Below are positions 1 through 64,000 of a stretch of 64,000 nucleotides of DNA, piece by piece. The position numbers were made by a program, and so were the translations under genes. Source of the stretch: a virus. The stretch is from the IMG/VR virus record IMGVR_UViG_3300045988_011313, positions 1-64,000 of that record; one strand, given 5' to 3'. Position 1 is the first letter of the stretch. Each line of letters starts with the position of its first letter. Below the pieces are notes generated by a model, which saw only the letters and a list, made by a program, of their open reading frames with translations, was not told where the DNA came from and ran no database searches.

Positions 1-498
1 AGACTGCATAGCCTTAGAGAAGTCATTATCCCATAATCCTGCTACTGCTCCACTTTTAGTGTAATCATCATCAAATCCTCTTCTTATAGCTTCTCCAGCA
101 CCAAATAGTAATCCTAAAGTACCATCAAGGAAAGTAGTACCTGCAAGTATAGCACCTTTAGCAAGACCTGCTCCTATCTGTGCATACCAAGGTTGATTCT
201 CAGCTCTTATATCTCCTAACTCTTGAAACTGTGCCTCAGTTGCAGTAGGCTCATCAAACATACTTTCACCCCAAGGTGTAGTAGTTCCCTCTAAGGATGA
301 TTGTACCATCTGCTCACCATGTGCCCTTGCATCATACAGTGAAGTAGGAGCAGTATTTGCTCCTACATTCATACTGAATGACTGAAACTCAGGACTAAGA
401 TTAGTGTATGGCTCTTGATTTGCTTTTTGCAAATCTCTAAAAGTCATTGGACCACTCTTAGTAATATCTATATCCTTCACTTTAGTTTTTCTTGCCAT
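1..498 (-). CDS. N-terminal part of a virion-module protein; the ORF runs off the window start
   Basis: ATG at 498-496 (MARKTKVKDIDITKSGPMTFRDLQK...). The frame appears open to nt 1 and begins 4 nt after the stop of 502..2304. Not in the ORF track because no stop lies in the window. Confidence 0.55.
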   Translation of the reverse strand, partial: MARKTKVKDIDITKSGPMTFRDLQKANQEPYTNLSPEFQSFSMNVGANTAPTSLYDARAHGEQMVQSSLEGTTTPWGESMFDEPTATEAQFQELGDIRAENQPWYAQIGAGLAKGAILAGTTFLDGTLGLLFGAGEAIRRGFDDDYTKSGAVAGLWDNDFSKAMQS

Positions 499-501
499 AT
501 C

Positions 502-2304
502 TTAATATCCATAAGGATTAAACTCTTGTTCTTTTGTCTTATTCTGTACTCCTAATTGAGAGTGGAATAAGTAGGCTTGCTGTATAGAATTAGCATATTG
601 CTGCTGAGCATAAGTAATCTCATCTGGAGTAGCTTGATGTACATTACCCCTTGCATCAGTATATTGACCTGTACTAACTACATGTTGCCATTGATTTGCA
701 GCAGCCATTGCTCTATCTCTATTTTGCTCATTGGTTGTATTGATACCAGCAGGCATTCTATATCTCCTTACATTACCCTTGTCATCTTGTATCATCACAG
801 TAGTACCATAAGGACTGAACCTTGTAGCAGTTACTTTGTACTTATCACTCTTCAAGTCTTCCATAGTGATTTCCTCACCTGTATCCTTGAATTTCTTAGA
901 TTTGCTATCATAGTCTACTTCTTTCAGACTTAATCCTCTACCAGCAGTCATAATAGCATCCTTCATATCACCCTGCTGATTACCTGCAATAGGATAGTCA
1001 TACTCAGTAACCCTTGTAGCATCATATCTTGAAGTTCTTCCTGTTGAAGAATTAACATACCTACTCCACACATTACCAAGATTACCAGGTTGCCACTTAC
1101 CCTTTGTCACATTATGAGCACCTATGTTGTCCATGAACTGTCTGAATGCAGTAGGAGTAAATTTCTTATTACCACCCTGCATCTGTGTTTCTACGTTCAT
1201 AAGTCTTGCAGTACCACTACCAGAACCTGTTGATGTTGCTCTTGGGGTAGCATTTCTATTATACTCTTTCCATCCTGCATAAGTCATTCTTATCTGACCA
1301 TGACTATCTTTATAGAAGTACTTAGAAAAATTCTTCATATTATCCTTATACTTCTTTTCATCTTTACTCAACTCTCTACTACTATAGATGTTCAAAGGAT
1401 TGATAGCAAGATTATTCAGTTGAGCTTGTCTCTGCTCTGCTGCTTGTCTTGCAGCAGCTCTCTTTTCTGCTCTCTTTTGCATAGCTTCTTGTTCAGCCAT
1501 CTTAGCTCTCCAGTTATCAAGAGTCTGGTATTGAGTTTCACCAACTGCACTCCATAGACCTTGCTTAGCATAGTCAATAGCCCTTGCAATAGTAGCTTTG
1601 TCTCCCCAGTTTCTAACACCACTTGAATTAATGGCATCTTCAACAATCCTTGTAAGTTGAGGAGCAGCATTAGGATTATCCTGTATAGCCTGTAATACTG
1701 CTTTAGAACTAAAGCCTTTCTGCATCATAGCCTCATAGTATGAGTTACCCAAAATGCTTCTCCACTTCCTTGGCTTCTCTTGCATTTCCTTAGCCAATGC
1801 AGATGCAGCACTTGCAGCCTGTGCAGTAATTAACTTACCTGAATATGACTCATAAGCTAATTGAGGATTCCTTATATAATCATCAAGACTTGTAGTTGCA
1901 GCTCTCCTACTCAACATCAATGTTGGGTCTTGAAGGAGTGCTTGCTGCTGTTGCTCTGCTTGTTTCTGTCTTGTTGTATAGGCTTGTTCAATAGGAGTTA
2001 TCTCCTTACTGTACCTTGCTCTCATATTGAGCATATCTCTCCTACTTGCAGCATTGAGTCCTTCTCTTGCTAACTGACCTGCTTGCTCTTCAAGGTCATT
2101 TGCATAGGTCTTATACATCTTGTAAGCATAAGGGTCAGTCTGTTCATTAGCCATTTCCTCCCATACACTTGCCTTAGTAGCAAGGTCTCCATACTGGTTC
2201 TCCAACTCTTGATGAGCCTGAGTAGCCATCAAGGTTGGAGCCAGCATCTCTTGGTAAGAGAATGGCTTGAATTGTGAATTTATTACTAAACTATAATTAG
2301 CCAT
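502..2304 (-). CDS. hypothetical virion-internal (cargo-like) protein, 600 aa
   Basis: Long ORF tightly packed in the late operon. Gln/Ala/Arg-rich coiled-coil centre (AEQEAMQKRAEKRAAARQAAEQRQAQ). Function inferred from position only. Confidence 0.5.
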   Translation of the reverse strand: MANYSLVINSQFKPFSYQEMLAPTLMATQAHQELENQYGDLATKASVWEEMANEQTDPYAYKMYKTYANDLEEQAGQLAREGLNAASRRDMLNMRARYSKEITPIEQAYTTRQKQAEQQQQALLQDPTLMLSRRAATTSLDDYIRNPQLAYESYSGKLITAQAASAASALAKEMQEKPRKWRSILGNSYYEAMMQKGFSSKAVLQAIQDNPNAAPQLTRIVEDAINSSGVRNWGDKATIARAIDYAKQGLWSAVGETQYQTLDNWRAKMAEQEAMQKRAEKRAAARQAAEQRQAQLNNLAINPLNIYSSRELSKDEKKYKDNMKNFSKYFYKDSHGQIRMTYAGWKEYNRNATPRATSTGSGSGTARLMNVETQMQGGNKKFTPTAFRQFMDNIGAHNVTKGKWQPGNLGNVWSRYVNSSTGRTSRYDATRVTEYDYPIAGNQQGDMKDAIMTAGRGLSLKEVDYDSKSKKFKDTGEEITMEDLKSDKYKVTATRFSPYGTTVMIQDDKGNVRRYRMPAGINTTNEQNRDRAMAAANQWQHVVSTGQYTDARGNVHQATPDEITYAQQQYANSIQQAYLFHSQLGVQNKTKEQEFNPYGY

Positions 2305-2305
2305 A

Positions 2306-4762
2306 TTACTTCTTCTTAATAGTTAAATAACCACCCTTAGCTTTCTTTTTCTTCTTAGCTTTATTGGCAGCATCCCTTACTTCTTTCTTCTCTGCTTCAC
2401 TAAGACTTTCATATCCATTCTTATATGTAACATTACCCTTGCTGTCAATAGAGTAGTATAGTGCAGGATTACTCATAATCATATTTCTGCTATACTCTTC
2501 TCTACCAATATCTCCAAGAGAATTAAAGAAGTTAGTAAGGTTAGCACTCATACTTGCACCTCTTCTTGCATCAACAGCATCTCTTACTGCCATAGCTTGT
2601 GCAACACCACTTAGCCTTGAACTTCTTGCCTTTAATGCAGCCTCTTGATTTGCCATTGCAGCCTTGAGTCCCATCTCAGCATTGGCTTGATTAGTACCTC
2701 TATTAAAGGTTTCAACAGCTTGTCTTTGTGCCAAGTTATACTCTTCAGCTTGTCTTGCAAGGTCTCCTAATCTGCCTTGAGCATTATAATCTGCTGCAAG
2801 CAAGGCTGCATTCCTTGAAGGACTTGTAGTATTCATAATAGCCCTTCTTGTAGCACCTGCTTGTGCATTGAGTTTATTTAGATAGAAGTTTCTATCAAAA
2901 GGTCTATATTGTAAGTAGTTGCCTATTGGAGTATAACCTATTGGAGTGTAATTTCCTGCCTGATTAGCTGCTTCAAGTATTGCATCTGCACTTGTATAAT
3001 CTGGTCTACTAAATAAGTTCTGACCTAATCCTATTGCAGCACCTACTACAGGAGCATATCTCAGGTCTGTAGCATCCAAAGAGCTACCTACATCATATCC
3101 TGCTCTCTTAGCAGCAGCTCTTGCCATATATTTAGGAGTTTCCACAAATTCTCCATTAGGAGTGATTCCTACTCCATATTTATAAATACCATAAGTATTC
3201 TCATCAGGGTCTGTATAAGCCATATCTATAAAAGGATTATAACTATAATTGTCTTCTGTAGGTTCAAGGAAGAAATTTGCCCTTTTTAAATTATTACTCT
3301 TATTTCCTAAACCATCAAATAATGTACCCATTCTACCACCATGAGCATATTGTACTCCTTCTTGACCCTCTTGGGTCTGTTGTCTTACAGTCTCTTGGGC
3401 TTGCTGTAGTCTAGACATAGAGCTTAGGAGTCCTCTCTTGCTTATTGGGTCATTAGGTCTCTCCTTTGATTCATCACCTAACTTCTCTGCTATTGCAGCA
3501 AAAGAATGTCCATCATAGGATTTAGGGAGATTAAAACTTTCCAATAGACCACCATCAGCAAATAACCTATTACTGAATACATAGTCATTGAATATAACCT
3601 CACCTTGCTCTACAAGATTTGGGTTTCCCTCAGCATCCATTCCCATAGGTACACCCTCCATTGGATTCTCCTCATGGGTTCCACCATTGCCAATTACTCT
3701 AAGACCATTATCCCACTCAGCACCATGAGTAAGTAAGTCTCCTCCAAAAGCATGATGCCACTTAGTAGCATTCCTTGCAAAGTTAGCCTTCTTTACCATA
3801 GCAGGAGAATAATTCTCTTTATTAGCTAATACTTGTGAAGCAAATGATTGTACAGACTTGCCATGCTTTTTAGCTGCTGCTGTAAAGGTTCCTTTTTTAG
3901 AGGGTTTAATATGTATCTTACCTCCGTCAGCAAAAGTATTTAACTTTGAAGATTCAAATGAGTTAGGTAATGAAGTTAATCTACCTTTATTTGCAGCATT
4001 AAGAGCCTTAATACTTAAGTTCTCTTTAGCTAACTCATAGTCTATTGCCCCATTTCCATATCCTCCCCATGTACCAAGAGGACCACCAAAGGCAGCAAAG
4101 CTTGCCATAGCATTAAGGTCTGACTGAGTATCTGCTGCTTCTGCTGCATTCTCATAGGAAGTCAATGCTCTGCTTCTTGCAATATCTTGTTGTAATTTTA
4201 ATTGTCTATATTTCTTCTTAGCTTTACTACTAAACCACCCATCTTTACCAATATCTGACTTGGAGAAGTCTGCCCCAAAATCCTGATTAGCCCATTGGTT
4301 TTCTATAGAATCAGCACTGCTGTTATCTACCATAACAGTATTTATAGCCTTGTTGCTTCCTTCAACTTCAGCAATCTTTTCTTTATTTAACTTGGAGCCA
4401 AACATTCTGTTTGTAAGACCCCCAATAATACCAGAACCAGCAGATATAATGCCTCCAAGTACAGGATTAACTGCACCTACTGCACCACCTATGGTACCAC
4501 CAATATTACTGATTGCACTACCTGCACCTGATTCAAGTCCTCCACTAATAGCACCACCTGCAATACTACCTACTGCACTACCTATGCCACTTGCCAAGCC
4601 CCCTTTCAGCATACCAGCAACATTGCCTCCACTGAAAGTGCCTTTCAAGTCAAAAGGTTTAGTTCCACCTAAAGCATTCTTGAAATCACCACCCCAACTA
4701 TAGTAATGAGGGTTGTATGTAAATGGTCTGTTAGACTTTCTTATAACTTTTCTTTTAGCCAT
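2306..4762 (-). CDS. hypothetical virion protein, 818 aa, Gly-rich N-terminal region, coiled-coil C-terminus
   Basis: Long ORF with GGxxG/GSxxG repeats at aa 40-115 and a Lys-rich tail. It has its own upstream promoter motif. Role as an ejected/cargo protein is inferred. Confidence 0.5.
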   Translation of the reverse strand: MAKRKVIRKSNRPFTYNPHYYSWGGDFKNALGGTKPFDLKGTFSGGNVAGMLKGGLASGIGSAVGSIAGGAISGGLESGAGSAISNIGGTIGGAVGAVNPVLGGIISAGSGIIGGLTNRMFGSKLNKEKIAEVEGSNKAINTVMVDNSSADSIENQWANQDFGADFSKSDIGKDGWFSSKAKKKYRQLKLQQDIARSRALTSYENAAEAADTQSDLNAMASFAAFGGPLGTWGGYGNGAIDYELAKENLSIKALNAANKGRLTSLPNSFESSKLNTFADGGKIHIKPSKKGTFTAAAKKHGKSVQSFASQVLANKENYSPAMVKKANFARNATKWHHAFGGDLLTHGAEWDNGLRVIGNGGTHEENPMEGVPMGMDAEGNPNLVEQGEVIFNDYVFSNRLFADGGLLESFNLPKSYDGHSFAAIAEKLGDESKERPNDPISKRGLLSSMSRLQQAQETVRQQTQEGQEGVQYAHGGRMGTLFDGLGNKSNNLKRANFFLEPTEDNYSYNPFIDMAYTDPDENTYGIYKYGVGITPNGEFVETPKYMARAAAKRAGYDVGSSLDATDLRYAPVVGAAIGLGQNLFSRPDYTSADAILEAANQAGNYTPIGYTPIGNYLQYRPFDRNFYLNKLNAQAGATRRAIMNTTSPSRNAALLAADYNAQGRLGDLARQAEEYNLAQRQAVETFNRGTNQANAEMGLKAAMANQEAALKARSSRLSGVAQAMAVRDAVDARRGASMSANLTNFFNSLGDIGREEYSRNMIMSNPALYYSIDSKGNVTYKNGYESLSEAEKKEVRDAANKAKKKKKAKGGYLTIKKK

Positions 4763-4779
4763 ATCATACTAATTTGTTT

Positions 4780-4812
4780 GCAAAGATAAACAAAATATTT
4801 GAATTATACAAG
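4780..4812 (-). promoter_or_regulatory. Bacteroidota-type promoter (-33 TTG / -7 TAtcTTTGCA) for 2306..4762
   Basis: The reverse complement reads ccTTGtataattcaaatattttgttTATCTTTGCA. This is one of eight copies of the motif on the minus strand. Confidence 0.6.
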
Positions 4813-4821
4813 GATATTATC

Positions 4822-4862
4822 CAAAAAGTAAAGGGAAGATAAGTAATAAACTTACCTTCCCC
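4822..4862 (-). terminator. rho-independent terminator after the 1571-aa gene
   Basis: Minus-sense hairpin gggaaggtaag/cttatcttccc (one mismatch) followed by TTTACTTTTT. Confidence 0.6.
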
Positions 4863-4868
4863 CTATTA

Positions 4869-7800
4869 TTATTCAAAGTAATGCACAATCATATCATGCA
4901 ATACAGTCTTATTTACATTTTCTTCTTCCATAGACAGCTTAATATATAACCAAGGGTTCCTCATTCTATCTCTACCTTTCTTAGTAGAACCAATAGCACT
5001 GGCTCTTGGTATATTAGCTCTCCAGATTCTAAACTTCTTCTTTAGGTCAGAAGGTCTTCCTAAGATATTATTTAGAGTAGAAGTACCTTGTTGATACTCA
5101 TTCCATACAGTTAAAGTATCAAATGTTGTATTAAGTAGATTACCATTCTTATCCCAGCTATCTGACCTAAACTCAAGGTTATTGAATATCTTATCTACAG
5201 GCATATCTGGGTTAGCTATTACAGTAGTATAGAATGGTTGATATACTCCAAAGAACATATTATAATCTCCTTCATTATGCAACCAAGGTTTGTATAGTGT
5301 ACCTGTACCTTCAACATTAAAGGCAATTCCTCTGTCCTCAAGGTTAGTAAAGTAAGGCACCTTCTCATAACTATAGAATGAGCTGAACTGACCTAATGGC
5401 TCAGAGAATGCTAAACACTCATCTTTAGTAATGAAAAATACGTCACCATTAACTTTATCATAATAAGTAACAAATCCATCAAAGTCTACTGGGTTCCATA
5501 TACTTATATCTTTAGAAGTCTTATTAATCCAAGAGTGGAAACCTAATCTATCTGATAGATTATCCAATTGACCATTAAATAAGAATATACCTTTTGTGAT
5601 GTCATCTATAAAGTAAATACCATTAGATGTCTCACACATAGACCATTTGTTAGTACATCCTATTCTATCAGAGATATATCTCTTACCATTAACCTTCCCA
5701 CTGTTTGCAATTTCAATAGGAACTCCATCAGTAGAAGAAATCTGCATATTCTCATTATACAAGATTTGGCTAATACCTCTATCTTGGAAGGCAAATATAT
5801 TGTTATTGAACCTTCTCAATGCCCTTACAGTACCCTTGTCACCATCAAGGTCAAGGGTAGATGCAAGAGTAATGTTAGTCCAAGTATCTACCAACTCTCC
5901 AGCAGTCTTATTTTTAGTCCAAGTGATTGAATTATGGAAATTATCCAAGTTCAATTTGTTTGGATTAATTGTCCTATAGTTGAAGAAGTTATTAGGCTGA
6001 GAATATACATCATTCATCAAGTTAAAATTTTCAGGGGTAATTGAGAAGTTACTTGTTTGACCCCTGTTCCTGTCATATCTACCATCAATGTTCACTCTTG
6101 TTTCACACATGAATGATACAATATCAGTCACTGCATTCTGGTCTTCAAGAGTAAAAGGATAAGTCTTGATATGGTCATATCTTTGGAAATAGGTATCACC
6201 TTCTTCCCACCTAATAGTAACACTGCTCTTGACTTCATTGTTGGTATCTACAAGAGAAATAGGGTCTCCACAAGGTAGCCATACATTATTCTCAAAGGCT
6301 TCCTCTGTCTGACCCCCAAATCTATTCTGTACATTGTCATTATATAATTCTCCTAACCATAGCCATCCATACTGAATACTTGATACAGCAGATATAGGAC
6401 CTCTTGGGACACCAGTAATAGTGTCTTGTGACACACTCTTGGCACTTCCTGACTTATCCCAATACATGTGCTGACCCTTTGGAGCACCTGCGTTCTGTGA
6501 ATTTACAACCCAAGTATCATTATAATTACCATCCTTAATATTAGGTAATATTCTTTGAGCACCTGTTGTAGTATAGTTCAAGGCTAACACAGCATGAGGA
6601 GTAGATTTATACTTAATCCTAACAGGGTCAGTACCTGTAATTTGGTCAGTAAATCTACTATCTACCTGTGTATAGCCACCATTAAACAGGGTATGTGCAT
6701 CAGTCTCTGCACTTTGAACTCCAGTAGTCATAATAGGATAGCCATCCTTTTTATCACCAATTCTTGAGATAGTAAGAAGCTTATCTACATTACCATAGTA
6801 GTTAATATCTGTAAGACCTGAGTTCTCTTGTGCAGGTAATCTAACAAGTGATACCTCATTAGAGTCAAACACTGCAACTCCTGATATGCCAGTTCTTATA
6901 TTACTACCACTTGTATAAGCATTCCATATATTACTTGAATCCAAGTAGACTGACTTATATGAATACCTCATATTAGACATTTTCTTCTTATCAAGCATAG
7001 CAGACCTATAGCCATCAGTAGCATACTTGGTGTTATTCAGTGAACCATTCCTATGCCAAGGGTACACAACAAATCCTGTGGTAAGATGCTTGGTATTACC
7101 AGTATCTTTCTTATAAGCAGTTAATTCATCAAACCAAAAGGCACCAGAGATTAATCCTCTCCATCCAAAATGAGAATTACCAAGATGTACTCCAAGCCCA
7201 CTATAACTAAAATCATTTTCTACACCAATAGGCTCCTTGTAGAATCCAGCAGGTAGCTCTGAACTATTATAGAAGTTATTAACAGGAGTGGAAGTTTGAA
7301 TATCAATATCTGAGGCAAATGCAGTTAGAGGAACCATACCTACTATCCTTAACTTCAATCCTGATGTATCAATACTTCTTACTTCATTATCAAACTCTAT
7401 GTCAGGAGAGTGAAAAGTAAGTATTGATTGGTCAATGTAATAATTCTCTGCATTGTTAGATACCCAACTTGCAACATATGAATCAGTTGCAGCATCACTA
7501 ACATAGGGACCAGGAGGGGGATTCCAAATACATTGAATTTCTGCATTTCTATTACTATTACCTGGGATAGGTCTATTATGTCTAAACTCAGCCCAAGCCC
7601 CCTTATTAACTGTATCAATATTGTATTGTGTCCCTTCAAAAGTAACTACAGTCCTATCATTAGACATAATACCTGCCCTTGAATATGCAGATGGATTTCC
7701 TAAGAATTGTCCTAATCCTACCCAGTCTCCACCCCAGGCACCTTCACTATTTTGATTATAATGGAAGGCTTTATACTCATCAAATGGTGCATTAGGTCTT

Positions 7801-9584
7801 GTAAACCAAGACGACTGTGCAAATGGTGAATTACCAAATCTATCAGATACATTATACACAGTAGGGCAAAGGATACCTTGACATACAGCTTCTCTATCAT
7901 TAATGGTAGGATATACTACAACTGGTCTCACTCTAACATACCCATTGTCAAGAAGCCTATTAATAATAGTAACATCATTTAATGTAAATTCAGCTACTGG
8001 TAATCCTATCTTATTATCATTATAAAAGGTAGTATCTATATGAACATTATTCCTGACATCATTAATCCATATAGGTTCTGACCATTTACCTGTATAGTGC
8101 TGGGCTTGAATACCAAATCTGTAATACTCAAGATATTTGAATGTCTTAAACTGATAAGAGTTCATCTTGAGTTGGTTACTATAAGGATAATAACCCTTGG
8201 CTTCTGGAGAACTTATACTTTTATTATAGGTAGAGAAGGTAATGCTCTTGCCCTTGAAGTAGCTTCTAATAGTAGAGTCAAGAGTTTTTCTCTTTGTCTT
8301 AATGTCTCCAAGGAATAGAGTATTATCCTTTTGAGCCATTGTTCCAAATACTACTTCTTCACCTCCTATATACAATAACTCAGTAGGGTCTACTGAATCT
8401 CCTGATGAGCCATTGTCAGTGTAAGTAACTTTAGCTATACTAAGAGTACCAGTCATATTACCTTTATTAGCTAATTGCATCCTTGCCTTATTACCATCGG
8501 TAATAGTAATAGTGAATGATGTGCCTGTACCCCAAGTCAGATAGTCACCTCCAAAGTTTATACAATAATATTCATCAGTACTAAATGTCCAAGACTTATA
8601 GTTTGACCCTGAGTGAGAAGGCTCATATTGGTCAAGTGTCTTTTCAGCACCACTGCCTATCCTATACATAGTCATCTTATTAGCTGGGAGATTAATCTCA
8701 TAACTACTAAGTTCATAATTTGACCTTCCTGTGGGAGGAGCTAAATCTACAACTCTTCTAACATCTGGAGTTGCATTTATGCTTGTTCTATGTATTGAAT
8801 ATATTCTGATGTAGTCAAATCTCTTGTCTACATTAGTCACCTCTATATTAAAACTGTTACTTACTTTATCCTCAGGACTTGCACCTCTGTTATTATATGA
8901 GATGTAGTAAAGTGGAGAAGTATAGAATATGTTACTTTCTTGACCATACTTATCAAAGTATGTGAAGGCATATTGTATTACTCCAGGAGCAAAACTACCA
9001 TTAGCTACAATATTCCTTTCAATAGTGATTTCCTCATTCAGACTAAGTGTCCTCACAAAGTTGAATGAATCAGTATTCCATTTGCTTACTACATCAGATG
9101 CAGCAGCTATGTTAATCATTCTTGGTTGATTTAGACCATCAGTCCAATATACTTTTCTTATATCAGCATTTTCATAGAATGAAATAGTTTCTATAGGGTG
9201 CTTATAATTGAATCCTAAGTTTCCTTTAAATAATATCTTTCCAGTTAATGCACCATTATTAAACCATAGCTTATAGATTCTATCTTCAGTATCCAAGTCC
9301 TCTGCACTTATGTCAGTATAGAGAGAAGACTTATCTCCACATGTAAATACAATCAACTCATCATTAATTAAAGCCTGCCCAATAGGAATACCTTTGATGT
9401 AGTCCCCTATACCTGCTATACTTGACTTCTTATTGCCTTTCTCATTTATCAAACTAAGCAGAGTACTCTCATTAGTTGGCATTACTCTAACATTCTTATT
9501 TTCATAAGAATATTCAGAGTTAAATGCAGAAGCTGATAAGTCCCTCTGCATTCCTTTTGTTTTGAAAATAACTTGTTTCTGCAT
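4869..9584 (-). CDS. very large tail structural protein (1571 aa), tail-tip/muzzle-like protein of crAss-like podoviruses
   Basis: Uninterrupted 4.7 kb ORF in the structural operon with a beta-rich Asn/Ser/Thr/Tyr/Gly composition. Size and position match the giant tail protein of crAss-like phages; assignment is by analogy only. Confidence 0.5.
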   Translation of the reverse strand: MQKQVIFKTKGMQRDLSASAFNSEYSYENKNVRVMPTNESTLLSLINEKGNKKSSIAGIGDYIKGIPIGQALINDELIVFTCGDKSSLYTDISAEDLDTEDRIYKLWFNNGALTGKILFKGNLGFNYKHPIETISFYENADIRKVYWTDGLNQPRMINIAAASDVVSKWNTDSFNFVRTLSLNEEITIERNIVANGSFAPGVIQYAFTYFDKYGQESNIFYTSPLYYISYNNRGASPEDKVSNSFNIEVTNVDKRFDYIRIYSIHRTSINATPDVRRVVDLAPPTGRSNYELSSYEINLPANKMTMYRIGSGAEKTLDQYEPSHSGSNYKSWTFSTDEYYCINFGGDYLTWGTGTSFTITITDGNKARMQLANKGNMTGTLSIAKVTYTDNGSSGDSVDPTELLYIGGEEVVFGTMAQKDNTLFLGDIKTKRKTLDSTIRSYFKGKSITFSTYNKSISSPEAKGYYPYSNQLKMNSYQFKTFKYLEYYRFGIQAQHYTGKWSEPIWINDVRNNVHIDTTFYNDNKIGLPVAEFTLNDVTIINRLLDNGYVRVRPVVVYPTINDREAVCQGILCPTVYNVSDRFGNSPFAQSSWFTRPNAPFDEYKAFHYNQNSEGAWGGDWVGLGQFLGNPSAYSRAGIMSNDRTVVTFEGTQYNIDTVNKGAWAEFRHNRPIPGNSNRNAEIQCIWNPPPGPYVSDAATDSYVASWVSNNAENYYIDQSILTFHSPDIEFDNEVRSIDTSGLKLRIVGMVPLTAFASDIDIQTSTPVNNFYNSSELPAGFYKEPIGVENDFSYSGLGVHLGNSHFGWRGLISGAFWFDELTAYKKDTGNTKHLTTGFVVYPWHRNGSLNNTKYATDGYRSAMLDKKKMSNMRYSYKSVYLDSSNIWNAYTSGSNIRTGISGVAVFDSNEVSLVRLPAQENSGLTDINYYGNVDKLLTISRIGDKKDGYPIMTTGVQSAETDAHTLFNGGYTQVDSRFTDQITGTDPVRIKYKSTPHAVLALNYTTTGAQRILPNIKDGNYNDTWVVNSQNAGAPKGQHMYWDKSGSAKSVSQDTITGVPRGPISAVSSIQYGWLWLGELYNDNVQNRFGGQTEEAFENNVWLPCGDPISLVDTNNEVKSSVTIRWEEGDTYFQRYDHIKTYPFTLEDQNAVTDIVSFMCETRVNIDGRYDRNRGQTSNFSITPENFNLMNDVYSQPNNFFNYRTINPNKLNLDNFHNSITWTKNKTAGELVDTWTNITLASTLDLDGDKGTVRALRRFNNNIFAFQDRGISQILYNENMQISSTDGVPIEIANSGKVNGKRYISDRIGCTNKWSMCETSNGIYFIDDITKGIFLFNGQLDNLSDRLGFHSWINKTSKDISIWNPVDFDGFVTYYDKVNGDVFFITKDECLAFSEPLGQFSSFYSYEKVPYFTNLEDRGIAFNVEGTGTLYKPWLHNEGDYNMFFGVYQPFYTTVIANPDMPVDKIFNNLEFRSDSWDKNGNLLNTTFDTLTVWNEYQQGTSTLNNILGRPSDLKKKFRIWRANIPRASAIGSTKKGRDRMRNPWLYIKLSMEEENVNKTVLHDMIVHYFE

Positions 9585-9586
9585 AG

Positions 9587-10294
9587 TTATTGTAATTTAA
9601 TGTATTCCTTATTACCAAGAGACAAGAAACCATTATTAAACTCACTTGTCCTTTGTATAAGTGTGTTCCACATTCTTGATATACTTTCCATCTCAGATTG
9701 TGAAGGGATAGTAAATTCACTCTGTAATTGTCCAGCAAGCCAAGCATATTGTTGCTGAGTATTCTGTAGTACAGCAGGTGCAATCTTGCCCATATCAAAT
9801 AGAATGGTAAATGCCTCTCTCTTTATATATGCCTCAAGTGCCTTCAGGAATACAGGATTATCAATAAGTAGTGGAAATCCATCCTTATCTACTGGGATTG
9901 CTTTATAGGACACTGATACATCTCCTGTCTTGAAGGATACATATAGTACTTGTCCTTGTGTTTTGAAGGACAATTCTTGTGGTATCTTGTAACCAGCACT
10001 TCTGTCATAGTGTTCTCTTGGCATGAAATTATCTGTCATGCTTCTAAGGCATACACCAGTCTTACACTCCTTAATCTGATTGATAGATATTAGGTCACAT
10101 GGCAATTTAGCTCTAAAGTCCTCTATATGAAGAACTTCCTCTTTATCTTGATATAACTTAGGCATACCAAATATGCCAATAAAGTCAATGGTATATTGTA
10201 CAGCTTGCTCAAGAGTTACATCTTGAAGAAGAGGATGTCTTAGTATTCTACTAAGAGCCTCTCTTATATTTATATAGTTATATTCTTTTACCAT
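9587..10294 (-). CDS. tail/neck structural protein (235 aa)
   Basis: ORF lies 2 nt upstream of the giant tail gene in the same operon. No recognisable motif. Confidence 0.4.
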   Translation of the reverse strand: MVKEYNYINIREALSRILRHPLLQDVTLEQAVQYTIDFIGIFGMPKLYQDKEEVLHIEDFRAKLPCDLISINQIKECKTGVCLRSMTDNFMPREHYDRSAGYKIPQELSFKTQGQVLYVSFKTGDVSVSYKAIPVDKDGFPLLIDNPVFLKALEAYIKREAFTILFDMGKIAPAVLQNTQQQYAWLAGQLQSEFTIPSQSEMESISRMWNTLIQRTSEFNNGFLSLGNKEYIKLQ

Positions 10295-10296
10295 AA

Positions 10297-10854
10297 TTAT
10301 ATCTTGAAAGCATCTAATTTTCCTTCTTTTATTCTTTGTTTTAATCTCTTCTTCAGTTCTCTATTGACATTAAATTCATAGAAGACCTGATTATTATAGT
10401 CTGCTAATTGCTTATTATAGTAGACTTTAAAAATTTCTTTTTCCTCCACTTTAACCAATGTTTTTTCCTTATAGGCTTCCTCATCTTCATACCATAATTT
10501 AAGAGTTTTATCCCAGTCTATAGGTAGATTGGTCTTGACCTTTTCCCCATCAAGATTAATTCTTACATCATATTTCCTTAGTTCTATTCTACCCATTCTA
10601 TGTGGTAACTTAATATCATTACCACGAAGGAAACTATCAGCTAAATAGTCATTGACTTTCCTTATAATACTATAGAACTCATGTTCTGTAAGGCATCTTC
10701 CTATATTGAACCATCTATTCTTTCTTATCCACTTATAGGCATCATATACGCCATAAGAACCTCTAACCTTGTGAACCCTTGGCTCATTTACCTTTTTAAT
10801 GGAGTTTAGAAAATCAATCAACTCTTTATCCTTCTCTTCTTGACAAGACTTCAT
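10297..10854 (-). CDS. hypothetical basic protein, possible HU/IHF-like DNA-binding protein
   Basis: 185 aa and Lys/Arg-rich. The segment IKLPHRMGRIELRKYDVRINLDGEK resembles an HU/IHF beta-arm; similarity judged by eye is weak. Confidence 0.3.
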   Translation of the reverse strand: MKSCQEEKDKELIDFLNSIKKVNEPRVHKVRGSYGVYDAYKWIRKNRWFNIGRCLTEHEFYSIIRKVNDYLADSFLRGNDIKLPHRMGRIELRKYDVRINLDGEKVKTNLPIDWDKTLKLWYEDEEAYKEKTLVKVEEKEIFKVYYNKQLADYNNQVFYEFNVNRELKKRLKQRIKEGKLDAFKI

Positions 10855-10860
10855 AACTCA

Positions 10861-11541
10861 CTATTTAGATGCTACTTCTGACAATTCATCCTTTGCATCA
10901 TTGGTCTCATCCTTAGGTCTATATTCAGCACCTAATAGCTCCTTGACTACAAGCTCAATCATTGGAGGGACTAATGCAGATTCTATAGGAAACTCTCTAT
11001 CTAATATATCACATGCTTTATCTTCCTTACATTGTAATTCTGAAGCAGCAACTGCATCTTCAAATATACCTGTCATTCTTGCCTTTTCAAGATACAAGTA
11101 CTGTGGATTGAAAGACTTAAAATATAGGTAATTATCTGGACCAATAGAAGCATAGATGATATTTTTCAAATACTTATTATATCCTACATATCTCATCCTT
11201 TCCCTACTTACATAGGTAATCTCTCCTTGATAATAATCAATTGGGTATATTTTAGGATTGCCTACCTTCATTAGGAAAGGTATCTTCTCCTTACTTCTTA
11301 GATAAGAACCACCTTCACAAGGCTCACCTGATATAGCAGGTACCTCAATTAAATCCAAGCATATAGTCTGATAGTTACTCTCAGGTATCTGCTTCTTTAC
11401 ATCTGAATATTTTTGCTTCAAGAGGAATGTTCTATATTTCCCTAATAGGAATATTATATGTTCTTCAGTATATGAAGCATCATCAGAATAAAGTTTCAAT
11501 TCATCAAGGCACATATATATTAGTTCTTTATAAGTACTCAT
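10861..11541 (-). CDS. hypothetical structural-module protein (226 aa)
   Basis: ORF preceded by a promoter motif at 11575-11608, in the operon with the tail genes. Confidence 0.45.
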   Translation of the reverse strand: MSTYKELIYMCLDELKLYSDDASYTEEHIIFLLGKYRTFLLKQKYSDVKKQIPESNYQTICLDLIEVPAISGEPCEGGSYLRSKEKIPFLMKVGNPKIYPIDYYQGEITYVSRERMRYVGYNKYLKNIIYASIGPDNYLYFKSFNPQYLYLEKARMTGIFEDAVAASELQCKEDKACDILDREFPIESALVPPMIELVVKELLGAEYRPKDETNDAKDELSEVASK

Positions 11542-11574
11542 AATTTTATTTATTAATTATAACTAAAAATCCCT

Positions 11575-11608
11575 GCAAATATAAGCATAATTTCTTATAT
11601 TTGCAAGG
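11575..11608 (-). promoter_or_regulatory. Bacteroidota-type promoter (-33 TTGC / -7 TAtaTTTGCA)
   Basis: The reverse complement reads ccTTGCaaatataagaaattatgctTATATTTGCAggg, about 35 nt upstream of the ATG at 11541. Confidence 0.6.
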
Positions 11609-11628
11609 ACTTTAATTATTTTATTATA

Positions 11629-12045
11629 CTATTTAATAGATTTACTAATATCTATATTAGGAATTTCTTCCCCATTTAAATCTCCTTTTATAACCCGAGT
11701 TTTCTTAATTTCATTAATATTATCTATAACTTTGCTTATATCCTCTTTATTCTTTTTCATCATATAAGCAAGTTCAGATATACTACCTAAATTCAAATTA
11801 TTCATAGTTAAATACTCTGGATAAGGTATAAGACATGATTTACCAAATAGACAATATAAGGACCTTTCTATATGCCTATAATCATCTTCAGTTATATAAC
11901 CATAAAAGTCATTATAAACAAAGTCTCTTATAAGTATTAGATATAGAATATTATATACTTTATCATAATTTACATACCCAAACTTAGATAGCATGCTAAA
12001 ATATCTGCTTATTGCAGTATACACCACATTATCCATAACATCCAC
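11629..12045 (-). CDS. hypothetical protein (138 aa)
   Basis: ORF on the coding strand overlapping the upstream gene by 17 nt. No motif recognised. Confidence 0.45.
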   Translation of the reverse strand: MDVMDNVVYTAISRYFSMLSKFGYVNYDKVYNILYLILIRDFVYNDFYGYITEDDYRHIERSLYCLFGKSCLIPYPEYLTMNNLNLGSISELAYMMKKNKEDISKVIDNINEIKKTRVIKGDLNGEEIPNIDISKSIK

Positions 12046-12589
12046 AACTTATACTATTAGGTGTATTACCTATACCTTTAATAAACTTATTATAGTATTT
12101 TATAGCTTCTGTATAGTGACCTGTAATTACACTAATCTCAAAAGCTTGAAATCTTAGATACTTATCTATAAAATTCTTAGGCATAGTACAATCATTACTA
12201 ACTTCTTTCACATATTGCATCATGCCACTATATATAGGATATTTATTAAGTACAGTACCTAATGTGATTAAATTATCCATACCACATGGAGTATCTATAG
12301 ATGGAGTACCCTTGGTTTTGACATACACAAAGAAAAGATTGTCATTAAGAGCTGGTAATAGGTCCCCTGTTCCCAGTTCTAATCTGACTGACTTAGTATT
12401 CCCTTCTATAACTTTTGTATATACAACTTTACTACTTGGACCAGACTCAACAAAAGTATCTTGAGTATCTATCTGTATAGCATCAAGATATACATTTGTG
12501 TAATATTCTAAGTCTTTGACTGCTATGTCTATAATCAGGTTTTTCCCATTAGGGGTTATTCTTAACTCTTGAAATTGTACCATAATCAA
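12029..12589 (-). CDS. hypothetical structural-module protein (186 aa)
   Basis: ORF on the coding strand directly downstream of a terminator. No motif recognised. Confidence 0.45.
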   Translation of the reverse strand: MIMVQFQELRITPNGKNLIIDIAVKDLEYYTNVYLDAIQIDTQDTFVESGPSSKVVYTKVIEGNTKSVRLELGTGDLLPALNDNLFFVYVKTKGTPSIDTPCGMDNLITLGTVLNKYPIYSGMMQYVKEVSNDCTMPKNFIDKYLRFQAFEISVITGHYTEAIKYYNKFIKGIGNTPNSISCGCYG

Positions 12590-12596
12590 ATGTTTA

Positions 12597-12630
12597 CATA
12601 AAAAGAAAGGGAGGCTATTAAGTCTCCCTT
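12597..12630 (-). terminator. rho-independent terminator after 12642..13667
   Basis: Minus-sense hairpin aagggag-N10-ctccctt followed by TCTTTTTAT. Confidence 0.65.
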
Positions 12631-12641
12631 ATAAATCTTAT

Positions 12642-13667
12642 TTAGCCCGCAGAAGTATCAAGGGCAGCTATAGTTAGACCTGTTGCAGCATTAATAGCTG
12701 TTATAATGCTATTAGCAAGGACATTACTTGCTTTATTATTAGCACCTACCTTTGGTACCACAAGAGTAATTGTCTTTTCAGACTTCTGAACTGACTCATT
12801 GCTACCTACATAAGCATAGTGTATATCAATCACATTATACTTAACAGTTGGGTCTACAAGATAAGTAGTAGGAATGTTGTTAGGGTAACCAGTACCTCTA
12901 TACATATCACCTCTTTCACCCATGCAGAAGTACTCAAGGTCTGCAATCTTCTTGCCATTAGCAATAGTACCAGCAGGGTCAGTCTCTTCTACCTTGCCCC
13001 AAACTCTCTCATCACCATCTACAGTAACTGGGACAGGCTGTACTTCAAAATATACAGGAGTCTGCTCCATGATACCAAGTCTCCAAGGCTGCTCAACCTC
13101 ATCAATAACAAGAGCTTTATAAGTCTCAGTTAGAGAACTCTCCTTTGTAGTAGCATCAACAGGAACTGCTTCATCATCAGAGTTTGTCAAGATAAATTTA
13201 ACAAGAGGGACTGTCTCTCTACTAAAATTCTTAGCCAATGATAGAGCTAGCTTCTTATAGAAGTCTGAAGCTGTCATGCCTGCATAAGCATGTACCATGC
13301 CATACTTGAAGTACTGGTATTCATCAGACATACCTACATATTGCTTGAATACAATTCTTAGGATATAGTCCTGTCCAGCTACAGGAGCACCTGCATTTAC
13401 TTCACTATCAAGAGTTACTGTAACTGCCTTCAACTCATGTGCCATATCATCAGCATCAGTAGCCTTAGCATAAAGGATATTCTTGATGTCAATTAAGTCA
13501 CTTCTCATCAAGTTGTCAGCACCCTTGTACTCAAAATATAGATGATTCTTTGCAGTGTCACTCTTTACTGCAATAGAGCCAGCAGCATCTGCTGCAAGTA
13601 CATGAGGACTCTTTAGTTCCTTTGCCACATAAAGCTGTCTTACTTGGTTTGTTGAAAAAACACTCAT
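12642..13667 (-). CDS. probably abundant virion structural protein (341 aa; capsid-auxiliary or tail component)
   Basis: ORF bracketed by a TAaaTTTG -7-like box (13688-13695) and a strong terminator, the pattern expected of a highly expressed structural gene. Function is inferred. Confidence 0.45.
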   Translation of the reverse strand: MSVFSTNQVRQLYVAKELKSPHVLAADAAGSIAVKSDTAKNHLYFEYKGADNLMRSDLIDIKNILYAKATDADDMAHELKAVTVTLDSEVNAGAPVAGQDYILRIVFKQYVGMSDEYQYFKYGMVHAYAGMTASDFYKKLALSLAKNFSRETVPLVKFILTNSDDEAVPVDATTKESSLTETYKALVIDEVEQPWRLGIMEQTPVYFEVQPVPVTVDGDERVWGKVEETDPAGTIANGKKIADLEYFCMGERGDMYRGTGYPNNIPTTYLVDPTVKYNVIDIHYAYVGSNESVQKSEKTITLVVPKVGANNKASNVLANSIITAINAATGLTIAALDTSAG

Positions 13668-13692
13668 AATTATAATTATTTAGTTTACAAAT

Positions 13693-14400
13693 TTATTCTT
13701 TTCCTGTATTTGGAACCCTACTCATGATGGCAAGTTTTACTGCTCTCTCAAGTATAGCTCTATGTACTACAGGGTTCAATTCACATTCTGTTTTTACACT
13801 TATGCCATTGATTGACAGGTTATCTGTCAAATCAGTTAATATAATGGGAGCAGGTCTTGAAAGGTATCTGACAAGATAACTCTCCACATTATACTTTGAT
13901 ACTATCTCTACTACCTTACCACTCAAATCAAGTCTCAAAGCTCTTCTTTCATTAGTACCTCTGAAAGGATTTTTCCCTATTCTATGATACTCATCTTGAG
14001 TAATTGGTATTACAGAGATGTCTTCACCACTCATACATCCTAATCCATCATCTTTCAAATTAACTGATTCATAGGTTATGAACCATAAGTCATCAGGTAA
14101 TTCAAAGAATACCGAGGATTTGGATAGTCCTGTATATCCTACTTTCTTGTCAGTAGTTGTGTAAGTCTTTATTAGGTCACTCAAATATCTTCTGATTTCC
14201 TCAGTCCTCTCAAATGAGTCTCCAAATGGATTCTTACCATTATACATACCTATCACTATCTCTTCTTGAGCACTAGTGAGAAATACAGATTTCTCATATT
14301 CATCAAGTTCAATAGTGCTTGGTGTCTTTCCAAATGCCTCTATAGTAGAGTAGCTATTCAGCAAGGTGTCAAACTCATTAGAAAATTCTTCAGTTGTCAT
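13693..14400 (-). CDS. head-tail connector/adaptor-like protein, paralogue B (235 aa)
   Basis: Shares the N-terminus MTTEEFSNEFDTLLNSY, the motif YEKSVFLT.AQ and the C-terminal motif ECELNP..H..ILERAV.LA with the adjacent gene. Position between capsid and tail genes. Confidence 0.45.
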   Translation of the reverse strand: MTTEEFSNEFDTLLNSYSTIEAFGKTPSTIELDEYEKSVFLTSAQEEIVIGMYNGKNPFGDSFERTEEIRRYLSDLIKTYTTTDKKVGYTGLSKSSVFFELPDDLWFITYESVNLKDDGLGCMSGEDISVIPITQDEYHRIGKNPFRGTNERRALRLDLSGKVVEIVSKYNVESYLVRYLSRPAPIILTDLTDNLSINGISVKTECELNPVVHRAILERAVKLAIMSRVPNTGKE

Positions 14401-15134
14401 TATTCAGTTCTTTGACCAAGTTCTACACTACTCTTTAAGTCTCCTGTATAAGCAGACTTTGCAAGTTCTACTGCTCTTTGAAGAATCTCTGGATGAAGAA
14501 TAGGGTCTAATTCACATTCTGTGATATTATTTAATCCTTCAATAGATATATTAGAATACTCATCAGCCAGATTTGCAAGTATAATAGGCTTTGGTCTCTT
14601 TACATATCTAATCTTGTAGTCAGTCAAAGTGCTATTATATTTAATAACTACCTCAGAGATGAAATCAACTCCACCAGTAGACTGGAATAATCTCCAACCT
14701 TGATTCTTTAAAGGCTGCTTCCAAGGTTTAGACATGAGTCTTGCATACTCTTCATAATTCATAGGAACTATACTAATCAGCCTCTTAACCTTATCTACAG
14801 TATTAATGCCCGTCTCATTCAATACAAGTAGAATATCTGAGGGCATTTTATAAAGCTGGCTCCTATCATCAAACTTAACATAGCCATCTGTAGGAGTATA
14901 TAGTGACGGTCTAGCCACAGTTATTAAGGTAGAGAAATCTATCTGTCTCTTGGCATTCTCATCAAATCCCTGTCCATACTTATTACCCTTAGGATTGAAG
15001 TAATTCTTCAATATCTCCAATTGAGCCTTAGTTAGGAAGACAGACTTCTCATACTCATCAAGACCTGGAGCCTGATTGCTCATTATATTGTTATACAGAA
15101 CATCAAATTCATTAGAAAATTCCTGTGTTGTCAT
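14400..15134 (-). CDS. head-tail connector/adaptor-like protein, paralogue A (244 aa)
   Basis: MTTQEFSNEFDVLYNNI..., tandem paralogue of 13693..14400. Its first stop-codon base (14400) is the upstream gene's start A. Confidence 0.45.
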   Translation of the reverse strand: MTTQEFSNEFDVLYNNIMSNQAPGLDEYEKSVFLTKAQLEILKNYFNPKGNKYGQGFDENAKRQIDFSTLITVARPSLYTPTDGYVKFDDRSQLYKMPSDILLVLNETGINTVDKVKRLISIVPMNYEEYARLMSKPWKQPLKNQGWRLFQSTGGVDFISEVVIKYNSTLTDYKIRYVKRPKPIILANLADEYSNISIEGLNNITECELDPILHPEILQRAVELAKSAYTGDLKSSVELGQRTE

Positions 15135-15141
15135 ACTTTTT

Positions 15142-16164
15142 CTACTTCAGCTTAGCTTCCAAAGCAAATTTAACTTCTTGATGCTTAGGAGAGTTTAAGT
15201 ATTTAGCTGCTACATTCAATGTAGGCTCTTCATTAGCCTCACAAAGTGGAGTATTATCCTTTCTCAAGTATAGGTAATTACCTCTATTAGAAATCAGACC
15301 TGCTTCTATAGCTCTCTTGATAAGAACCTTTGTAGAAAGCATTGGGTCAGTAATAACCTTCAAGAATATCTTACTATCAGCCTGTATTAGGCTATTAACC
15401 TTAGTCTGTAAGAACTCAAGTTTAGCAGTCTGTGATGTAGGTCTACCATCAATAGTCTCAACAATAACTCTTAATGTGTCAATATCATCCTCAATCTTAC
15501 CAAACTCTTTATAGCACATCATTGTAGTGCTCATGTTGTTCTTAGCAACCTTAGTCTCTTCACCCTCAGAAATGATAACAAACTGGTAAGTAGCCTTAGG
15601 GGTATCTTGCAATGCTTGCAGTGAAGGAGCAATATAATCTTTGTTAGCTAATAGTATCTTGTATCTGATGTAATCCTCTGGGTCAGATAGATTGAAATAG
15701 TTATCCTGCTTTGTCAATCTTACCTTATTGATGCCATTCTCATTGGAATCATCCCAGAAGTTGTCTACTTTCTTATAGATACTTAGTGCATTATATTCAA
15801 GACCCATTATTTCCTCAAGAAATGCCTTTTCCTTGTCTGTAAGGATATTAACAAACATACCTGAAGATAATCTTGGTACTACAAATGTTCTAACTGCACC
15901 TTCTGCCATACCTCCTGACAATACATGCTTAGGGTTATTGCCCCACATACCTGTCAGCTTAGGTACATGTCTTACAATAATTCTCTCATTTCTCAGACAA
16001 CTAACTAAGGTATCATCAGATACCTCTACTTTCTTTTGTGTCTCCTTAGGGCTTTTTATAGTAGTCTCCTCTTTTGGTACTTCCTGAAGTGGAGTCTCTG
16101 TATTGTCTATATCAAAGTCAGGTAGAGTATAATCCACCTTCTCTTCCATTTCCTTTTTTGCCAT
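15142..16164 (-). CDS. capsid-module protein (340 aa)
   Basis: ORF immediately downstream of the MCP terminator. Acidic N-terminus. No motif recognised. Confidence 0.4.
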   Translation of the reverse strand: MAKKEMEEKVDYTLPDFDIDNTETPLQEVPKEETTIKSPKETQKKVEVSDDTLVSCLRNERIIVRHVPKLTGMWGNNPKHVLSGGMAEGAVRTFVVPRLSSGMFVNILTDKEKAFLEEIMGLEYNALSIYKKVDNFWDDSNENGINKVRLTKQDNYFNLSDPEDYIRYKILLANKDYIAPSLQALQDTPKATYQFVIISEGEETKVAKNNMSTTMMCYKEFGKIEDDIDTLRVIVETIDGRPTSQTAKLEFLQTKVNSLIQADSKIFLKVITDPMLSTKVLIKRAIEAGLISNRGNYLYLRKDNTPLCEANEEPTLNVAAKYLNSPKHQEVKFALEAKLK

Positions 16165-16184
16165 ATCTTCTCCTTAATTATATT

Positions 16185-16229
16185 AAATAAAATAAGGAAA
16201 GCAGGAGTTTATCCTACTTTCCTTTTTTA
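16185..16229 (-). terminator. rho-independent (bidirectional-looking) terminator after the major capsid gene
   Basis: Hairpin aggaaag-N15-ctttcct flanked by a T-run in both orientations. Confidence 0.65.
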
Positions 16230-16232
16230 TCA

Positions 16233-17744
16233 TTAACCCTGTAGGATTGCAGGTATTAGTGACATAGTTCTTGTTGGGTCAAGGACACAGATACCAAGAG
16301 TAGCCATTCTGTGAATTACAGCAGAATCCTCGTCAAATGACATATAAGGATTACCCTTTTGACCTGTGAATGGGTTTCTTAGACCCCATTGATAGCCTCT
16401 ATACTCATTGTCACCCTTAATCTTACACTTAAAGATATTAGGTTGGTCCATAGTACCAATGTACATAATATCATATCTGTAAGAGAAGGCAACACCACCA
16501 TTTGGATGTTGTATCTTATTCCTTACTGGGTCATCATAGAATGGGTCTACATCTATCTTAACTCTAACACCATTAGGTGCCCTATACTCAACAAATTGGA
16601 AACCAGCACTCAATGAGTTTTGGTGCAACTTAGATTGAGTCTTTTGAATAACACCAATAGAGCTGTTGTCAAGAACAAACTGTGTCCAACCTGATACTGT
16701 CTTTAGTACTTCCTTATGGAATTGGATAGCACCTCTCTCACCAGTCTTAATCAAGAAGTATCTGTCTCCAAAGTCTAATTTAGAAGCAGAAAGCTCATAT
16801 AGAGCATCTTCAAGAAGCTTCAAGCTAAATGTGTTGTAATACATAGTATTAGCAACTTCCATCTGCTCAAACAGACCAGCACCTGTCTTAATAACATTAC
16901 CAGACTTGCCAAAGTTCATATACTCACCATTGGCATTTCTGTTGCTTCTACCAAATGCAAGTGCATTGTTCTTATACTCAGAGAATTGCTGCTCTACTTC
17001 CCAGTCTACATTGTGCATCCACATTGTAGCAACTGACTTAGTATATCTACCCTCAGTTTCCTTAACAATAGGAATACCTACAGCCAGCTTTTTATTCAAC
17101 ATAGAGCCTGGAACCTTATGTTGGATTCTTACTACAGACCACTCATTTCTCATAGAAACAGGGCTTGTAAATCTTACATCACCAACCTTTCTTGAAAGTT
17201 CCTTCTCAACAAATGCAGCCTCAACTGAGAATCTCTCACCTGCAAGCAATCTTTCAGCAGGAACACCTGCTGTATTACCACCAGCAAGCTCTACCTTATA
17301 CACTGCATTAGTACCCTCCATTCTTGGGTCTCCAAGTATTCTGAACTGATAGACTTCATTCAGATTACCTACAATGTACTCACCATCAGCAAACCAATCC
17401 TCAGGGAATACTAAATAGAAAGGAGCAGTGCCTACTCCAATCATACCACTGGCATCTGTAACAACAATACCATTTTCATCTCTTGCTTCTACAAGAGGAA
17501 TGTTTCTCCTTGAAGAACCAATAACATCCCAGTAGTACTCATTATCATCCTCAAACTCTTTTGTTGGGAATTGATTTAGGAATGTGTCAAGTGTCTTTCC
17601 TCTGTAATAAGCCAACAGTTGCACCATTAGGTTTGTAGCCTTCTGTGGAGCTAACTGAAAGATAGAACCAAGGTGATTTTCCTTAGTAAGACCCTTCCAG
17701 TGTTGGAAGCCTACCATTTGAAACTTGCCTAATTTTCCAGCCAT
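16233..17744 (-). CDS. major capsid protein (503 aa)
   Basis: About 500 aa ORF directly after an acidic scaffold-like gene and followed by a terminator. Size and order match crAss-like MCPs. No homology search was possible. Confidence 0.65.
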   Translation of the reverse strand: MAGKLGKFQMVGFQHWKGLTKENHLGSIFQLAPQKATNLMVQLLAYYRGKTLDTFLNQFPTKEFEDDNEYYWDVIGSSRRNIPLVEARDENGIVVTDASGMIGVGTAPFYLVFPEDWFADGEYIVGNLNEVYQFRILGDPRMEGTNAVYKVELAGGNTAGVPAERLLAGERFSVEAAFVEKELSRKVGDVRFTSPVSMRNEWSVVRIQHKVPGSMLNKKLAVGIPIVKETEGRYTKSVATMWMHNVDWEVEQQFSEYKNNALAFGRSNRNANGEYMNFGKSGNVIKTGAGLFEQMEVANTMYYNTFSLKLLEDALYELSASKLDFGDRYFLIKTGERGAIQFHKEVLKTVSGWTQFVLDNSSIGVIQKTQSKLHQNSLSAGFQFVEYRAPNGVRVKIDVDPFYDDPVRNKIQHPNGGVAFSYRYDIMYIGTMDQPNIFKCKIKGDNEYRGYQWGLRNPFTGQKGNPYMSFDEDSAVIHRMATLGICVLDPTRTMSLIPAILQG

Positions 17745-17786
17745 TTTTACTTAAATTTATCAGTTATTTTACTCTATATTATAGGC

Positions 17787-18953
17787 TTAGACATCAAGGT
17801 TCCACCCTTTACCAATAAAGGATTCAGGGTCCTCATCAACTCCACTCACAAACTTTAGATTACCATCTGAGGTTCTTGCTGTGTTGTTGAGAGTATGTTC
17901 CAGCTCTCTAAGACCTTTCTTTACTTCTTTCTTTACTTTACCTTTCACCAAACCATCAAGGTTCTTAAAGCCATCAGTTAGTGTGAAAAGTAACCCAACG
18001 TTCTTTAGGAAGTCTGTCCTGTTCTCCATCTCATACTTTTGGATAGCAGTAAAGTACTCTCCTGTCTCTGGGTCTTTATACACAGGCTTAGCTATATTAT
18101 CATAAATCTTCTGTCTTGTGGATTTATCCACTGATAAATCCCCAAATACATCCTTGTCATTAAGGATTGATGATTTAAGATTTTCAGCCTGTTCCTTTCT
18201 TTCTCTCTCTTCCTCTTCTGCTTCTGACTTAGCATCATTGACAAGCCCATCATACTTATCTCTGAAGAAGTCAATATTACTTTTCAAAGCCTCTTTTGCA
18301 TCATCAATATCAGTACCAGCATTGAAAGACTTCTGTACTTCTCTTGTAGCTCTTTCCTTACTATAACCTCTATTGATAAAGTCTTGATAAATTAGGTCTT
18401 TTCTAAGTTTCTCTCCCTTATCACCTTCATCAGAGATATTCTCTTCCTTAATAGAATCAAGGAAGTTTATGGTATTCTCATACTTTCTAATCTCTGTAGG
18501 TTCAACTCCAGCATTCAAGGCTTCATCAATTCTTTTCTGTCTTTCATCAAGACCTGCCTTTATCTGTTGGTCAATCAAATCTCTAAAGTCTTCAGGGTCT
18601 TTAACCTTAGATAAGCCATCATCATCAAGGTCTGGGAAGATACCTTCCTCTTTCAAGGCTTTGGCAATGGAAGAGTAGAAGTTTTTGGGAGAAGTGCCAT
18701 CCCCTTTAGGAGTGGTATCTTCCTTTTCCTCTGTATTTTCTTTTCCACTACCTACGCTCTCTGGTGTATCAGTAAACAAGTTATCTACATCAACAACCTC
18801 AGTAGTTTCTTCTTCATTCTTACTTGGCTCCTCCTCTTTCTTAGGAGGTTCCCCATTTGCAGGTGGGGTATCCTGTGTCTCACCATCTTCTACAAACAGA
18901 TTCTCAATCTCCTCTGCTCCTAAGATGTTATCTACGCTAAGTTCTTCTTCCAT
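17787..18953 (-). CDS. scaffolding-like protein (388 aa, highly acidic, coiled-coil)
   Basis: Glu/Asp/Lys-rich low-complexity N-terminus (PPKKEEEPSKNEEETTE) and helical repeats. Located immediately upstream of the MCP with its own promoter motif. Confidence 0.5.
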   Translation of the reverse strand: MEEELSVDNILGAEEIENLFVEDGETQDTPPANGEPPKKEEEPSKNEEETTEVVDVDNLFTDTPESVGSGKENTEEKEDTTPKGDGTSPKNFYSSIAKALKEEGIFPDLDDDGLSKVKDPEDFRDLIDQQIKAGLDERQKRIDEALNAGVEPTEIRKYENTINFLDSIKEENISDEGDKGEKLRKDLIYQDFINRGYSKERATREVQKSFNAGTDIDDAKEALKSNIDFFRDKYDGLVNDAKSEAEEEERERKEQAENLKSSILNDKDVFGDLSVDKSTRQKIYDNIAKPVYKDPETGEYFTAIQKYEMENRTDFLKNVGLLFTLTDGFKNLDGLVKGKVKKEVKKGLRELEHTLNNTARTSDGNLKFVSGVDEDPESFIGKGWNLDV

Positions 18954-18983
18954 ACTCTTCTACCTTATTGTTCTTAAAACAGT

Positions 18984-19016
18984 GCAAAGGTAATTAAAGT
19001 TTTGCATATCTGCAAC
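18984..19016 (-). promoter_or_regulatory. Bacteroidota-type promoter (-33 TTGC / -7 TAccTTTGCA)
   Basis: The reverse complement reads gTTGCagatatgcaaaactttaatTACCTTTGCAc, upstream of the ATG at 18953. Confidence 0.6.
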
Positions 19017-19067
19017 ATGGTAAATAAATTGCTTCTACCTGTATAAGTAAAATACTTGCAATATAGG

Positions 19068-19100
19068 CAAAAAGAAAGGGTAAGATTACCTCTTACCCTT
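19068..19100 (-). terminator. rho-independent terminator after 19107..19748
   Basis: Minus-sense hairpin agggtaag-N7-cttaccct followed by TTCTTTTTGCC. Confidence 0.65.
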
Positions 19101-19106
19101 ATCTTA

Positions 19107-19748
19107 TTAGTATTCTCCAAGATATTCTACTACCTTGTTTTCAGCTTTGCAATCTGCATCCTTAAACCAGAATACAATAGCAGATTCAACTATTTTCTGT
19201 TCTATACCATCACCAAACCAGTTCTTAAACAATTCTGCATAGTCATGGTACTGAGAGTTGATTGCAACATATACATCAGCAACTGTAGCAGATGTAGGAA
19301 GTATTCCCCTATATCTCTCACAAACCTCCTTTGCCTTGTGCATATCAAACTTCTCACCACTGTACTTTCTGCCATTCTCAGTATGATACATATCAGCTAC
19401 AAGATACTTAGCTTCAGATTCAGTAAAGTGTTCACTCTCTGAACCCCTCATTGAGTTCCTCATGTATCTCATCATCCTATCCATATCACCACTTCTCATG
19501 CCAGACTCATTGAATCTATCAGAGAATCTATCACCTCTTGAATCAAACATATCCATGAACTCATCAGGTCTATTATGTCTTCTCATATAGAAGTCATCCA
19601 TAGGCATAAAGTCTCCTTCTCTGTCATGCCTCATTGAACTTCTCCTATATTTACTCATAAAATCCTTGAATTTATCCATGAACTCATGCTCATTCATACC
19701 ACCCATACCCTTTTTCTTTAGGTACTCATACATCATAAGTTCATCCAT
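19107..19748 (-). CDS. hypothetical protein with Met/Arg/Asp-rich N-terminal half (213 aa)
   Basis: ORF on the coding strand. The first ~110 aa have striking M/R/D/F low complexity (MRHDREGDFMPMDDFYMRRHNRPDEFMDMFDSRGDRF). The C-terminal half looks globular. Confidence 0.5.
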   Translation of the reverse strand: MDELMMYEYLKKKGMGGMNEHEFMDKFKDFMSKYRRSSMRHDREGDFMPMDDFYMRRHNRPDEFMDMFDSRGDRFSDRFNESGMRSGDMDRMMRYMRNSMRGSESEHFTESEAKYLVADMYHTENGRKYSGEKFDMHKAKEVCERYRGILPTSATVADVYVAINSQYHDYAELFKNWFGDGIEQKIVESAIVFWFKDADCKAENKVVEYLGEY

Positions 19749-19752
19749 ATTC

Positions 19753-20133
19753 TTAGTCTTTAGTGATTAACATTTCCTTGAAAGTCTCTAAATCTGTCAT
19801 ATTCAATACCAACCTTTTATTAGTTAATGGAAGATTGAATTTAATCTCTCCTCCACCAATCTCTATGTCTCCAACAAATGAAGTCTTGAAGGTAAATGGA
19901 TTGGTAGTCATTAAATTCTCCATCATTTCAGTGAGGATGTTCTCAATGTCTATATTACCATCCTTGTCAGCTATAAGGTCTAAAGCCTTGCTTACCTTAC
20001 TAAAGTTCTTATCCAATGCTCTTGTAATAAGAGGTTTCATAAAACCAATCATAGGGCTAGTCTTAGCCATAGATTCCAACTGAAGTAAAATATAAGACTT
20101 CAGATTATCAGTCAATTGCATAATAGTCACCAT
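19753..20133 (-). CDS. hypothetical protein (126 aa)
   Basis: ORF on the coding strand with 2-4 nt spacing to its neighbours. Confidence 0.5.
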   Translation of the reverse strand: MVTIMQLTDNLKSYILLQLESMAKTSPMIGFMKPLITRALDKNFSKVSKALDLIADKDGNIDIENILTEMMENLMTTNPFTFKTSFVGDIEIGGGEIKFNLPLTNKRLVLNMTDLETFKEMLITKD

Positions 20134-20135
20134 GA

Positions 20136-20639
20136 TTACATACTTGCTTTAATAAATTCTTCATAAGTCACTTCAGGATGTGTCTTACTAAACTCCCTGA
20201 ACTTCCTAAACATTTCCATTTCCCTATTAGTCTCTTGAATAACCTTTCCTTTTAACTTCTTGACTATCTTCAATTGTCTTTGCAACAGTTCTTTACCTTC
20301 TGGAGTAGCTTCAATCCTACCTTTAACAAGGTTAAGAATCTCTGCTTGAACCATGTCCTGTATCTTAGTATAAGTATCTACATAGTCCTCATCTTGAAGC
20401 ATTCTTGTCTTCTGTTCATCTGTCATAGGGTTTATTTCAGCATCTATCTCATCCCATATCATCCTTTGTGGTACAGGCTGTTGAACAGGTTGGGCTTGTT
20501 GCCTTAGCTGCTTTGCAGCTTCAAGGTTTTGTTTATATTTCTCAATAAGCTGTAATTGCTCATCCAGACTATTGCCTACCATACTATTACCCAGTAGTGG
20601 GTCCCCTCCTCCTAATATTACTTGATTTATTGGAATCAT
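20136..20639 (-). CDS. hypothetical coiled-coil protein (167 aa)
   Basis: ORF on the coding strand with Gln/Glu/Lys-rich helices. Confidence 0.5.
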   Translation of the reverse strand: MIPINQVILGGGDPLLGNSMVGNSLDEQLQLIEKYKQNLEAAKQLRQQAQPVQQPVPQRMIWDEIDAEINPMTDEQKTRMLQDEDYVDTYTKIQDMVQAEILNLVKGRIEATPEGKELLQRQLKIVKKLKGKVIQETNREMEMFRKFREFSKTHPEVTYEEFIKASM

Positions 20640-20664
20640 ATCTATACATTTTTAAGATTAGTAT

Positions 20665-20693
20665 TGAAAAGTAAGGGGAATTACCCCCTTACT
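20665..20693 (-). terminator. rho-independent terminator after 20694..21476
   Basis: Minus-sense hairpin gtaaggggg-taatt-ccccttac followed by TTTTCAAT, abutting the stop codon. Confidence 0.6.
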
Positions 20694-21476
20694 TTAGACA
20701 GTTGCAGTAGTACCACTAACTACTCTTGGGCAGCCACATTGGTTAGCACCAACATAGCCTGTTACAACAGGAGTGTTAGGTAGACATACCTCACCATAGA
20801 TGGCTTTGCAAGTCTTTCTGTCAGTATAGTTAATACCAGCAGTGAATGCCTTGTCAATCTCACATTGGATAAGCTTATCCTGGTAAGGTCTTACAGCAGC
20901 ATTAATAGCTACCTGAGCCTTCAAGTCACTTAATTCCTTTCTGATGTTATCATCAGCATCTCTCTGAGACTTATACAGATTGAAAGCATCTTGGTTTTGC
21001 TTTGCAGCCATTACATCAAAGCTGTCTCTTGTACTCTTATATAGACCAAAGTCAGCATCAATCTGACCCTTCCATACACTAAATAGTTCACTATTCAATG
21101 TCTGTCTATCAGCAAATCTTTGTGATTGCTGAACAAGTGCCCAGTCATAAAGACCCTTTTGTAGAGCAAGAGTATCCTCACAGCTCTTTTCCCATGCTTG
21201 GAAAGCAGAAGGAGAAGTTACACCATTAGCTGCTCCAAGACCAGTCTCAAGACCATTGATATTGATGTTTGAGCCACCCATACCTGAACCAGCAAGACCC
21301 AATAGACCACTACTTCTTCTATTACCAAATAGTGCCCAAGCACCAAGTGCAGTACCTATGATACCAAGAGTAAGACCTGCATTAGCCTTACCATTGACAT
21401 CTCTTCTACCATAACCATAGTAGCCATCAGTAGGAACTTCCTTTACCTTTTCTACTTGCTTCTCAATTATTTCCAT
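20694..21476 (-). CDS. hypothetical membrane-associated/virion protein (260 aa)
   Basis: ORF with one hydrophobic segment (LTLGIIGTALGAWALF), a Gly-rich linker, a coiled coil and a Cys-containing C-terminus. It has its own promoter motif. Confidence 0.45.
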   Translation of the reverse strand: MEIIEKQVEKVKEVPTDGYYGYGRRDVNGKANAGLTLGIIGTALGAWALFGNRRSSGLLGLAGSGMGGSNININGLETGLGAANGVTSPSAFQAWEKSCEDTLALQKGLYDWALVQQSQRFADRQTLNSELFSVWKGQIDADFGLYKSTRDSFDVMAAKQNQDAFNLYKSQRDADDNIRKELSDLKAQVAINAAVRPYQDKLIQCEIDKAFTAGINYTDRKTCKAIYGEVCLPNTPVVTGYVGANQCGCPRVVSGTTATV

Positions 21477-21533
21477 AGTAGCAATTTTTGAAATTAGTTA
21501 TTGTTTTATCTCTCTTATTGTAAGCTTACAGGT

Positions 21534-21572
21534 GCAAAGGTAAGTAATATTTATCAGGATGCCTATCAATGC
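21534..21572 (-). promoter_or_regulatory. Bacteroidota-type promoter (-7 TAccTTTGCA; -33 less clear)
   Basis: The reverse complement reads ...TTACTTACCTTTGCACC about 55 nt upstream of the ATG at 21476, with an aTTGAt candidate -33. Confidence 0.5.
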
Positions 21573-21582
21573 TAATGGACAT

Positions 21583-21618
21583 AAAAATACCCCCTTAAAG
21601 CCTTGACTCTAAGGGGGT
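21583..21618 (-). terminator. rho-independent terminator (distal of a tandem pair)
   Basis: Minus-sense hairpin accccctta-N12-taagggggt followed by ATTTTTAT. Confidence 0.6.
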
Positions 21619-21620
21619 TA

Positions 21621-21655
21621 TAAAACAAAAGAGTTAGCATTATGTTGCTAACTCT
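21621..21655 (-). terminator. rho-independent terminator (proximal of a tandem pair, overlaps the stop of 21648..21992)
   Basis: Minus-sense hairpin agagttagca-N6-tgctaactct followed by TTTGTTTTAT. Confidence 0.6.
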
Positions 21656-21992
21656 TTATTAATCTATCATGTTTATAGAAAACCTCTGTTATCTTATTGT
21701 ATATGTAAGTAAGGAGATAGGCATCAACTTCATCATTATCTCTTTGTGGTTCATATCCTATATATCTCCATATAGCATTCTTGACATGCTCTGATTCATG
21801 AGCAATACTGCTCCCTCTCTCAGCATTTACAGCTACGAGAGATGCACCATGCTTATGTATAGTAATTGCATTTGCCTCTGTTCCCATTTCACTAGCAGGC
21901 AAGAACTTGTCACATTCCTCCCACTTATCAAATATAACTATTGTTAGCTTATAGTTGAATATAGGAATTATTATTTTCTTTTGGGTTATCAT
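21648..21992 (-). CDS. small HExxH protein, putative zinc metallopeptidase-like (114 aa)
   Basis: Motif SIAHESEHVKNA (HExxH). Followed by two terminators. Confidence 0.4.
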   Translation of the reverse strand: MITQKKIIIPIFNYKLTIVIFDKWEECDKFLPASEMGTEANAITIHKHGASLVAVNAERGSSIAHESEHVKNAIWRYIGYEPQRDNDEVDAYLLTYIYNKITEVFYKHDRLIKS

Positions 21993-22037
21993 ATCTTCTC
22001 CTTCTAATTACATTATACAGTTCTATTAGACTAGTTA

Positions 22038-22346
22038 CTAAGTAGGAGAGTGCTTCCTGCACTTCTTAACAAACTCATCTAACTCTTTCTTAGACCAGCT
22101 TAACTCCTTAAAACCTATCTCATGCTTACCTCTTGGTAACTTTCCTTCTCTAACATAGTTATCAAAAGTTGCTCTACTGACATTCAAATATTCACAAGCT
22201 GCATACTTGCTTAATCTTTTCTCCTTGTCAGTAAACCTCTTCAAACTATCTACTATTTCAAGGGCTTCTCCCTCAGATATATTTGAATTGCCTGCATCAA
22301 TATCATCTACTATCTTTAACAGTAGGCTCCTTATAACTTTTAACAT
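22038..22346 (-). CDS. helix-turn-helix DNA-binding protein (excisionase/MerR-type HTH), 102 aa
   Basis: KYAACEYLNVSRATFDNYVREGKLPRG resembles the HTH_17/excisionase-type motif. Confidence 0.5.
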   Translation of the reverse strand: MLKVIRSLLLKIVDDIDAGNSNISEGEALEIVDSLKRFTDKEKRLSKYAACEYLNVSRATFDNYVREGKLPRGKHEIGFKELSWSKKELDEFVKKCRKHSPT

Positions 22347-22713
22347 ATAAATAAAGTATTATGAATAATGAAATGCCTGCTATTATTAATTGAATGCCTA
22401 AATACCAAATATCACTAACAGGTATTCCTATATACAAATCTATTATATTTAGTATCCAAGTTATAGTAGTATAATGTATAAACATCCTGTGATATTCACA
22501 AAACTTAAATACATAAGATGTAATATACAGGAATAGTAATGTTATAAAAGATACACTACCAATATAACTTAGTATTACTGTGTTAATATCAAAATAGGAT
22601 AGAGTTGTATTTAGTAAACTAAGTAGTGCATAAATCATAGGTATTACTTTTACTAAATATAACTCTATCTTGTACAATAATTTATTCATTACTTTTTCAT
22701 TTTGCCTCCACAA
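22303..22713 (-). CDS. multi-pass membrane protein (holin candidate), 136 aa
   Basis: About four hydrophobic segments. Lies next to hydrolase-like and membrane-anchored coiled-coil genes. Confidence 0.4.
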   Translation of the reverse strand: MWRQNEKVMNKLLYKIELYLVKVIPMIYALLSLLNTTLSYFDINTVILSYIGSVSFITLLFLYITSYVFKFCEYHRMFIHYTTITWILNIIDLYIGIPVSDIWYLGIQLIIAGISLFIILYLYVKSYKEPTVKDSR

Positions 22714-22789
22714 GCATATCTTCTCTTAGTCTTAGTGACACCAGCTTTAGCTGTCATGGGCTTTGCTCTACCTGTTCTTCTTGCCATAA

Positions 22790-23260
22790 TTATAAAATTT
22801 TAATTGTTATTTTTTCACCTTTATCATGCTTGTCTTTAAGAAGCTTGTATAACTCTTTGAAAGTCTCTCTGCTGTTTATTACCTGACCCTTAACCTTATT
22901 GACACCTACTAATAGGCATCCTGCTGAGTCTTTGTCTGTATTACCAGCATGAATAAGTACACCTTCAAATCCCTTTACATTAAGTAGTCTTGGTACTTTA
23001 CCATTACATACTTGCTTATAGAAACTATTAGTGCAGTACTTAGGAGAAATGACATCTAAGGTAATCTCATAAGTACCTTTTGGTATAGCTGTAATTGAAG
23101 GCTTCTTCAACTCCCTAATCTTAGCTATACTCATAGAGTTGTCAAGATTTCTATCCTTGTCCTCAAGCACATTGCAGAACCACTTTCCATCAATAGTAAG
23201 ATTACTTATTGTGTAGTTCTGCTTCTTCCATTTTCTGTCCACTACTAATTCCATGTTCAT
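22790..23260 (-). CDS. hypothetical protein, possible cell-wall hydrolase of the lysis cluster (156 aa)
   Basis: Motif GVLIHAGNTDKDSAGCLLVG, with membrane proteins on both sides. Enzymatic role is inferred from context only. Confidence 0.3.
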   Translation of the reverse strand: MNMELVVDRKWKKQNYTISNLTIDGKWFCNVLEDKDRNLDNSMSIAKIRELKKPSITAIPKGTYEITLDVISPKYCTNSFYKQVCNGKVPRLLNVKGFEGVLIHAGNTDKDSAGCLLVGVNKVKGQVINSRETFKELYKLLKDKHDKGEKITIKIL

Positions 23261-23579
23261 TAAAAAGGTTTAAGTCTCTTTTCCTTAACTGGCAGGTGAG
23301 GTCAGTACATATGGAACTCATAAGGTTAAACAACTGTTTCCTAAGTTCCCCAACTTCCTGCTCTAAATCTGCATTCCTTTTTAGTACCTCTTCCAACCTC
23401 TCTCTATTATCAGAGGAGAGCTTCTCATAAAAATCCAATGATTCTTTCATGTTATTTATGAGGTTACTATCAACTTCACTATTATACTTCTTTCTTGCAA
23501 AGAACCACGATGTCCAGCCACTGACTATTGTGGTAACAAGCCCTACACCTCCAGTGATTAGTATTCCTAAGTCAATCAT
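23202..23579 (-). CDS. N-terminally membrane-anchored coiled-coil protein (spanin-like candidate), 125 aa
   Basis: TM segment LGILITGGVGLVTTIVSGWTSWFFA followed by a coiled coil. Overlaps the next gene by 59 nt. Confidence 0.35.
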   Translation of the reverse strand: MIDLGILITGGVGLVTTIVSGWTSWFFARKKYNSEVDSNLINNMKESLDFYEKLSSDNRERLEEVLKRNADLEQEVGELRKQLFNLMSSICTDLTCQLRKRDLNLFNEHGISSGQKMEEAELHNK

Positions 23580-23581
23580 AA

Positions 23582-24190
23582 TTATTCTATAATCTCTACA
23601 AATTTATTATTAGTTTCTTTTATGTAGGGGTTCTTCTCCATTACATGCACTTCCATTACCCAGTGTTTCTTTTGAAACCACCTAAATAGAAAGAATTTCT
23701 TAGGTGGATTTATAGTTTCCTTCTTTTTATTTACTATAATATACTTCTCACTAGTAAATGTAGGTTCAGTATATATAAGGTTAGGATATTTTAGTCCTAA
23801 TCTTATATTATACCATTTATCTCCAATCAAGGTATCTAGAACTAAATTCCTATCTTTAAATATTGTGTCAGTAAAAAGTACTGTGTCTTTTCTAGTAGAT
23901 ATTGATTTAAGATACTGTAATTGTTTTAAGTTCCCATCCTTTATCTTTAACTCCTTCCTGACATCATTCATCTTTTGCAAAATAGAGTCATTGTAGTAGT
24001 TAAGCTGTTCTATAGTAAATTTGAATGCTCTGCTTTCATTCTTTAAAGATGAGTTCTCTGCTATAAATGCTTTTTGATTATTTCTTAAGGTACATACTTC
24101 TTTTTTTAAATCCTGTCGTTCATTCCATATATATATACCTATACCCAACAAACTTACTATAAAAAGAACTCTAAATAAATTTAATTTCAT
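23582..24190 (-). CDS. N-terminally membrane-anchored protein (202 aa), lysis-cluster candidate
   Basis: TM segment LFRVLFIVSLLGIGIYIW followed by a coiled coil. Confidence 0.35.
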   Translation of the reverse strand: MKLNLFRVLFIVSLLGIGIYIWNERQDLKKEVCTLRNNQKAFIAENSSLKNESRAFKFTIEQLNYYNDSILQKMNDVRKELKIKDGNLKQLQYLKSISTRKDTVLFTDTIFKDRNLVLDTLIGDKWYNIRLGLKYPNLIYTEPTFTSEKYIIVNKKKETINPPKKFFLFRWFQKKHWVMEVHVMEKNPYIKETNNKFVEIIE

Positions 24191-24408
24191 TACAAATATT
24201 TATCTAAAATATAAATAAAGAAAGATTAATAAAAGCACAGTGATGGTCATATACACCACCATGCTTATTATATTCCTATATCTTGTTTTATGAAGTCAGT
24301 GACTTAAAGTTCAATTAATAACTTTATCTATAACTCTCCATAGTTCTTTCTCTTTATCATTCATATCAATATAATTTAAAGTTAAACGATTAGATTTGTA
24401 TTACTTAT

Positions 24409-25833
24409 TTAAACAGTAGTATTATCTTTTGTTAGTATTCCTAGTTCAATACATTTATCTAAATTAAGAGAATAAAGTTCATTACTATCAGTTACTAATT
24501 TTAAATTACTAGGAAATGTTGCTCCGCTATCAGTAAAACCTAACATTTTATCCATTGTAGCATTATCATTGTTTAGATCTCCATAACTAATAGCAATACC
24601 ATCAAGTCCAAGTTGAGTCATTACTAGAGCACCATCTGTACCAAGTGATACACAATATATATTAGTGTCATCATTGAAAATAGTATAAGCTTCTGTAATT
24701 TTACCTTTATTATTATTTACATATTCAGCCAATTCTTCAAAACTTTTAAAAGAAGAAGCAAAATTACAATATTTAATATTATGTAAACCATCAACTAAAG
24801 CTATATGTTTAAGCTTATTATCTTTCTCTTCATCAACTAGTTCTATAGTTCCAGACTTATCAGGAAAAGTATAAGTAAAATTATTTCTCTTTATATCAGC
24901 TGCTGAATAAATAGTTTTTGCAGTATCATCTTCATCAAAACCACTAGTTGTACTAGTAATAGTTATAGCTTTAGGATTTATATTAATTGAATTACTACCA
25001 AATACTGTATTATAAATAATATCAATATTGTTAGAAGTAATATTAGTATCATATGTGTTTTTACCACTAGCACTATAACAATGAAACTTTTTAGCTACAC
25101 AATTTCCATCATCAGTTACATTAAATATAACATCATTACTATTTTCAGTAACAACGTTATACTTTATTCCATTATACCCAACAGTTAATGTTTTAGTTTT
25201 ATCATTATTTACAAAAGTAGGATTTGCTTCATTTTCACTATCTGCAAGCAATCTACCATTAGCTTTAGGAAGAGTATAGGTATAGTCACCACTTTCATCT
25301 TCTTCATCAGTCATACTATTATCTTCAAAATATTTATATTTTATAGTACTTGGTGTAATTGTTATTCTATGTGTACTATTATCAGCACTATCAGTAGAAG
25401 TATCATCTACTATAAGACCTGTTTGATTTAATGTTGTACTATTAGAACCCCTAGTATATGATATTTCTGTTCCATTTATTTTTATATTATCATTTTTTAT
25501 ATCAATACCATCATTTGATGCATTAAAAGTATATACTCCGTTTGTATATTTAATTCCTCCATAACCTATAGAAGTATGTTCTTCTTGAAATTCAGGATTT
25601 ACATAAGTTATACTATCAGGAATATTTAATCTAGTACCAACATAATTATCTATTTTATTTTTATCCTCAGAACTCATTAAACCCGCAGTCTCTTTTGTTG
25701 CAGGTTTAAGTATAGTATCCAATCTGACATTATTCTCATCATATACAGCTTTAGTAGAAGTAACAGGATATACATCAGTACCTTGAGTACCTCCTACTAA
25801 TTCATTTTCTAAGATTTTCTTTATTTTTCCCAT
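24409..25833 (-). CDS. tail fibre/receptor-binding protein (474 aa)
   Basis: N-terminus GGTQGTDVYPVTSTKAVYDENN is typical of fibre attachment domains. Asn/Thr/Ser/Asp-rich beta-type composition. Markedly AT-rich DNA. Confidence 0.55.
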   Translation of the reverse strand: MGKIKKILENELVGGTQGTDVYPVTSTKAVYDENNVRLDTILKPATKETAGLMSSEDKNKIDNYVGTRLNIPDSITYVNPEFQEEHTSIGYGGIKYTNGVYTFNASNDGIDIKNDNIKINGTEISYTRGSNSTTLNQTGLIVDDTSTDSADNSTHRITITPSTIKYKYFEDNSMTDEEDESGDYTYTLPKANGRLLADSENEANPTFVNNDKTKTLTVGYNGIKYNVVTENSNDVIFNVTDDGNCVAKKFHCYSASGKNTYDTNITSNNIDIIYNTVFGSNSININPKAITITSTTSGFDEDDTAKTIYSAADIKRNNFTYTFPDKSGTIELVDEEKDNKLKHIALVDGLHNIKYCNFASSFKSFEELAEYVNNNKGKITEAYTIFNDDTNIYCVSLGTDGALVMTQLGLDGIAISYGDLNNDNATMDKMLGFTDSGATFPSNLKLVTDSNELYSLNLDKCIELGILTKDNTTV

Positions 25834-25863
25834 ATTTCATAATTGTTTCTTAAAACAACCAAT

Positions 25864-27933
25864 TTAATCATCTAAAACTGTAACCTTAACAAATCCAATA
25901 TATACACTAGGTACATAAATACTATTATCAGTAGAAAGAAAAAGAAGACCATTATAACTGAAATAAATGCAGTTACCACCAACAACAGTACAATTAATAC
26001 TATCATAATTATCGTTCTTATGATAAGAATTTTTATAGTCACCATTATAATATAACTTACTAGGAACTATATCTCCTTTATCATTTATTCTTACTTCTTT
26101 TAAGTAATCGCTATTTCCTTTACCTAAACCTTTTATTTGATGTTCCTTATTATCAATAGTATCATCAAACTTGGAAATATCATCTGTATAATACCAAATT
26201 TTTTCGTCTTTATCAGTATCGTAGTTATTCTTGTTCAACATATTATCTATATTAATCCAAATATCTCCATACCAAAAAACATTGAATCCTCTCCAATGAG
26301 GAACATCCCAAGAATTTTGATTTTGAATCATATTATAAGCAGGAGCAGAAATAATTTCAATAACTATATTACAGTCGGTTTGAAGTTTACCAAAATAAAT
26401 TTTTCTTTGATTATTACCAGTACCCCATTCTACATCATAAGTTCCATCAGTTGTAATAGTAAGATTACCTTTTTCTCTTCTAAATACTACAGTTTGGTCA
26501 TCAGTTAAACCTGTAATTTTATATCTAGTAACACTTCCAACTTTATTGGCATCAGCATAGATATTCCAATTTGTAGTAAGTATTTTAATACTTGTTATGG
26601 TAAGAATTTTATTATCAGAACTTATAGTAGCTATAATACCATCTGTATTATACTTATTCCAATAATTATTAGCAGCAATTGGAGTATCCCATTGCCTATA
26701 AGCTCTAGTTTTAATATTAGTTTTATTACCAAATTCAAGAGTATAATCGTTAGGAACAAACTTTTGATATTCGTTATAATTTGTCAAGTCGGTTCCACCT
26801 CCAACTCCATTACCTAATCCTCCTTGATGATAACCTTCAGTAGTAAGTTCAGAATTATGTGTTTTCTTAACATCAAAGTCAGCATATTCAATAACATAAC
26901 TCCAAACAATAGCTTCCCAAATTTGCTTATAAAGCATTTGACCACCATCAGTCTTTTGAGAATAACTTCTCATAGTAGCAAGCTCCAAATTAGTTCTAGC
27001 TTTACCGAATTGACATCTAAAATTATCAACTCCTAAATATGTATCAAAAGTAGTAGTATTACCTCCACCTCTAAGATTAGTACTATAATTAATAACATTT
27101 ACAGCTGTATTGGCTTCTAGACTACCAATCCAACCCCATTTGGTATCATTAAAAGCAACATTAAGAACACAAGCTCTATCTATACCAATAATATGTCTTT
27201 TTATTTCTCTAGCATAAGGAACACATTTATAAAGACTTTGCCAAACTTCATTACCTGCACCATCATTATCTACAGACCATTGATAGAATTTACCACCTGT
27301 ATCAACACCTATTTCTCCATCATAACCATTAAGTACTGTTCCAAGTTCAACACTATAATCTGCACCAGTATTTACAATATAGTCAAGAGGTATAGTAGTC
27401 TCAGCATAAGTAGACTTAGATGAAACATTTATATTTATATATGCGGTTTTATTTATAGTATCTATATAAACAATTCTAGCTAAACAAGTATTGTCTGTAC
27501 TTCTAATATAAATATAAGCATAAAGATATTTGTAATCTACAAATATATCATTTATTATTTTATAACTAACAGTACCATTTTCATCACAACAAACTATTCC
27601 ACTAGGAAGACCATCACAAGGTTCAAATACAAAATCATCTTTTGAAAGAATAGTCGGATTTTCTCTAAATCTACTATCGTCAGGATTACAATAATATTGA
27701 ATTTCTTTACCTTTATGAATGCAAACTTTAAATCTACTTTGAATAGGAAGAGTTTTATGAAGTTCAAGATTACCAATTCTTTCACAAGCAGTAGTAGCTT
27801 GATTAACAGAATCCCAACGAACTCCATAAGCAAGCTTATTAATATTAGCCCAAAGAATATTACCTTCTTTGTCTTGTATTTTAGTTACATTACCTTCAGG
27901 TATTTGTATTGCAGTTACTTTACTAAAATCCAT
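25864..27933 (-). CDS. tail fibre/spike protein (689 aa)
   Basis: Long Asn/Tyr/Gly/Thr-rich ORF between two other fibre-like genes. AT-rich DNA. Confidence 0.5.
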   Translation of the reverse strand: MDFSKVTAIQIPEGNVTKIQDKEGNILWANINKLAYGVRWDSVNQATTACERIGNLELHKTLPIQSRFKVCIHKGKEIQYYCNPDDSRFRENPTILSKDDFVFEPCDGLPSGIVCCDENGTVSYKIINDIFVDYKYLYAYIYIRSTDNTCLARIVYIDTINKTAYININVSSKSTYAETTIPLDYIVNTGADYSVELGTVLNGYDGEIGVDTGGKFYQWSVDNDGAGNEVWQSLYKCVPYAREIKRHIIGIDRACVLNVAFNDTKWGWIGSLEANTAVNVINYSTNLRGGGNTTTFDTYLGVDNFRCQFGKARTNLELATMRSYSQKTDGGQMLYKQIWEAIVWSYVIEYADFDVKKTHNSELTTEGYHQGGLGNGVGGGTDLTNYNEYQKFVPNDYTLEFGNKTNIKTRAYRQWDTPIAANNYWNKYNTDGIIATISSDNKILTITSIKILTTNWNIYADANKVGSVTRYKITGLTDDQTVVFRREKGNLTITTDGTYDVEWGTGNNQRKIYFGKLQTDCNIVIEIISAPAYNMIQNQNSWDVPHWRGFNVFWYGDIWINIDNMLNKNNYDTDKDEKIWYYTDDISKFDDTIDNKEHQIKGLGKGNSDYLKEVRINDKGDIVPSKLYYNGDYKNSYHKNDNYDSINCTVVGGNCIYFSYNGLLFLSTDNSIYVPSVYIGFVKVTVLDD

Positions 27934-27942
27934 AATGCCTCC

Positions 27943-28911
27943 TTAAGCACCAGCTTGACTAGTTGTAGAAATAACTCTAATAGACTTAGTTACAGTAGAA
28001 CCATCTTCAAGAGTAAAGACGAAAGATTCTTCTGTACCAATATCTGCTAAATCACCATTACCAACATATGCTTTATGTGAATACGACTGTTCAAGATTTA
28101 CAAGAAAATAACCAACATTAGGTTTTCGATTAATACTACATCCAGTTAGTGAGGTAGCATTAATAAAATTACAGCTAATACCACTTGCATCAATATTACC
28201 ATAAAAATTGCATTGTTCCTTAAAGGTATTTTCTTTATCAAGTCTAGCATACTTACTTAAATCAGGGTCAGCTTTAAATTCACCCATTTTTTCCCAAGCA
28301 AATTGACCATCTGTCTGTTTAATATAGGCGTATTCTGTGTACTTATTTTCCTCTCCTACTACTGAAGAAAGTACACAATAAAGCTTTGATGTAGAAATAT
28401 TCTCAGTAGGTAATTCAGTAACTACTTCAAATAAATCTGTATTAGGATTAGTAAGGTCTATGTCAGCACTAGCTTTAGTAACTGAACCATCCTTACCTAT
28501 AGTATAAATAACAGCTCTACCACCACTTGTTACTATAAAAGCCTCACCTCCTGTAGTAGGCAACCATTTAGCTGCACCATAGCCATAATCAATATCAGCA
28601 AAGAATAAATGGTCTACTGATTGTATAGCTTGTAATTTAGCCAAGTTATTAGCCTTAACACTTTCACTATTACCTATTTCAAGCTCTATTACAGCTTTAC
28701 TATTAAGCACTGCTACATCTTTCTGTATATTACCTACTTCTTTATCAAGATTGTCTACCTTTTCCTCAAGCTCTTGTCTATCCTCATCCCATTCATCTAC
28801 AATTGAAGCCCATCCCTTAGTTCCAAAGAACTTCAGCTTTCCTTTATCAAGCCATAGGCTTTGGGGACTTGGTGCCTTAATATCTTCTACAATATCTCTA
28901 AATCTTCTCAT
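27943..28911 (-). CDS. fibre protein with N-terminal coiled coil (head- or tail-fibre), 322 aa
   Basis: Coiled coil EDRQELEEKVDNLDKEVGNIQKDVAVLN followed by a beta-rich C-terminal domain. Lies directly after the portal gene. Confidence 0.5.
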   Translation of the reverse strand: MRRFRDIVEDIKAPSPQSLWLDKGKLKFFGTKGWASIVDEWDEDRQELEEKVDNLDKEVGNIQKDVAVLNSKAVIELEIGNSESVKANNLAKLQAIQSVDHLFFADIDYGYGAAKWLPTTGGEAFIVTSGGRAVIYTIGKDGSVTKASADIDLTNPNTDLFEVVTELPTENISTSKLYCVLSSVVGEENKYTEYAYIKQTDGQFAWEKMGEFKADPDLSKYARLDKENTFKEQCNFYGNIDASGISCNFINATSLTGCSINRKPNVGYFLVNLEQSYSHKAYVGNGDLADIGTEESFVFTLEDGSTVTKSIRVISTTSQAGA

Positions 28912-28915
28912 TTAT

Positions 28916-31339
28916 TTAATTTTTTTTTTTTTGAGTTGTTTTGTTTATCTGCTTTTCTTTAAGTTTTGCATCAGACCTTGCCTTGTCCTTATCAAACTCC
29001 AACCTCTCTCTATCAAGCTTGATTCTTTCATCAAATTGTCTTATTGATTCCATCAGTTTATCCTTAGCTTCTTGTGAATATTCAGGCTCTACTATACCAT
29101 CGTCTTCACCATTCTTGCTATAGGCTTGCATTTGTGCAATAAGAATCTTTGTCTCATTATCTCTTTGGTTAAGGGCATCTTCCTGTTGCAACTTAGCCTG
29201 TTCCAGTTGAGTCTTCTGTTCTATCTCTTGCTGCTTTACTTGCAACTGTTGTTGCTGTGCTTGGGCTTGCCTCTCTTGAATACTTCTTTCATCCTTTTCA
29301 ACAAGTCTTTGCTTCTCAGCAAGTGAAGATGAACTAAATAACTTCATAATGGTTGAGAATGATAGAGTCTGGTTCTGTAATGCTGCCTGAGCTAAAGTAT
29401 CAAGTTTTGAGTTTAATTCTTGTATTCCATTGCTATTATCCACTACAAGACCATAATCAGCTTCTGCAAATTCATCACCATCTATCTCCATAACTCTCAT
29501 TGAGTTATCTGATAAGATATATTGAAATTTCTTGCTTCTGCCTCTCAATGCTATCTTAGCTGTTTCAAGTAAGCACTCTAATGCCCTCTTCTTGACATCC
29601 TCATGTACTACAAATAGCCACTCTGTAATGTGTGAAGATTGAAGAGTAGCTCTCTCTACTCCGCCTACTGTCTCTCTATTACTTACTTGACCTTCTCTTT
29701 GCTTGGTAATACCAGCAACTTCTGCCATTTCCATCTTGATAAATTCAAGAAGATTAATGTATTGCTGTATCTGATTACCATCAGAAGCTGTAATTACACC
29801 AGTGGAAGCGTTGTTTAATGCACCTGCAAGTTTACCTGTAGCTGCACCTACATTACCTTCATTGAAGCTATCCTCTACTGCAAGACCCATTGTCTTTGCA
29901 TAGTATAACCACTTCTCTACATCCCATCCTTTAGGCTTTTTGGCAAAGTCAAGTCTAACTAATGAACCCCAATTCCTTGCTATCAGTTTATTCAATCTAT
30001 CATGTATTGCATCATACAAGTAATTGTATGGCTTCATCATATCTACTAAACTGAATGGTCTATTGTCATTAAGGTTGTAAATAGAGCCAACAATTCCAAA
30101 GTGACATCTTGAAGGGTTACTTAGTCTATTGTACTGAACTACTCTTGGTCTCATATTGACATAAATGTCTGTACCAATCTTAGTTCCTTCCCATGCTTCA
30201 TTGATGTAGAATATCTGTTCTTCTTCTCCAGCATCCTTATCTATTACATAAGTCTCTGGATAGAAGTTAAACACTTCTTCACCTGTTTGAGGGTCATAAC
30301 TTCTTACCTTCTTAATCTTTCTCCTTGACTTCCAATATACTCTAAGTACTCTCAAATTTCCTGCAACATCATAAGGAAGAAGTGAGTTATTAACTCCATC
30401 ATATCCTCCTAATGGGTCCCAAAAGAATCCCTCTGTACTTACTTCATCTCCTATCATATGATTATTGACAAATCCATATCTCTCATCAATATTATCCATA
30501 GAGTCTGTAGCAGCTTGACCTACATGGTCAGGCATTTTCTCTATATACTCCATGTCTTTCTTTGTCAATACATCATAGTAAGTATCAATAACCTTGCCTG
30601 GACTCCAATAATCTTCAAGGATTATCATATCTGCATCCTCAATCTTATTGCTATATCCTGACTTAAAGATTCTCACCTTGAGTGGATTCAACCTTTCAAT
30701 AGTAGGCTCACCTCCTACAATATCACATTGATAAATCTCTTCACCAACTGCCATTGCATCCATGAATCCCTGATTGAACATTAAAGGAATATTCAACTCC
30801 TTTACATAGTGGTTAAGGAGAGCATTAGCCCTAATTTCCCTCATATCTTGCCACTCATAGCTGTAATAGTCATTTATCTTTTCAAGCTCCTGATTAGCCT
30901 CTTCCTCTGACTGAGAGGTATTAGATACCCACTCTTGTAGCTTCTGTAGTAATTCTTGCTTCTTGTTATTCTCTATCTCTGTAATAGCATTAGGATTAGT
31001 AACTACTACCTTGAAGTCAAAGACTCTCTTACTTTCCTCACCTCTAAGCACATTCAACTTACTATTCATAATAGGATAGTGTTGAATCCTATCAGGTATG
31101 AAATCTGCCTGTAGCTTCTCAGGATTCAGTATCATCTCAAGGTCACTCATGTGGAGTTTGCCATTGAGTAAGTCATAGTTTATTTTCTTATGGATTACAG
31201 ATTTTCTGACTAAACTATAATTGAAGAAGGTCTTACTGTCTGCCCAATCCAAGTGCTTCTTCCTCCAAGCTTTATTTTTCTTACTGAAGGGAAGTTGCTG
31301 TGGAGGCAAATTTATCATTTCATATCCCATATACTTCAA
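28916..31339 (-). CDS. portal protein (807 aa)
   Basis: About 800 aa ORF immediately downstream of TerL with its own promoter motif. Gln-rich C-terminal coiled coil. Order and size are as in crAss-like phages. Confidence 0.65.
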   Translation of the reverse strand: MKYMGYEMINLPPQQLPFSKKNKAWRKKHLDWADSKTFFNYSLVRKSVIHKKINYDLLNGKLHMSDLEMILNPEKLQADFIPDRIQHYPIMNSKLNVLRGEESKRVFDFKVVVTNPNAITEIENNKKQELLQKLQEWVSNTSQSEEEANQELEKINDYYSYEWQDMREIRANALLNHYVKELNIPLMFNQGFMDAMAVGEEIYQCDIVGGEPTIERLNPLKVRIFKSGYSNKIEDADMIILEDYWSPGKVIDTYYDVLTKKDMEYIEKMPDHVGQAATDSMDNIDERYGFVNNHMIGDEVSTEGFFWDPLGGYDGVNNSLLPYDVAGNLRVLRVYWKSRRKIKKVRSYDPQTGEEVFNFYPETYVIDKDAGEEEQIFYINEAWEGTKIGTDIYVNMRPRVVQYNRLSNPSRCHFGIVGSIYNLNDNRPFSLVDMMKPYNYLYDAIHDRLNKLIARNWGSLVRLDFAKKPKGWDVEKWLYYAKTMGLAVEDSFNEGNVGAATGKLAGALNNASTGVITASDGNQIQQYINLLEFIKMEMAEVAGITKQREGQVSNRETVGGVERATLQSSHITEWLFVVHEDVKKRALECLLETAKIALRGRSKKFQYILSDNSMRVMEIDGDEFAEADYGLVVDNSNGIQELNSKLDTLAQAALQNQTLSFSTIMKLFSSSSLAEKQRLVEKDERSIQERQAQAQQQQLQVKQQEIEQKTQLEQAKLQQEDALNQRDNETKILIAQMQAYSKNGEDDGIVEPEYSQEAKDKLMESIRQFDERIKLDRERLEFDKDKARSDAKLKEKQINKTTQKKKN

Positions 31340-31351
31340 TTTAATTACTGT

Positions 31352-31384
31352 GCAAAGGTAAGTAAAATCCTTGACCTATGCAAG
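31352..31384 (-). promoter_or_regulatory. Bacteroidota-type promoter (-33 TTGC / -7 TAccTTTGCA) for the portal operon
   Basis: The reverse complement reads acTTGCataggtcaaggattttactTACCTTTGCAcag. Confidence 0.6.
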
Positions 31385-31428
31385 TATATAAGTAATTTAT
31401 TAATCATTAATCTTCATTTTTACTAAAT

Positions 31429-33729
31429 TTACTGCCTAAACCTAAAATCATAGTTTCTCTTGAAGAATAGGTCATTACCATCATAATTGTTATTGGCTCT
31501 CTCTTGCTTCTCCTTACTAACATCCCCTTGGTACCTTATCATTCTATCTTCCCTTAGAAGCATCAGCATGCCCATAGCAGATATTCTATCGAAGTTACCT
31601 TCAGAGTTGTAATTAATAAGCTCTTTTAGCAGTGCCCTGTTCCTTACAGTAAAAAGTCTTGGAACCATTACTTCTTTCTCTTCTCCGTCAATAGTCTGTA
31701 TAATAGGAACTGGAGCCAATAGCCAGCTTCTCAATCTACTCCTTGCATAAGCATTAATGGCAGGAGAGGCATTAGTACCTTTTGACTTGTTACCATAGCC
31801 ATCCTTCATCATCTGCTTTTCCTTTAAGAAATCAAGAACATCTGTAAGGAGATAAAGACTATTTCTTGTCGAGAAGTGAGAGAATAAACCCTTCTTATTA
31901 TACTCATAATTCAACCTACCATTGTAGAATAAACAAAGTTTTCTACAAATCTCATAGTAATCATCAGCAAAAGATGGTCTTCCAGTATATTCAGCCACTA
32001 TCCTATCTGTCCATAAATCCAATACAAATATAGAACCCAAAGACATAGTATTTGACTCATCATCATCATAAGGGTCAGCACCTAATATGTACCTGTCATT
32101 ATATGGTTTACCTGTATTCTTATCAATCTCAGGCATTTGGTATAACTCAATAGCACCCTCTATCTTATTATCCTTATGTGGAAAATCCCTGATAGGTGTA
32201 GCAGAGGTAGGTTTATACTCTACCTGACCCTCTTTATTGAATACCAAATCACCTACATATACATCATCATACTCTGTAGGATTAGCATCCAATTGACCTA
32301 TTCTCTCAGTCAAGTCAGCTACAGGGAACATATTTACACCTGTCTTAACAATAGCCTCAGCAGGAGTAATAGGAACCTCAGCAATGGTCTTAATGATAGT
32401 ATTAGGGTCAGTAGAATTATACTTTACTCTGTACCTATTCATAAGAATCTCAATAAGAGCCTTAATCACATCAGATACACCATTCTCATTATAGCATCCC
32501 TTTCTATTTACATAGCCAGGAAAGAAGAATACAAAGTAAGGTTTACCTTGGTTATACTTATCAAATACATTAGGCAAGGCATACATATTATAACCTTTCG
32601 GATTATACATAATTTCCTGAGCACCAGCAAAGTCTGATTCATTATCACCAGCAGTACCTAACATATAGATTTGACCAAAGACAATATCACCTTCTTGTAC
32701 TGAGGGCAACAATACATTATATAGGTCCACAAGTCTTGGAAATGTACCAAACTCCTCAATAAGAATCTTAGCAGCTCTCTTACCTCTCAACTTAGACTCA
32801 TCATCCTTAGATGATACTCCGAGTACTGTATTTTGAGTACCTCTTTCAATATCAAGGTCTACATCCTTATATCCCATTATCCAAGTCATTTCTTGCAAAG
32901 AGTTCTTTAATCTCTTTCTTGGAAACTGGGTATTGGTTGCACAGAAGTTAGCCATATCCACAAACTTATTAAGAACACCATCCTTAGTAAGGTACTCCTT
33001 CTGATAGGCAGTTACTATACCCTTTACCTTCTCATGTGCTTCCTCATTCTCACCTACTACAAAGATGTGGTTAAGTATGGATGCAAGACTATATGACTTA
33101 CCTTTACCTCTGGAAGCAAGCTCAGCCATGTGCTGACCTCCCTCAAAGTTATTATACAAGCCACCATTTGATGCTTGGTCTAAGCAATGAAATCTCCAAT
33201 AGATTCCTTCCCAACATTCAGGAAGTGCCTCTATTCTATCAGCTCTTTTAGACTTTCTCTTCTTGCCATTCTTATCCTTATACTCTCTAATCTTAGAGAG
33301 CATCATAGGAGAATAGTTAAGGAACCAATACATATAGCCTGTAACCCATTCTCCATCACTTTCCCTCACATAACCATCCCAGATTCTTCTCCTTTCCTCT
33401 CTTACCCACTTACCATATTCACTATTAGGATTGGCATTAGGTCTAAGGTTAGTAAATGTACCATACTTCTCATAATGTATAGCAGATGGTCTGAAATAGT
33501 CCATATCCTCCAATATATGAGGATTAGCCAAGTCCACAATGATTCTACCTCTATCATCTCTTGGTCTATCCTTGGCATGCTCTCTTGTAGGGCTTATCAA
33601 TCTCTTGACAAACTCTACATTATTTATAATATCAAATAACTGGTCCTGAACTTCCTGAGGAAGGGTATTAACCAATTCCTCAGTTAGCTCAGTTTGATAT
33701 TTATTCATTGGTATCTTTTGAAACTCCAT
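31429..33729 (-). CDS. terL: terminase large subunit (766 aa)
   Basis: Walker A-like SRGKGKSYSLAS, Walker B-like AAKILIEEFG, and C-terminal nuclease-type acidic motif ILGADPYDDDES. Confidence 0.8.
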   Translation of the reverse strand: MEFQKIPMNKYQTELTEELVNTLPQEVQDQLFDIINNVEFVKRLISPTREHAKDRPRDDRGRIIVDLANPHILEDMDYFRPSAIHYEKYGTFTNLRPNANPNSEYGKWVREERRRIWDGYVRESDGEWVTGYMYWFLNYSPMMLSKIREYKDKNGKKRKSKRADRIEALPECWEGIYWRFHCLDQASNGGLYNNFEGGQHMAELASRGKGKSYSLASILNHIFVVGENEEAHEKVKGIVTAYQKEYLTKDGVLNKFVDMANFCATNTQFPRKRLKNSLQEMTWIMGYKDVDLDIERGTQNTVLGVSSKDDESKLRGKRAAKILIEEFGTFPRLVDLYNVLLPSVQEGDIVFGQIYMLGTAGDNESDFAGAQEIMYNPKGYNMYALPNVFDKYNQGKPYFVFFFPGYVNRKGCYNENGVSDVIKALIEILMNRYRVKYNSTDPNTIIKTIAEVPITPAEAIVKTGVNMFPVADLTERIGQLDANPTEYDDVYVGDLVFNKEGQVEYKPTSATPIRDFPHKDNKIEGAIELYQMPEIDKNTGKPYNDRYILGADPYDDDESNTMSLGSIFVLDLWTDRIVAEYTGRPSFADDYYEICRKLCLFYNGRLNYEYNKKGLFSHFSTRNSLYLLTDVLDFLKEKQMMKDGYGNKSKGTNASPAINAYARSRLRSWLLAPVPIIQTIDGEEKEVMVPRLFTVRNRALLKELINYNSEGNFDRISAMGMLMLLREDRMIRYQGDVSKEKQERANNNYDGNDLFFKRNYDFRFRQ

Positions 33730-34054
33730 TATATTCTCCCTTTATAACTGCTTCATAAGAATAAGAGCCTATCCAATTGAATATTAGTGTACTTAACCTA
33801 ATATTCATCTCTCTTAACATATTCTCTTCCTGACCATCAGGAACCTTAGCAGTATGTTGTACTGCTATTACTCTATAAGATTTACCTTTTTTAGTGAACC
33901 AAAGAGTGTACTTGTAAATCTTATAAACCTTGAATGAGGAATGAGGTATGATTTCTCTCTGTAATACTATGTGCCCTGCATTTTCAATTCCCCTTTCACT
34001 TCTCCTTGTCTCAATGTATTTATTAAGACCTTCTATAATATCTTCTGCTTTCAT
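33701..34054 (-). CDS. hypothetical protein (117 aa), small-terminase candidate by position only
   Basis: ORF overlapping the TerL start by 29 nt. Confidence 0.3.
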   Translation of the reverse strand: MKAEDIIEGLNKYIETRRSERGIENAGHIVLQREIIPHSSFKVYKIYKYTLWFTKKGKSYRVIAVQHTAKVPDGQEENMLREMNIRLSTLIFNWIGSYSYEAVIKGEYNGVSKDTNE

Positions 34055-34056
34055 AG

Positions 34057-34596
34057 TTATAGTGTCAAGTCATCTTCAAATATAGTCTTTTCTCCCTGTC
34101 CTCTCATCCTACCTGACTCTCTCATTTCAGAGTTAAGTGCCTTTTCAGCCTCATTGAGGTCTTTCACAAGAGAAGGTATTTGCTTAATGAGGGCACCTGC
34201 TTCTTTCAAGTCCTTAATTTCAAGTTCATCAAACTCTTGGGCTTTTAATCTTTTCCTATACTTATCAACCATAAACCTTGTGTCTTCAAGGAGTAAAGCT
34301 GAGATTGGCTTAAAGGACTTATAAAATTCCATTGCCCCTGTTACTATTCTGTCTGGTTCCCATTTAGGAGGTAATCCCTCTCCCTCTTTAATAGCTTCCA
34401 TTCTTTCCTTGTCATCTACAAGGTACTGATAGTCACTTCTTGGGTCGCAGAAAAAATAAATAAACCCAAGTTCCATAATAGCCTTATCCTTATTAACAGT
34501 CTTATCTCTTTGCCATATTTGTCTGAAAGGTTTAAGAGCAAAGGCTTCCTCAGATATTACTACTTTGTAACCTTCATATTTGAACAATTTTATCAT
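34057..34596 (-). CDS. hypothetical protein (179 aa)
   Basis: ORF on the coding strand 2 nt upstream of the next gene. Confidence 0.45.
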   Translation of the reverse strand: MIKLFKYEGYKVVISEEAFALKPFRQIWQRDKTVNKDKAIMELGFIYFFCDPRSDYQYLVDDKERMEAIKEGEGLPPKWEPDRIVTGAMEFYKSFKPISALLLEDTRFMVDKYRKRLKAQEFDELEIKDLKEAGALIKQIPSLVKDLNEAEKALNSEMRESGRMRGQGEKTIFEDDLTL

Positions 34597-34603
34597 AATC
34601 TAA

Positions 34604-34647
34604 GAAAAAAAAAGAGTGTATCAAGATTAGTTTTCCTGATACACTCT
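34604..34647 (-). terminator. strong rho-independent terminator after the GroES-like gene
   Basis: Minus-sense hairpin agagtgtatca-N13-tgatacactct followed by a T9 run. Confidence 0.7.
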
Positions 34648-34653
34648 TTTGAG

Positions 34654-35079
34654 TTATATAATTAGTTTCTTCTTCTCTGGTTGAATGATTGGTGAAGGAG
34701 TTGGGTCAGGAACTTCCTCATACTCTTCAATAATGAAGTCAATATCCCTATCTTGTAACAATAAGCACTGCTTTCCATCCATCTCAACAACATCAAAGTT
34801 GTAAGTTATGATAGGGTTATCAGTGATTACTCCATCCTTTAGAGAACCTTCTCTGTGTTTCTTTACACCAAATCTTGTAGGATTAACCCATACCAAGTCA
34901 CCAACTTTAATGTCTCTAACAGAGCTGCCCACTGCAAGTACCCTCTGATATTCCTTCAAGCTGCCTTCTCTCTTAGTCACATCAATAAGACCTGCTCCTA
35001 CCATCATATCATGGTCATACTTATCCATTGTAGTGATAAGTGCAGTGAACATTGGCTTTATCTTTTTTACTTTTAACAT
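34654..35079 (-). CDS. GroES/gp31-like co-chaperonin (141 aa)
   Basis: By-eye alignment to Cpn10: IKPMFTALITT ~ IRPLHDRVIVK; VLAVGSSVRDIKVGDLVWV ~ VLAVG...VKVGDIVIF; C-terminal LLLQDRDIDFIIE. Confidence 0.5.
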   Translation of the reverse strand: MLKVKKIKPMFTALITTMDKYDHDMMVGAGLIDVTKREGSLKEYQRVLAVGSSVRDIKVGDLVWVNPTRFGVKKHREGSLKDGVITDNPIITYNFDVVEMDGKQCLLLQDRDIDFIIEEYEEVPDPTPSPIIQPEKKKLII

Positions 35080-35345
35080 TTCTTCTCCCTTATCTGTTTA
35101 ATAAACTTGAGTCTCTTTTTCATACCTAACATCCTATCATAAGTGCAAGTCAATTTACCCAGTGATGGAATGTTGAAATTTGTTCTTAACTTAGCAAAAT
35201 CCTCTTCATTAAGATTCTCCTTTAATGGCAAGGACTGTATGGATTGGTTAATGAATAACCAAAATGCCTTATATGTCTTATCTACCACTTCTTTAGGTAA
35301 ATTCAACTCTTCAGAAACCTTACCAATTATATCAGGATAATTCAT
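35073..35345 (-). CDS. hypothetical small protein (90 aa)
   Basis: ORF on the coding strand overlapping its neighbours by 4-7 nt. Confidence 0.45.
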   Translation of the reverse strand: MNYPDIIGKVSEELNLPKEVVDKTYKAFWLFINQSIQSLPLKENLNEEDFAKLRTNFNIPSLGKLTCTYDRMLGMKKRLKFIKQIREKKC

Positions 35346-35722
35346 TTCAATTCAAAAAGTAACAATAGTTGGAAAGTGCCAGTTTCCTCATCAATGTTAG
35401 GAATAAACCTTGGATTAATCTTGCCATCAATGATAACCTTATTCTTCCTTAGCTTGCCCATAATTACTTGAAAGTGTGGGAGAGTGATATTACACTCTTC
35501 CCTTACTTTCTTCTTTGTATCTTCACTCATTGTAACCTTATCAAGTATCTCATTGTCCTTGATAACTTTACTGAGTTCATATCTCTGCTTAACAAAGGAT
35601 GTAATTACATCAATCTCTCTATCAGTTAGCTTATGAAAAGGCTCTAAAAATTTGAACCAATACCTGAAGAAGCTTCCACTCAAAGAACATGGTACTCTAA
35701 CTATATTATTAGGCTTCTTCAT
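35342..35722 (-). CDS. putative DNA-binding/transcription regulator (126 aa)
   Basis: LTDREIDVITSFV (LuxR/sigma region-4-like) and ITLPHFQVIMGKLRKNKVI (winged-helix-like). Judged by eye only. Confidence 0.3.
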   Translation of the reverse strand: MKKPNNIVRVPCSLSGSFFRYWFKFLEPFHKLTDREIDVITSFVKQRYELSKVIKDNEILDKVTMSEDTKKKVREECNITLPHFQVIMGKLRKNKVIIDGKINPRFIPNIDEETGTFQLLLLFELK

Positions 35723-35733
35723 ATATGACTATA

Positions 35734-36066
35734 CTAATCTTCAGTTTTAATATCTGGTGTTTCCCTTTCCTTGTTATCTTCCTCAGCCTCTTCAGGGACT
35801 GTCATAATTTCCTCAATCTCAGCAATACACTTTTCAAGGAAGTCCTGCTTAAACATATGTCCATTCTCTACTACCTTAAACAAGTAGTCAAGTCTCTTGA
35901 ACATATTACTCATATTAGCAGCCTGTAACTTCATATACAACTGCTTAGCCTGCTCACTAAGCTGATGGGCTATGTTCTCTAACTGCTCATAAGACATCTT
36001 CTCAGGTCTCTCTGCTTCCTTTGTTACTGGTTGCATCTCTGCAACCTTTTTCTTTTGCTCTTCCAT
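35734..36066 (-). CDS. hypothetical acidic coiled-coil protein (110 aa)
   Basis: ORF on the coding strand. Confidence 0.45.
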   Translation of the reverse strand: MEEQKKKVAEMQPVTKEAERPEKMSYEQLENIAHQLSEQAKQLYMKLQAANMSNMFKRLDYLFKVVENGHMFKQDFLEKCIAEIEEIMTVPEEAEEDNKERETPDIKTED

Positions 36067-36086
36067 TTTACTTTATAATTAAGTTA

Positions 36087-36308
36087 TTAATACTCTTCGA
36101 GGTATCTATGCCCATATCTATTCTTGTAGAGGGTCTCCCATTCCTCTATTGAACATTCTCCTATATCAGTGGAGCCACACTTATCACAGTAATCTGAATC
36201 CTCCATTCTTGGAATGTTCCTAATATTCAATGATAGGCAATGCTTGCAGTATAATACTGGCACCTCATTGTAATCATTAGGCTGATTTTCTGTGTTTAAG
36301 TTGCTCAT
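36087..36308 (-). CDS. zinc-ribbon protein (73 aa)
   Basis: CKHC...(20 aa)...CDKC, a four-Cys pattern. Confidence 0.5.
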   Translation of the reverse strand: MSNLNTENQPNDYNEVPVLYCKHCLSLNIRNIPRMEDSDYCDKCGSTDIGECSIEEWETLYKNRYGHRYLEEY

Positions 36309-36579
36309 AAATCATCTTCTTTCTGTCATTCAGACTATTTTTACCATGCTTAGCATTGTTAAAAGGTCTCTTAGGATAAATAAATCCATCAAGAGATATA
36401 TGACCTCTTCTGATTGCTCTCCCTACAGACTTAAACTTGCTTACTGCTTCGTAAGTTCTTAGGTGAAGAATACCTCTTTCATAGAAATCTCCTACAGTAT
36501 CTACTCTATTCTTCTTTATGTAATCCTTGAACTCCTCTTCACTCATCAAGGGTCTTTCTATTGTCTTCTGCTCTTCCAT
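36277..36579 (-). CDS. hypothetical basic protein (100 aa)
   Basis: ORF on the coding strand overlapping the next gene by 32 nt. Confidence 0.4.
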   Translation of the reverse strand: MEEQKTIERPLMSEEEFKDYIKKNRVDTVGDFYERGILHLRTYEAVSKFKSVGRAIRRGHISLDGFIYPKRPFNNAKHGKNSLNDRKKMIYEQLKHRKSA

Positions 36580-36591
36580 TTTTATAATGTT

Positions 36592-36789
36592 TTATTTAAA
36601 GTAGATTAATACAAACTGACCATTTTCTTTAAGTAGAGAAACTATATCCTCCCTCTTAATCCCTTCCTCACTGGCTGACCTTACAATACCCCTGATTGTA
36701 GTATCAGTTAATGCAGTCATAATTTGATGAACCTCTGAACCATTGGTCTTTTTGGTTCTTGTCATCTTTGTCTTTTCTATCTCTTCCAT
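36592..36789 (-). CDS. hypothetical small protein (65 aa); start trimmed to Met42 of the track ORF
   Basis: The track ORF 36592..36912 begins at a GTG inside tRNA-Gly(TCC) and runs through tRNA-Met(CAT). The first ATG downstream of the tRNAs is at 36789 (MEEIEKTKM...). Confidence 0.45.
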   Translation of the reverse strand: MEEIEKTKMTRTKKTNGSEVHQIMTALTDTTIRGIVRSASEEGIKREDIVSLLKENGQFVLIYFK

Positions 36790-36803
36790 ATTACCTAAAT
36801 TAG

Positions 36804-36876
36804 TTGCGGGGGAGAGACTCGAACTCTCAACCTCAAGGTTATGAGCCTTGCTAGCTACCATTGCTATCACCCCACG
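36804..36876 (-). tRNA. tRNA-Met(CAT), initiator-like
   Basis: RNA sense CGTGGGG...CTCATAA...GAGAG-TTCGAGT-CTCTC-CCCCGCA-A. It has the C1xA72 mismatch and the CGyGGGG/CCCCGCAA ends of bacterial tRNA-fMet. Confidence 0.75.
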
Positions 36877-36887
36877 ATGTATATTTG

Positions 36888-36959
36888 AGCAGATAGTGGG
36901 AATCGAACCCACACATTAACATTGGAAGTGTTACATACTAACCTTTATACTATACCTGC
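36888..36959 (-). tRNA. tRNA-Gly(TCC)
   Basis: Hand-folded cloverleaf: acceptor GCAGGTA/TATCTGC, anticodon loop CTTCCAA, T-arm GTGGG-TTCGATT-CCCAC. Confidence 0.8.
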
Positions 36960-36964
36960 ATTTG

Positions 36965-37037
36965 AGTAGATAATCAGACTTGAACTGACCCCTTGACATT
37001 GGCAATGTCATATGCTAACCACTAACACCATACCTAC
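36965..37037 (-). tRNA. tRNA-Gly(GCC)
   Basis: Acceptor GTAGGTA/TATCTAC, anticodon loop TTGCCAA, T-loop TTCAAGT. Confidence 0.8.
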
Positions 37038-37044
37038 ATTATAG

Positions 37045-37118
37045 AGCCTCCTGAAGGATTTGAACCCTCTCTTCCTGTTTACAAGACAGGCTTGCTAAAC
37101 CATTAACACTAAGGAGGC
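37045..37118 (-). tRNA. tRNA-Thr(TGT)
   Basis: Acceptor GCCTCCT/AGGAGGC, anticodon loop CTTGTAA, T-loop TTCAAAT. Confidence 0.8.
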
Positions 37119-37122
37119 ATTG

Positions 37123-37206
37123 TAGTCTAAGAGGGATTTGAACCCTCAATCCCTAAAGGGCGAGGGATTTTAAGTCCCTTGTGTATTCCAGTTCCACCAT
37201 TAGACC
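37123..37206 (-). tRNA. tRNA-Leu(TAA), type II (long variable arm)
   Basis: 84 nt. Anticodon loop CTTAAAA, variable stem CCC/GGG, T-arm GAGGG-TTCAAAT-CCCTC. Its 5' end overlaps the last codons of the HNH gene. Confidence 0.8.
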
Positions 37207-37667
37207 ATTTTATTTTTCCCTCTGTAATTGTCTGTCAGAGCATGACAATTAGGACATAAGAGCTGTAAATTACCTATTTCATTATTACTATTATTACCAT
37301 CTTTGTGATGCAGCTCTAAAGGTATCTTTTGTCCTTGCCATTCAGACAACCCACATCTCTCACATCTATATTCTTTTATATTTTCTGAAAGTAATCTTCT
37401 CTTTAGATTGTTTGAGTTATATCTTGAAGGATTTACAAGAATCCTACTAAGAGGGAATTTCTTAACTACTGGAGAATATCTTTCACCAGAGTTCCATCCC
37501 TGACCTGTAAAGTGGGAAGTATCTATATTGTATAAATCAATTGCTTGATGTATAGTTCTGTAATTCCCTCCTACAGGCTTTATATGCAGGTATCTACATA
37601 CTTGTGCTATACTAAGACTGTTTCTTATAGCCTCTTCATATACTTCTCTACTTCTCAGTTTTGTCAT
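37200..37667 (-). CDS. HNH homing-type endonuclease (155 aa)
   Basis: CERCG...LELHHKDGNNSNNEIGNLQLLCPNCH is a classic HNH motif. Inserted inside the tRNA array. Confidence 0.8.
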   Translation of the reverse strand: MTKLRSREVYEEAIRNSLSIAQVCRYLHIKPVGGNYRTIHQAIDLYNIDTSHFTGQGWNSGERYSPVVKKFPLSRILVNPSRYNSNNLKRRLLSENIKEYRCERCGLSEWQGQKIPLELHHKDGNNSNNEIGNLQLLCPNCHALTDNYRGKNKMV

Positions 37668-38113
37668 TAGTAAGGTCTTATATCACATAAGTGGAATAAG
37701 TAGTCATACTTATTGATATTCTGAATAAAGGTCTCACATTCAGATGTTATACCTTTATATATGGTCTCTTGAGGAATCTTATCATAGAATGCAATAGTAG
37801 CAGACTTAACTTCACTTATAAAGTCAAAAGCATTCAGTGCATCACTTGGAGTTCCTTTGATTACATTAGGTTGCATCTTACCAAGTATTCCCATATACCC
37901 TTCTGCAAGCCCATCCTGATAATCTGACAATATATCAAGGAACTCATCAAGATATACATGGATATTCTTCTTAGGTGCTGCCCAATGCAGATTCTTACAC
38001 TTAGTCTTCCAACCTTCAAGCTGATTTAAGAAGTTGATAAAGAGCTGAGAACCAGACACTTCAGTACTTCTGCTTGATTCCATTGGGGTAAATAGATTAT
38101 CTTCTCCAAACAT
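37667..38113 (-). CDS. Dps/ferritin-like four-helix-bundle protein (148 aa)
   Basis: KNLHWAAPKKNIHVYLDEFLDILSDYQDGLAEGYMGILG resembles the Dps signature (N.HW.V.G..F..LH..(L/F)(D/E)E......D..AER...LG). Confidence 0.45.
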   Translation of the reverse strand: MFGEDNLFTPMESSRSTEVSGSQLFINFLNQLEGWKTKCKNLHWAAPKKNIHVYLDEFLDILSDYQDGLAEGYMGILGKMQPNVIKGTPSDALNAFDFISEVKSATIAFYDKIPQETIYKGITSECETFIQNINKYDYLFHLCDIRPY

Positions 38114-38132
38114 ATTCTCTTATTTTGATGGT

Positions 38133-38165
38133 GCAAAGATAAGTATTTTAATTGAAATATGCAAG
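38133..38165 (-). promoter_or_regulatory. Bacteroidota-type promoter (-33 TTGC / -7 TAtcTTTGCA) inside the tRNA region
   Basis: The reverse complement reads acTTGCatatttcaattaaaatactTATCTTTGCAcc, upstream of 37667..38113. Confidence 0.6.
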
Positions 38166-38192
38166 TAAAATACTATATTTTTTTTTTATTTT

Positions 38193-38513
38193 TTAAAAAT
38201 AAAATACAGAGAGTAGAGTATAAGCTATTTTTGCCCATATACTCTGATTTATATTTAAATCTACTGTACCTGTCCTTCTTCTTTTTATATGTAAAAAGTA
38301 TAATAGATTATGTGCTCTCCATTCATTAACCATACCAAATATACTTCTCTTGTGTATAGCATAAGAATTATCACATGTGTTTCTTATCTTCTTTAAGACA
38401 TTAACCATGTCATTTATTCTCCTTATCCTATAAGAGTCTGTTATAGAAGTATTATAGGTACTTAAAAGCACATTAATAATGTACTCACTATATTTAATAT
38501 TAATCATTTTCAT
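38193..38513 (-). CDS. hypothetical protein (106 aa)
   Basis: ORF between tRNA-Leu(TAG) and the promoter. No motif recognised. Confidence 0.4.
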   Translation of the reverse strand: MKMINIKYSEYIINVLLSTYNTSITDSYRIRRINDMVNVLKKIRNTCDNSYAIHKRSIFGMVNEWRAHNLLYFLHIKRRRTGTVDLNINQSIWAKIAYTLLSVFYF

Positions 38514-38515
38514 AG

Positions 38516-38604
38516 TACCCTCTAAGAGACTCGAACTCTTACACTACTATTACTTCATGTCTGCTTCTAAGGCAGATGTGTCTACCAAATTCCACCAAGA
38601 GGGC
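38516..38604 (-). tRNA. tRNA-Leu(TAG), type II
   Basis: 89 nt. Acceptor GCCCTCT/AGAGGGT (G1-U72), anticodon loop CTTAGAA, T-arm AAGAG-TTCGAGT-CTCTT. The 19-nt variable region pairs poorly. Confidence 0.65.
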
Positions 38605-38796
38605 ATATAGCCTTTGACCACCTTCGGCTATTAAAGTGAATGATACGACATTCATTAGGGGCTAGTCTTACTCTGTAAATATTATTAATATTCAGAAACC
38701 CTAAGAGTTACGTTGCTACATATAATCTAGAACTCATAGCTTTGTTAGTTCTTTTTAAGTGCTCACATACCTTGGTTAAATATGCAAGCACTACTG

Positions 38797-38871
38797 TGGG
38801 TGCTCAAAGAATCGAACTTTGTTCTAAGGATTTTCAGTCCTCCGCAATGTAACCATACCTGCCCAACACCC
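38797..38871 (-). tRNA. tRNA-Phe(GAA)
   Basis: Acceptor GGGTGTT/AGCACCC, anticodon loop CTGAAAA, T-arm CAAAG-TTCGATT-CTTTG. Confidence 0.8.
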
Positions 38872-38939
38872 ATAATGACTTATTTGTGTCTCTACCCACA
38901 TCACTTTCCATAAGTCAAGGACAAAGATTTCTATTGAAG

Positions 38940-39022
38940 TGGGGCAGAAAGGAATTGAACCTTAAATAGCCTGAGGCAGTGGATTTACAGTCCACACTAA
39001 TTCACCACATTAAAGCTACCCC
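38940..39022 (-). tRNA. tRNA-Tyr(GTA), type II
   Basis: 83 nt. Acceptor GGGGTAG/CTGCCCC, anticodon loop CTGTAAA, variable stem GCC/GGC. Confidence 0.75.
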
Positions 39023-39058
39023 ATATAATATTTATTACTCACTCCAACATCAAAGGAA

Positions 39059-39166
39059 CTATATTCCAATTGGAATAGTTCCTGTAGGTGTCCAAGCATA
39101 AGACTTAGCAGCCTGTCTAAAATATGCCTTAGCACCTTTCTTAATTAATGAAATAACCTTTTTCAT
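39059..39166 (-). CDS. small cationic ORF (35 aa) inside the tRNA array
   Basis: MKKVISLIKKGAKAYFRQAAKSYAWTPTGTIPIGI*. The stop lies inside a near-perfect 28-nt palindromic hairpin followed by a T-rich tract. Below the track cutoff. Confidence 0.3.
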   Translation of the reverse strand: MKKVISLIKKGAKAYFRQAAKSYAWTPTGTIPIGI

Positions 39167-39200
39167 AACAATTAAAAATTTGAAGTTAATAATATGTTAT

Positions 39201-39273
39201 GTTCCCCCATAAGGAATCGAACCTTACTCTCCAGATTAAAAGTCTAGAGCATCCACCATCAATGCTTTGGGGG
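39201..39273 (-). tRNA. tRNA-Lys(TTT)
   Basis: TCCCCCA-AA-GCAT..ATGC-T-CTAGA-CTTTTAA-TCTGG...TAAGG-TTCGATT-CCTTA-TGGGGGA-A. Confidence 0.8.
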
Positions 39274-39295
39274 AGTATTTGCCAAGGTTGAGGTT

Positions 39296-39369
39296 GTGCT
39301 CCCACAAGGACTTGAACCTTGAGTCCCCTGTTTAAGAGACAGGTGCTTTAACCAATTCAGCTATAGGAG
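39296..39369 (-). tRNA. tRNA-Lys(CTT)
   Basis: Acceptor GCTCCTA/TGGGAGC, anticodon arm CCTGT-CTCTTAA-ACAGG, T-arm CAAGG-TTCAAGT-CCTTG. Confidence 0.8.
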
Positions 39370-39371
39370 CA

Positions 39372-39623
39372 TTATTTCTTTTCATACTTTTCAGACCATG
39401 CCTTAGTAATACCTGCTGATGCAAATACTCCAGCAACAGCACCTATATAAGCAGCAAGACCATTAAGGTCTGTCTGTATGGTATGATTATAACATATTTC
39501 TATTATAAGAAGTACAGCAGGAACTGATAGTAGGATTAAACCTATTAAAGTAACTGCCACTAAGAAGAAGTTCTTTGAAGAAATTCCTGTATTGTTCTTT
39601 ATAAGTTTATCTATATAACACAT
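39372..39623 (-). CDS. small two-TM membrane protein (83 aa); start trimmed to Met10 of the track ORF
   Basis: The track ORF starts at a GTG inside tRNA-Cys. The first ATG is at 39623 (MCYIDKL...), followed by two hydrophobic segments. Confidence 0.45.
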   Translation of the reverse strand: MCYIDKLIKNNTGISSKNFFLVAVTLIGLILLSVPAVLLIIEICYNHTIQTDLNGLAAYIGAVAGVFASAGITKAWSEKYEKK

Positions 39624-39625
39624 AG

Positions 39626-39700
39626 ACTTGGAGGTGGGATTTGAACCCACGAATCATCAGATTTGCAGTCTGTGCCCTTAGACCACTTAGGTACTCCAAG
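39626..39700 (-). tRNA. tRNA-Cys(GCA)
   Basis: Acceptor CTTGGAG/CTCCAAG, anticodon loop CTGCAAA, T-arm GTGGG-TTCAAAT-CCCAC. Confidence 0.75.
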
Positions 39701-39704
39701 ATAG

Positions 39705-39781
39705 TACTGGCAGAGGGGATTGAACCCACATGCAACCTATTACCCTTTCTACTGTGTATAAGACAGAGGGGATATGCCAGT
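39705..39781 (-). tRNA. atypical tRNA-like gene with an Ile(TAT) anticodon loop; no D-arm in the canonical position
   Basis: ACTGGCA-TA-TCCCC-TCTGT-CTTATAC-ACAGT-AGAAAGGGTAATAGGTTGCAT-GTGGG-TTCAATC-CCCTC-TGCCAGT-A. It has a perfect 7-bp acceptor and a good T-arm, but a non-canonical core. Confidence 0.5.
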
Positions 39782-39788
39782 ATATTGG

Positions 39789-39862
39789 GGTGTTAGATGG
39801 GATTTGAACCCACGCCATAAGGAGCCACAATCCTCTGCTCTACCTGACTGAGCTACTAACAC
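39789..39862 (-). tRNA. tRNA-His(GTG)
   Basis: GTGTTAG...GAGGA-TTGTGGC-TCCTT...GTGGG-TTCAAAT-CCCAT-CTAACAC-C, with discriminator C. Confidence 0.8.
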
Positions 39863-39864
39863 AG

Positions 39865-39936
39865 TGCTGATGGAAAGACTCGAACTTTCAACTACTGCCT
39901 TATGAGAGCAGCCTTCTACCATTGAAGTACATCAAC
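39865..39936 (-). tRNA. tRNA with CAT anticodon (elongator Met, or Ile2 if lysidinylated)
   Basis: Acceptor GTTGATG/CATCAGC, anticodon arm CTGCT-CTCATAA-GGCAG, T-arm GAAAG-TTCGAGT-CTTTC. Confidence 0.75.
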
Positions 39937-39957
39937 TATTACTCTTCTTGACCAATG

Positions 39958-40034
39958 TTGGGATGGTGAGAATTGAACTCACCTGTAACCAACTACTCTT
40001 TCAGCTGCTTATCAGACAGAGGAGATACATCCCA
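39958..40034 (-). tRNA. atypical tRNA-like gene with an Ile(GAT) anticodon loop; same odd architecture as 39705..39781
   Basis: TGGGATG-TA-TCTCC-TCTGT-CTGATAA-GCAGC-TGAAAGAGTAGTTGGTTACAG-GTGAG-TTCAATT-CTCAC-CATCCCA-A. Confidence 0.5.
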
Positions 40035-40039
40035 ATATG

Positions 40040-40112
40040 CTGAGAAGATAGGAATTGAACCCATAACTGCTGGTTTTGGAGACCAGTGCTCTACCAATTG
40101 AGCTACTTCCCA
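40040..40112 (-). tRNA. tRNA-Trp(CCA)
   Basis: TGGGAAG-TA-GCTC..GAGC-A-CTGGT-CTCCAAA-ACCAG...ATGGG-TTCAATT-CCTAT-CTTCTCA-G. Confidence 0.8.
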
Positions 40113-40121
40113 ATTACTTAG

Positions 40122-40194
40122 TTGCAGGTAGTGGATTTGCACCACTGGTCTCCCCATTAAGGGTAGGGCGAGATTACTACTTCTCTAACCTGCT
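40122..40194 (-). tRNA. non-canonical tRNA-like gene (anticodon loop CCCTTAA; nominal CTT/Lys), possible pseudogene or specialised tRNA
   Basis: The cloverleaf folds (D GAGA/TCTC, anticodon stem CCCTA/TGGGG). However, it has an A1xA72 mismatch, C at position 33 and T-loop TGCAAAT (G55). Confidence 0.4.
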
Positions 40195-40303
40195 AAAACA
40201 TCAAATCATTGATTACTTCTTCTTATTGCACTCAGAGAACTTTCAGAAATGATGTCATCAAGTATTGCAAGCTACTTGACTAAACTTCTTGCAAAAGTTT
40301 TTG

Positions 40304-40375
40304 CGGGACCTGTAAGACTCGAACTTACATCTAAGGGTTAACAGCCCCTTGTTCTAACCTTTGAACTAAAGACCC
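40304..40375 (-). tRNA. tRNA-Asn(GTT)
   Basis: GGGTCTT...AGGGG-CTGTTAA-CCCTT...GTAAG-TTCGAGT-CTTAC-AGGTCCC-G, with one U-U mismatch in the acceptor. Confidence 0.75.
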
Positions 40376-40382
40376 ATTTATG

Positions 40383-40456
40383 TTGCTCCTATTAGAATTG
40401 AACTAATGACCTTTTCCTTGTAAGGGAACTATTCTAAACCACTGAACTAAGGAGCA
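40383..40456 (-). tRNA. tRNA-Val(TAC)
   Basis: Acceptor TGCTCCT/AGGAGCA, anticodon loop CTTACAA, T-arm ATTAG-TTCAATT-CTAAT. Confidence 0.75.
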
Positions 40457-40542
40457 TTGATAGGGCAGTTTCTTTAACCTCTAACTGCCCAAAAGATGGT
40501 TCAAGCAAAAGCTCAACATTATGAAAACATGAAAACATAGTG

Positions 40543-40616
40543 TGGACCTTGTGAGATTTGAACTCCTCTAAAACATTGCAAATGTCTTGTGCTAACCTGA
40601 TTACACTACAAAGCCC
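40543..40616 (-). tRNA. tRNA-Ala(TGC)
   Basis: Acceptor GGGCTTT/AAGGTCC with the G3-U70 identity pair. Anticodon arm AGACA-TTTGCAA-TGTTT. The T-stem has only 3 Watson-Crick pairs. Confidence 0.7.
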
Positions 40617-40621
40617 ATTAG

Positions 40622-40694
40622 TATGGGTACTTGGACTTGAACCAAGGACAACTGGCTCCCAAAGCCAGCATTCTACCTACTGAATTACACCCAT
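40622..40694 (-). tRNA. tRNA-Pro(TGG)
   Basis: ATGGGTG...CTGGC-TTTGGGA-GCCAG...CTTGG-TTCAAGT-CCAAG-TACCCAT-A. Confidence 0.8.
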
Positions 40695-40700
40695 ATATTG

Positions 40701-40786
40701 CGGAGAGCATTGTACTCGAAACAAATACCTTATTAGGGTACTCACTATTTAGCAGATAGGACTATCACCTTGATAGTTTACTCTCC
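40701..40786 (-). tRNA. tRNA-Ser(GCT), type II
   Basis: 86 nt. Acceptor GGAGAGT/GCTCTCC, anticodon loop CTGCTAA, variable stem TACC/GGTA. Confidence 0.75.
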
Positions 40787-40827
40787 ATACTTTCCTTCAC
40801 CAATATGTCAAAGAACACCTATTATTG

Positions 40828-40912
40828 CGGAGAGATGAGGTCCCGACCCCCAAGCATTTTACTGCTCCCATTGTTTTCAAGACAAGTCCCAGTCCCACTG
40901 AGTTACCTCTCC
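40828..40912 (-). tRNA. tRNA-Ser(TGA), type II
   Basis: 85 nt. Acceptor GGAGAGG/TCTCTCC, anticodon loop CTTGAAA. Unusual T-loop GTCGGGA. Confidence 0.7.
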
Positions 40913-40966
40913 ATTGCCTACCTACCTCTGTAGGATAGGACTTCAGTAGATTAAAAGTGGATTAGC

Positions 40967-41037
40967 AGGATGTGGGAGAATTGAACTCCAATCTTCTGAT
41001 TGACAGTCAGACACATTAACCACTATGCTACACACCC
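40967..41037 (-). tRNA. tRNA-Asp(GTC)
   Basis: GGGTGTG-TA-GCAT..ATGT-G-TCTGA-CTGTCAA-TCAGA. It is 71 nt; the T-stem appears to be 4 bp (GGAG/CTCC) if the 7-bp acceptor is kept. Confidence 0.7.
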
Positions 41038-41044
41038 TAAGTTG

Positions 41045-41116
41045 TAGAGCTATTGGGAATTGAACCCAAGTTTCTGCCTTGAGAGAGCAGTTACCTATCC
41101 ACTAGTAGATAGCTCT
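41045..41116 (-). tRNA. tRNA-Glu(CTC)
   Basis: Acceptor AGAGCTA/TAGCTCT, anticodon arm CTGCT-CTCTCAA-GGCAG, T-arm TTGGG-TTCAATT-CCCAA. Confidence 0.8.
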
Positions 41117-41122
41117 ATATTG

Positions 41123-41196
41123 TATTGGGTATGGGGCTTGAACCCATAATCTCCACATTGAAAGTGTGGTGACTTAACCACTTCGTCTAACCCAAC
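41123..41196 (-). tRNA. tRNA-Glu(TTC)
   Basis: Acceptor GTTGGGT/ACCCAAT, anticodon arm CCACA-CTTTCAA-TGTGG, T-arm ATGGG-TTCAAGC-CCCAT. Confidence 0.8.
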
Positions 41197-41202
41197 ATTT
41201 AG

Positions 41203-41274
41203 TACCCCCTGAGGGAATTGAACCCCCATTAAAGGCTTAGAAGGCCCTTGCATTATCCATTATACTAAGAGGGC
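41203..41274 (-). tRNA. tRNA-Arg(TCT)
   Basis: Acceptor GCCCTCT/AGGGGGT, anticodon arm AGGGC-CTTCTAA-GCCTT, T-arm GGGGG-TTCAATT-CCCTC. Confidence 0.8.
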
Positions 41275-41291
41275 ATTTACCTTTACTATTG

Positions 41292-41364
41292 TTACCCCAA
41301 TAAGACTTGAACTTATGTTACAGGAGCCAAAATCCCGTGTAATAACCAACTATACTATGGGGCA
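41292..41364 (-). tRNA. tRNA-Gln(TTG)
   Basis: Acceptor TGCCCCA/TGGGGTA, anticodon arm CGGGA-TTTTGGC-TCCTG, T-arm ATAAG-TTCAAGT-CTTAT. Confidence 0.8.
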
Positions 41365-41365
41365 A

Positions 41366-41411
41366 TAAAAAAGGAATGTTACTCTAAACAACTGGTTAAA
41401 GTAACATTCCT
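41366..41411 (-). terminator. terminator-like hairpin plus U-run between the array promoter and the first tRNA (possible attenuator)
   Basis: Minus-sense 11-bp stem aggaatgttac-N18-gtaacattcct followed by TTTTTTAT, ending 2 nt before tRNA-Gln. Confidence 0.55.
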
Positions 41412-41457
41412 AGCAATGGAAATTTCCTAAAACCAATCTCTCTTTCTTAATTGCTCT

Positions 41458-41491
41458 GCAAAGGTAAGCAAAATATTTGAAACCACCAAAC
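41458..41491 (-). promoter_or_regulatory. Bacteroidota-type promoter (-33 TTTG / -7 TAccTTTGCA) upstream of the tRNA array
   Basis: The reverse complement reads gTTTGgtggtttcaaatattttgctTACCTTTGCAgag. Confidence 0.6.
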
Positions 41492-41578
41492 TTTTTCCCA
41501 ATTATTTTTAATTCAAGCATCATTTTCTTGTCATGAAGGAGTAAAGTTGTGCTTTGGTTTAGGTCTAATCTATATTCT

Positions 41579-41980
41579 TTAAGTAATTCCTACTAACTTG
41601 TTAGCCCAAGATTCAGTATAAAAACTGTAGTAGTTCCACTTAATTCCTATCTTACTACATAGATAATGCACTATGTTATGTAGTAATGATGGGATTCCTA
41701 TTACTATCAAATATAGTGGACCTAATATATCAGATTGCTTACTATGACCACATTCATGTTGGATAGACTCTTGTAATGACATAGGATTCACAAAGAGGTA
41801 ATCTCCTAATGACATAGCTGAAGGTAGAGCAATATTTACTATAATAGTATTACCATCTGCCTTACCTTCTCTGTATGCAGCTTGGCACAATATACCCTCT
41901 ATACATAAAGCAAGTATATTCTGTGGAAATTGCCACAGCCACTTAATAGAATCCTTAAAGTAATTACTTATCTTCTTCAT
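41579..41980 (-). CDS. membrane-associated HExxH protein, putative zincin-like peptidase (133 aa)
   Basis: Motif IQHECGHSKQS plus hydrophobic segments. It is the first gene of the minus-strand transcription unit, after a ~290-nt leader. Confidence 0.4.
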   Translation of the reverse strand: MKKISNYFKDSIKWLWQFPQNILALCIEGILCQAAYREGKADGNTIIVNIALPSAMSLGDYLFVNPMSLQESIQHECGHSKQSDILGPLYLIVIGIPSLLHNIVHYLCSKIGIKWNYYSFYTESWANKLVGIT

Positions 41981-42276
41981 TCTTGTATACAGTAATATCC
42001 CTGAAGCTTTGTTATGGCTTCATAAGAGTTATTTTTAATCTCCTTTTAACTACTAACTTCATTAGACCAGTTCTTGATTATACCCCTATAGCATGATTCC
42101 CTGTGCATTTTCTCAGGTGGATGTGCTCATGCAATCTAATTTATATAGTAGCAATTTTAGTAGTATTGGGGACAACCTCCTCTCTATGTAAGGTGAGAGT
42201 ACTAACCCAACTTCTAACCCATTACTTTTTAACCTCATGGGTGAAAGGTTAATCCACCATTAACCTCTACTGGGGT

Positions 42277-42309
42277 GCAAAGGTAAGTAAAAATTTTGAT
42301 ATATGCAAA
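42277..42309 (-). promoter_or_regulatory. Bacteroidota-type promoter (-33 TTGC / -7 TAccTTTGCA), leftward arm of the divergent control region
   Basis: The reverse complement reads aTTTGCatatatcaaaatttttactTACCTTTGCAcccc. Confidence 0.6.
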
Positions 42310-42486
42310 TATATAAATAAAAAATTTATTGCATAAAAAATAATTTTTTTTTTTTAATTTTTTTTTTCTATTGTATTTTTAGGAGTGGTACTTACACCAA
42401 CCACACCCTCCCCATCACTTAGCCCAAGGGGGTCCTACCCCCGTAGGCTAAAATTAACATTATTAACAATTTAACATTTTATCATT

Positions 42487-42744
42487 ATGGGAAATCTAAC
42501 TTTCAATGACACTCTGACAGTAGAGCAGTTCAAGGCACAAATGAATGTATCACGCATTGATGTGAAGAAGAATCCTAAGACAGGCAAGCTCTTCTTCACC
42601 TATGGTGCAAAGACAGGAGCAGTTGCAGTCAAGGGTATTCCAGCACATCCTATGCTGAGCAATGTCACTGGCTCTGATGGTAGCTCATTCTGGTTGCTCC
42701 ATGAGGAGGGACAGGGTGGTGCCCCTGTATTGGCAAGCTTCTAA
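42487..42744 (+). CDS. hypothetical small protein (85 aa), first gene of the rightward module, relatively GC-rich
   Basis: ORF preceded by a GC-rich structured leader and followed by a strong terminator. Contains KKNPKTGKLFFTYG. No function recognised. Confidence 0.55.
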   Translation: MGNLTFNDTLTVEQFKAQMNVSRIDVKKNPKTGKLFFTYGAKTGAVAVKGIPAHPMLSNVTGSDGSSFWLLHEEGQGGAPVLASF

Positions 42745-42749
42745 GCAGG

Positions 42750-42786
42750 AAGGCAACAGGCAGGAATGCCTGTTTGCCTTTTCATT
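42750..42786 (+). terminator. rho-independent terminator
   Basis: Hairpin aaggcaacaggca-ggaa-tgcctgtttgcctt followed by TTTCATTT. Confidence 0.7.
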
Positions 42787-42823
42787 TCCTCTGAGCATTA
42801 ATAGTATTTAAGATAATTTAAGG

Positions 42824-43069
42824 ATGAAAGAAGAATTAGATATGCTCTTTCTATTGGAGCATTTCAGTCTTAAAGATTTAGTAAAGGCTGAAGAAGAGTA
42901 TGTTAATTATGAATATGCTAACACCGACAATATTGTTGAGTGTTATTCTGATGTAGAAGAGTATATAAATGATGAATGTACAGAAACTATTACAACAAGA
43001 GAGTATTCAACCTCTATTTATACTAGTTGGATGAATCTTTCATTTGAATCTTTAATATTCAATGATTAG
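42824..43069 (+). CDS. small highly acidic protein (81 aa)
   Basis: Glu/Asp/Tyr-rich (EEEYVNYEYANTDNIVECYSDVEEYINDECTE), in an early position. Function unknown. Confidence 0.5.
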   Translation: MKEELDMLFLLEHFSLKDLVKAEEEYVNYEYANTDNIVECYSDVEEYINDECTETITTREYSTSIYTSWMNLSFESLIFND

Positions 43070-43152
43070 AGGAAACTCTATTTACATCTCTTCCTGACAA
43101 GAGGATTAGAGAGGTAAGTAGAGTGTTTAGGAGTTCAGTGCATTGAGTAAGT

Positions 43153-43205
43153 AGGATAGGATAATAGAGTGTGGAATACACTTTATGTCCTATCTTCCTT
43201 GTTTT
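43153..43205 (+). terminator. long imperfect hairpin with a T-rich tail (terminator candidate)
   Basis: aggatagga...agtgt-ggaat-acact...tcctatct followed by tccttgttttg. Confidence 0.45.
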
Positions 43206-43669
43206 GTATTGAATGTAACTTGTTGATTTATTGAGAGTTAATAGTATGGATTGACATATTGTCAGATGTGTGACATTATATCACTACCTCACAATTATTA
43301 CCTCATTACAATCAGCAACAAAGAACAATCATCCAATAATGTATGACTGTTTTTACTGTTACAGTGATAATACAAAACTACACTCCAACAAACAAACAAT
43401 TGAACAAACACATATTAATTGTTGTTAAAATGTCTTCAATTAGTACCAATAATATTGAGAGGTGCTACTGAAATTGGGTGCAGATGTGAAGAATAGTACG
43501 CTATTACAGGACTGTGGTGAGAGTGATATTAATTACTCAATAAACTTAGTGATGATAAAAAGGACAGAATCAACATAAAATTGCACAGAGAGTAAGAAGG
43601 TTTAGAAACTAAATATATTAGGTCAGAATTAAGACATATAAAAGGCAACAACTAATATTATATGATTTA

Positions 43670-43740
43670 GGAGGTATTAGTACAATGTTAGTACATAACT
43701 TATTGCAGTTATATGGTAGTTCAAGTCTATCATACCTCCC
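43670..43740 (+). tRNA. compact tRNA-like element with a non-canonical anticodon arm (6 bp + 6 nt, or 5 bp + 8-nt loop TTATTGCA)
   Basis: GGAGGTA-TTA-GTAC-AATGTTA-GTAC-ATAACT-TATTGC-AGTTAT-AT-GGTAG-TTCAAGT-CTATC-A-TACCTCC-C followed by TTTTT. It has a perfect 7-bp acceptor and a canonical T-loop. Confidence 0.4.
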
Positions 43741-43769
43741 TTTTTATCAACTTATAAACAAACAATCAA

Positions 43770-44093
43770 ATGAGCAAACAAGCATCTTACAATGGCATAC
43801 TTTATCAGATAGAGTATCAGCCACAACTGTCAAACAATGATTACACACAACACAAAGTGTATCATATCAAGACAGAAGAAGAGAATTATGGCAAATCAAG
43901 AAAAGCTATTGCATCCATCATGGAAGATGAGCTTGGTTACACACAAGGATATTTATGGTCTGCGGGTGAATATCATATAAAGAATACACAGCAGCCATCT
44001 ATAATTAATGGTTTGCATCCATACTATAAATTCACCTATGATGAGGACTTGGATGTATATGTATTTACACTTGTTATACCTTATGATGATTGA
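43770..44093 (+). CDS. hypothetical early protein (107 aa)
   Basis: ORF on the plus strand. Its stop overlaps the next start (ATGA). Confidence 0.5.
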   Translation: MSKQASYNGILYQIEYQPQLSNNDYTQHKVYHIKTEEENYGKSRKAIASIMEDELGYTQGYLWSAGEYHIKNTQQPSIINGLHPYYKFTYDEDLDVYVFTLVIPYDD

Positions 44094-44281
44094 GTATGAG
44101 CAGTGTTAGAGGAATAAAGAAAGTCTTGAAGAATAGTAAAGGCTTTTGCACTATAGTAGGTAAAAATGGTATGTGTGCTTGCATTTCAGAGTGGAATACT
44201 ATAAAGTATCACAAACATGGAGTATCTGTTAGTGATTCAGTATATGTACCATATAAACTTATCAAAGGAATAGGATTATGA
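44090..44281 (+). CDS. hypothetical early protein (63 aa)
   Basis: Translationally coupled chain of small ORFs with 4-nt overlaps. Confidence 0.45.
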   Translation: MSMSSVRGIKKVLKNSKGFCTIVGKNGMCACISEWNTIKYHKHGVSVSDSVYVPYKLIKGIGL

Positions 44282-44469
44282 CCACAAACAAACAGAAAGC
44301 TGCTGTTCACTTTTGTGAGCAGTGGCTTAATGTCACCTTCAGTGGTGATATTAACAATTTCCAACAGGTAAGTAATTTTCTCTCAGAGTATTTAGAGGAA
44401 GCCAAACTGACTTATAGTGAAATTGCATGTGAGTATGAATCATATTTATGGGACTTAATGATGGACTAA
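44278..44469 (+). CDS. hypothetical early protein (63 aa)
   Basis: Coupled to its neighbours by 4-nt overlaps. Confidence 0.45.
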   Translation: MTTNKQKAAVHFCEQWLNVTFSGDINNFQQVSNFLSEYLEEAKLTYSEIACEYESYLWDLMMD

Positions 44470-44472
44470 GTT

Positions 44473-44709
44473 ATGGCAAGATATAGAATAAACCCAAATG
44501 CTATATGTAGTTCAGAGAACTACAAGCAATCAAAGAAATTACACATGGATATGTTGAAGAGAAATCATAAAGTATTCATAGAAATGGTAATAAAGGAAAG
44601 AATAGTTATCAAGAAACAGGCATACATCAAAGTATTTGGTAACTTGATAGCTATTACTCCAAGTGAAGTAGCAAGATTTAAAAAGGAGATGACTATAATA
44701 TGGAAGTAA
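44473..44709 (+). CDS. hypothetical basic early protein (78 aa)
   Basis: ORF 3 nt after the previous stop. Confidence 0.45.
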   Translation: MARYRINPNAICSSENYKQSKKLHMDMLKRNHKVFIEMVIKERIVIKKQAYIKVFGNLIAITPSEVARFKKEMTIIWK

Positions 44710-44772
44710 TACTATTCATAGTGGCTTTGGTATTCCATGCCATAGTTCTTTACATCATATTTAGTTGCTTCA

Positions 44773-45003
44773 ATGACAATTAGAGAGTTATATATCTTTG
44801 CTCAATCTCATGCTCTTCTTGACAAGAGTGTGGGATTGGTCATTGATGAATATATAAAGCACATCTCTGTGCATAATGATACCTTAGCTCATAGCAGCAT
44901 TATGAATAATCAAGGCAATGAATCTGTGAGTAAGTCTAACATAGACTATAAGAATAAGGTAGAGTTTAGTACAGAAGATGTGCTTGAGTTATTTTCAACT
45001 TAA
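44773..45003 (+). CDS. hypothetical early protein (76 aa)
   Basis: ORF on the plus strand. Confidence 0.45.
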   Translation: MTIRELYIFAQSHALLDKSVGLVIDEYIKHISVHNDTLAHSSIMNNQGNESVSKSNIDYKNKVEFSTEDVLELFST

Positions 45004-45020
45004 CAAACAATTAAACAAAA

Positions 45021-45257
45021 ATGAACAAATTTAAGCTTATACTCAAAGGCATATTGTTATGGACAACAGCCTTTGTGACTATACTCTTTGTAGCAGGAGT
45101 AGATAGCATCTATGACAATGGATATTTCTTTCTGACTACAATTGTTGCAGTAATGGTACTCTGTTGCTACAAGCTAATCTCAGAGGAAGAGTTTGAAGTA
45201 TTGTCTTTGTACATATGGTTTAACAAAATAATAGGAGAAGAATCATGCGGACAGTAG
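45021..45257 (+). CDS. small two-TM membrane protein (78 aa)
   Basis: Hydrophobic segments ILLWTTAFVTILFVAGV and FFLTTIVAVMVLCCY. Confidence 0.45.
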   Translation: MNKFKLILKGILLWTTAFVTILFVAGVDSIYDNGYFFLTTIVAVMVLCCYKLISEEEFEVLSLYIWFNKIIGEESCGQ

Positions 45258-46009
45258 CTGTAATTTTCACAGATAGGAGAATACCTCTTAGTGAGGTATC
45301 TTCCTACAAAAAGTACAAATTCTTGTGCAACTATGATATTATATCATCACTTGATATGATAGAAGACCCAAGATACAATAGTAAGATGATGGTAGTAGGG
45401 TTTACTTGTGATACTGATAGAGTTCAACAAGGAATAACACTGAAAGACATCTACATTACCAAGGTAAATGGACAAGTTATTATCCAGCCTGCTGGATTGG
45501 TTAATGGTAGCTTGGTAGGAAGTGATTTTGACATTGACAAACAAAGAACAAATAACATGGAAGAGAAAAGAAACATCAAGGTAACACTTGAACAGGCAAT
45601 GGAGTGGTATAATAGTGGTAATAGTACATTGCGTACATTAGCACTGAGTGCATATACTGAGGATGAATTGAAGTTCAACTTCAAATACATCAGCAGTAAA
45701 GTATGCAGTACAATAGGCTTCTGTGCCAATGTCCCTGCTGGTGAAGCAGAGAAGTATAATACACTTGCAGACTTGGCAATCCTTGCTAAGTTCTTCAATT
45801 GCTATTGGAGAAAAACTACAAGCAATACAGGATATTTCCTTGGCAAGTATAACAGAGGCAATGGTCCTGTAGTTGATGTTTGCAATGGTGTTGGTGTGTA
45901 TGAGCACAATACTGTACAGTATGCAGGTGTTGTATACTTCAAAAATCAAAAAGATGCAATCAAAGCAGTCAAGATTCTTGGTGATAGAGTGAAAAACTTA
46001 TTTGATTAG
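45245..46009 (+). CDS. hypothetical protein (254 aa)
   Basis: Longest ORF in the interval. The three antisense track ORFs across it are Leu/Ser/Cys-rich and were rejected. Confidence 0.55.
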   Translation: MRTVAVIFTDRRIPLSEVSSYKKYKFLCNYDIISSLDMIEDPRYNSKMMVVGFTCDTDRVQQGITLKDIYITKVNGQVIIQPAGLVNGSLVGSDFDIDKQRTNNMEEKRNIKVTLEQAMEWYNSGNSTLRTLALSAYTEDELKFNFKYISSKVCSTIGFCANVPAGEAEKYNTLADLAILAKFFNCYWRKTTSNTGYFLGKYNRGNGPVVDVCNGVGVYEHNTVQYAGVVYFKNQKDAIKAVKILGDRVKNLFD

Positions 46010-46205
46010 AACATTAAATTGTATGATTATGGAGATTCCAGAAATTCCAGAAATTTGGTATAGTTAGGAGAACCAAAGCATTTAATAGAGGCTCATGGTT
46101 GTTATTACACACAAAGTGGGTTTTAGATTGGACGGATGATTTAAGAGATTTCTGTAATAATTATTCGTCCAATCATTATACTTACAATATTTATTTAATA
46201 GAGCA

Positions 46206-46352
46206 ATGAATGTAGATAAAGCAAAGAGAAACATCAGAAAAGTATATAAAGATATTCAGACAGAATCTGCTTATGGTAGCACGGTTAGTGTTAGCAAGAT
46301 GAATGAATGGGCAGAAATACTTGATGATGCCATTGCATTCTTAGGAGACTGA
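46206..46352 (+). CDS. small ORF (48 aa), below the track cutoff
   Basis: MNVDKAKRNIRKVYKDIQTESAYGSTVSVSKMNEWAEILDDAIAFLGD*. Lies 3 nt before the next ATG. Confidence 0.4.
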   Translation: MNVDKAKRNIRKVYKDIQTESAYGSTVSVSKMNEWAEILDDAIAFLGD

Positions 46353-46355
46353 CTT

Positions 46356-46526
46356 ATGAATAAAATGTATCAGATAGACCAAGACCTCAAAGACAAGCTA
46401 GTCAAGTACTTCTCAACCATCGAGGAAATGGCAGATGAACTGACTACTGGTAATGTGGCTCACAAGAAAACAGCCATCAAGGGGTTTGCTGGTAGAGCAA
46501 AGGAATATCTAATTAAGCATACATAA
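46356..46526 (+). CDS. small ORF (56 aa), below the track cutoff
   Basis: MNKMYQIDQDLKDKLVKYFSTIEEMADELTTGNVAHKKTAIKGFAGRAKEYLIKHT*. Tightly packed between its neighbours. Confidence 0.4.
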   Translation: MNKMYQIDQDLKDKLVKYFSTIEEMADELTTGNVAHKKTAIKGFAGRAKEYLIKHT

Positions 46527-46527
46527 T

Positions 46528-46665
46528 ATGAGTAAATGGATAGGAAAATGGAAGAAATCTCGTCAACCCTATGGATGGACTGGAATACTTTATTGGAATA
46601 ACATCCCAATAACACGTATGTATGAATCTGAATTTGATTTATTAATGAATAAACCAACAAAATGA
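46528..46665 (+). CDS. small ORF (45 aa), below the track cutoff
   Basis: MSKWIGKWKKSRQPYGWTGILYWNNIPITRMYESEFDLLMNKPTK*. The ATG is 1 nt after the previous stop. Confidence 0.35.
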   Translation: MSKWIGKWKKSRQPYGWTGILYWNNIPITRMYESEFDLLMNKPTK

Positions 46666-46671
46666 TTAACT

Positions 46672-46977
46672 ATGGATAAGAAGAAAGTTGAAGAGCTGAT
46701 AAAAGAAGCAAAACATTTAGCAATTTTACGCAAATATGAAAATAGACAAGCATATTTGAATAATTGCATTCGTTGTTTGAAAGAAGCTTTGGAAGAACTC
46801 TCCAAGTCTGACTGGATTTCTGTAGAGGATGAACCTGCACCAAGACTTGAATGGGACGGCTCTTGGAATGATATTGTTGTGTGCTACAAAGATAAATGGG
46901 TACTTCCTTTATCTTACGTTGTACGCAATGATGTAGAGTTCACACATTGGCGTAGAATCGAAAAGTTGGAGGAGTAA
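46672..46977 (+). CDS. DUF551-like phage protein (101 aa)
   Basis: DWISVEDEPAP...VVCYKDKWVLP...FTHWRRIEK matches the W-I-S-V-x-D-x-x-P ... THW pattern of DUF551. The match comes from memory of the family. Confidence 0.45.
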   Translation: MDKKKVEELIKEAKHLAILRKYENRQAYLNNCIRCLKEALEELSKSDWISVEDEPAPRLEWDGSWNDIVVCYKDKWVLPLSYVVRNDVEFTHWRRIEKLEE

Positions 46978-46979
46978 GT

Positions 46980-47207
46980 ATGAAGGCATTAAAAAGATTA
47001 GTATATGTGCTACTTATGTATTCAACATGTATCATAACTCCATTTATAGATATAATATTTATACTTATACCAATTAAGTGGATAATAACTGGGAGTGTTT
47101 TACGACAGAAAGTAACTAAAGGGAAGAAAACATTCTATGTTTATACCATAACGGAAGTGGCATATTATAGTATGGATAAGTATTTAACTAAATTATTAAA
47201 GCTATGA
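46980..47207 (+). CDS. small membrane protein (75 aa)
   Basis: Hydrophobic N-terminal half (VYVLLMYSTCIITPFIDIIFILIPIKWIITG). Confidence 0.45.
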   Translation: MKALKRLVYVLLMYSTCIITPFIDIIFILIPIKWIITGSVLRQKVTKGKKTFYVYTITEVAYYSMDKYLTKLLKL

Positions 47208-47590
47208 ATAGAGAACAAGCAAAACAGCTATTGCCTATTATTCAAGCATTTGCAGAAGGTAAAACAATACAATATCGTCACGGAGATGTAGATTGGGTAG
47301 ATGTTGCTCCTTATAGTGTTCTTGATTTTAATGATGATACTTCAAAATATCGTATTAAACCAGAATCAAAATACCGTCCTTTTGCAAATGCAGAAGAGTG
47401 CTGGCAGGAAATGCAAAAACATCAACCATTTGGGTGGTTGAAGATAGATGATTGGTATTGCACAATAAAAGAAATTAGACCTACATGTACTTTTTGTCAT
47501 GGTGGTGGGGATGTATTCTATTATGCAGATATGGTAAAGAAAATAAACTTTGCTGATGGCACTCCATTTGGTATTAAAGAGGAGGAATAG
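47204..47590 (+). CDS. hypothetical protein (128 aa)
   Basis: ORF with a 4-nt overlap with the upstream gene. Confidence 0.5.
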   Translation: MNREQAKQLLPIIQAFAEGKTIQYRHGDVDWVDVAPYSVLDFNDDTSKYRIKPESKYRPFANAEECWQEMQKHQPFGWLKIDDWYCTIKEIRPTCTFCHGGGDVFYYADMVKKINFADGTPFGIKEEE

Positions 47591-47906
47591 TAGAGAATAT
47601 TGATATAAAACTTAAAGAGATATAGTTATGGAGCAACGCATTATCAAATTTAAGGCAAAACCAATGTAAATAACCGTCCTTATAGGACATAATAATAAAT
47701 AATATGAATAAAAGATTAACAAATCACCTTCTTCTGTAAAAGGGAGAGGGGGATAAAAAAATATACTTTAATTGGTGGAGCGAGTCGCTCTTTCTGTACA
47801 GAGTATGTAATTTCAAGCATAATATAAGATAGCTCTGTTGTTATGTGATGCTATGCAGCATACAGGAGTTTCTAATATAATTAGAACGTAAGTATCTTAT
47901 ATTTAC

Positions 47907-47980
47907 ACTCTCATAGCTCAGCAGCATAGAGCATTGGTTTCCTAAACCAAGGGTCGAGGGTTGGAGTCCCTCTGGGAGTA
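47907..47980 (+). tRNA. tRNA-Arg(CCT)
   Basis: ACTCTCA-TA-GCTC-AGCAGCATA-GAGC-A-TTGGT-TTCCTAA-ACCAA-GGGTC-GAGGG-TTGGAGT-CCCTC-TGGGAGT-A. The elbow pair appears swapped (C19/G56). Confidence 0.75.
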
Positions 47981-48030
47981 CTAAGGTGTTATTTGTAAAG
48001 GTAATTTGATTGTTTTTAGGTATTTATTAT

Positions 48031-48066
48031 AGGAAACTGGTATGTGATATATAGGTTTCCTTTTGT
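48031..48066 (+). terminator. rho-independent terminator-like hairpin between the two plus-strand tRNAs
   Basis: aggaaac-N17-gtttcct followed by TTTGTT. Confidence 0.5.
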
Positions 48067-48069
48067 TAT

Positions 48070-48141
48070 GTCTCCATAGTTCAAGGGATAGAACAATAGT
48101 CTTCTAAACTATATATCTGAGTTCGAGTCTCAGTGGAGATA
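48070..48141 (+). tRNA. tRNA-Arg(TCT), second copy (other strand from 41203..41274)
   Basis: GTCTCCA-TA-GTTC-AAGGGATA-GAAC-A-ATAGT-CTTCTAA-ACTAT-ATAT-CTGAG-TTCGAGT-CTCAG-TGGAGAT-A. Confidence 0.8.
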
Positions 48142-48352
48142 CAATGTCTATTTAACTACTATTTCCTGACCATGCTGTGCAAAATGACTGAAAATGTGGT
48201 GCTGATAGGTAAGCTATCACCACTTATAAATGCAACTACTTCAATGTGGGGATATAAAGAGAAAGTTACGTGACTTTAATAATGATGTTTCAATAGGAAA
48301 CAATATTTGACTTTGTTAGGACATTCTTTCAATAAGAAATGAATCCAAATAA

Positions 48353-48735
48353 GGGGCATTTTTTGGTTTTGATTGCTGATTATTTAGTAAGAGAACATGC
48401 AAAGACTGATGGAAAGACATCAAAACAATAACTGGCAATACTTCTTATAGAGTTGCTGCCTAAATAGGCTGAGTAGCACTTACTTGGAAACAGAAAGGTG
48501 CAAAGCCTGAATGAAGACTAAGGCTGAGGGTCCTACTTTAAGAGCATTAATAGGCTGTGGTCTCGCAGAAGGTAACTCAACTTTTTCCTTGTTTATGGAC
48601 AATAAAATAAGGTGGTGGAAATGCTGTAAATCCAGACAGACCCAGTGGGTAACTGACCACATTAAAAAGTAGTAAGCATGTGTAATTCTTTTATTAAAGA
48701 TTAGTAAGACAGGGGTTCGATTCCCCTATGCTCCA
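48353..48735 (+). ncRNA. ssrA: tmRNA (transfer-messenger RNA), ~383 nt, tag ORF 48434..48463 encoding GNTSYRVAA*
   Basis: 5' GGGGCAT pairs with 3' ATGCTCC (G3-U70). The 3' T-arm is AGGGG-TTCGATT-CCCCT with discriminator A. There is an internal GGC-started frame ...GTT GCT GCC TAA. AACATGC/GCATGT(G) gives P2-like pairing. Confidence 0.8.
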
Positions 48736-48769
48736 CAAAATAACTTTAGTATTAACTAAAAAAAAAAGT

Positions 48770-49165
48770 ATGTTTTATTTATTAATGTTTGAGTTCATGC
48801 TATTGGGAGTAATAGGTGGACTATTAGGTATATTCTATAGGAATTGCCTGAAGGTTGAGGATATGATATTCTATCCTTTGTATAGTAAAGTGTTTGTACC
48901 TATGGTTAAAAGTGGCAATAGGTTCTTACATTTTATAGCATTCCCATTAGGATTCTGCATCTATTGTAGTACCTTTTGGATAACTATGCTCATTCTTATA
49001 CTCTTCCTGACAAGCTGGGATTCACTCCCTAAGTGGCAGTATGTTGTAATAGGAATCATAGCAGCAGAAGGTGTAGCTCACCTAATAGTGTGTATAAGTT
49101 GCAGATTCTTAATATACAAACATCCTGACTTGGATAAGCATTACTTAAAGCATTTACATGAGTAA
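48770..49165 (+). CDS. multi-pass membrane protein (131 aa); start trimmed to Met15 of the track ORF
   Basis: The track ORF starts inside the tmRNA 3' acceptor. ATG 48770 follows an A-rich leader (MFYLLMFEFMLLGVIGG...). Confidence 0.5.
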   Translation: MFYLLMFEFMLLGVIGGLLGIFYRNCLKVEDMIFYPLYSKVFVPMVKSGNRFLHFIAFPLGFCIYCSTFWITMLILILFLTSWDSLPKWQYVVIGIIAAEGVAHLIVCISCRFLIYKHPDLDKHYLKHLHE

Positions 49166-49214
49166 CTAAAACATGTGAGTATTTATTTGTGATTAATTTA
49201 TTTTTAATAGAATT

Positions 49215-49649
49215 ATGATTGATATTAAGTTAAATCTAAGTATTGAACTTCCAGGAAGTACTATGCTTAGTAAGGAGGAGTGCCTTAAAACAACTCACAA
49301 AGTGATTGAGAAGAAGACCAAAGCTGGTAAAATCTACAAGAAAACCATTAAGGTAGAAGTAGAGGATTGGGACAAGGTGGAGAAGCACTCTATGAGAGTG
49401 ACTAATGCAAATGGTACCAATCCAGAGATTATCACTTTCCATACAAGAAAGTGTAAACCAGCTACACAGTCCCTGAACATGAGCAAGGAGGCTTATGAGC
49501 ACATGATAGATGAGGGTTCTTGTCCTTCATGGTCTAAGCCTGGCAAGTGGGCTGCAATGAGTGAAAAGGAAAGACTTGAAGCTCATTTGCAGAGAACAGT
49601 GGAATACCTTGGAGGTATATCATATACCTATCAGGTGTTTGAGGACTAA
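49215..49649 (+). CDS. hypothetical protein (144 aa)
   Basis: ORF on the plus strand followed by a hairpin plus a T10 run at about 49676-49712. Confidence 0.5.
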   Translation: MIDIKLNLSIELPGSTMLSKEECLKTTHKVIEKKTKAGKIYKKTIKVEVEDWDKVEKHSMRVTNANGTNPEIITFHTRKCKPATQSLNMSKEAYEHMIDEGSCPSWSKPGKWAAMSEKERLEAHLQRTVEYLGGISYTYQVFED

Positions 49650-49749
49650 ATGGAGGTGTTCTTGTAGTAAGGGCAGGGGTACTAATAATACCCTTGTCTT
49701 TCTTTTTTTTTTACAACCTACTGATTAAGTGGGATAAAACTAAGAGACT

Positions 49750-50301
49750 ATGGGATATGTTCCTAAATTTATACATTTTAGTCATTCCGTTGATGTAAAG
49801 TACCCATTTGGTGTTTATTGGGAGCATAGCTACATACAACAGAGTGCAGAAGTAATCCTCAATACATACAAAGAAGATATTAAGGAAGGCACAAGCATTA
49901 CTTTTGTAGCAAGAGGTACATCAGGAGCTATGATTGCAGGTGCTATGCTCAATGAGTTACATAACATTAACCCAACTACTAAGACATATATCCTGATTGT
50001 CAGGAAGGAGGAAGAAGTAGGTGCTCATTGTTCTTCATTATATGGAATTGATATGGTAGGTACTACAAGGTTTATAGTTGTGGATGACTTCATAGCATCT
50101 GGTGAAACCATTGAAGCAATCATACAGAAACTAGATTGGTACTTTACTAGTGTAGCACATCATCCTACTAATAAGTATGATATGCTTTGTGTAGGTAACT
50201 CTATTGATGCAAAAGCATTAAAGAAGAACTCATGTGCTGGTTACAGAAAATGGAAAGGGATTTGTTCAAGATTTAAGTATGTAGTATGCTGCCCTGATTA
50301 A
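49750..50301 (+). CDS. type I phosphoribosyltransferase-fold protein (183 aa)
   Basis: PRPP-binding signature RFIVVDDFIASGETIEAI preceded by FVARGTSGAMIAGAM. Substrate unknown. Confidence 0.6.
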   Translation: MGYVPKFIHFSHSVDVKYPFGVYWEHSYIQQSAEVILNTYKEDIKEGTSITFVARGTSGAMIAGAMLNELHNINPTTKTYILIVRKEEEVGAHCSSLYGIDMVGTTRFIVVDDFIASGETIEAIIQKLDWYFTSVAHHPTNKYDMLCVGNSIDAKALKKNSCAGYRKWKGICSRFKYVVCCPD

Positions 50302-50328
50302 ATTGGGAGCTAAATAAAAAAGTAATTT

Positions 50329-50520
50329 ATGACAAGGATATGGATTATAGTTTTACTAATAATATACGTGATGGTCCTTATTAATAAATATGAACCATCA
50401 ATAGATATAATAGTACAAGGTAAAAGGTATAGGGTGTTATTATGGTATAATAGCCATAAGTCAAATTATCCTAATAAACCTACGGTAGTAAGAAATTACA
50501 TACAACTGTTTGTAATATGA
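50329..50520 (+). CDS. small N-terminally anchored membrane protein (63 aa)
   Basis: TM segment IWIIVLLIIYVMVLI. Confidence 0.4.
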   Translation: MTRIWIIVLLIIYVMVLINKYEPSIDIIVQGKRYRVLLWYNSHKSNYPNKPTVVRNYIQLFVI

Positions 50521-50723
50521 GTAAAGGAAGAAAGTATAAAATACCCCATAAGTATCTTAGCAAATATCCTATAAGGAAAAGGACTAGATATAAGGTAATG
50601 GGAGGTAAAAACCGTAAAAAATCAAAGTTTAAGTTCTTTAGGCACCTGAAATTCTGGAAGACTCTAGAAGGTCATATATCTATGAGGAAGATGGTGGCTA
50701 TGTATAGTTGGATTTGGAATTAA
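50517..50723 (+). CDS. small very basic protein (68 aa)
   Basis: KGRKYKIPHKYLSKYPIRKRTRYKVMGGKNRKKSKFKFFRHLKFWK. Has a 4-nt overlap with the upstream ORF. Confidence 0.4.
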   Translation: MSKGRKYKIPHKYLSKYPIRKRTRYKVMGGKNRKKSKFKFFRHLKFWKTLEGHISMRKMVAMYSWIWN

Positions 50724-50727
50724 TAAT

Positions 50728-50919
50728 ATGAGAAAGTTCATTATCAAGGTAGTATGTTTAGTACTGTGTTTATTCATAGCACTAAATGCTGTTACTCAAT
50801 TACTCACCGTGAGTAACACAGCTGCTAACATTGCAGGAATTATATTGTTCGTAGTAGCTATATGGATAGGTGTAGAAGTAATGATTAAATTAATTAAAAC
50901 AAAAGAAAATGAAAAGTAA
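50728..50919 (+). CDS. small two-TM membrane protein (63 aa)
   Basis: Hydrophobic segments VVCLVLCLFIALNAV and IAGIILFVVAIWIGV. Overlaps the SPFH gene start. Confidence 0.45.
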   Translation: MRKFIIKVVCLVLCLFIALNAVTQLLTVSNTAANIAGIILFVVAIWIGVEVMIKLIKTKENEK

Positions 50920-51694
50920 AGTAATTATGTGCCTTATGGCATTGTTTACCATGTTGAGTATGTCCTCATGTGGTTATGAGAGAGTAGATGCAGGTTGTGA
51001 GGGTATTAAGGTAAACCTCTATGGCTCTGACAAGGGTGTGGATGATGTATCTTTGGTTACTGGTGCAGTGTGGTATAATCCATTCACTGAGCAAGTATAT
51101 GAGTATCCTACTTATGTACAGACAGTAGATTATCCTGCTTTCACAATTAATGCAAAGGATGGCTCAGAGTTCAGTATTGACCCTACTATTTCATTGAAGA
51201 TTGCTGATGGTAAGTCACCTCAGGTATTCAAGAAGTATAGGAAGGAGCTTGCTGATGTTATCAATGGAACCCTCTTTAATTATGTAAAGGATGCCTTCAG
51301 GATTCAGCTCAATAAGTATACCACTGATGAGATTGTATCAAACAGAGATATGGTAGAGAAAGCTATTGAAGCACATCTTTCTAAAGCATTGCTTAAAGAG
51401 AATTTTCAGTTGGAGCAACTGACTTCAGGATTGAAATATCCTCAGTCTATTGTTGATGCAGTAAATGCAAAGAATGCTGCTATTCAGAAAGCTCAGAAAG
51501 CTCAGAATGAGTTAGCTGTAGTAAAGGCAGAGGCAGAGAAGAAAGTAGTTGCAGCACAGGCTGAAGCAGAGGCTAATAAGCTTAGAACACAGGCTTTGAC
51601 ACCATTGATTCTTAAGCAGCAGTGGATTGAGAAGTGGGATGGTAAGCTCCCTGTATATGGTAGTTTGCCTACATTATTTAAAGGTATAGAATAA
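50909..51694 (+). CDS. SPFH/band-7 (prohibitin/HflC-like) domain lipoprotein (261 aa)
   Basis: Lipobox-like LSMSSC, SPFH-like core (GIKVNLYGSDKGV...VQTVDYPAFTINAKDGSEFSIDPTISLKI) and an Ala/Glu-rich coiled coil (AVVKAEAEKKVVAAQAEAEANKLR). Confidence 0.55.
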   Translation: MKSKVIMCLMALFTMLSMSSCGYERVDAGCEGIKVNLYGSDKGVDDVSLVTGAVWYNPFTEQVYEYPTYVQTVDYPAFTINAKDGSEFSIDPTISLKIADGKSPQVFKKYRKELADVINGTLFNYVKDAFRIQLNKYTTDEIVSNRDMVEKAIEAHLSKALLKENFQLEQLTSGLKYPQSIVDAVNAKNAAIQKAQKAQNELAVVKAEAEKKVVAAQAEAEANKLRTQALTPLILKQQWIEKWDGKLPVYGSLPTLFKGIE

Positions 51695-51696
51695 CT

Positions 51697-52005
51697 ATGG
51701 ATTGTATTATATTTGGTTTAATATCCTTTATAATCCAGGTATATGTACTCAAGCATACTTACTCCTATAGAGTAAAAGGTGATATTCCACTTGATTGGGC
51801 AGAAGCTGAAAAAATAGGTATTCCTTTATGGACAGTACTTATTATGCTTATTACCAGTATCATTCCATTTGTTAATATAGCAGAGACTATTGCGTTTTGG
51901 GCTGTATGGTTGAAATATTGTCTCAATCCTAATACAGGTCCATACTGTAATACTTGGTACACATATTGGAGATTCAAGGATAAATTCTTTTCAAGAAAGA
52001 TATGA
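51697..52005 (+). CDS. membrane protein (102 aa)
   Basis: Three hydrophobic segments. Lies 2 nt after the SPFH gene (an NfeD-like partner is speculation). Confidence 0.45.
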   Translation: MDCIIFGLISFIIQVYVLKHTYSYRVKGDIPLDWAEAEKIGIPLWTVLIMLITSIIPFVNIAETIAFWAVWLKYCLNPNTGPYCNTWYTYWRFKDKFFSRKI

Positions 52006-52526
52006 GAAATAAATGGTTGAAAGCACTTATTGTAGCAGCTACAGTAGTGCCGTGGAGTGTAGTAATTGCATTACTCTTGCAAGTTAAGAGTATAGTCTCT
52101 CAACAGCCAAAGGTTGGAACTGCCCCTGTCATAGAGGTAGCTGATACCATTATTAATGAGCAACCAAAGTTCTTCTTTCAGACCCCTAAGGAGGGTCTGG
52201 AGGAGGCTTTGTCTTATTATGGTTTAAAGCATAAGGATATTGTCTATGCTCAGGCTGTTCTTGAAACAGGGCATTTCAAGTCTAAGGTATGCTTGAAATA
52301 TAATAATCTCTTTGGTCTTTATAATAGTAAAGAAAAGAGATATTGTAAGTTTAAGCATTGGACTGAAAGTGTTGTAGCTTATAAGGAGTGGATTCAAAAG
52401 AAATATCAACCTCCGAATAACTATTATGCTTTTCTTGAGAGTATTAACTATGCAAGTGATAAAGAATATGTAAGTACATTAAAAAGTATTGTAAATAAAG
52501 AGAATGACAAGAGAAGAGATACATGA
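52002..52526 (+). CDS. signal-anchored peptidoglycan hydrolase, glucosaminidase (FlgJ/LytD-like) domain (174 aa)
   Basis: N-terminal TM segment ALIVAATVVPWSVVIALLL, then AQAVLETGHFKSKVCLKYNNLFGL, which resembles the mannosyl-glycoprotein endo-beta-N-acetylglucosaminidase motif. Confidence 0.55.
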   Translation: MRNKWLKALIVAATVVPWSVVIALLLQVKSIVSQQPKVGTAPVIEVADTIINEQPKFFFQTPKEGLEEALSYYGLKHKDIVYAQAVLETGHFKSKVCLKYNNLFGLYNSKEKRYCKFKHWTESVVAYKEWIQKKYQPPNNYYAFLESINYASDKEYVSTLKSIVNKENDKRRDT

Positions 52527-53643
52527 TTTAGCCCTATCTAAGGTAGATAAGGCTAAGTACTTGATACTTGAGTTGATAACTGGAATGGGTAAGACTAAGG
52601 CAGCAATAGACCTCATTAATCATATATGTGATAGGGTATTCAGGAATGATGAAAGCCCTACTACTATACTTATTCTTGTGGCTAAGACTGTGCATAAACA
52701 GACTTGGAAGGATGAGATTGAGAAATGGGGAGGTATTAAGTCTGACTATATTACCATTGAATGCTATGAGTCATTAAAGAACTATGAGAACTCATGCTTT
52801 GATGTAGTGGTGGCAGATGAGATGCAGCATTTGTCAGAAGCAAGAATTGATGTATTGGAGACTATCCATATCAATGAATCTTTCATTGGATTGTCTGCCA
52901 CTATCAAGAGAGATATGAGGGATTATTTTATCCGCAGTCATAAGGCTGAGGTCATTAAATGTGGTCTCAAGGAGGCTGTAGAGGATGAAGTATTGCCTGA
53001 GCCTACAGTATATCTGTTGCCTTTAACCTTGGATAATTCTATATATAAATACAGAACCAAAAGATTTGGTAAGGAGGTTACTACTACTCAGAAAGGCTAT
53101 TATGATAGTGTCTCTTCACTTATAGAGTGGTACAAGAATAAGTACTTTAATTCAAGAAATGAGAGAATAAAGAACTTATGGCTTTCAACAGCAGGCAAAA
53201 GGTTGAAGTGGTGTGCTGAACAGAAGGAAGCTCTTGTATTACATCTTCTTGACAAGTTCAGGAATTACAAGACTTTGACTTTCTGTAGTAGTATTGAGCA
53301 GTCAGAGAGGTTGGGTAAGTATAATATCACCTCAAAGAATAAGGCTTCAGTGAAGAACCTTGAGATGTTTAACCTCAACAAGATTAAGCATATTACTGCC
53401 TGTAACATACTCAATGAAGGTGTGAACTTGACTAATTGTAGGATAGGTATATTCTGCAACTTGAATAGTTCGGAGATTGTAGTAAAGCAAAGAGTTGGTA
53501 GAATACTTAGACATAAATCCCCTATTATTATCATACCTTATTTCAAGGATACAAGAGAAGAAGAACTTGTACAGAAGATGATAGAGGAGTACTCTGAGGA
53601 TTCCATCATTAGTGTTGATAGTATTAATGATATTAAACTATGA
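52504..53643 (+). CDS. SF2 (SNF2/DEAD-like) helicase (379 aa)
   Basis: Walker A TGMGKTKAAI, motif II VVVADEMQHL, motif III GLSAT and C-terminal helicase motif QRVGRILR. Confidence 0.7.
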   Translation: MTREEIHDLALSKVDKAKYLILELITGMGKTKAAIDLINHICDRVFRNDESPTTILILVAKTVHKQTWKDEIEKWGGIKSDYITIECYESLKNYENSCFDVVVADEMQHLSEARIDVLETIHINESFIGLSATIKRDMRDYFIRSHKAEVIKCGLKEAVEDEVLPEPTVYLLPLTLDNSIYKYRTKRFGKEVTTTQKGYYDSVSSLIEWYKNKYFNSRNERIKNLWLSTAGKRLKWCAEQKEALVLHLLDKFRNYKTLTFCSSIEQSERLGKYNITSKNKASVKNLEMFNLNKIKHITACNILNEGVNLTNCRIGIFCNLNSSEIVVKQRVGRILRHKSPIIIIPYFKDTREEELVQKMIEEYSEDSIISVDSINDIKL

Positions 53644-54239
53644 CAATATGTTTAAGTAAAGAAGGGTGTCAGAAGAACAACATTAGTCTTGCTGAGGCTC
53701 TTTTAATGCTTGCCATCCATAATAATGCTGACCTTGATGCAGCTCAAAAGGAGCTAATCAAGAAAGGCTATATAACTGCTAACAGGGATGACCTGTTTCA
53801 GCAGGTTGGATGGAGACTCACTAATAAGGGCACTGAGGCAATAGATTCTGTAATTGTAGATTCTGACAAGAAGCAGGAACCTAATGACAGGTTAGTTCAG
53901 TTGGCTACAAGGCTAAAGGAGATATTTCCTAAGGGCAAGAAAGATGGTACTAATTATTATTGGGCAGATGGAGTAGCTTTGATTGTACGAAGATTAAAGT
54001 TATTCTTCAAAAAGTATGGAAATACTTATACTGATGAGCAAATCATACAGGCAACCAGTAAGTATGTAGAGGGTTTCAATGGAAACTATACGTATATGAG
54101 GTTATTAAAGTATTTCATATTCAAAGAGAAAGTTGGTGCTGCTGGTGAGGTTGAAGGAGACTCAGAATTGATTAGTTATATTGAGAATGCTGGTCAAGAA
54201 GAGAATCTAAGGAATGATTGGACTTCTACAATTAACTGA
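53640..54239 (+). CDS. hypothetical replication-module protein (199 aa)
   Basis: ORF coupled (ATGA) to the SF2 helicase and 2 nt before the DnaB-like gene. A helicase-loader/organiser role would be speculation. Confidence 0.4.
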   Translation: MTICLSKEGCQKNNISLAEALLMLAIHNNADLDAAQKELIKKGYITANRDDLFQQVGWRLTNKGTEAIDSVIVDSDKKQEPNDRLVQLATRLKEIFPKGKKDGTNYYWADGVALIVRRLKLFFKKYGNTYTDEQIIQATSKYVEGFNGNYTYMRLLKYFIFKEKVGAAGEVEGDSELISYIENAGQEENLRNDWTSTIN

Positions 54240-54241
54240 TT

Positions 54242-55453
54242 ATGAGTAGATTTAAACAAGTAATGGGAAATCTAAGGTTAAGGAGAGACAGGGTTCTTAA
54301 TGGACTTTATAACTGTATTCCTTTCCCTTTTCCAAGATTTAGAGCATGGGTCCCAGGCATTGAAACTGCTAAGTTCATAGTGGTAACTGCCAATCAGAAG
54401 GTAGGTAAATCAAAGTTCTGTGATTATCTATTTGTATATGAACCCTTGTTCTTTATATTGGAGCATCCTGAGATGAGAGTAAAGGTTCTCTACTTTACTT
54501 TGGAGATGAGTCCAGAGGAAAAGTATAATGAGTTCTTGTGTCATCTGTTATTCAGACTGGATGGGATAGAGGTGTCTCCTACTGAACTGAAAAGTACAGA
54601 TAGAGACCATCCTATTGATGAGAAGATTCTTGAATTGCTTGAGACTGATAAATATCAGAGGTATATCAAGGCATTTGAGGATATGGTTGAGTATATTGAT
54701 GACCAAAGGAATCCTACAGGAATCAATAAGTACTGTAGGGACTATGCCCTTACTCATGGACATCTTAACTTTAAGAAAGGTAAGAGGAAAGACCCTATCA
54801 CAGATAAAATCATAGATGCAGATGTGGTAGATAGTGACAATCCTTATACCCCAGATGACCCAGAGGAGAGGAGAATAATCATCATAGACAATGCCTCAAA
54901 TCTATCTCTTGAAAGTGGATTGAAGAAGATGGAAACTATTGATAAGATGAGTAAGTATGGTATTACTCTCAGAAATCAATTGAAGTTCATCTTTGTATTG
55001 ATTCAGCATCAAGCACAAGCTCAAGAAGGTATTGAGAACCAAAAACTGAATAAGCTCAAACCATCTTCTGATGGTCTTGCAGATTGTAAGACTACTACCA
55101 GAGATGCCAATATGGTTATAGGTCTCTATAGTCCATTCAAGTATGGACTAAGAGATTATGAGGGATATGATATAACTAAGTTCAAGAATCATATAAGGTT
55201 CATGGAGGTAATTGAAGATAGAGACTATGGAGCAAATGGTAAAATCTGCCCTTTATTCTTTGATGGTGCAGTGAGTACATTTTATGAGCTTCCAAGACCT
55301 GAGGATAAGAAAGCACTACAAAGAGTATATGACTATATGGAATCAAGGAATAGCAAAACTGCTAAGACTTTCTTTAGTTATGGAATAAATAAAATGAATA
55401 AAGAGTTGCACAGGTGGAGAATATTTCGTAAATTTGCAGCCCTTTTCAAGTAA
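54242..55453 (+). CDS. DnaB-like / RecA-fold replicative helicase (403 aa)
   Basis: Walker A ANQKVGKSKF and Walker B RRIIIIDNASNL. The RecA-like core is followed by QHQAQAQEG. Replication-module context. Confidence 0.55.
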   Translation: MSRFKQVMGNLRLRRDRVLNGLYNCIPFPFPRFRAWVPGIETAKFIVVTANQKVGKSKFCDYLFVYEPLFFILEHPEMRVKVLYFTLEMSPEEKYNEFLCHLLFRLDGIEVSPTELKSTDRDHPIDEKILELLETDKYQRYIKAFEDMVEYIDDQRNPTGINKYCRDYALTHGHLNFKKGKRKDPITDKIIDADVVDSDNPYTPDDPEERRIIIIDNASNLSLESGLKKMETIDKMSKYGITLRNQLKFIFVLIQHQAQAQEGIENQKLNKLKPSSDGLADCKTTTRDANMVIGLYSPFKYGLRDYEGYDITKFKNHIRFMEVIEDRDYGANGKICPLFFDGAVSTFYELPRPEDKKALQRVYDYMESRNSKTAKTFFSYGINKMNKELHRWRIFRKFAALFK

Positions 55454-55482
55454 AAGTAACATTATAAAACAAAAAAAAAACA

Positions 55483-56253
55483 ATGGCAAAGATTTTAATT
55501 TTGGCTAAGTCAGGCTTTGGAAAAACCACTTCCTACTGTGGTAGGGAGAAGTTAGGCATCAAAGGTCTTGACCCAAAGGAAACTTATGTTATCCAGTGTA
55601 TTGGTAGGGGTGTTCCTAACCCTAACTTTAAACTGATTGAGGGTAGCATTGGAGTAGAGAACGCAGGCAAGCCTACACAGAAACTTACAAATGCAAATGC
55701 CCTTGGCACAGGTAATAGAGTGCAGGTAGATGGTCTCACAGGTCTTGACAGATTTGCAGCAGTAGCAGAGATTATCAATATGCTGAAGAAGTCTCCTTTC
55801 AAGAATATTGTGATTGATGATTTCAATTATCTTGCACAGGATTTCTATATGGCAAATGCTATGAAAGGTGGATGGGATACTCCTAAGCAGATTGGATATG
55901 GAATGGGTCTTATCTTTGATGCCTTTAAGGGACTCCCTGAGAACAAAAATATCATCTGCTGTGCCCATTATGAGGAGTATAAGGATAAGAATGGTGATTC
56001 CATTTCCTATAAGTTCAAGACCACTGGAAAGATGGTGGATGATTACATCACACCAGAAGGTAAGTTTGATATTATCCTCTTTGGCAAGGTAGGGTATGAT
56101 GCAGAAAACAAGAGACCTATCAAGCACTTTGTCAAGGAGTTTGATGGAGAATATCCTGCTAAAGACAGTCTTGGTGCATTGGATGACCTTCCTGATGAGA
56201 TTCCTAATGATTTGTCTATAGTAGTAGACAAATTGAGGGAGATTTATGGATAG
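55483..56253 (+). CDS. RecA-fold P-loop ATPase (AAA_24/Sak4-like), 256 aa
   Basis: Walker A ILAKSGFGKTTS and Walker B NIVIDDFNYL. The 254-aa antisense track ORF was rejected. Confidence 0.55.
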   Translation: MAKILILAKSGFGKTTSYCGREKLGIKGLDPKETYVIQCIGRGVPNPNFKLIEGSIGVENAGKPTQKLTNANALGTGNRVQVDGLTGLDRFAAVAEIINMLKKSPFKNIVIDDFNYLAQDFYMANAMKGGWDTPKQIGYGMGLIFDAFKGLPENKNIICCAHYEEYKDKNGDSISYKFKTTGKMVDDYITPEGKFDIILFGKVGYDAENKRPIKHFVKEFDGEYPAKDSLGALDDLPDEIPNDLSIVVDKLREIYG

Positions 56254-56533
56254 AAATGAGACTGTGAGAATATTAAGGTTAGCTACCTTTGGTGGACTTA
56301 CTGAAAGTGATGCCAATATGATACTTATGCAGTATTGTATAGAGCATGGGAAACCATATTATGAAACTGCTATGTTTGTGATGAATGTGCTGAAAAGTAA
56401 ACAGCTATTAGTACATTGTCTCAACATAGCATTAAGTTTCTACGAGAGAAAGTTCACAGTATATAAGCTATGGAGTGCTCCCAATCCATTAAATAACAGG
56501 GGGCAAGAAAGAAAGTTATTACAAATCTTTTAA
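56246..56533 (+). CDS. hypothetical protein (95 aa)
   Basis: ORF overlapping the ATPase stop by 8 nt. Confidence 0.45.
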   Translation: MDRNETVRILRLATFGGLTESDANMILMQYCIEHGKPYYETAMFVMNVLKSKQLLVHCLNIALSFYERKFTVYKLWSAPNPLNNRGQERKLLQIF

Positions 56534-56544
56534 TATAAGAAAAT

Positions 56545-57030
56545 ATGAAGACATTAACAGTAAGACAGTTTGCAGGTGTAAAGAGAATTGCACAGAATGT
56601 TAATCCTTTGGTAGTAAAGAAGAATAAGATTGCTGCCAAGATTAATGAACTTAATGCAGAGTATAATGCCCTGACTGAGGAAATTGAGGGACATGAGATG
56701 GGTGTCAAGGCTTTGACAGGTGGTCTCACAAGTGAAGACTTGGTTGTCAAGAAGGTAGAAGATACTGGTAAGGTTGGTAAGGATGGTAAGCCTATAAAGG
56801 TTACTAAGTATGAACCTAAGGCTGATACAGTAGTATTCAATGAAGAGGCTAATGTGTATGAGATTCATATAGAGGAGCCTGAGGTTGAAGATGTTGCTCC
56901 TGAGACAGTAGATGATACTGAGATGGCACCTGAGACAGAAGTAAAGGCTGGTGAAGAGTCTTCTTTTGACCCTACTAATCCATTTAACAATGGTGCAGAA
57001 GCCAGTGACAAACTGCCCCTTGGAGAGTAA
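56545..57030 (+). CDS. hypothetical protein with acidic C-terminal half (161 aa)
   Basis: ORF on the plus strand with EEPEVEDVAPETVDDTEMAPETE. Confidence 0.45.
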   Translation: MKTLTVRQFAGVKRIAQNVNPLVVKKNKIAAKINELNAEYNALTEEIEGHEMGVKALTGGLTSEDLVVKKVEDTGKVGKDGKPIKVTKYEPKADTVVFNEEANVYEIHIEEPEVEDVAPETVDDTEMAPETEVKAGEESSFDPTNPFNNGAEASDKLPLGE

Positions 57031-57077
57031 TCAGAGTAGTAAGAAGTAGAATCAAGAACAAGAAAAATCATTAGAAA

Positions 57078-58034
57078 ATGAAGAAGACAAATTTTGCATT
57101 TATGGCATTTGCTGCTGGTAAAGTATCTACTGAAGGCAATGCAGTAAAGAGATATACAGGTGTAGCTCCTGTATTTGTTTTGGCTGTAAACCCTAACAAA
57201 GCAGAGCTTGAGAAGTTGTATGATACCCAACTTGAAAATGACCCTGAATATCTGGGTGAAGTTGAGGTAGGTGAGGACAAGCACAAGGTACAGAGTGTCA
57301 GACTTGACTTCATTGTTAAGACTGATGCTGAGAAGTGTGGTGGTATTGAGTTTACTACCAAAATAGCTTTCTTCATCAGAAAGGAATACAGATACAATAA
57401 AGACCATACTAAGGTACAGGTAATTGATAAGTATGGTAGAACTGCTTGGGTTACTATAGAGCAGGCTAAGGCACATGAAATTCCTGTATATAAGAATGGT
57501 CCTGCCAATATTGATAAGGGCTATAGACCTGCTTATCAAGGAGAGGAAGAGCTTACTAACTTCATCAAGGCATACCTCAACATTCCTAATGTAATGAAGT
57601 ATGTCAATAATACTTGGGTTATGGTAGACAAACCTGAGGACTGTGAAGCAAGACTTGAGAGCATTGATGAGTACTTCAAGGGCAATTTCAAGGAGCTGAG
57701 AGATGTTATTGCATTGCAGCCTAATAACAAGGTTAAGGTATTGTTTGGTGTAAGAACCACTGATGATAACAAGCAGTATCAGGCTGTTTATAATCAGATG
57801 TTCTTGAAGAACAATATCACTGACTATAGTAAGTTGGATGCAGACTTGCAGGAAAGAAAGGCTGCTGGTTCATATCCTACTACTGAGTTTACTGTAGGTG
57901 ATAAGGTTACTGTAGGGAACTTGAAGGAGTATAATGTAGAATCTACAGACCTCAGCAGCTCTGGTGCATCAGGTGATGTACCTTTCCCTCCTGGCAATGC
58001 TGATGGAGGTACACCTTGGAATTTTGGTAAGTAG
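57078..58034 (+). CDS. hypothetical replication-module protein (318 aa), ssDNA-binding protein candidate
   Basis: Position is between the recombination-type ATPase and the primase. No diagnostic motif seen. Two long antisense track ORFs were rejected. Confidence 0.3.
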   Translation: MKKTNFAFMAFAAGKVSTEGNAVKRYTGVAPVFVLAVNPNKAELEKLYDTQLENDPEYLGEVEVGEDKHKVQSVRLDFIVKTDAEKCGGIEFTTKIAFFIRKEYRYNKDHTKVQVIDKYGRTAWVTIEQAKAHEIPVYKNGPANIDKGYRPAYQGEEELTNFIKAYLNIPNVMKYVNNTWVMVDKPEDCEARLESIDEYFKGNFKELRDVIALQPNNKVKVLFGVRTTDDNKQYQAVYNQMFLKNNITDYSKLDADLQERKAAGSYPTTEFTVGDKVTVGNLKEYNVESTDLSSSGASGDVPFPPGNADGGTPWNFGK

Positions 58035-58051
58035 TAATTAAAAAAAAACAA

Positions 58052-59092
58052 ATGGCATTCAGCAAAGGTAAATCTTCTGTGAGCCTTGATGATATTCTAA
58101 GTAAAGTGACAGAGGCAGACATCCTGTCACATTACTTGGGAGTCACAGAGGTTCCGTGCATAATCAATAGTCCTCTTAGACAGGATAGGAGACCCTCCTT
58201 TGGTCTTTACTCTTCTGATGGGATAAGGATATTTTATATAGACTTAGCCACAAAGGATAGTGGGGGTCTGTTTGACCTTCTTGGTAAAATGTGGAATTGT
58301 GGTTTTAAGGAGGTCTTAAGTAAAATTAATAATGACATTTCAAAGTTCTGTGGTGGTGCCAGTATTCATTCATACACTCCCTGTGCTGTAAGAAGTACAA
58401 ATAGTTACAACAAAGATACAGACTTGCAGTGCAAAGTCAGAGATTGGAGAGATTATGATATTGAATATTGGGCATCCTATGGTATAACTTTGGAATGGCT
58501 CAAGTATGCAGAGGTTTACCCTATATCTCATAAGATTGTCATAAAAGATGGTCATAGATATGTGTTTGGGGCTGATAAATATGCCTATGCTTATGTAGAA
58601 CACAAGGAAGGTAAGGTTACTCTAAAGATATACCAGCCTTTCAATAAAGCTGGTTATAAGTGGAGTAACAAGCATGACAATTCTGTAGTAAGCTTATGGA
58701 CTAAAGTACCTGAATATGGGGAACAGATTTGCATTTGTTCTTCACTGAAGGATGCCTTATGTCTATGGGCTAACACAGGTATTCCATCTCTTGCCATTCA
58801 AGGTGAGGGGTATAGGATGAGTGATACTGCAATTAGTGAGCTGAAAAGAAGATATAAACAAGTCTTCATTTGCTTGGATAATGATGAGCCAGGATTAAAG
58901 GATGCTCAGAAATTATCTGAAGAAACAGGTTTTACTAATGTAGTATTACCACCCTTTAATGAAGGGAAAGATATTAGTGACTTGATGAAAGCTAAGGGCA
59001 AAGATGAGTTCCTTAGAATAATCAAGCCTTTATTTGACTCTTCAAGACAAGAGGACAATGATTGGAATGATTTGCCCTTTTGTATAGATTAA
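58052..59092 (+). CDS. DNA primase, Toprim-domain (DnaG-like), 346 aa
   Basis: Toprim signature ICICSSLKDALCLW...LAIQGEGY...VFICLDNDEPGLKDAQKL (conserved E, then DxD). Confidence 0.65.
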   Translation: MAFSKGKSSVSLDDILSKVTEADILSHYLGVTEVPCIINSPLRQDRRPSFGLYSSDGIRIFYIDLATKDSGGLFDLLGKMWNCGFKEVLSKINNDISKFCGGASIHSYTPCAVRSTNSYNKDTDLQCKVRDWRDYDIEYWASYGITLEWLKYAEVYPISHKIVIKDGHRYVFGADKYAYAYVEHKEGKVTLKIYQPFNKAGYKWSNKHDNSVVSLWTKVPEYGEQICICSSLKDALCLWANTGIPSLAIQGEGYRMSDTAISELKRRYKQVFICLDNDEPGLKDAQKLSEETGFTNVVLPPFNEGKDISDLMKAKGKDEFLRIIKPLFDSSRQEDNDWNDLPFCID

Positions 59093-59138
59093 AAAAAAAG
59101 TTTCAATAAGTTCAATTTATAAAAAAAAAAGTGAAAAC

Positions 59139-59831
59139 ATGGAAGCAAGAAAAATTACAGTCGTACAGACTAAGAATCAGAAAAAGAGTGTTATTATGTC
59201 AGCAGCCACAACCCTTGCTGAGTTGAAAAGTGACTTGAGAGACAATGGCATTGACTATGATGGTATGACCTTCTTTGAAGGCACATCAAAGGTTGAATTG
59301 AAGAATGATACTTCTGTTCTTCCTCATGATGTTCCTTACAAGGGAACTGTCACCAATGAGTTGGTTTTCATGCTTACTAACACTAACAAGAAAATCAGAA
59401 GTGGTGCTACTACAATGAGCAGAGCTGAGGTATACAGTGCTATCAAATCTATGGGTTTGCAGGATGCTTGTGTAGAGAAGTTTGGCAAGAACTTCACTAT
59501 GTGTAAGACTGCTGACCTTATTGCATTAGTACAGAGCAATGGTGCTTCAAAGCCTGCTCCTGCTACTCCTAAAGCTGAGGCTAAGGCTGAGGCTAAGGTA
59601 GAAGCACCTGCAAGTAGTGATGGTGAGTGTGTTGATACTGTAGCAAGAGCTGCTATTAGTAAGTTGGTGGAAATTCTTGAGGACAATGGCACAATCGAGG
59701 ATTATGAGAAAAAGGAATTGATTGGCATTCTTGGGGGTAAGGTTGCAGTAAGTGCTGAACCTTCTGGGGAGCCTTCTCCTTATTCTGATGATGAGATTGG
59801 TGATATGTTCGCAGAAATGGGTGTCAATTAA
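59139..59831 (+). CDS. fusion protein: N-terminal ubiquitin-like (beta-grasp) candidate domain + HeH-like helices + Ala/Lys/Glu/Pro low complexity + acidic tail (230 aa)
   Basis: Over aa 5-89 the pattern is beta-beta-alpha-beta-beta (ITVVQTK, KSVIMS, TTLAELKSDLRDNGI, MTFFEG, ELVFMLT), ending KKIRSG89. This is followed by PKAEAKAEAKVEAP. Confidence 0.4.
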   Translation: MEARKITVVQTKNQKKSVIMSAATTLAELKSDLRDNGIDYDGMTFFEGTSKVELKNDTSVLPHDVPYKGTVTNELVFMLTNTNKKIRSGATTMSRAEVYSAIKSMGLQDACVEKFGKNFTMCKTADLIALVQSNGASKPAPATPKAEAKAEAKVEAPASSDGECVDTVARAAISKLVEILEDNGTIEDYEKKELIGILGGKVAVSAEPSGEPSPYSDDEIGDMFAEMGVN

Positions 59832-59897
59832 CAAAAGTAAGTAACAGTAGGTAAGGAGGTTAGGAATGCCCCCTTACCTACTTTTTTTTACAGTAAT

Positions 59898-61190
59898 ATG
59901 AGTGGAGAAACAATTAAATTAATTGAGGAGGGGATAGAGAAACTATATAACTCCTTAATGGACAAGCCACTTCGAGTATTAGACATATTCAATGATTTCT
60001 TTGGAGAGGATAAAGTTGATATGCAAGGGTATTGGAGTTTGGACAAGTTCAAACTTTGGATGTATACAGAGCCTTTATCTACTTATATCTCTGTTGGTAA
60101 TATAGACAGGAATGACTGGAATATATATGAAACACAGGCTATTACTGATTTACCTGAAGACCAAGTAGGAAAGGCTGTTAATATGCTTACAAGTACTATG
60201 GCAAAAGAAAGAATTGGTAATGCTAAGTTCAGTAACATATTCATTCTTGTACATTTTCCTCATGTAAGAGTAACTAATGAGCATGATAGATTTGTGGATA
60301 TTAACCATCTGTGGGCTAAGGTGAAAGTAATGTATGATGGCACATTGAATGGTGGATTTACACTTAATAGGTCAGAATATACTATGCTTCACATTAGTAG
60401 TGGATATATGCACAGTCATATCAGTAGTATTCCTAAAGGTGACTTTACCCGTTTTCAGAATCCTTGCACAGGCAGTGGTCCTATTAATGGTACTATTGGT
60501 GCCCTCAATAGGGACTATGATGAGGATATGTGGAATATGTTCTGTCTTGAGCTAAGTAAGTATGTAACTGTAGAGTCCGTTGCTGGCAGACCTTATAAAT
60601 ATTTGGAAAAGTTAGGTACCAATGATATGGAAATAGGTATAGATAGATTCATTACATATCTGTCTCCTGATTACCATGGAAATGTCATTACTCCTAATAA
60701 ATTCAAGGAGTTTGTAAGGTACTTTATTAGCACTAAGAAGCTCAAATTTAACTATGTCAATGGTTCTTATTCTATTGGAATGTCACTTATTGAATTTATT
60801 GTACTCATCAGTAATGAGTTCATTAAATGGTATAATGACCAGTTCAATAAAGAGGAATTAACTATTAAGTTTGCAGACTTGAAGAGACATGGTATCTTGA
60901 AAGAGTGCATCATAGACAATGAAAAGATTTACTATGATAGGAGCAGGGATAATGTAAACAACTATGCTCAGTATATAGGCAAGAAAGTCTGTGTATTCAA
61001 GGGAAGAGAGATAACTGTAGATATTACAGATATTGCAGAAGTGAAGAATGAGAACAAGAGTATAATTCTTAATACTCATACTGCATTATACATATTAACA
61101 ACAATACTCAAAGTATTAAATTACAGGTATGGAAGAAACAAAGCAACCCACGAAGGTAATCAGCTTGGTACAGAAGTCAGGTATCTATAA
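59898..61190 (+). CDS. hypothetical protein (430 aa), possible E2-like (UBC-fold) component
   Basis: Central FILVHFPHVRV...YMHSHISSIPKGDFTRFQNPCTGSG (His motif followed by a Cys loop). Lies directly upstream of the JAB and E1 genes. Weak, inference only. Confidence 0.3.
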   Translation: MSGETIKLIEEGIEKLYNSLMDKPLRVLDIFNDFFGEDKVDMQGYWSLDKFKLWMYTEPLSTYISVGNIDRNDWNIYETQAITDLPEDQVGKAVNMLTSTMAKERIGNAKFSNIFILVHFPHVRVTNEHDRFVDINHLWAKVKVMYDGTLNGGFTLNRSEYTMLHISSGYMHSHISSIPKGDFTRFQNPCTGSGPINGTIGALNRDYDEDMWNMFCLELSKYVTVESVAGRPYKYLEKLGTNDMEIGIDRFITYLSPDYHGNVITPNKFKEFVRYFISTKKLKFNYVNGSYSIGMSLIEFIVLISNEFIKWYNDQFNKEELTIKFADLKRHGILKECIIDNEKIYYDRSRDNVNNYAQYIGKKVCVFKGREITVDITDIAEVKNENKSIILNTHTALYILTTILKVLNYRYGRNKATHEGNQLGTEVRYL

Positions 61191-62337
61191 TTATAAGCTG
61201 ATTATTCCAGCAGAAGTGGAAAGAAAGATAAGGTTTACCTGTCAGAAGGTATGGAATACTGAATGGTCAGGTACATTGTTCTTTACACATGAAGGCTCAT
61301 TTGAGAATAATGACCTTGTGATAAGATGTGTGGACATTTATATCATGGATATTGGAACTCAAGCCTATACAGAGTTTGATATGAATCCTGATGTAATATC
61401 CTACATGTGTGAAAATCCTGAATTGCTAGATTGTCAGATGGGTCTTATACATTCCCATAACAATATGAGTACTTTCTTTAGTGGAACAGATACTGCTACT
61501 CTAAAGGAAGAAGGCAGGGATAGAAACAATTTTGTGTCTCTTATTGTGAATAATGCAGGTTCCTATACTGCTGCAATTACAAGGAGAGTCAAGTCAAAGC
61601 AGGTCAGGGAGTCTGTATCTTATGAGTTCTTTGGTGATGGTGAAAAACAGGACACTAAGGAATATGTAAGTGATGCAGATGAGATTGAGTGGTTCTATCT
61701 TAAAATAGAGAAAGAAGATGAGAATTATTCCTTTCCAGACATGGCAGCAAGACTTGAGGAAATCAAACAGGCTAAAGCAGAGAAAGCCAAGAAAGTGCAG
61801 ACACCTGTATATCAAAGTGGCTATAAGCATACTATTGCTAATTCCCATGATACAAAGGCAGGTCCAGCAAATCTTGTCAAGAAGGAAGCTGATAAGCCTA
61901 AGGTAGACCAGCCATCCCTCTTTGACAATGTGGATGATTTGCCATTTGATGATAACTATAGTCTGCCTTATGGTCAGGTGACACTTGATAAAGTCACTTT
62001 GAAATCTCTTGTACTCCAATTGGTTACAGGCAGTATTCTTATTTCTAATGATAGTAAGATTGATATTCCTAAATGGGCTAAGTCAATGTCTACATTGTAT
62101 GAAAAGAGATTTGGCAAGGGTGAAGAAGGCATGGAAAATTTCAAAATGTGGGCAGATACCTATACAGAATATCTGACATGGTATGTGACAGATGAGAAAT
62201 TAGAAAAGCTTGGCTTTGATGAAACAGAAATTTGTGCTATTTGTGCCCATGATATGATAGAGGAGCTTACAAAACTTCCTGAAAATGATTATATCAAAGG
62301 GTATATTGATGCACTTCAAAAATACTTAATATTATGA
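61129..62337 (+). CDS. JAB/MPN (JAMM) metallopeptidase-domain protein (402 aa)
   Basis: Upstream Glu (NTEWSGTLFF) and an exact JAMM motif HSHNNMSTFFSGTD (HxHx7Sx2D). The start overlaps the upstream ORF by 62 nt and the stop overlaps the E1 start (ATGA). Confidence 0.75.
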   Translation: MEETKQPTKVISLVQKSGIYNYKLIIPAEVERKIRFTCQKVWNTEWSGTLFFTHEGSFENNDLVIRCVDIYIMDIGTQAYTEFDMNPDVISYMCENPELLDCQMGLIHSHNNMSTFFSGTDTATLKEEGRDRNNFVSLIVNNAGSYTAAITRRVKSKQVRESVSYEFFGDGEKQDTKEYVSDADEIEWFYLKIEKEDENYSFPDMAARLEEIKQAKAEKAKKVQTPVYQSGYKHTIANSHDTKAGPANLVKKEADKPKVDQPSLFDNVDDLPFDDNYSLPYGQVTLDKVTLKSLVLQLVTGSILISNDSKIDIPKWAKSMSTLYEKRFGKGEEGMENFKMWADTYTEYLTWYVTDEKLEKLGFDETEICAICAHDMIEELTKLPENDYIKGYIDALQKYLIL

Positions 62338-63230
62338 ATGAAGAAGTAACAATTTCACCAGAAATAATTGACAGGTATCTTGCAGGGGTACCTATCCCTG
62401 TACCTGTAGAGGATGGTGACAGCATTAGCTTTGAACTTTCAGAAGAAGAACAGGCTATTCTTGACCAAGCTGTAGAAGATGCACATCAGGAAATACCATC
62501 AAACTCTGCAACTTTGCTTGTAGATGAAACTACAAGTAGGTTTAGTTCTGCCATTTGGTATGAGAACATTCAGAAGAAAACTGTCATTTTGGCAGGTGTA
62601 GGTGGCATTGGTAGTTATGTAGGCTTCTTATTGGCAAGGATGAAGCCAGCTTCTATGTTTATCTATGATAATGACATAGTAGAAGCTGTCAATATGTCAG
62701 GTCAGTTGTATGGTCAGTCTGATTTAGGTAGGTCTAAAGTATCTGCACTGGCTGAGATGATTAGAAACTATGCTAACTATAGTAGTGTCTTTGCAATAAA
62801 TGAAAGATTCACTGATGAATCTGAAGCATCAGACATTATGATTTGTGGCTTTGATAATATGGCAGCAAGAAAACTTTTCTTTAATAAATGGGTAAATCAT
62901 GTTCAATCCAAACCAGAGGAGGAAAGGAAGAATTGCCTGTTCATTGATGGTAGGTTGGCAGCAGAGGAGTTTCAGGTATTGTGTATTAAGGGAGATGATG
63001 AGTATAACATCAATAGGTACAATAATGAGTTCCTATTCTCTGATGCAGAAGCTGATGAGACTGTCTGCTCCTATAAACAAACTACCTTCTGTGCAAATAT
63101 GATTGCATCCTATATGGTCAATCTGTTTGTGAACTTTTGTGCTAATCAGTGTGAGCCTCTCATTGACAGAGACTTGCCATTCCTTACCACATATAATGCA
63201 GAGACAATGTATCTTAAAACTGAAGTATAA
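62334..63230 (+). CDS. ThiF/MoeB/E1-like adenylyltransferase (298 aa)
   Basis: LAGVGGIGSYVGFLLARM (GxGxxG Rossmann), IYDNDIVEAVNMSGQLY (DxDxV..sN..rQ-like) and ICGFDNMAARKLF. Confidence 0.75.
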   Translation: MNEEVTISPEIIDRYLAGVPIPVPVEDGDSISFELSEEEQAILDQAVEDAHQEIPSNSATLLVDETTSRFSSAIWYENIQKKTVILAGVGGIGSYVGFLLARMKPASMFIYDNDIVEAVNMSGQLYGQSDLGRSKVSALAEMIRNYANYSSVFAINERFTDESEASDIMICGFDNMAARKLFFNKWVNHVQSKPEEERKNCLFIDGRLAAEEFQVLCIKGDDEYNINRYNNEFLFSDAEADETVCSYKQTTFCANMIASYMVNLFVNFCANQCEPLIDRDLPFLTTYNAETMYLKTEV

Positions 63231-63994
63231 TGGAATTTAGCCAAAGATTTGTATATAGTGCTATAGGAGTCTTCAATAGTAGTGATACCAATGGTGTAGC
63301 TTGGCTTAGGAGTGAGTTATCTCTTGATAGTAACAATGTATTTAGTAGAAGCCTTGTTGTTGAAGTAGATGATAATGAGGTAGAGATACCTGTGATTGCA
63401 AGAGAACACTTTGAGGGTTTAGTGTCAGAGAAGATAGACCACCCATTAGCTGTAGGAACCAAGAGGATAATACTGCCATTGTATGATAATGCACCAAGTC
63501 AGGAGAGAAGAACTTTTGATAGTATCATAAAGCAGTTGTTTACTAATGTAAGATGTCATGAAAGATTGCAGAAGATAACTACCAACAGGGGTGAAGTGTA
63601 TTATGGTGGCAAAGGTATTATCTTTGATGAAAGCTATACCCCATTGCTATTATGTACATTAACTGCAAGAAAGGTACATACAGAAGAAGGTGGCAATAGT
63701 ATGGTCTATTATAGACCTGTATGCCATGTTAGCCCTAAAGTATTCTTAGAGTCTGACAAGTTGATTAACAAAGGTATTATTAAGAAACTTATTCCTATCT
63801 ATACAAGTAGAGAGGTAAGTCTTCCTAATTACAATTTTGATGTCAATCCAGAGAGTAAAAAGGTGAAAGTTGTAGTGGATAATTTTGATAAGTTCTTTAT
63901 AGAGCCTATCAAGCCTACTCCATCTGCCACTACTAATGATGCACTGAATGAATGCCTTATTGACAATATGGATGACATAATGATGTTGATATGA
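63230..63994 (+). CDS. hypothetical protein (254 aa), translationally coupled to the E1-like gene
   Basis: TAATG overlap with the E1 stop. No motif recognised. Confidence 0.45.
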   Translation: MEFSQRFVYSAIGVFNSSDTNGVAWLRSELSLDSNNVFSRSLVVEVDDNEVEIPVIAREHFEGLVSEKIDHPLAVGTKRIILPLYDNAPSQERRTFDSIIKQLFTNVRCHERLQKITTNRGEVYYGGKGIIFDESYTPLLLCTLTARKVHTEEGGNSMVYYRPVCHVSPKVFLESDKLINKGIIKKLIPIYTSREVSLPNYNFDVNPESKKVKVVVDNFDKFFIEPIKPTPSATTNDALNECLIDNMDDIMMLI

Positions 63995-64000
63995 CATTAG

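Follow-up and report, generated by a model that had tools for sequence, protein, structure and literature searches.

Phage tRNA-like genes with isoleucine and arginine anticodons share a circularly permuted D-anticodon core

Two tRNA-like genes with isoleucine anticodons, located in the tRNA array of a 64,000-nucleotide stretch of viral DNA (positions 1 to 64,000 of IMG/VR record IMGVR_UViG_3300045988_011313; hereafter the window), raise the question of what kind of RNA is encoded when the anticodon arm and the T-arm are those of a tRNA and the D-arm is not found in its place. The chain of a normal tRNA leads from position 9 through 10–13, the D-loop (14–21), 22–25 and 26 into the anticodon arm, and from there through 44–48 into the T-arm. 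Inspection of the two genes, called here gene A and gene B, confirmed the coordinates, the 77-nt size and the minus-strand orientation given in an earlier note on this DNA (Table 1), together with perfect 7-bp acceptor helices next to an unpaired discriminator and anticodon loops with U33, A37 and the triplet UAU (gene A) or GAU (gene B). In both genes, 5 nt separate position 9 from the anticodon hairpin and no D hairpin is present there. The T-arm, described previously as normal in both, does have a 5-bp stem and the 7-nt loops that were reported, but the stem of gene A contains one U.U mismatch. The segment between the anticodon arm and the T-arm, for which 19–21 nt had been given, is present in both genes and measures 21 nt. 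The compensatory change that distinguishes the two copies (CCC/GGG in gene A versus CTC/GAG in gene B) was verified in the sequence. Positions 27 and 43 are unpaired in both genes (U.U in gene A, U.C in gene B), and the base directly following discriminator A73 of gene A is C.

Table 1. Coordinates of genes A and B and of their parts in the window; sequences are written 5′ to 3′ in the direction of the gene and numbers in the feature column are canonical tRNA positions
Feature	Position	Strand	Remarks
Gene A, candidate core-permuted tRNA-Ile(UAU)	39705..39781	-	77 nt
Gene A, whole sequence	39781->39705	-	ACTGGCA TA TCCC C TCTGT-CTTATAC-ACAGT AGAAA GGGT AATAGGTTG CAT GTGGG-TTCAATC-CCCTC TGCCAGT A
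Gene A, acceptor 5′ strand ACTGGCA	39775..39781	-	partner strand 39706-39712; covariation at each of the 7 pairs in the family
Gene A, U8 A9	39773-39774	-	directly 5′ of TCCC
Gene A, TCCC (22-25, D-stem 3′ strand)	39769..39772	-	partner GGGT 39742-39745; covariation
Gene A, C26	39768	-	directly after TCCC
Gene A, anticodon arm TCTGT-CTTATAC-ACAGT	39751..39767	-	UAU at 39758-39760; stem covaries in the family
Gene A, linker AGAAA (44, 45 and three A)	39746..39750	-	bridges anticodon stem to D-stem 5′ strand
Gene A, GGGT (10-13) and D-loop AATAGGTTG (A14 A15 .. G18 G19 U20 .. G21)	39733..39745	-	
Gene A, CAT	39730..39732	-	last base is the N48 equivalent, Levitt partner of A15
Gene A, T-arm GTGGG-TTCAATC-CCCTC, acceptor 3′ strand TGCCAGT and discriminator A73	39705..39729	-	
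Gene B, candidate core-permuted tRNA-Ile(GAU)	39958..40034	-	77 nt
Gene B, whole sequence	40034->39958	-	TGGGATG TA TCTC C TCTGT-CTGATAA-GCAGC TGAAA GAGT AGTTGGTTA CAG GTGAG-TTCAATT-CTCAC CATCCCA A
Gene B, TCTC (22-25)	40022..40025	-	partner GAGT 39995-39998; C-G to U-A compensation versus gene A
Gene B, anticodon arm TCTGT-CTGATAA-GCAGC	40004..40020	-	GAU at 40011-40013
Gene B, linker TGAAA, GAGT (10-13), D-loop AGTTGGTTA and CAG	39983..40003	-	G48 opposite G15
Gene B, T-arm GTGAG-TTCAATT-CTCAC, acceptor 3′ strand CATCCCA and A73	39958..39982	-	

As had been predicted, standard tRNA finders skipped both genes. ARAGORN called neither of them in its standard, low-threshold, intron or mitochondrial modes, and both remained under the Rfam threshold. 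RF00005 reported nothing at these loci with a 5-kb search space; when the isolated loci were analyzed, it aligned them over their full length with 27.1 bits for gene A and 20.8 bits for gene B, the gathering score being 29. The ends of these alignments coincided with the gene boundaries of Table 1, and the acceptor, anticodon and T arms were all aligned, with the D-arm treated as deleted (15 model positions) and an 18-nt insertion placed in the variable region. Searches with the other Rfam families gave nothing above noise at either gene. An ordinary cloverleaf with different boundaries was considered and discarded, since ARAGORN found none in any mode and RF00005 kept the same ends; the sole low-threshold mitochondrial call of ARAGORN was an implausible Phe(aaa). 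Single-sequence thermodynamics did not favour the fold proposed below: the minimum free energy of gene A was no better than that of shuffled sequences (z = -0.45), and the minimum free energy structure of gene B contained an alternative hairpin in place of the anticodon stem.

We then compared the native order of the blocks with an order rearranged in silico, in which [10–21] was put before [22–43]. The swapped-back sequence is a canonical cloverleaf, and ARAGORN called 122 of 122 sequences after the swap (Ile-tat 105, Ile-gat 16, cat 1) versus 0 of 122 in their native order. The layout corresponds exactly to a circular permutation of segment 10–45. In the permuted molecule the chain passes from 9 to 22–25, 26 and the anticodon arm, then through 44, 45 and a short A-rich linker to 10–13 and 14–21, and finally through two nucleotides to 48 and the T-arm. 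Because the segments are the same and only their chain order is new, the usual helices and tertiary contacts remain possible: the D stem (10–13/22–25) would stack on the anticodon stem, U8 would contact A14, R15 would contact Y48, and G18G19 would face the T-loop. The predicted outcome is an ordinary L-shape built by a different strand connectivity. The acceptor/T half, with which RNase P, the CCA-adding enzyme and EF-Tu interact, is unchanged. On the basis of sequence comparison, we consider that genes A and B are very probably functional elongator tRNA-Ile species with a circularly permuted D-anticodon domain; the Ile(UAU) of gene A would read AUA, and the Ile(GAU) of gene B would read AUU and AUC. 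It is from this comparison that we infer their three-dimensional fold, their transcription and processing, their charging by the host IleRS and their use by the ribosome.

Searches of sequence collections showed that the layout is that of a widespread phage family that includes arginine tRNAs, and not merely of two paralogues of one genome. Over 120 IMG/VR contigs contain it free of indels, and 215 distinct relatives with the same layout were found in phage contigs; many of these members are closely related, and the counts therefore overstate the number of independent events. A pattern built on the 3′ core only retrieved 111 distinct 77-nt sequences with a single layout, no indels and, in every case, an NAU anticodon. 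For the arginine branch we used a pattern in which the anticodon was free except that position 35 was not A, and in which positions 24, 25, 10 and 11 were also free. It returned 80 distinct sequences, 77 of them structured, and 77/77 carried arginine anticodons (UCU 49, CCU 15, ACG 11, CCG 1 and UCG 1). Overall, the anticodons of the 215 distinct relatives are restricted to Ile (UAU, GAU), CAU or Arg, and no further isotype with a permuted core was detected with either the free-anticodon pattern or a generic descriptor of the permuted core, which gave 0 matches in shuffled DNA. The family model R1 scored gene A at 99.8 bits and gene B at 96.1 bits, both being part of its training set, and a model trained on Ile members alone gave the untrained Arg members 39–85 bits, compared to about 31 bits or less for canonical tRNAs.

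Regarding the carriers, identical or near-identical copies of gene A are present in many crAss-like contigs, and an orthologue of gene B sits between Trp and Met in a gap of Kehishuvirus tikkala that carries no annotation; the T-stem of gene B is compensated relative to this orthologue, which has GTGGG/CCCAC. Members of the family are carried by cultured phages, sequenced independently, of Streptomyces, Bacteroides, Agrobacterium and Stenotrophomonas, among them the Streptomyces BE1 phages, K. tikkala (on Bacteroides cellulosilyticus), Agrobacterium phage Atu_ph04 and Stenotrophomonas phage SOVA965; the copies of the last two have an encoded CCA. The cultured carriers include the Streptomyces phages Jay2Jay, Mildred21 and EGole. 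In GenBank, the permuted loci are nearly always unannotated or misnamed. A cellular origin was also explored and rejected: one genome from each of 185,579 species yielded 25 matches, of which 11 were real and located, without exception, on contigs of metagenome-assembled genomes, and the remaining 14, including all those in isolate genomes, lacked the stems and were chance matches.

The earlier note had proposed that the strands of the D-stem bracket the anticodon hairpin. When the 215 distinct members were parsed without requiring D pairing, the long-range helix was found to covary at three Watson-Crick pairs: 10:25 was paired in 210/215 sequences with 4 pair types, 11:24 in 215/215 with 5 types, and 12:23 in 215/215 with 4 types. 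In the shuffle control, pairing at 11:24 had a mean of 0.47 and a maximum of 0.57. Positions 15 and 48 also covary in the 215 members (A-U 170, G-C 34, G.G 9), and gene B carries the G15.G48 variant seen in nine of them. Mutual information recovered exactly the D-stem and 15:48 pairs and no competing ones. In pair counts, 96% of cells were paired; shuffling lowered this value to 79%, and sliding the partners lowered it to 55% or less. Covariation was likewise observed in the acceptor stem, at all 7 pairs, and in the anticodon stem. Outside Watson-Crick geometry, 13:22 is U.U in 208/215 members and U.U is the commonest combination at 27:43 (139/215). A GTA...TAC mini-hairpin within the 3′ segment was evaluated as a displaced D-arm and rejected: its third pair fails (A:C in 39 sequences), its first G is required by the long-range helix, and in Streptomyces phages this G changes to U jointly with its long-range partner. 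The indel-free recurrence and the covariation place the feature seen at genes A and B far beyond chance.

These data bear directly on the idea that the genes are pseudogenes, left by decay or rearrangement of ordinary tRNA-Ile genes, or assembly artefacts. Pseudogenes would escape the standard tools, as these genes do, and the acceptor stem of the K. tikkala orthologue has two U.U mismatches. In contrast, the 215 distinct sequences come from unrelated phages and habitats and show one layout with compensation in every helix, members exist in the independently sequenced cultured phages, and the version of the same core sequence in canonical order gave 0 matches in IMG/VR. The covariation effectively refutes this explanation, which we hold to be very improbable.

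The segment that follows the anticodon arm is the most conserved part of the family and conforms to the D-loop consensus A14, R15, G18G19, N20, R21. The GG segment in the variable position is thus D-loop-like, as initially suspected, with A14, an R15 that covaries with N48, G18G19 and an isotype-specific N20. An alignment of 122 Ile-type sequences shows no variation at U8, A14, G18, G19, U20, U33, G53, U55, C56 or C61; T54 and A58 occur in 120/122, and the linker reads WGAAA with an invariant GAAA; in Arg types the linker has a length of 3–5 nt. The flanking base after N73 is C in 147/149 cases, and the full CCA is encoded in 12%.

An alternative reading of the same architecture is that of functional D-armless tRNAs of the mitochondrial type, in which the anticodon stem would be lengthened by 3 bp and the 3′ segment would serve as a floppy connector; with such a connector and no equivalent of the D-loop, the molecule would adopt a flexible boomerang shape and not the canonical L. 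The D-armless mitochondrial tRNAs (mammalian mt-tRNA-Ser(AGY) and those of nematodes) have the same three-way junction, an extended anticodon stem and no D hairpin, the 5′ connector of the phage genes does pair 3′ of the anticodon stem, and the deletion of the D-arm in the RF00005 alignment fits equally well. However, it is precisely the supposed connector that is most conserved and reproduces the D-loop consensus, R15 covaries in a Levitt-like manner with the base just 5′ of the T-stem, N20 follows the synthetase rule (U in Ile, A in Arg), and T54, Psi55, C56 and A58 of the T-loop are kept. Such elements have been lost from the mitochondrial D-armless tRNAs (PMC7609411), in which the contacts between D-loop and T-loop are gone and co-evolved mitochondrial factors are needed (PMC7609411, PMC11551756). 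The phage genes, in contrast, keep the whole D-loop and the 15:48 pair at a new position, and their RNAs must serve ordinary bacterial machinery. We consider the D-armless explanation unlikely.

With the permuted-core reading, the position of the D-loop nucleotides allows the identity of the isotypes to be examined. A20 is the main determinant for bacterial ArgRS, and N20 was A in 87/89 Arg types and U in 118/118 Ile types. A73 is invariant across the Ile types, and the anticodon of the Ile branch is always NAU. Published determinants for Ile include A73 and U20 (PMC9976931). A plausible source of the Arg members is Ile(UAU), altered by the changes A35 to C35 and U20 to A20, and the family probably had a single origin by internal duplication and deletion, followed by spread among phages.

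The anatomy of genes A and B, their UAU and GAU loops and the restriction of the family to matching isotypes sustain the view that they are tRNA-like genes with Ile anticodons. Function had been judged probable because the array otherwise lacks isoleucine, and two observations support it: the genes stand in tRNA-Ile slots of the array, and members of the family replace canonical Ile genes. The accompanying statement that the other array members cover 19 amino acids has to be corrected, since tools find 26 tRNAs that cover 18, Ser being also uncalled. Two unannotated Ser-like genes lie at 40701-40912. Genes A and B occupy exactly the slots that ordinary tRNA-Ile(GAU) and tRNA-Ile(UAU) have in relatives such as crAss001 and cr126_1. 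We then looked at complementarity in 43 arrays with at least 15 tRNAs, a set in which crAss-like genomes dominate. A permuted GAU gene was accompanied by a canonical UAU gene in 14/43 arrays, and a permuted UAU gene by a canonical GAU gene in 17/43. Both permuted genes and zero canonical tRNA-Ile were present in 8/43, including this window. Three arrays had no tRNA-Ile for one of the two Ile anticodons in the sequence examined, and one was redundant for tRNA-Ile. These results show that, in large arrays, the permuted genes stand in for exactly the matching canonical tRNA-Ile. In the long open reading frames of the window, Ile codons amount to 67 per 1000 and ATA alone to 22 per 1000.

Phage tRNAs have been tied to the evasion of tRNA-targeting defences. 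This general link would suit RNAs that mimic tRNAs outside translation, either as decoys for nucleases or toxins or as sponges or regulators of IleRS and ArgRS, and an unusual core might hinder some enzymes with the anticodon loop remaining intact. Against such a role, the permuted genes replace canonical tRNA-Ile instead of supplementing it, the eight large arrays mentioned above having no other Ile tRNA. In addition, the acceptor stem, A73, C74/CCA and the T-arm are constrained as in real tRNAs, the isotype-specific N20 and N73 are preserved, and no partner enzyme is conserved near the family loci, where the best neighbour cluster was an HNH endonuclease found at 35/180 loci. A function as mimics is, in our opinion, doubtful.

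Permuted tRNAs exist as natural genes in the red alga Cyanidioschyzon merolae and as an engineered permuted yeast tRNA-Phe; there, the whole molecule is permuted and has new 5′ and 3′ ends, and processing in the alga restores a normal tRNA. They share with the phage genes the tolerance of the tRNA fold to a changed chain connectivity by circular permutation. In the phage genes, unlike in the C. merolae type, the acceptor strands lie at the gene ends with C74/CCA after N73, only the internal segment 10–45 is permuted, and the mature RNA presumably keeps the order of the gene. Cutting and re-ligation of the phage transcript into canonical order, as for the C. merolae genes, would agree with the perfect cloverleaf produced by the in silico block swap, and RNA repair enzymes are encoded by some phages. 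Nevertheless, the 5′ and 3′ ends are already normally placed, so that exchanging the internal blocks would take two cleavage and two ligation steps. There is no conservation of bulge-helix-bulge motifs or of processing signals in the flanks, and the family is not accompanied by a ligase or endonuclease gene. The linker and junction bases are highly conserved, which is consistent with their presence in the mature RNA. We find re-ligation hardly credible.

Compared to canonical tRNA-Ile and tRNA-Arg, the permuted RNAs share the 7-bp acceptor, the discriminator, the 5-bp T-stem with its 7-nt T-Psi-C loop (T54-Psi55-C56-R57-A58) and the anticodon arm with a 5-bp stem and a 7-nt loop bearing U33 and R37. 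The tertiary nucleotides (U8, A14, R15:Y48, G18G19, G53-C61, T54-A58) are also common to both, in permuted positions, as are the Ile/Arg identity nucleotides and the slots inside phage tRNA arrays. They differ in the absence of a D hairpin between 9 and 26, in a D-loop that follows the anticodon arm, in their connectivity (9 to 22, 45 through the linker to 10, and 21 onwards to 48), and in being below the Rfam gathering score and unseen by ARAGORN. Allo-tRNAs and (8/4) Ser/His tRNAs of bacteria and phages have a 12-bp acceptor branch with an 8/4 or 9/3 acceptor/T split, a long D stem and a V-arm in normal arm order (Mukai et al. 2017, PMC5389517). They resemble the permuted family in being non-standard and metagenome-mined, with some phage-borne and some UAU-bearing examples, whereas the permuted family keeps the 7/5 split, has no V-arm hairpin and has a permuted core.

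Literature searches of freely accessible full texts retrieved no prior description of the family, and a 2020 review of non-canonical tRNAs contains nothing similar to the permuted core. According to a 2024 paper, every bacterial tRNA known so far is a canonical cloverleaf, and arm-lacking tRNAs are found in mitochondria only (PMC11551756). A large family of phage Ile and Arg tRNAs, invisible to standard finders, has apparently remained undescribed. We regard it as fairly likely that these genes form a monophyletic Ile/Arg permuted family in phages of many bacterial phyla and represent the first natural non-cloverleaf tRNAs that operate on ordinary bacterial cytosolic machinery.

If functional, the family would mean that nature reaches the L-shape by another chain topology and that IleRS, ArgRS, EF-Tu, RNase P and the ribosome accept this topology without co-evolution. 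Phage tRNA censuses would systematically undercount Ile and Arg tRNAs, and analyses of codon usage and host adaptation would therefore be affected. The family would also constitute a natural experiment that separates connectivity-dependent from shape-dependent tRNA contacts, and a new scaffold for the design of orthogonal tRNAs. Because cultured host-phage pairs exist, the claim is directly testable. The rewiring may not be neutral but adaptive: an altered hinge where the D stem meets the anticodon stem could tune wobble fidelity in the split boxes AUA/AUG and AGR/AGY, or host tRNA-targeting nucleases or quality control could act poorly on the permuted RNA. In one group of contigs, the permuted gene adjoins the terminase and portal genes, mostly as the sole or near-sole tRNA.

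Re-reading of the minus strand confirmed every feature that the earlier note had described at genes A and B, two Ile-anticodon tRNA-like genes with a rearranged core. Each begins with a 7-nt acceptor strand, T8 and A9 (canonical tRNA numbering is used throughout), TCYC, a C and a 5-7-5 anticodon hairpin. These are followed by WGAAA, GRGT, the 9-nt segment A-R-N-W-G-G-T-N-R and C-A-N, and then by a 5-7-5 T-arm (loop TTCAATY), a 7-nt acceptor strand and an A. As the note had predicted, ARAGORN skipped both genes in its standard, low-threshold, intron and mitochondrial modes, and Rfam called nothing at either locus within the window array. On the isolated loci, RF00005 aligned over the full length, with the same boundaries as in the note, but scored only 27.1 bits for gene A and 20.8 bits for gene B, both under the threshold of 29 bits. 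The alignment deleted the D-arm (4 nt in place of 15 model positions) and placed an 18-nt insertion in the variable region. Rfam 15 has no family for either locus.

Features of the window and of retrieved loci
Feature	Position	Strand	Remarks
Gene A, Ile(UAU)	39705-39781	-	77 nt; anticodon loop CT-TAT-AC
Gene B, Ile(GAU)	39958-40034	-	77 nt; anticodon loop CT-GAT-AA
tRNA-Thr(UGU)	37045-37118	-	Rfam 51.9 bits; no ARAGORN call in standard or low-threshold mode
tRNA-Ser-like gene	40828-40912	-	anticodon loop CT-TGA-AA; unannotated
tRNA-Ser-like gene	40701-40786	-	anticodon loop CT-GCT-AA; unannotated
DUF2693 RNA, weak Rfam match	40621-40816	-	26 bits; gathering score 81
tRNA-Arg(CCU), tRNA-Arg(UCU), tmRNA	47907-48736	+	tmRNA tag GNTSYRVAA
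EGole (Streptomyces phage), permuted Ile(GAU) gene	L197:1495-1571		labelled 'tRNA-Leu', codon UUA
Slicko01 (Alishewanella phage), permuted-type gene	L401:585-663		Arg(UCU) loop; labelled 'tRNA-Ser'
Gastranaerophilales MAG contig CALUTN010000183.1	L182:5129-5205		partial fit to the family
Permuted Arg(UCU), Arg(CCU), Arg(ACG) genes	L315:1193-1532		together

In the arrangement we propose, TCYC would represent positions 22-25, the following C position 26, and the anticodon hairpin positions 27-43. W and G would be 44 and 45, followed by an AAA spacer, GRGT would be 10-13, the 9-nt segment would supply A14, R15, 16, 17, G18, G19, U20, 20a and R21, and the final base 5' of the T-stem would be N48. 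In this reading, segment 10-45 is circularly permuted, with its old ends joined (45 to the linker to 10) and a new opening between 21 and 22, and the acceptor/T domain is unchanged. The strand 22-25-26-27-31 would stay unbroken, as in every tRNA, so that the D stem could still stack on the anticodon stem with the D-loop at the elbow end. In the yeast tRNA-Phe core, A9 lies in the D-stem groove beside 23, and A21 and C48 occupy adjacent layers; by analogy, the chain connections from 9 to 22 and from 21 to 48 look feasible. We infer this three-dimensional fold from conserved and covarying positions. Single-sequence folding did not favour the permuted model for gene A (z = -0.45) or for gene B, whose minimum free energy structure contains an alternative hairpin; this counts against the model, though weak support of this kind is common for tRNAs.

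Phage relatives with the same layout form a permuted-core family. A 5'-core pattern retrieved 58 IMG/VR contigs with 29 distinct 77-nt sequences, and a second pattern, in which only the 3' core was fixed and the entire 5' half and the anticodon were free, gave at least 111. Among the matches listed for the latter, the layout was identical, with no indels, and every anticodon was NAU (UAU in most, GAU in some and CAU in one). In 29 sequences, paired cells reached 96%; shuffles gave 79%, and slid partners no more than 55%. Among 122 distinct Ile-type sequences, the highest mutual information fell precisely on the pairs of the acceptor, anticodon and T helices and on 11:24 (C-G 69, U-A 51, U.G 2) and 15:48 (A-U 91, G-C 23, G.G 7). 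A second covarying D-stem pair was found in Streptomyces phages, where TACC/GGTT changes 12:23 from G-C to U-A. When 215 distinct members were parsed with no requirement for D pairing, 10:25 was paired in 210 (G-C 165, C-G 37, A-U 7, U-A 1), and both 11:24 and 12:23 in all 215, with five and four pair types, respectively; 13:22 was U.U in 208, and 15:48 was A-U in 170, G-C in 34 and G.G in 9. When partners were shuffled among sequences, 11:24 pairing fell to a mean of 0.47 (maximum 0.57). ARAGORN detected none of the 122 native sequences; after an in silico block swap that put [10-21] before [22-43], it found a canonical tRNA in 122/122 (Ile-tat 105, Ile-gat 16, cat 1). The canonical-order version of the same core had no match in IMG/VR, so this core exists in permuted order only. 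Covariation and the block swap thus support and extend the topology that the note had read for the displaced D-stem and D-loop.

The family is not restricted to isoleucine. A generic structural descriptor, with 0 matches in shuffled DNA, found two Arg-anticodon members among the retrieved loci. Two further IMG/VR scans were run, the second with the anticodon (except that 35 was not A) and positions 10, 11, 24 and 25 free. It returned 80 distinct sequences, and all 77 that passed the stem filters carried Arg anticodons (UCU 49, CCU 15, ACG 11, CCG 1, UCG 1) and many D-stem combinations, complementary in every case. There is also a CAU branch with an Ile-like core, which could be Ile2 or Met. 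The base 3' of G18G19, position 20, was U in 118/118 Ile members and A in 87/89 Arg members, and every Ile member had A at N73. The chief determinant for bacterial ArgRS is A20, and the determinants listed for Ile include A73 and U20 (PMC9976931). This isotype-specific nucleotide argues strongly that the displaced segment would occupy the site where synthetases expect the D-loop. With a covariance model built from Ile members only, genes A and B, being training sequences, scored 99.8 and 96.1 bits; canonical tRNAs of the window reached no more than 23.6 bits, and Arg members, absent from the training set, 39-85 bits. Cultured carriers of permuted Arg(UCU) genes include Agrobacterium phage Atu_ph04 and Stenotrophomonas phage SOVA965, both with CCA encoded directly 3' of the discriminator; BLAST added Limnohabitans phage DC31 and Microbacterium phage Zooman as candidates. 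Because UAU and UCU differ at position 35 only, and Arg members with an AGAAA or TGAAA linker are elsewhere almost identical to the Ile core, the family may plausibly have arisen once, with a later change of isotype (A35 to C35, U20 to A20). The Arg tRNAs of the window phage are canonical, and permuted ones occur in other phages.

The window array lies on the minus strand at ∼36.8-41.4 kb and contains 23 tRNAs by ARAGORN, which also called a tmRNA and, near 48 kb, two plus-strand tRNAs. The source is a crAss-like phage that has relatives in Steigviridae/Asinivirinae. Two of the genomes compared, crAss001 and cr126_1, share the syntenic order Trp-Ile-Met-His-Ile-Lys-Lys, in which Ile(GAU) and Ile(UAU) are ordinary and annotated; the window has Trp-[gene B]-Met-His-[gene A]-Cys...Lys-Lys. 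Kehishuvirus tikkala carries a normal tRNA-Ile(UAU) in slot A and, in an unannotated 90-nt Trp-Met gap, a gene B orthologue that keeps the odd layout with a compensated T-stem. No tRNA-Ile besides genes A and B was found in the window, where 67 of every 1000 codons in long ORFs encode Ile, 22 of them being ATA. Among 43 arrays of 15 or more canonical tRNAs, many of them from related crAss-like genomes and hence not independent, 14 combined odd GAU with canonical UAU, 17 combined odd UAU with canonical GAU, and 8, including the window, had the two odd genes without any canonical Ile; in 3, one of the two anticodons had no tRNA-Ile in the available DNA, and only 1 was redundant. The base 3' of N73 was C in 147/149 flanks, and CCA was fully encoded in 12%, compared with 1.6% expected by chance. 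Array complementarity and the lack of a canonical Ile in the window favour the functional role that the note had proposed, and on this comparative evidence genes A and B are likely to be functional core-permuted tRNA-Ile(UAU) and tRNA-Ile(GAU) of a widespread phage Ile/Arg tRNA family. No protein gene was consistently linked among the neighbours of family members, so the permuted RNAs presumably use host enzymes. The commonest neighbours were HNH homing-endonuclease genes (35/180 loci, flanks of retrieved loci L001-L198). In one contig group a permuted Ile(UAU), mostly the sole or near-sole tRNA, is followed immediately by the large terminase and portal genes, and in the 77 Streptomyces phages a phage tRNA nucleotidyltransferase gene directly precedes the permuted gene. 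It is speculation that the permutation might alter the hinge and so wobble fidelity, or let the RNA escape host nucleases.

Whole-molecule circular permutation, with moved termini, occurs in the permuted tRNA genes of C. merolae and in engineered tRNA-Phe, whereas the termini of the present family are normal. D-armless mitochondrial tRNAs come closest in secondary-structure topology, but the D-loop elements that this family keeps are lost in them (PMC7609411). Allo-tRNAs alter the acceptor/T split and not the arm order (PMC5389517), in contrast to the changed arm order here. A 2024 paper described all known bacterial tRNAs as canonical cloverleaves and arm-lacking ones as mitochondrial only (PMC11551756), and our full-text literature search found no description of permuted-core tRNAs. 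We rate the permuted genes as tRNAs of a new topology.

Many family contigs come from outside both the gut sample and the crAss-like group, and many have the permuted gene as sole or near-sole tRNA. GenBank carriers include 77 Streptomyces phages (Samistivirus, cluster BE1), tikkala, cr130_1 and others, nearly always without annotation of the gene. When one genome of each bacterial or archaeal species was scanned, true members numbered 11, and every one lay on a MAG contig; 14 other matches, including all those in isolate genomes, lacked the structure, so the family is phage-borne. On the Gastranaerophilales contig, the 3' half (AGAAA GGGT AGTCGGTCG CAC and T-arm) fits the family, the 5' half does not and the acceptor stem fails to form; this could be a truncated copy or an insertion-interrupted member. 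The public annotations of EGole and Slicko01 look wrong, the Leu label evidently being a misreading of the loop CTGATAA.

In the window, the two Ser-like genes lie in tandem in the Pro-Asp gap, the tRNA-Ser site in relatives, and were called by neither ARAGORN nor RF00005. In the fold of each, the acceptor stem has 8 bp, the D stem has 6-7 bp and a loop of 3 nt, and the variable arm is long; this resembles the allo-tRNA or (8/4) Ser type (Mukai 2017). The DUF2693 match is probably due to chance; it overlaps both tRNA-Pro and the second Ser-like gene. On several phage contigs, permuted-core tRNAs also stand side by side in sets of two or three (retrieved loci L315, L322, L343, L349, L366, L372, L378 and L356), and at another locus, L186, a permuted Arg(UCU) adjoins Ile(UAU).

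Follow-up and report, generated by a model that had tools for sequence, protein, structure and literature searches.

The stretch of viral DNA that we have analyzed, which we call the window, is 64,000 nucleotides (nt) in length. Judged by its genes it is part of a crAss-like phage (Crassvirales). Among 63 ORFs of the window there are matches in Pfam to the Crassvirus major capsid, muzzle, tail-ring, tail-hub and cargo proteins. The closest records belong to the Crassvirales, Steigviridae/Asinivirinae among them, with the nearest relatives in the Asinivirinae, and the hosts listed for the closest records are Bacteroides intestinalis and B. cellulosilyticus. The window contains 26 tRNA genes, rather than the ~30 estimated in a first-pass annotation made by reading the DNA. 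ARAGORN finds 25 of these, and one is found by Rfam only (37045-37118, minus strand, 51.9 bits), lying between tRNA-Gly(GCC) and tRNA-Leu(UAA). ARAGORN places an array of 23-24 tRNA genes on the minus strand between 36.8 and 41.4 kb. On the plus strand a pair of tRNA-Arg genes is followed by a gene for transfer-messenger RNA (tmRNA, ssrA), which heads a block of small ORFs and replication genes.

The window RNA is a phage-encoded one-piece tmRNA. ARAGORN calls the gene at 48353..48736 on the plus strand, with the tag GNTSYRVAA* encoded by gene positions 82-111. Rfam matches family RF00023 at 48353..48738 on the plus strand with 71.9 bits (E = 5.4e-26), where the gathering score is 47, and the alignment runs end to end, spanning model positions 1-374 of 374. 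The first-pass annotation had proposed a phage tmRNA with this tag and had suggested both of these searches; each is positive. In the minimum free energy fold (z = -2.7) P1, P2 and the T-arm are recovered along with several internal hairpins. The positions of the structural elements are given in Table 1.

Table 1. Elements of the phage tmRNA gene and the tRNA genes upstream of it, in window coordinates.
Feature	Position	Strand	Description and basis
Two tRNA-Arg genes (CCU, UCU)	47907..48142	+	upstream of the tmRNA, same strand
Whole tmRNA gene	48353..48735	+	383 nt to the discriminator A; ARAGORN, Rfam RF00023, fold
Acceptor stem, 5' strand (GGGGCAT)	48353..48359	+	pairs with 48728-48734; holds G3 of G3:U70
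D-loop analogue of the tRNA-like domain (TTTTTGGTTTTGA)	48360..48372	+	Rfam alignment
P2, 5' strand	48373..48400	+	P2a 48373-48381, bulged A 48382, P2b 48383-48395, P2c 48396-48400
Simple hairpin at the usual PK1 position (TGATG-GAAAGA-CATCA)	48407..48422	+	A:U to U:A compensatory change in four sequences
Tag frame (GGC AAT ACT TCT TAT AGA GTT GCT GCC TAA, GNTSYRVAA*)	48434..48463	+	ARAGORN, conservation
Short helix-5-like hairpin (GCC-TAAATA-GGC)	48458..48469	+	UAA stop in the loop; sequence
H-type pseudoknot directly after the tag	48471..48501	+	covariation
Variable module of the ~380-nt class	48502..48586	+	~85 nt; alignment of homologs and per-class folds
Hairpin CCTTGTTT-(10 nt)-AAATAAGG	48587..48612	+	directly 5' of the conserved TGGTGGA; predicted
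Two further hairpins	48624..48660	+	CTGT/ACAG 48624-48627/48636-48639; GTGG/CCAC 48645-48648/48657-48660
P2, 3' strand	48676..48707	+	GCATG 48676-48680, 5-nt bulge, TTCTTTTATTAAA 48686-48698, GATTAGTAA 48699-48707
T-arm (AGGGG-TTCGATT-CCCCT)	48711..48727	+	sequence, covariation
Acceptor stem, 3' strand (ATGCTCC) and discriminator A	48728..48735	+	sequence

The two ends of the RNA form a tRNA-Ala-like domain, with an acceptor stem of 7 bp that includes G3:U70, a discriminator A (48735) and a T-arm. All of these had been recognized at first reading, and they can be read directly in the sequence. The domain has no anticodon arm, and the T-arm has a loop of the GGUUCGAnUCC type. The acceptor stem is invariant in the first 34 copies that we collected, and in a later relative (L234) it has become GGGGCTA/TAGCTCC, a compensatory change. 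Two of the five pairs of the T-arm covary (A:U/G:C/U:A and G:C/A:U/U:A) in 13-15 of 30 sequences. The D-loop analogue aligns to the Rfam consensus cuGGaUUCGAC with posterior probability *, and its GG and TTTGA are invariant among the phage tmRNA homologs. The 3' CCA tail is not encoded, the gene reading ...TCCA-CAA, and CCA must therefore be added enzymatically.

The tRNA-like domain is connected to the remainder of the RNA by a long P2 helix of 27 pairs, of which 100% are paired in 30 sequences. A short P2-like pairing noted earlier, ACATGC with GCATGT, is the inner end of this helix. Across the 30 sequences P2 contains one compensatory pair and seven switches between G:U and A:U or between U:G and U:A, and in P2c a C:G pair changes to U:A on both sides in five sequences. 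We counted pairs in the 30-sequence alignment for P2a-c, the hairpin at the PK1 position, the stop-codon hairpin, the next hairpin, the GTGG/CCAC hairpin and the T-arm. Standard pairs make up 99.5% of the 1470 pair cells, and eight pairs have changes on both sides (30 distinct sequences). In a control where the 3' partner was slid by one to three columns, pairing was 38-50%. The compensatory changes are located in the T-arm, P2, three hairpins and one pseudoknot. Thus P2 and one pseudoknot, the elements for which the first-pass annotation had looked to an alignment, both exhibit covariation.

Where PK1 is normally found, there is no pseudoknot but a 5-bp hairpin with one compensatory change, and the region falls 16 nt short of its counterpart in Bacteroides. 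By eye we found no conserved pseudoknot partner either for the loop of this hairpin or for those of the 3' hairpins. Although typical of the tmRNA family, PK1 does not strictly define it. In E. coli PK1 is important, yet a hairpin can take its place without loss of function. Following the tag, the three pairs of the hairpin that holds the stop codon in its loop are invariant in the 30 sequences, so that covariation speaks neither for nor against it. This is followed by the H-type pseudoknot, in which stem 1 is formed by 48471-48474 and 48482-48485, and stem 2 by 48476-48481 and 48496-48501. All ten pairs are kept in all 30 sequences (100%), and each stem has a single compensatory pair, with a change from U:A to C:G in 12 sequences and from G:C to U:A in five. 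Slid controls for this pseudoknot pair at 12-57%.

The remainder of the downstream region comprises hairpins, several of which covary, and their number varies with the size class of the RNA. The Rfam consensus stems of PK2-PK4 do not align in the window tmRNA (low posterior probability). The variable module includes a predicted hairpin formed by AGCCT (48504-48508) and AGGCT (48521-48525). The whole module is missing from homologs of ~302 nt, and homologs of 440-450 nt have other inserts instead. The hairpin preceding TGGTGGA is predicted in every size class with differing stem sequences, including CTTGCAT/ATGCAAG, CTCTATT/AATAGAG, CCCTGTT/AATAGGG and others; these changes were read by eye and left out of the count, since MAFFT misaligns this stem. 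In the two hairpins that follow, the CTGT/ACAG stem varies by class (GTTGA/TCAAC, GTCAAC/GTTGAC, GTTAAC/GTTAAC), and GTGG/CCAC becomes GTAG/CUAC in eight sequences and ACAG/CUGU in L011, remaining 100% paired. The hairpin at the PK1 site, the lack of alignment to the PK2-4 stems and the modular 3' domain are unusual features of this RNA.

The tag reading frame is strongly conserved. The frame seen at first reading is open with a conserved stop in 34 of 34 unique copies, the stop being TAA except for one copy with TGA. Three differences in tag length occur among the homologs, each of exactly 3 nt, and codon changes are synonymous (AAT/AAC, GCT/GCC) or conservative. The 34 copies encode GNTSYRVAA, DNTSYRVAA, GNTSYKVAA, GNTSYRAAA, GNSYRVVA, DNTYRVAA, GNTYRAAA and GTSYKMAA, giving a consensus [G/D]NT(S)Y[R/K][V/A/M]AA. 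Only a translated frame would be expected to show such strict conservation of the frame, the context of the resume codon and the stop, together with indels of 3 nt. We also considered the +1 frame beginning at a canonical GCA (AILLIELLPK*), and rejected it because its length is erratic and its stop is not conserved; in five of the 34 homologs the 60 nt (20 codons) that were read contain no stop.

The resemblance to Bacteroidota ssrA tags noted at the outset holds. On the genomes of Bacteroides, Parabacteroides, Segatella and others ARAGORN gives GE(T/N)NYALAA, so that the host tags are GETNYALAA or GENNYALAA, in the same register and with the same GGC resume codon. The phage tag lacks the acidic residue of the host tag and has a basic residue at position -4 in most copies. 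More distant members of the family on IMG/VR contigs (L173, L192, L212, L238 and L234) have longer tags with GCA or GCT as the resume codon (AEVDETPVRMAA, AEVDYTPVRMAA and AKSYRMTPALMAA), ending ...VRMAA or, as in L212, ...ALMAA; in L173 and L238 the PK1 region also differs. In most of the phage copies the C-termini are Y-[R/K]-[V/A/M]-A-A and V-R-M-A-A, compared with Y-A-L-A-A in the hosts. With a tag unlike the host degron, targeting to proteolysis is not assured, although, as in canonical degrons, the phage tag retains a terminal AA.

Searching with blastn reveals homologs in cr106_1, cr128_1 and Kehishuvirus 'tikkala'. A first pattern scan of IMG/VR gave 36 phage contigs that carry the gene and a second one added at least 22, the majority 90-104 kb in length, and overall tmRNA homologs are present in at least 60 related phage contigs from several genera. 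After removal of introns there are 34 unique full-length sequences, falling into classes of ~302, 316, 335, 377-388 (that of the window) and 439-450 nt. The longest class is missed by ARAGORN and called by Rfam. The two tRNA-Arg genes accompany the tmRNA at nearly all homologous loci, and in some relatives only ~8 nt separate the end of a tRNA from the start of the tmRNA. This close spacing suggests that the tmRNA may be co-transcribed with the upstream tRNA and released by tRNA-type processing.

The nearest known counterpart is the tmRNA of cr106_1 (Mahstovirus faecalis, MT774378 / NC_055871, 29657-29960), annotated in GenBank as 'transfer-messenger RNA, SsrA'. It is 85-91% identical to the window tmRNA over the shared parts, it also follows a tRNA-Arg on the strand of the replication genes, and its tag likewise ends in YRVAA. 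The two RNAs have in common the tRNA-like domain, P2, the hairpin at the PK1 site, the post-tag pseudoknot and the terminal hairpins. They differ in size, cr106_1 tmRNA having 302 nt and the window RNA 383 nt with its ~85-nt module at 48502-48586. The resume codon is GAC in cr106_1 and GGC in the window, and the tag GNTSYRVAA is one codon longer than the DNTYRVAA of cr106_1.

The chromosomal tmRNAs of Bacteroidota share with the window RNA the one-piece organization, a tRNA-like domain with G3:U70, a long P2, a stop codon in a hairpin loop, a GGC resume codon in register, and a nine-residue tag of the form G-x-x-x-Y-x-x-A-A. The window RNA differs in its GC content (39%, compared with 47-49% in Bacteroidota tmRNAs), in the plain hairpin and 16-nt shortening of the PK1 region, and in that the consensus stems of PK2-4 are not recognizable. 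Its tag contains no Glu and has the basic residue at -4, and unlike the chromosomal gene it is carried by a virus that has no smpB. On alignment it is 44-52% identical to Bacteroidota tmRNAs, the identity between those of Bacteroides and Flavobacterium being 61%. A blastn comparison with 120 Bacteroidota tmRNA loci returns one weak match of 75 nt. We therefore rejected a recent capture from a host. By these comparisons the window tmRNA belongs to an old, fast-evolving, AT-rich phage lineage that is homologous to Bacteroidota tmRNAs.

No gene for SmpB was seen in the window at first reading, and the searches agree. Using as query E. coli SmpB (100% identical to the annotated SmpB), tblastn finds no match in the window or the loci fetched, and SmpB is absent among the best 25 of 32 Pfam families matched by the 63 window ORFs. 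In the complete genome of cr106_1 (101.7 kb) no SmpB is annotated, and none is found by tblastn in bases 1-100000. In consequence function would require the SmpB, alanyl-tRNA synthetase (AlaRS), EF-Tu and CCA-adding enzyme of the host.

We think it likely that this is a functional one-piece tmRNA gene of a crAss-like phage of Bacteroidales, one that provides extra capacity for ribosome rescue during infection. From the established biology of trans-translation the following steps would be expected. The RNA would be transcribed with, or directly after, the two upstream tRNA-Arg genes, trimmed by the tRNA-processing enzymes of the host, and given its CCA by the host CCA-adding enzyme. Host AlaRS would charge it with alanine through recognition of G3:U70, and host SmpB and EF-Tu would carry it to ribosomes that have stalled on mRNAs that are broken or lack a stop codon. 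Translation would resume at GGC (48434), adding A-GNTSYRVAA and ending at UAA, so that the ribosome is freed and the protein fragment marked. The probable benefit to the phage would be added rescue capacity, alongside its 26 tRNAs, while mRNAs are being degraded or cleaved in the infected cell.

Preservation of the gene is not uniform across its relatives. In the nearest relative, bajarodcaudo virus 1 (PQ006092; L004 6827-7726), a hypothetical ORF of 299 aa replaces the tmRNA; the two tRNA genes are kept, as seen in the sequence by eye, and the downstream gene differs. This replacement marks the slot as a hotspot for gene exchange. In 'tikkala' (OQ198717; L002 3001-3305), which has been cultured on B. 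cellulosilyticus, the tmRNA is intact as far as GGGTTCGAGTCC and then continues as AACCATCCCCACAAAAAG. As a result the T-stem and acceptor stem are broken and G3:U70 is lost, and neither ARAGORN nor Rfam calls this copy. In L005, 3.9 kb downstream of its tmRNA, a tRNA-like element ends with the same 3' sequence and flank, and for that reason the 'tikkala' copy looks like a deletion that arose by recombination between two identical T-loops. In L023 (reverse strand, ~91 nt from offset 2125) an internal deletion leaves the tRNA-like domain only, GGGGCAT...GCAAAGACTGTTGGTAAGACGAGGGTTCAAATCCCTCATGCTCCA, a mini gene with neither tag frame nor pseudoknots. Together the broken copy and the remnant indicate that the gene is dispensable in at least some settings. 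The tmRNA gene is accessory in these phages.

Such losses, along with the 44-52% identity to Bacteroidota tmRNAs, the loss of PK1 and the divergent 3' domain, might be taken to indicate a decaying pseudogene of a host ssrA captured once in the past. We regard this as very improbable. Between 99.5 and 100% of the pairs are kept by compensatory changes, the acceptor stem with G3:U70 is invariant in the 34 copies first collected, the tag frame survives in every one of the 34, and the gene is spread over several genera. These features would not be preserved under neutral decay. Base pairs kept through compensatory changes, the conserved tag frame and stop, and indels in multiples of three indicate that the RNA is under selection and very probably functional.

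It is improbable in our view, if less so than decay, that the RNA is a decoy or competitor and not a rescuer. It would then titrate SmpB, AlaRS or EF-Tu of the host, or swap in a tag that is not a degron, with the result that host trans-translation and tag-directed proteolysis are dampened or redirected. Having no SmpB of its own, the phage tmRNA must compete with the host tmRNA for the host protein, and its tag differs at the positions adjoining the C-terminal AA (Y-R/K-V/A/M-A-A compared with Y-A-L-A-A). Moreover, a derivative reduced to the tRNA-like domain exists in L023. This is the only relative here comparable to the tmRNA of mycobacteriophage DS6A, which has no tag coding sequence and has been reported to inhibit the endogenous tmRNA in E. 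coli (PMC11915505). Against the decoy reading stand the strictly kept tag frame, resume-codon context and stop with indels of 3 nt, which are expected only on translation, and the AA terminus, which resembles that of canonical degrons. The decoy and rescue models are not mutually exclusive.

A somewhat less improbable proposal, if still an unlikely one, is that the phage tmRNA rewrites the outcome of trans-translation, such that rescued proteins take a route other than that of host-tagged proteins, or that the RNA resists a host nuclease. If this were so, phage-tagged proteins might escape the host protease or adaptor or be re-targeted; alternatively the RNA might resist a nuclease of the host that disables the host tmRNA in abortive infection. 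The L023 copy with only the tRNA-like domain would then be the extreme case, a pure inhibitor. Finally, tmRNA genes are common integration sites and fragments of ssrA occur in prophages (PMC9004378, PMC11915505), yet it is hardly credible that the window gene is a host fragment kept as attP or gained by imprecise excision, given that it has its full length, with 5' acceptor strand and discriminator both present, rather than being a 3' fragment, that it has essentially no DNA similarity by blastn to the 120 Bacteroidota tmRNA loci, and that no integrase family is among the best 25 of 32 Pfam families matched by the 63 window ORFs.

Thus we favor a functional tmRNA that would rescue ribosomes with the help of host proteins. 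In the human gut crAss-like phages rank with the most abundant viruses, and how they take over translation in Bacteroides is poorly understood. The presence of a conserved tmRNA without smpB beside a near-complete set of tRNAs suggests that rescuing stalled ribosomes is limiting in these infections. The family also provides natural variants with which to test which parts of the tmRNA and which tag residues matter in Bacteroidota, including forms that bear an intron, that comprise the tRNA-like domain only, or that have a broken 3' end.

Phage tmRNAs are already known, if rare. They have been found in 402 of 18,146 phage genomes (2.3%) (PMC9004378), and in mycobacteriophage cluster C, DS6A, Melnitz and huge phages ssrA likewise lies among phage tRNA genes. 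The tmRNA of the pelagiphage/methylophage Melnitz is in two pieces and linked to a riboswitch, whereas that of the window is in one piece. Huge phages carry tmRNA with SmpB, in some cases (PMC7162821), which the window phage lacks. RefSeq viruses were processed for the tmRNA database described in 2025, and no crAss entries are listed in its text supplements (PMC11915505). Full-text searches of the literature for tmRNA with 'crAss-like' or 'Crassvirales' returned mentions of tools only, with no discussion of a crAss-like tmRNA. The present family is therefore already annotated in GenBank and is not discussed in the literature searched. Our finding extends a known phenomenon and an existing annotation, and the hairpin at the PK1 site, the modular 3' domain and the re-tuned tag are its unexplored details.

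In several relatives the tmRNA gene is interrupted by a group I intron of ~870 nt that splits the T-loop after UU (internucleotide position 3). The carriers are L003 3431-4299 (cr128_1, MT774392), L009, L021, L025 and L032, and a second lineage is represented by L040 13474-14344; the introns of the two lineages are 74% identical. The intron matches Rfam RF00028 at 86 bits. Its P1 is GGGUU/GACCC with a U.G wobble at the splice site, its last base is G, and joining of the exons restores the exact uninterrupted sequence of L006 and L038. An antisense ORF of 186 aa within the intron matches PHROG endonucleases of the HNH/EndoVII type (E = 7e-20). These T-loop introns are mobile. The phage intron was not found in the 120 host tmRNA loci. 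Position-3 tmRNA introns have been reported from class Bacteroidia only (PMC11915505); those may be related to the phage introns, or may lie on misbinned phage contigs.

Directly upstream of the tmRNA a block of ~120 nt (48226-48345) is conserved in relatives of two size classes (L008, L017, L020, L026, L029, L033, L034 and L039). Without an ORF or a match in Rfam, the block may be a promoter, a leader or another small RNA. A scan for sigma-70 promoters and terminators near the gene gave two sites, compared with 7.7 expected, the promoters of Bacteroides and crAss phages lying outside the models of the scan.

In cr106_1 a TROVE (Ro60-like) RNA-binding protein is annotated 2.2 kb downstream of the tmRNA (L161 32221-33642), and a HicA-like mRNase is annotated also (L162 10506-10946). 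A phage mRNase would generate non-stop mRNAs that the tmRNA resolves. In the window neither TROVE nor HicA is among the best 25 of 32 Pfam families matched by the 63 ORFs of at least 90 aa.

Two ORFs, 48480..48662 (minus strand) and 48511..48672 (plus strand), lie inside the tmRNA. We treat both as spurious, because they have no Pfam match and are located within a covarying RNA. The first-pass annotation had placed the former inside the RNA, which is correct, and with it the first 14 codons of ORF 48728..49165, which is not. The latter ORF shares only 8 nt with the tmRNA, its ATG being the A-U-G of the acceptor 3' strand. Fourteen codons is the distance from 48728 to an in-frame ATG at 48770, and this is the more plausible start of the ORF.

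Follow-up and report, generated by a model that had tools for sequence, protein, structure and literature searches.

The window analysed here is a stretch of 64,000 nucleotides from a crAss-like gut phage. In it, a DnaG-type primase gene (58052–59092) precedes five genes on the plus strand, all listed as ORFs: gene (i) (59139–59831; 230 aa), gene (ii) (59898–61190; 430 aa), gene (iii) (61129–62337; 402 aa), gene (iv) (62334–63230; 298 aa), and gene (v) (63230–63994; 254 aa). An earlier sequence-only reading had described five co-directional genes after the primase, and the ORF list contained them at exactly these coordinates. The motifs that it named in genes (i) to (iv) were all located in the translations, and the junctions were found as it described them. 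Genes (ii) and (iii) share a 62-nt overlap, the (iii)/(iv) junction is an ATGA at 62334, and genes (iv) and (v) overlap in a TAATG at 63230.

Conservation of the cassette

The genes are co-conserved in related phages, a point that the same reading had put up for checking. About 150 independent loci had genes i>ii>iii>iv in strict collinear order, at protein identities down to 15–25%, and every one of them lay in a replication module. They come from both gut and environmental phages and show translational coupling. The set of five is also kept in hundreds of related Bacteroidota phages, within the DNA-replication module; its counterparts are Gp79–75 in ΦcrAss001 and gp53–49 in FpV4. Phages that bear the cassette span Bacteroides, Flavobacterium, and marine and freshwater metagenomes, with the core position fixed, and its neighbours are nucleotide-metabolism and replication genes. 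Chance falls far short of explaining this arrangement, given that the order recurs in about 150 loci and that the catalytic residues do not vary. The sequence-only reading could not map the cassette to a described function, and in the literature searched we found no paper describing it, nor any target, conjugates, or biochemical activity for it or for PRTRC (ParB-related, ThiF-related cassette).

Gene (i) has the architecture of a ubiquitin-like precursor

Residues 1–89 of gene (i) (59139..59405, plus strand) are a predicted beta-grasp domain. Residues 90–230 (59406..59831, plus strand) form a helical C-terminal extension that varies among phages. The module closes with KKIRSG (residues 84–89). 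Across 72 diverse homologues G89 was its sole invariant column, and the consensus of the module end is …K-x-[KR]-S-G. SG ended the module in all 144 non-redundant sequences; two outliers ended in SG and AG, respectively.

Beyond this Gly the sequence is hypervariable, with no conservation between clades, and from 1 to about 250 residues follow, depending on the phage. Gut phages have an acidic tail in the extension (...SPYSDDEIGDMF...). No match for the extension was found in Pfam or PDB searches. It is a separate ORF in four loci (L014, L055, L056, and L088) and is missing in another (L140). Gene (i) stops 1–2 residues past the Gly in five loci (SG-K, SG-IC, or SG-KF before the stop), in three of which HNH homing endonucleases split the gene exactly after the Gly. 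One phage has the module alone, as a free-standing protein of 77 aa.

The AF2 model of the module gave strands at residues 4–10, 15–21, 44–47, and 74–80 and a helix at 26–35, in the order beta-beta-alpha-beta-beta. The top 50 Foldseek matches of this model were almost all ubiquitin, SUMO, NEDD8, ISG15, and other beta-grasp proteins, at E values of 2.6e-3 to 2e-2 for a low-confidence model (mean pLDDT 55.5). The structural check proposed earlier for this N-terminus thus returned ubiquitin-type folds, at a pLDDT of 55 and with no match at E ≤ 0.001; hhalign found no profile similarity to Prok_Ub. Taking together the invariant terminal Gly, the natural splits at that point, the element order, and the Foldseek matches, the first 89 residues, in which the earlier reading had noted a beta-grasp-like pattern, of gene (i) behave as a ubiquitin-like modifier (Ubl), and the gene has a Ubl-precursor architecture.

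In the gap between genes (i) and (ii), a hairpin followed by T8, resembling a terminator or attenuator, lies at 59837..59891 on the plus strand. Its RNA fold has an energy of −25.1 kcal/mol (z = −4.64), and none of 200 shuffles was equally stable. Of 109 distinct (i)–(ii) intergenic regions, at least 74 had a hairpin and T-run at this position; the structure is kept, and the stem sequences are unrelated between clades. A terminator scan did not pick it up because its loop limit was 8 nt.

Genes (iii) and (iv) encode a JAMM peptidase and an E1-like enzyme

Gene (iii) (61129..62337, plus strand) is a JAMM/JAB metallopeptidase, an identification that we consider solid. Its catalytic domain covers about residues 25–165 and is followed by a C-terminal region of ~235 residues. 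The motif reported from the sequence alone, HSHNNMSTFFSGTD at residues 108–121, belongs to a complete site: E45, S47, G48, H108, S109, H110, S118, and D121 were invariant in 68 of 68 homologues. The Pfam Prok-JAB model matched at 20.6 bits (E = 4e-4), short of its curated cut-off of 25, and hhalign aligned the protein with the JAB of PRTRC (PRTRC-A) over 97 columns (probability 75.5%, E = 2.4e-5). Weak PDB-sequence matches were to CSN5 and archaeal JAMM1.

Gene (iv) (62334..63230, plus strand) is equally solidly identified as a ThiF/E1-like adenylating enzyme, with a single domain and a variable N-terminal extension, as its GVGGIGS, DNDIVEAVNMSGQLY, and GFDNMAARK motifs had suggested. It matched Pfam ThiF (PF00899) with E = 8e-18 and 64.9 bits, above the curated cut-off of 28.1. 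Residues G88, G90, G91, D112, N120, K135, D174, R179, and C245 were invariant in 60 of 60 diverse homologues, and R69 was kept in 59; the invariant residues take in the ATP, Mg, and Cys sites. Phage homologues are single-domain proteins of 228–400 aa. Relatives in the PDB were MccB, UBA5, PaaA, TcdA, Cap2, ThiF, and MoeB, and the best full-length match among plasmid proteins was a PRTRC ThiF; hhalign against PRTRC ThiF gave a probability of 98.5% (E = 1.8e-15).

Genes (ii) and (v)

Gene (ii) (59898..61190, plus strand) has an N-terminal helical domain (residues 1 to ~110) and then a conserved core. Its family is very large (2,828 clusters at 50% identity). The stretch YMHSHISS...FQNPCTGSG (residues 170–194) had been compared loosely with an E2 active site. 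The core motifs Y170-x-H-S173-H174, C190-x-G192, and E226-S227-x-x-G-x-P232 were invariant in 71 of 71 and in 149 of 149 diverse homologues. C190 is the sole invariant Cys; the invariant His and Ser stand 16–17 residues upstream of it, and a predicted four-strand beta-meander precedes it. The E2 relationship was not borne out: no similarity to E2/UBC was detected by Pfam, NCBIfam, PADLOC, PDB-sequence profiles, hhalign (Prok-E2_D), or Foldseek. The hhalign comparison with PRTRC-B (Prok-E2_D) covered 23 columns around the Cys with a probability of 0.3% (E = 0.18), and the AlphaFold model of the core (pLDDT 25–45) was unusable for the fold. Gene (ii) is a candidate, unproven E2-like Ubl acceptor, proposed from the His...Cys-x-Gly motif, the operon position, and the predicted meander only, so the set cannot be called complete, as it had looked at first.

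Gene (v) (63230..63994, plus strand) encodes a fast-evolving protein of 254 aa, translationally coupled to E1. By iterative search, 118 of 155 loci had a homologue immediately downstream of E1. Only G129 and I183 were invariant across nine genera, and there is no conserved Cys. The protein had been listed as being of unknown function, and it gave no match in Pfam, NCBIfam, PHROG, PADLOC, or PDB.

Comparison with known systems

The nearest relative of the phage cassette is the uncharacterised PRTRC cassette of plasmids and ICEs, which is operon type 6d of Iyer, Burroughs and Aravind (2006), placed by them with the E2-containing, rhodanese-less operons. PRTRC has a small Ubl with a basic tail and Gly (...TKG, compared with ...TKSG in the phages), sometimes extended beyond the Gly, and a parallel gene order of Ubl ... 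Cys protein (E2)-JAB-ThiF. It, too, sits on a mobile element among genes for replication and partition (SSB, DnaN, helicases, ParB), and it supplies the closest detectable kin of the phage E1 and JAB (hhalign 98.5% and 75.5%). The carrier, however, is a phage instead of a plasmid or ICE, the cassette lacks equivalents of ParB, PRTRC-E, and PRTRC-F, and protein (v) occurs only in the phages. Proteins (i) and (ii) have no significant profile similarity to Prok_Ub and Prok-E2_D, and the phage JAB has a long C-terminal region in place of DUF2016. Of the checks proposed against PRTRC, hhalign ties E1 and JAB to it, whereas the NCBIfam PRTRC scores are far below the cut-offs or absent.

Host systems share parts of this logic. 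In type I Bub operons (6E.1), the Ubl is a fusion pre-protein whose C-terminus is exposed by the operon's JAB, and the E1 is compact (PMC11601596). Bub differs in using Tyr/Ser oxyesters, whereas the phage E1 and protein (ii) retain an invariant Cys; in having Ubl-E2 and JAB-E1 fusions, where the phage genes are separate; and in its DUF6527 serine protease, for which Pfam gave no match in the phage cassette. Bil (BilABCD) has a Ubl, an E2, a JAB, and an E1, four parts that the phage cassette would parallel, and conjugates its Ubl to lysine without an E3, as the scheme predicted for the phages would (PMC11601596). It is host-encoded and antiphage, and BilD is a large IAD-AAD-CYS E1, unlike the single-domain phage enzyme. 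In type II CBASS, a JAB peptidase (Cap3) likewise accompanies the E1 (Cap2), and the adenylation domains are related at HMM level (PADLOC E1-E2, E to 6e-13). In Cap2, however, E2 and E1 are fused, and what it conjugates is the C-terminus of a CD-NTase, with no separate Ubl; the phage cassette has no CD-NTase.

Among phages, an extra domain comes after a conserved C-terminal Gly in the TAPI Ubl of lambda and T1, and the adjoining TAPK JAB is predicted to release it (PMC1779556). That pair belongs to the tail-assembly module of another phage group and has no E1; the present cassette, in the replication module, adds one.

Possible function of the cassette

We propose that the cassette is a phage-encoded system for Ubl processing and activation, most likely with Ubl conjugation to a target, and put the probability of this reading at roughly 60%.

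Between conjugation and sulfur transfer, the data lean towards the former; we regard the latter as unlikely. In sulfur transfer, the JAB-trimmed and E1-adenylated Ubl would form a C-terminal thiocarboxylate, from which sulfur would go by way of the Cys/His protein (ii) to a nucleotide, DNA, tRNA, or a cofactor required during replication. Sulfur-transfer pathways that combine a JAB, an E1, and a small beta-grasp protein are established (CysO/Mec+ and QbsE/QbsD; PMC1779556). Gene (iv) encodes a small enzyme with one domain, of the MoeB/ThiF type that also serves sulfur carriers, and the invariant Cys of gene (ii) could hold a persulfide; the surrounding nucleotide-metabolism and replication genes would suit such a role. 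The top NCBIfam matches of gene (iv) were ThiS/MoaD adenylyltransferases, but all of its ThiF/MoeB scores fell far below the cut-offs. Gene (iv) has no rhodanese domain, and no desulfurase, rhodanese, or PP-loop family was matched by the five proteins in Pfam or NCBIfam. The nearest full-length relatives of E1 and JAB are in PRTRC, within the E2-containing, rhodanese-less group. Known sulfur carriers have a Gly-Gly tail; the phage Ubl ends in Ser-Gly (Ala-Gly in one locus).

Slightly less probable still is that the cassette mainly disturbs host Ubl-type immunity (type II CBASS Cap2/Cap3, Bil) instead of acting in replication, with the JAB stripping host conjugates or the phage Ubl and E1 tagging and inactivating defence proteins. 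Those bacterial operons with E1, E2, and JAB that have been characterised (type II CBASS, Bil) act against phages (PMC11601596). Gene (iv) matches PADLOC Cap2 models (E down to 6e-13) in their E1 half only, and gene (iii) had no PADLOC Cap3 match. Mimics of host defence components are common in phages, but a full set of Ubl, E1, and accessory proteins exceeds the needs of a deconjugase. Anti-defence genes are usually variable and accessory, whereas this cassette keeps its core replication-module position across very different hosts and habitats. Counter-defence differs from the main reading only in its target, and the underlying biochemistry could be the same.

It is very improbable that gene (iv) is an E1 of the RiPP type (MccB/PaaA) modifying a peptide C-terminus instead of activating a protein modifier: MccB (E = 2.4e-11) and PaaA were the best PDB-sequence matches of its profile, but they span the nucleotide-binding stretch only (profile positions 78–150), the candidate substrate is a folded, conserved domain of 75–90 residues in beta-grasp order and not a short peptide, and the JAB and the PRTRC relationship suit Ubl systems.

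In the conjugation scheme, gene (i) would yield a pre-Ubl consisting of the ~89-residue beta-grasp ending at Gly89 and a dispensable, variable extension. The JAMM peptidase (iii) may cleave it after Gly89 and expose the Gly, by analogy with BubCD/BubAB, QbsD/QbsE, and Mec+/CysO; there is precedent for a JAB cutting a Ubl made as a fusion pre-protein (PMC11601596). E1 (iv) would then adenylate Gly89 using ATP, and its invariant Cys245 probably accepts the Ubl. From there the Ubl may move onto Cys190 of protein (ii), as a divergent E2-like carrier, and be passed to a lysine on a protein of the phage or the host. Protein (v) could be a specificity factor or a substrate, and the terminator-like hairpin 3′ of gene (i) may keep the Ubl in excess over the enzymes. 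The cassette keeps a fixed place in the replication module, and PRTRC has replication and partition genes of plasmids around it; the target is therefore probably linked to replication of the genome or to its protection.

Organization and conservation of the cassette

The five ORFs of the cassette were found on the + strand of the window exactly where the sequence-only reading had placed them: the Ubl precursor (i) at 59139-59831 (230 aa), the candidate E2-like protein (ii) at 59898-61190 (430 aa), the JAB protein (iii) at 61129-62337 (402 aa), the E1 (iv) at 62334-63230 (298 aa), and the fast-evolving protein (v) at 63230-63994 (254 aa). A DnaG-type primase (58052-59092) directly precedes (i), and every motif string quoted in that reading was recovered from the window proteins. 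The junctions likewise agreed with the description: (ii) overlaps (iii) by 62 nt, (iii) joins (iv) through ATGA, and (iv) joins (v) through TAATG.

The window showed 80% DNA identity to bajarodcaudo virus 1 (PQ006092) and protein-level synteny with Steigviridae crAss-like phages. In a tblastn search of the phage collection, (i) matched 74 records and (ii) likewise 74, and the organism breakdown was the same for both genes. The Steigviridae carriers among these records were Kehishuvirus (including ΦcrAss001), Wulfhauvirus DAC15, Kolpuevirus, Lahndsivirus, Mahlunavirus, and Mahstovirus, which are Bacteroides crAss-like phages; in the same collection, 29 Flavobacterium FpV4-like phages also carried both genes. 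The window block corresponds to Gp79-Gp75 of ΦcrAss001, where GenBank labels Gp77 'metalloprotease', Gp76 'ThiF', and the rest hypothetical, and to gp53-gp49 of FpV4. Since the UDG gene of FpV4 is found on the opposite side of the block, the five genes move as a unit.

The comparison set comprised 80 IMG/VR loci collected through E1 and 80 through an FpV4-anchored JAB profile, and every ORF was scanned with HMMs built for the five families to identify the cassette genes. All five genes were present in 92 sources; in 62 further sources i-ii-iii-iv were present while (v) did not reach the first-pass threshold. Contig ends truncated nearly all of the remaining sources; two apparent exceptions (loci L138 and L158) both carried a diverged gene (i). 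The genes invariably followed the order i > ii > iii > iv on a single strand, which upholds the expectation that the genes would be co-conserved in related phages. In the gut set (83 loci) as in the environmental set (67 loci), the 6 kb upstream of the cassette contained primase, UDG, DnaB-like helicase, and Sak4-like ATPase genes. Because replication genes adjoin the cassette in both, it is a fixed part of the replication module.

The overlap of (ii) and (iii) lies at 61129-61190 in the window and recurs in nearly every other locus at a length of about 10-200 nt; (iii) is read in the +1 frame relative to (ii). Conservation there extends to the 'ME...' with which (iii) starts and to the '...Y-x-[LI]' with which (ii) ends. 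Retention of the overlap, the start, and the end suggests an obligatory translational coupling of the two genes.

At the scale of the window, GC skew changed sign near 42 kb (~40000-44000), being negative before and positive after, and the genes in the region examined, from 51.7 kb to 64 kb, were all on the + strand. The skew switch looks like a boundary of oppositely transcribed genome modules.

The Ubl precursor

The N-terminal Ubl module of (i) ended in Ser-Gly, with the pattern K-x-[KR]-S-G, in 144/144 non-redundant homologues. Two outliers ended in SG and AG, so that the terminal Gly was found in all 146 sequences. This residue, Gly89 in the window protein, was the sole invariant column in an alignment of 72 sequences (<=80% identity). 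The part that follows it varied from 1 to ~250 residues and was unrelated between clades. In five loci, the ORF stops 1-2 residues past the Gly, the last residues before the stop being SG-K, SG-IC, and, in three loci, SG-KF.

Three loci carried an HNH homing-endonuclease gene exactly after the Ser-Gly codons, at the equivalent of window position 59406 (L014:6368-6880, L055:6592-7065, and L088:4976-5491, the last from phage cr106_1). In all three, (i) was split into a Ubl ORF with an SG-IC or SG-KF end and a second ORF that encodes the C-terminal part. A further locus (L056) retained the split without the endonuclease gene, and in another (L140) the gene consisted of the 77-aa module alone, with (ii) directly after. 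The conserved Gly end, the variable extension, the natural splits, and the stand-alone form indicate that the module is autonomous. As read from these alignments, its terminal Gly is the selected feature, and covalent attachment of the extension is evidently dispensable.

An AF2 model of (i), built from a shallow alignment, had low confidence (mean pLDDT 55.5). It contained the elements E4-10, E15-21, H26-35, E44-47, and E74-80 (beta-beta-alpha-beta-beta), followed by a flexible tail to G89. The best 50 Foldseek matches to this model in the PDB were almost exclusively ubiquitin, SUMO1, NEDD8, ISG15, Ub-like TINCR, Raf-RBD, and DIX structures, aligned over ~80 columns with target-normalised TM scores of 0.6-0.7 and probabilities of 0.97-1.0; the best E value was 2.6e-3, and none was <= 0.001. 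Searches with (i) gave no informative Pfam, NCBIfam, or PADLOC match, no PDB-sequence match, and no similarity to the Prok_Ub profile. A beta-grasp fold of the module is probable on the basis of the model.

In gut phages, the last residues of (i) form an acidic-aromatic tail, S-P-Y-S-D-D-E-I-x-D-M-F (window 59790-59831, residues ~215-230), which recalls the C-terminal interaction tips of the SSB type. The environmental proteins had other endings, and a loose tail pattern was matched in only 16/72 sequences.

The E1 and JAB enzymes

The identification of (iv) as a ThiF/E1 enzyme was confirmed by a Pfam ThiF (PF00899) score of 64.9 bits (E=8e-18), against a curated cut-off of 28.1. The residues G88-x-G90-G91, D112, N120, K135, D174, R179, and C245 were invariant in 60/60 non-redundant homologues, and R69 was present in 59 of the 60. 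Among them are the putative Gly-rich ATP loop, Arg finger, ATP-binding Asp/Lys, Mg-binding Asp, and crossover-region Cys of an E1. We take the roles of the individual residues to be those known from MoeB, ThiF, and UBA5.

The protein is a single ThiF domain, in which no rhodanese domain was found, and E1 lengths range from 228 to 400 aa across the phages. Its NCBIfam matches (ThiF, MoeB, Cap2, and PRTRC-ThiF models) were all far under the family-specific cut-offs, and its PADLOC matches were confined to the E1 half of Cap2 models. Relatives among PDB sequences were MccB, UBA5, PaaA, TcdA, Cap2, ThiF, and MoeB, with mainly the nucleotide-binding half aligned. An MccB-like RiPP role was rejected, since the similarity is restricted to the Rossmann motif.

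The N-terminal extension of the E1 was highly variable: absent in FpV4 (228 aa), ~65 residues in the window, and ~150-175 in ΦcrAss001 and cr106_1 (variants at L083:8509-9660 and L088:8456-9667 versus L084:9142-9828). It had no detectable similarity to anything.

The JAMM motif reported for (iii) was exact. E45, within T-E-W-S-G-x-L-F, H108-S-H110, S118, and D121 were invariant in 68/68 homologues. The Pfam Prok-JAB match (PF14464) was marginal, its score of 20.6 bits lying under the curated cut-off of 25. Comparison by hhalign with PRTRC protein A (DUF2016 + Prok-JAB), from the ParB-related, ThiF-related cassette of plasmids and ICEs, gave a probability of 75.5% and E=2.4e-5 over 97 columns spanning both motifs. 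Weak PDB matches were to CSN5 and Pyrococcus JAMM1, and residues ~170-402 had no match.

Protein (ii) and the E2 question

An exhaustive HMMER search recovered 2,828 clusters (50% identity) related to (ii) at E<=1e-3 and 2,022 at E<=1e-10. The best 150 matches listed were 175-449 aa long, nearly all 360-450 aa; these 150 of the 2,828 were all phage-type full-length homologues, with no cellular, potentially annotated relative among them. Y170, S173, H174, C190, G192, E226, S227, and P232 were invariant in 71/71 locus-derived and 149/149 representative sequences. The sequence-only reading had compared a His motif and Cys loop in this protein to an E2 active site. The residues themselves stand, C190 being the sole invariant Cys and H174/S173 lying invariant 16-17 residues upstream, and the pattern is suggestive, though not specific to E2 enzymes.

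Kinship with known E2 families found no support in profile searches, with no Pfam, NCBIfam, or PADLOC match. A Pfam scan of nine diverse members at E<=10 gave nothing recurrent, and PDB-sequence searches with 9-sequence and 149-sequence profiles gave nothing meaningful. Against PRTRC protein B (Prok-E2_D), hhalign returned a 23-column local alignment (probability 0.3%, E=0.18) that pairs P...F-C-x-G-x-G of the phage protein with P-x-x-N...G-x-(I/V)-C-x-G of PRTRC-B; we regard this as a lead, not as evidence.

In the AF2 model of (ii), the N-terminal helical domain (1-~120) reached pLDDT 70-91 and the conserved core (122-261) 25-45. The predicted elements, which fall largely in this core, were a helix at 100-110, four strands at 114-144, the loop bearing H174 and C190, and helices at 195-224, an order compatible with a UBC fold in the model. 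A Foldseek search of the PDB did not recover such a fold (best E=1.4, model core pLDDT 25-45), and in BFVD the model matched only uncharacterised crAss-like orthologues. We therefore consider the E2 assignment unproven, because the UBC-compatible order rests on an unreliable region of the model, and give roughly even odds that (ii) is an E2.

The top PDB match of the model was the Ctf19-Mcm21 kinetochore heterodimer, whose subunits contain RWD domains, that is, catalytically inactive E2-like folds. At a non-significant E of 1.4, this match is a curiosity and not evidence.

Protein (v) and the intergenic hairpin

An iterative search found a homologue of (v) directly 3' of E1 in 118/155 loci, and its TAATG junction couples it translationally to E1. 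The protein evolves fast, with only two invariant columns over nine genera and no conserved Cys. Searches of Pfam, NCBIfam, PHROGs, PADLOC, and PDB-sequence profiles yielded no relative of known function, and the PHROG matches of (i), (ii), and (v) were all of 'unknown function'. Pfam scans of the unusual long forms and alternative downstream genes of environmental loci were empty.

The 66-nt gap between (i) and (ii) holds a hairpin, GTAGGTAAGG...CCTTACCTAC, followed by T8 (window 59837-59891), with a folding energy of -25.1 kcal/mol (z = -4.64; 0/200 shuffles equally stable). Of 109 distinct intergenic regions, at least 74 had a hairpin and T-run at this position, with stem sequences wholly different between clades. 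The standard terminator scan misses this structure owing to its loop-size limit. It looks like an intrinsic terminator or attenuator, which would yield more Ubl transcript than enzyme transcript. Such an excess fits a stoichiometric modifier alongside catalytic partners.

Comparison with known Ubl systems

Operon type 6d (the PRTRC type) and the lambda TAPI/TAPK Ubl-JAB pair were described by Iyer et al., who proposed that the JAB frees the Ubl at its terminal Gly (PMC1779556). Type I Bub operons provide an experimental precedent, in which a JAB cleaves a Ubl fusion pre-protein (PMC11601596).

We sampled PRTRC cassettes from nine plasmids and ten genomes. Their gene order was ParB - E - C (Prok_Ub) - F - B (Prok-E2_D) - A (DUF2016 + JAB) - ThiF. 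Among plasmid matches of the phage E1, a PRTRC ThiF had the longest coverage, and in a profile-profile matrix against six PRTRC families only E1 and JAB were positive. The PRTRC Ubl ends in ...G-[TA]-K-G and has a ~60-residue extension past the Gly in 3/15 distinct members, the same architecture, a Ubl with a post-Gly extension, as phage (i). Several plasmid cassettes adjoin SSB, DnaN, or helicase genes, in addition to ParB (flanking genes at L184:10195-10567, L185:1-587 and 7480-8037, and L187:7285-7875); they therefore occupy a replication/partition neighbourhood, as the phage cassette does.

Membership in PRTRC proper was not borne out by the NCBIfam models (TIGR03734-03742): PRTRC_ThiF scored 33.5 bits against a cut-off of 144.75 and PRTRC_A 13.4 against 101.8, and the B, C, E, and F models had no match among the five phage proteins. 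Unlike PRTRC, the annotated neighbourhoods of the window's relatives lack ParB and PRTRC-E/F (hhalign against the latter two was null), and phage (i) and (ii) were unmatched to PRTRC profiles.

The other bacterial systems differ as well. The phage E1 has a single domain, whereas BilD is an E1 with an inactive and an active adenylation domain in tandem and a Cys domain, IAD-AAD-CYS (PMC11601596). In contrast to type II CBASS, the phage cassette has neither an E2-E1 fusion (Cap2) nor a CD-NTase, and a PADLOC search of the four cassette proteins other than E1 gave no match. In contrast to Bub, none of the five phage proteins had a DUF6527 Pfam match, and E1 and (ii) retain an invariant Cys, whereas the Bub E1 and E2 are Cys-less. 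We rate the cassette as a phage-borne relative of PRTRC-type Ubl/JAB/E1 operons in an unusual biological setting.

Proposed pathway and significance

The sequence comparisons give good support to a core of three parts, the Ubl precursor, the JAMM peptidase, and the E1, which are inherited together and stay catalytically intact over deep divergence. The most economical mechanism is a route from trimming to lysine, in which the JAB would cut the precursor after Gly89, the E1 would adenylate Gly89, and the Ubl would pass to Cys245 of E1, onward to Cys190 of (ii), and finally to a target lysine.

The main biochemical rival to this route is a sulfur-carrier role of the ThiS/MoaD kind, which we disfavour. 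Known sulfur carriers end in Gly-Gly, whereas the phage Ubl tail is Ser-Gly or, in one outlier, Ala-Gly. A sulfur-transfer domain is absent, with no rhodanese, desulfurase, or PP-loop match in the five cassette proteins (Pfam, NCBIfam), and the kinship is with PRTRC-type operons, not with ThiS/MoaD operons. Chance or artefact as the origin of the cassette is ruled out by the co-conservation and the invariant catalytic residues.

The purpose may be replication control rather than counter-defence, as the fixed position in the replication module and its parallel in PRTRC on plasmids suggest.

Individual genes already bear the labels 'ThiF', 'E1 enzyme family protein', or 'metalloprotease' in GenBank. 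In the text of open-access papers, we found no description of the cassette, of the Ubl precursor, or of a link between crAss and ThiF or ubiquitin; nor did the literature searched describe a role for the ΦcrAss001 gene products discussed here or a function for PRTRC. To our knowledge, the characterised bacterial Ubl/E1/E2/JAB pathways (type II CBASS, Bil) all belong to the host and act against phages, as Bub is suspected to do. Here, the machinery is owned by the phage and lies in a conserved replication module, not in an accessory island.

In the most far-reaching reading, to which we give a probability of 0.4, a self-contained Ubl-conjugation pathway belongs to the core of the replication module in a large clade of Bacteroidota phages, which takes in crAss-like phages of the Steigviridae type, the FpV4-like phages of Flavobacterium, and many relatives from the environment. 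The pathway would include (ii) as an unrecognised E2-like family and be the phage sibling of plasmid PRTRC, and its own Ubl tagging would run or protect replication of the mobile element. These predictions are directly testable, since ΦcrAss001 and DAC15 infect culturable Bacteroides and FpV4 infects Flavobacterium psychrophilum. Protein (ii) represents a very large uncharacterised family with a sharply defined Cys/His/Ser/Glu site, and the phage cassette gives a way into the function of PRTRC, which is widespread on plasmids and ICEs and has gone about 20 years without a known role. If the reading is true, Ubl tagging by mobile elements would mirror the Ubl-based antiphage immunity of their hosts.
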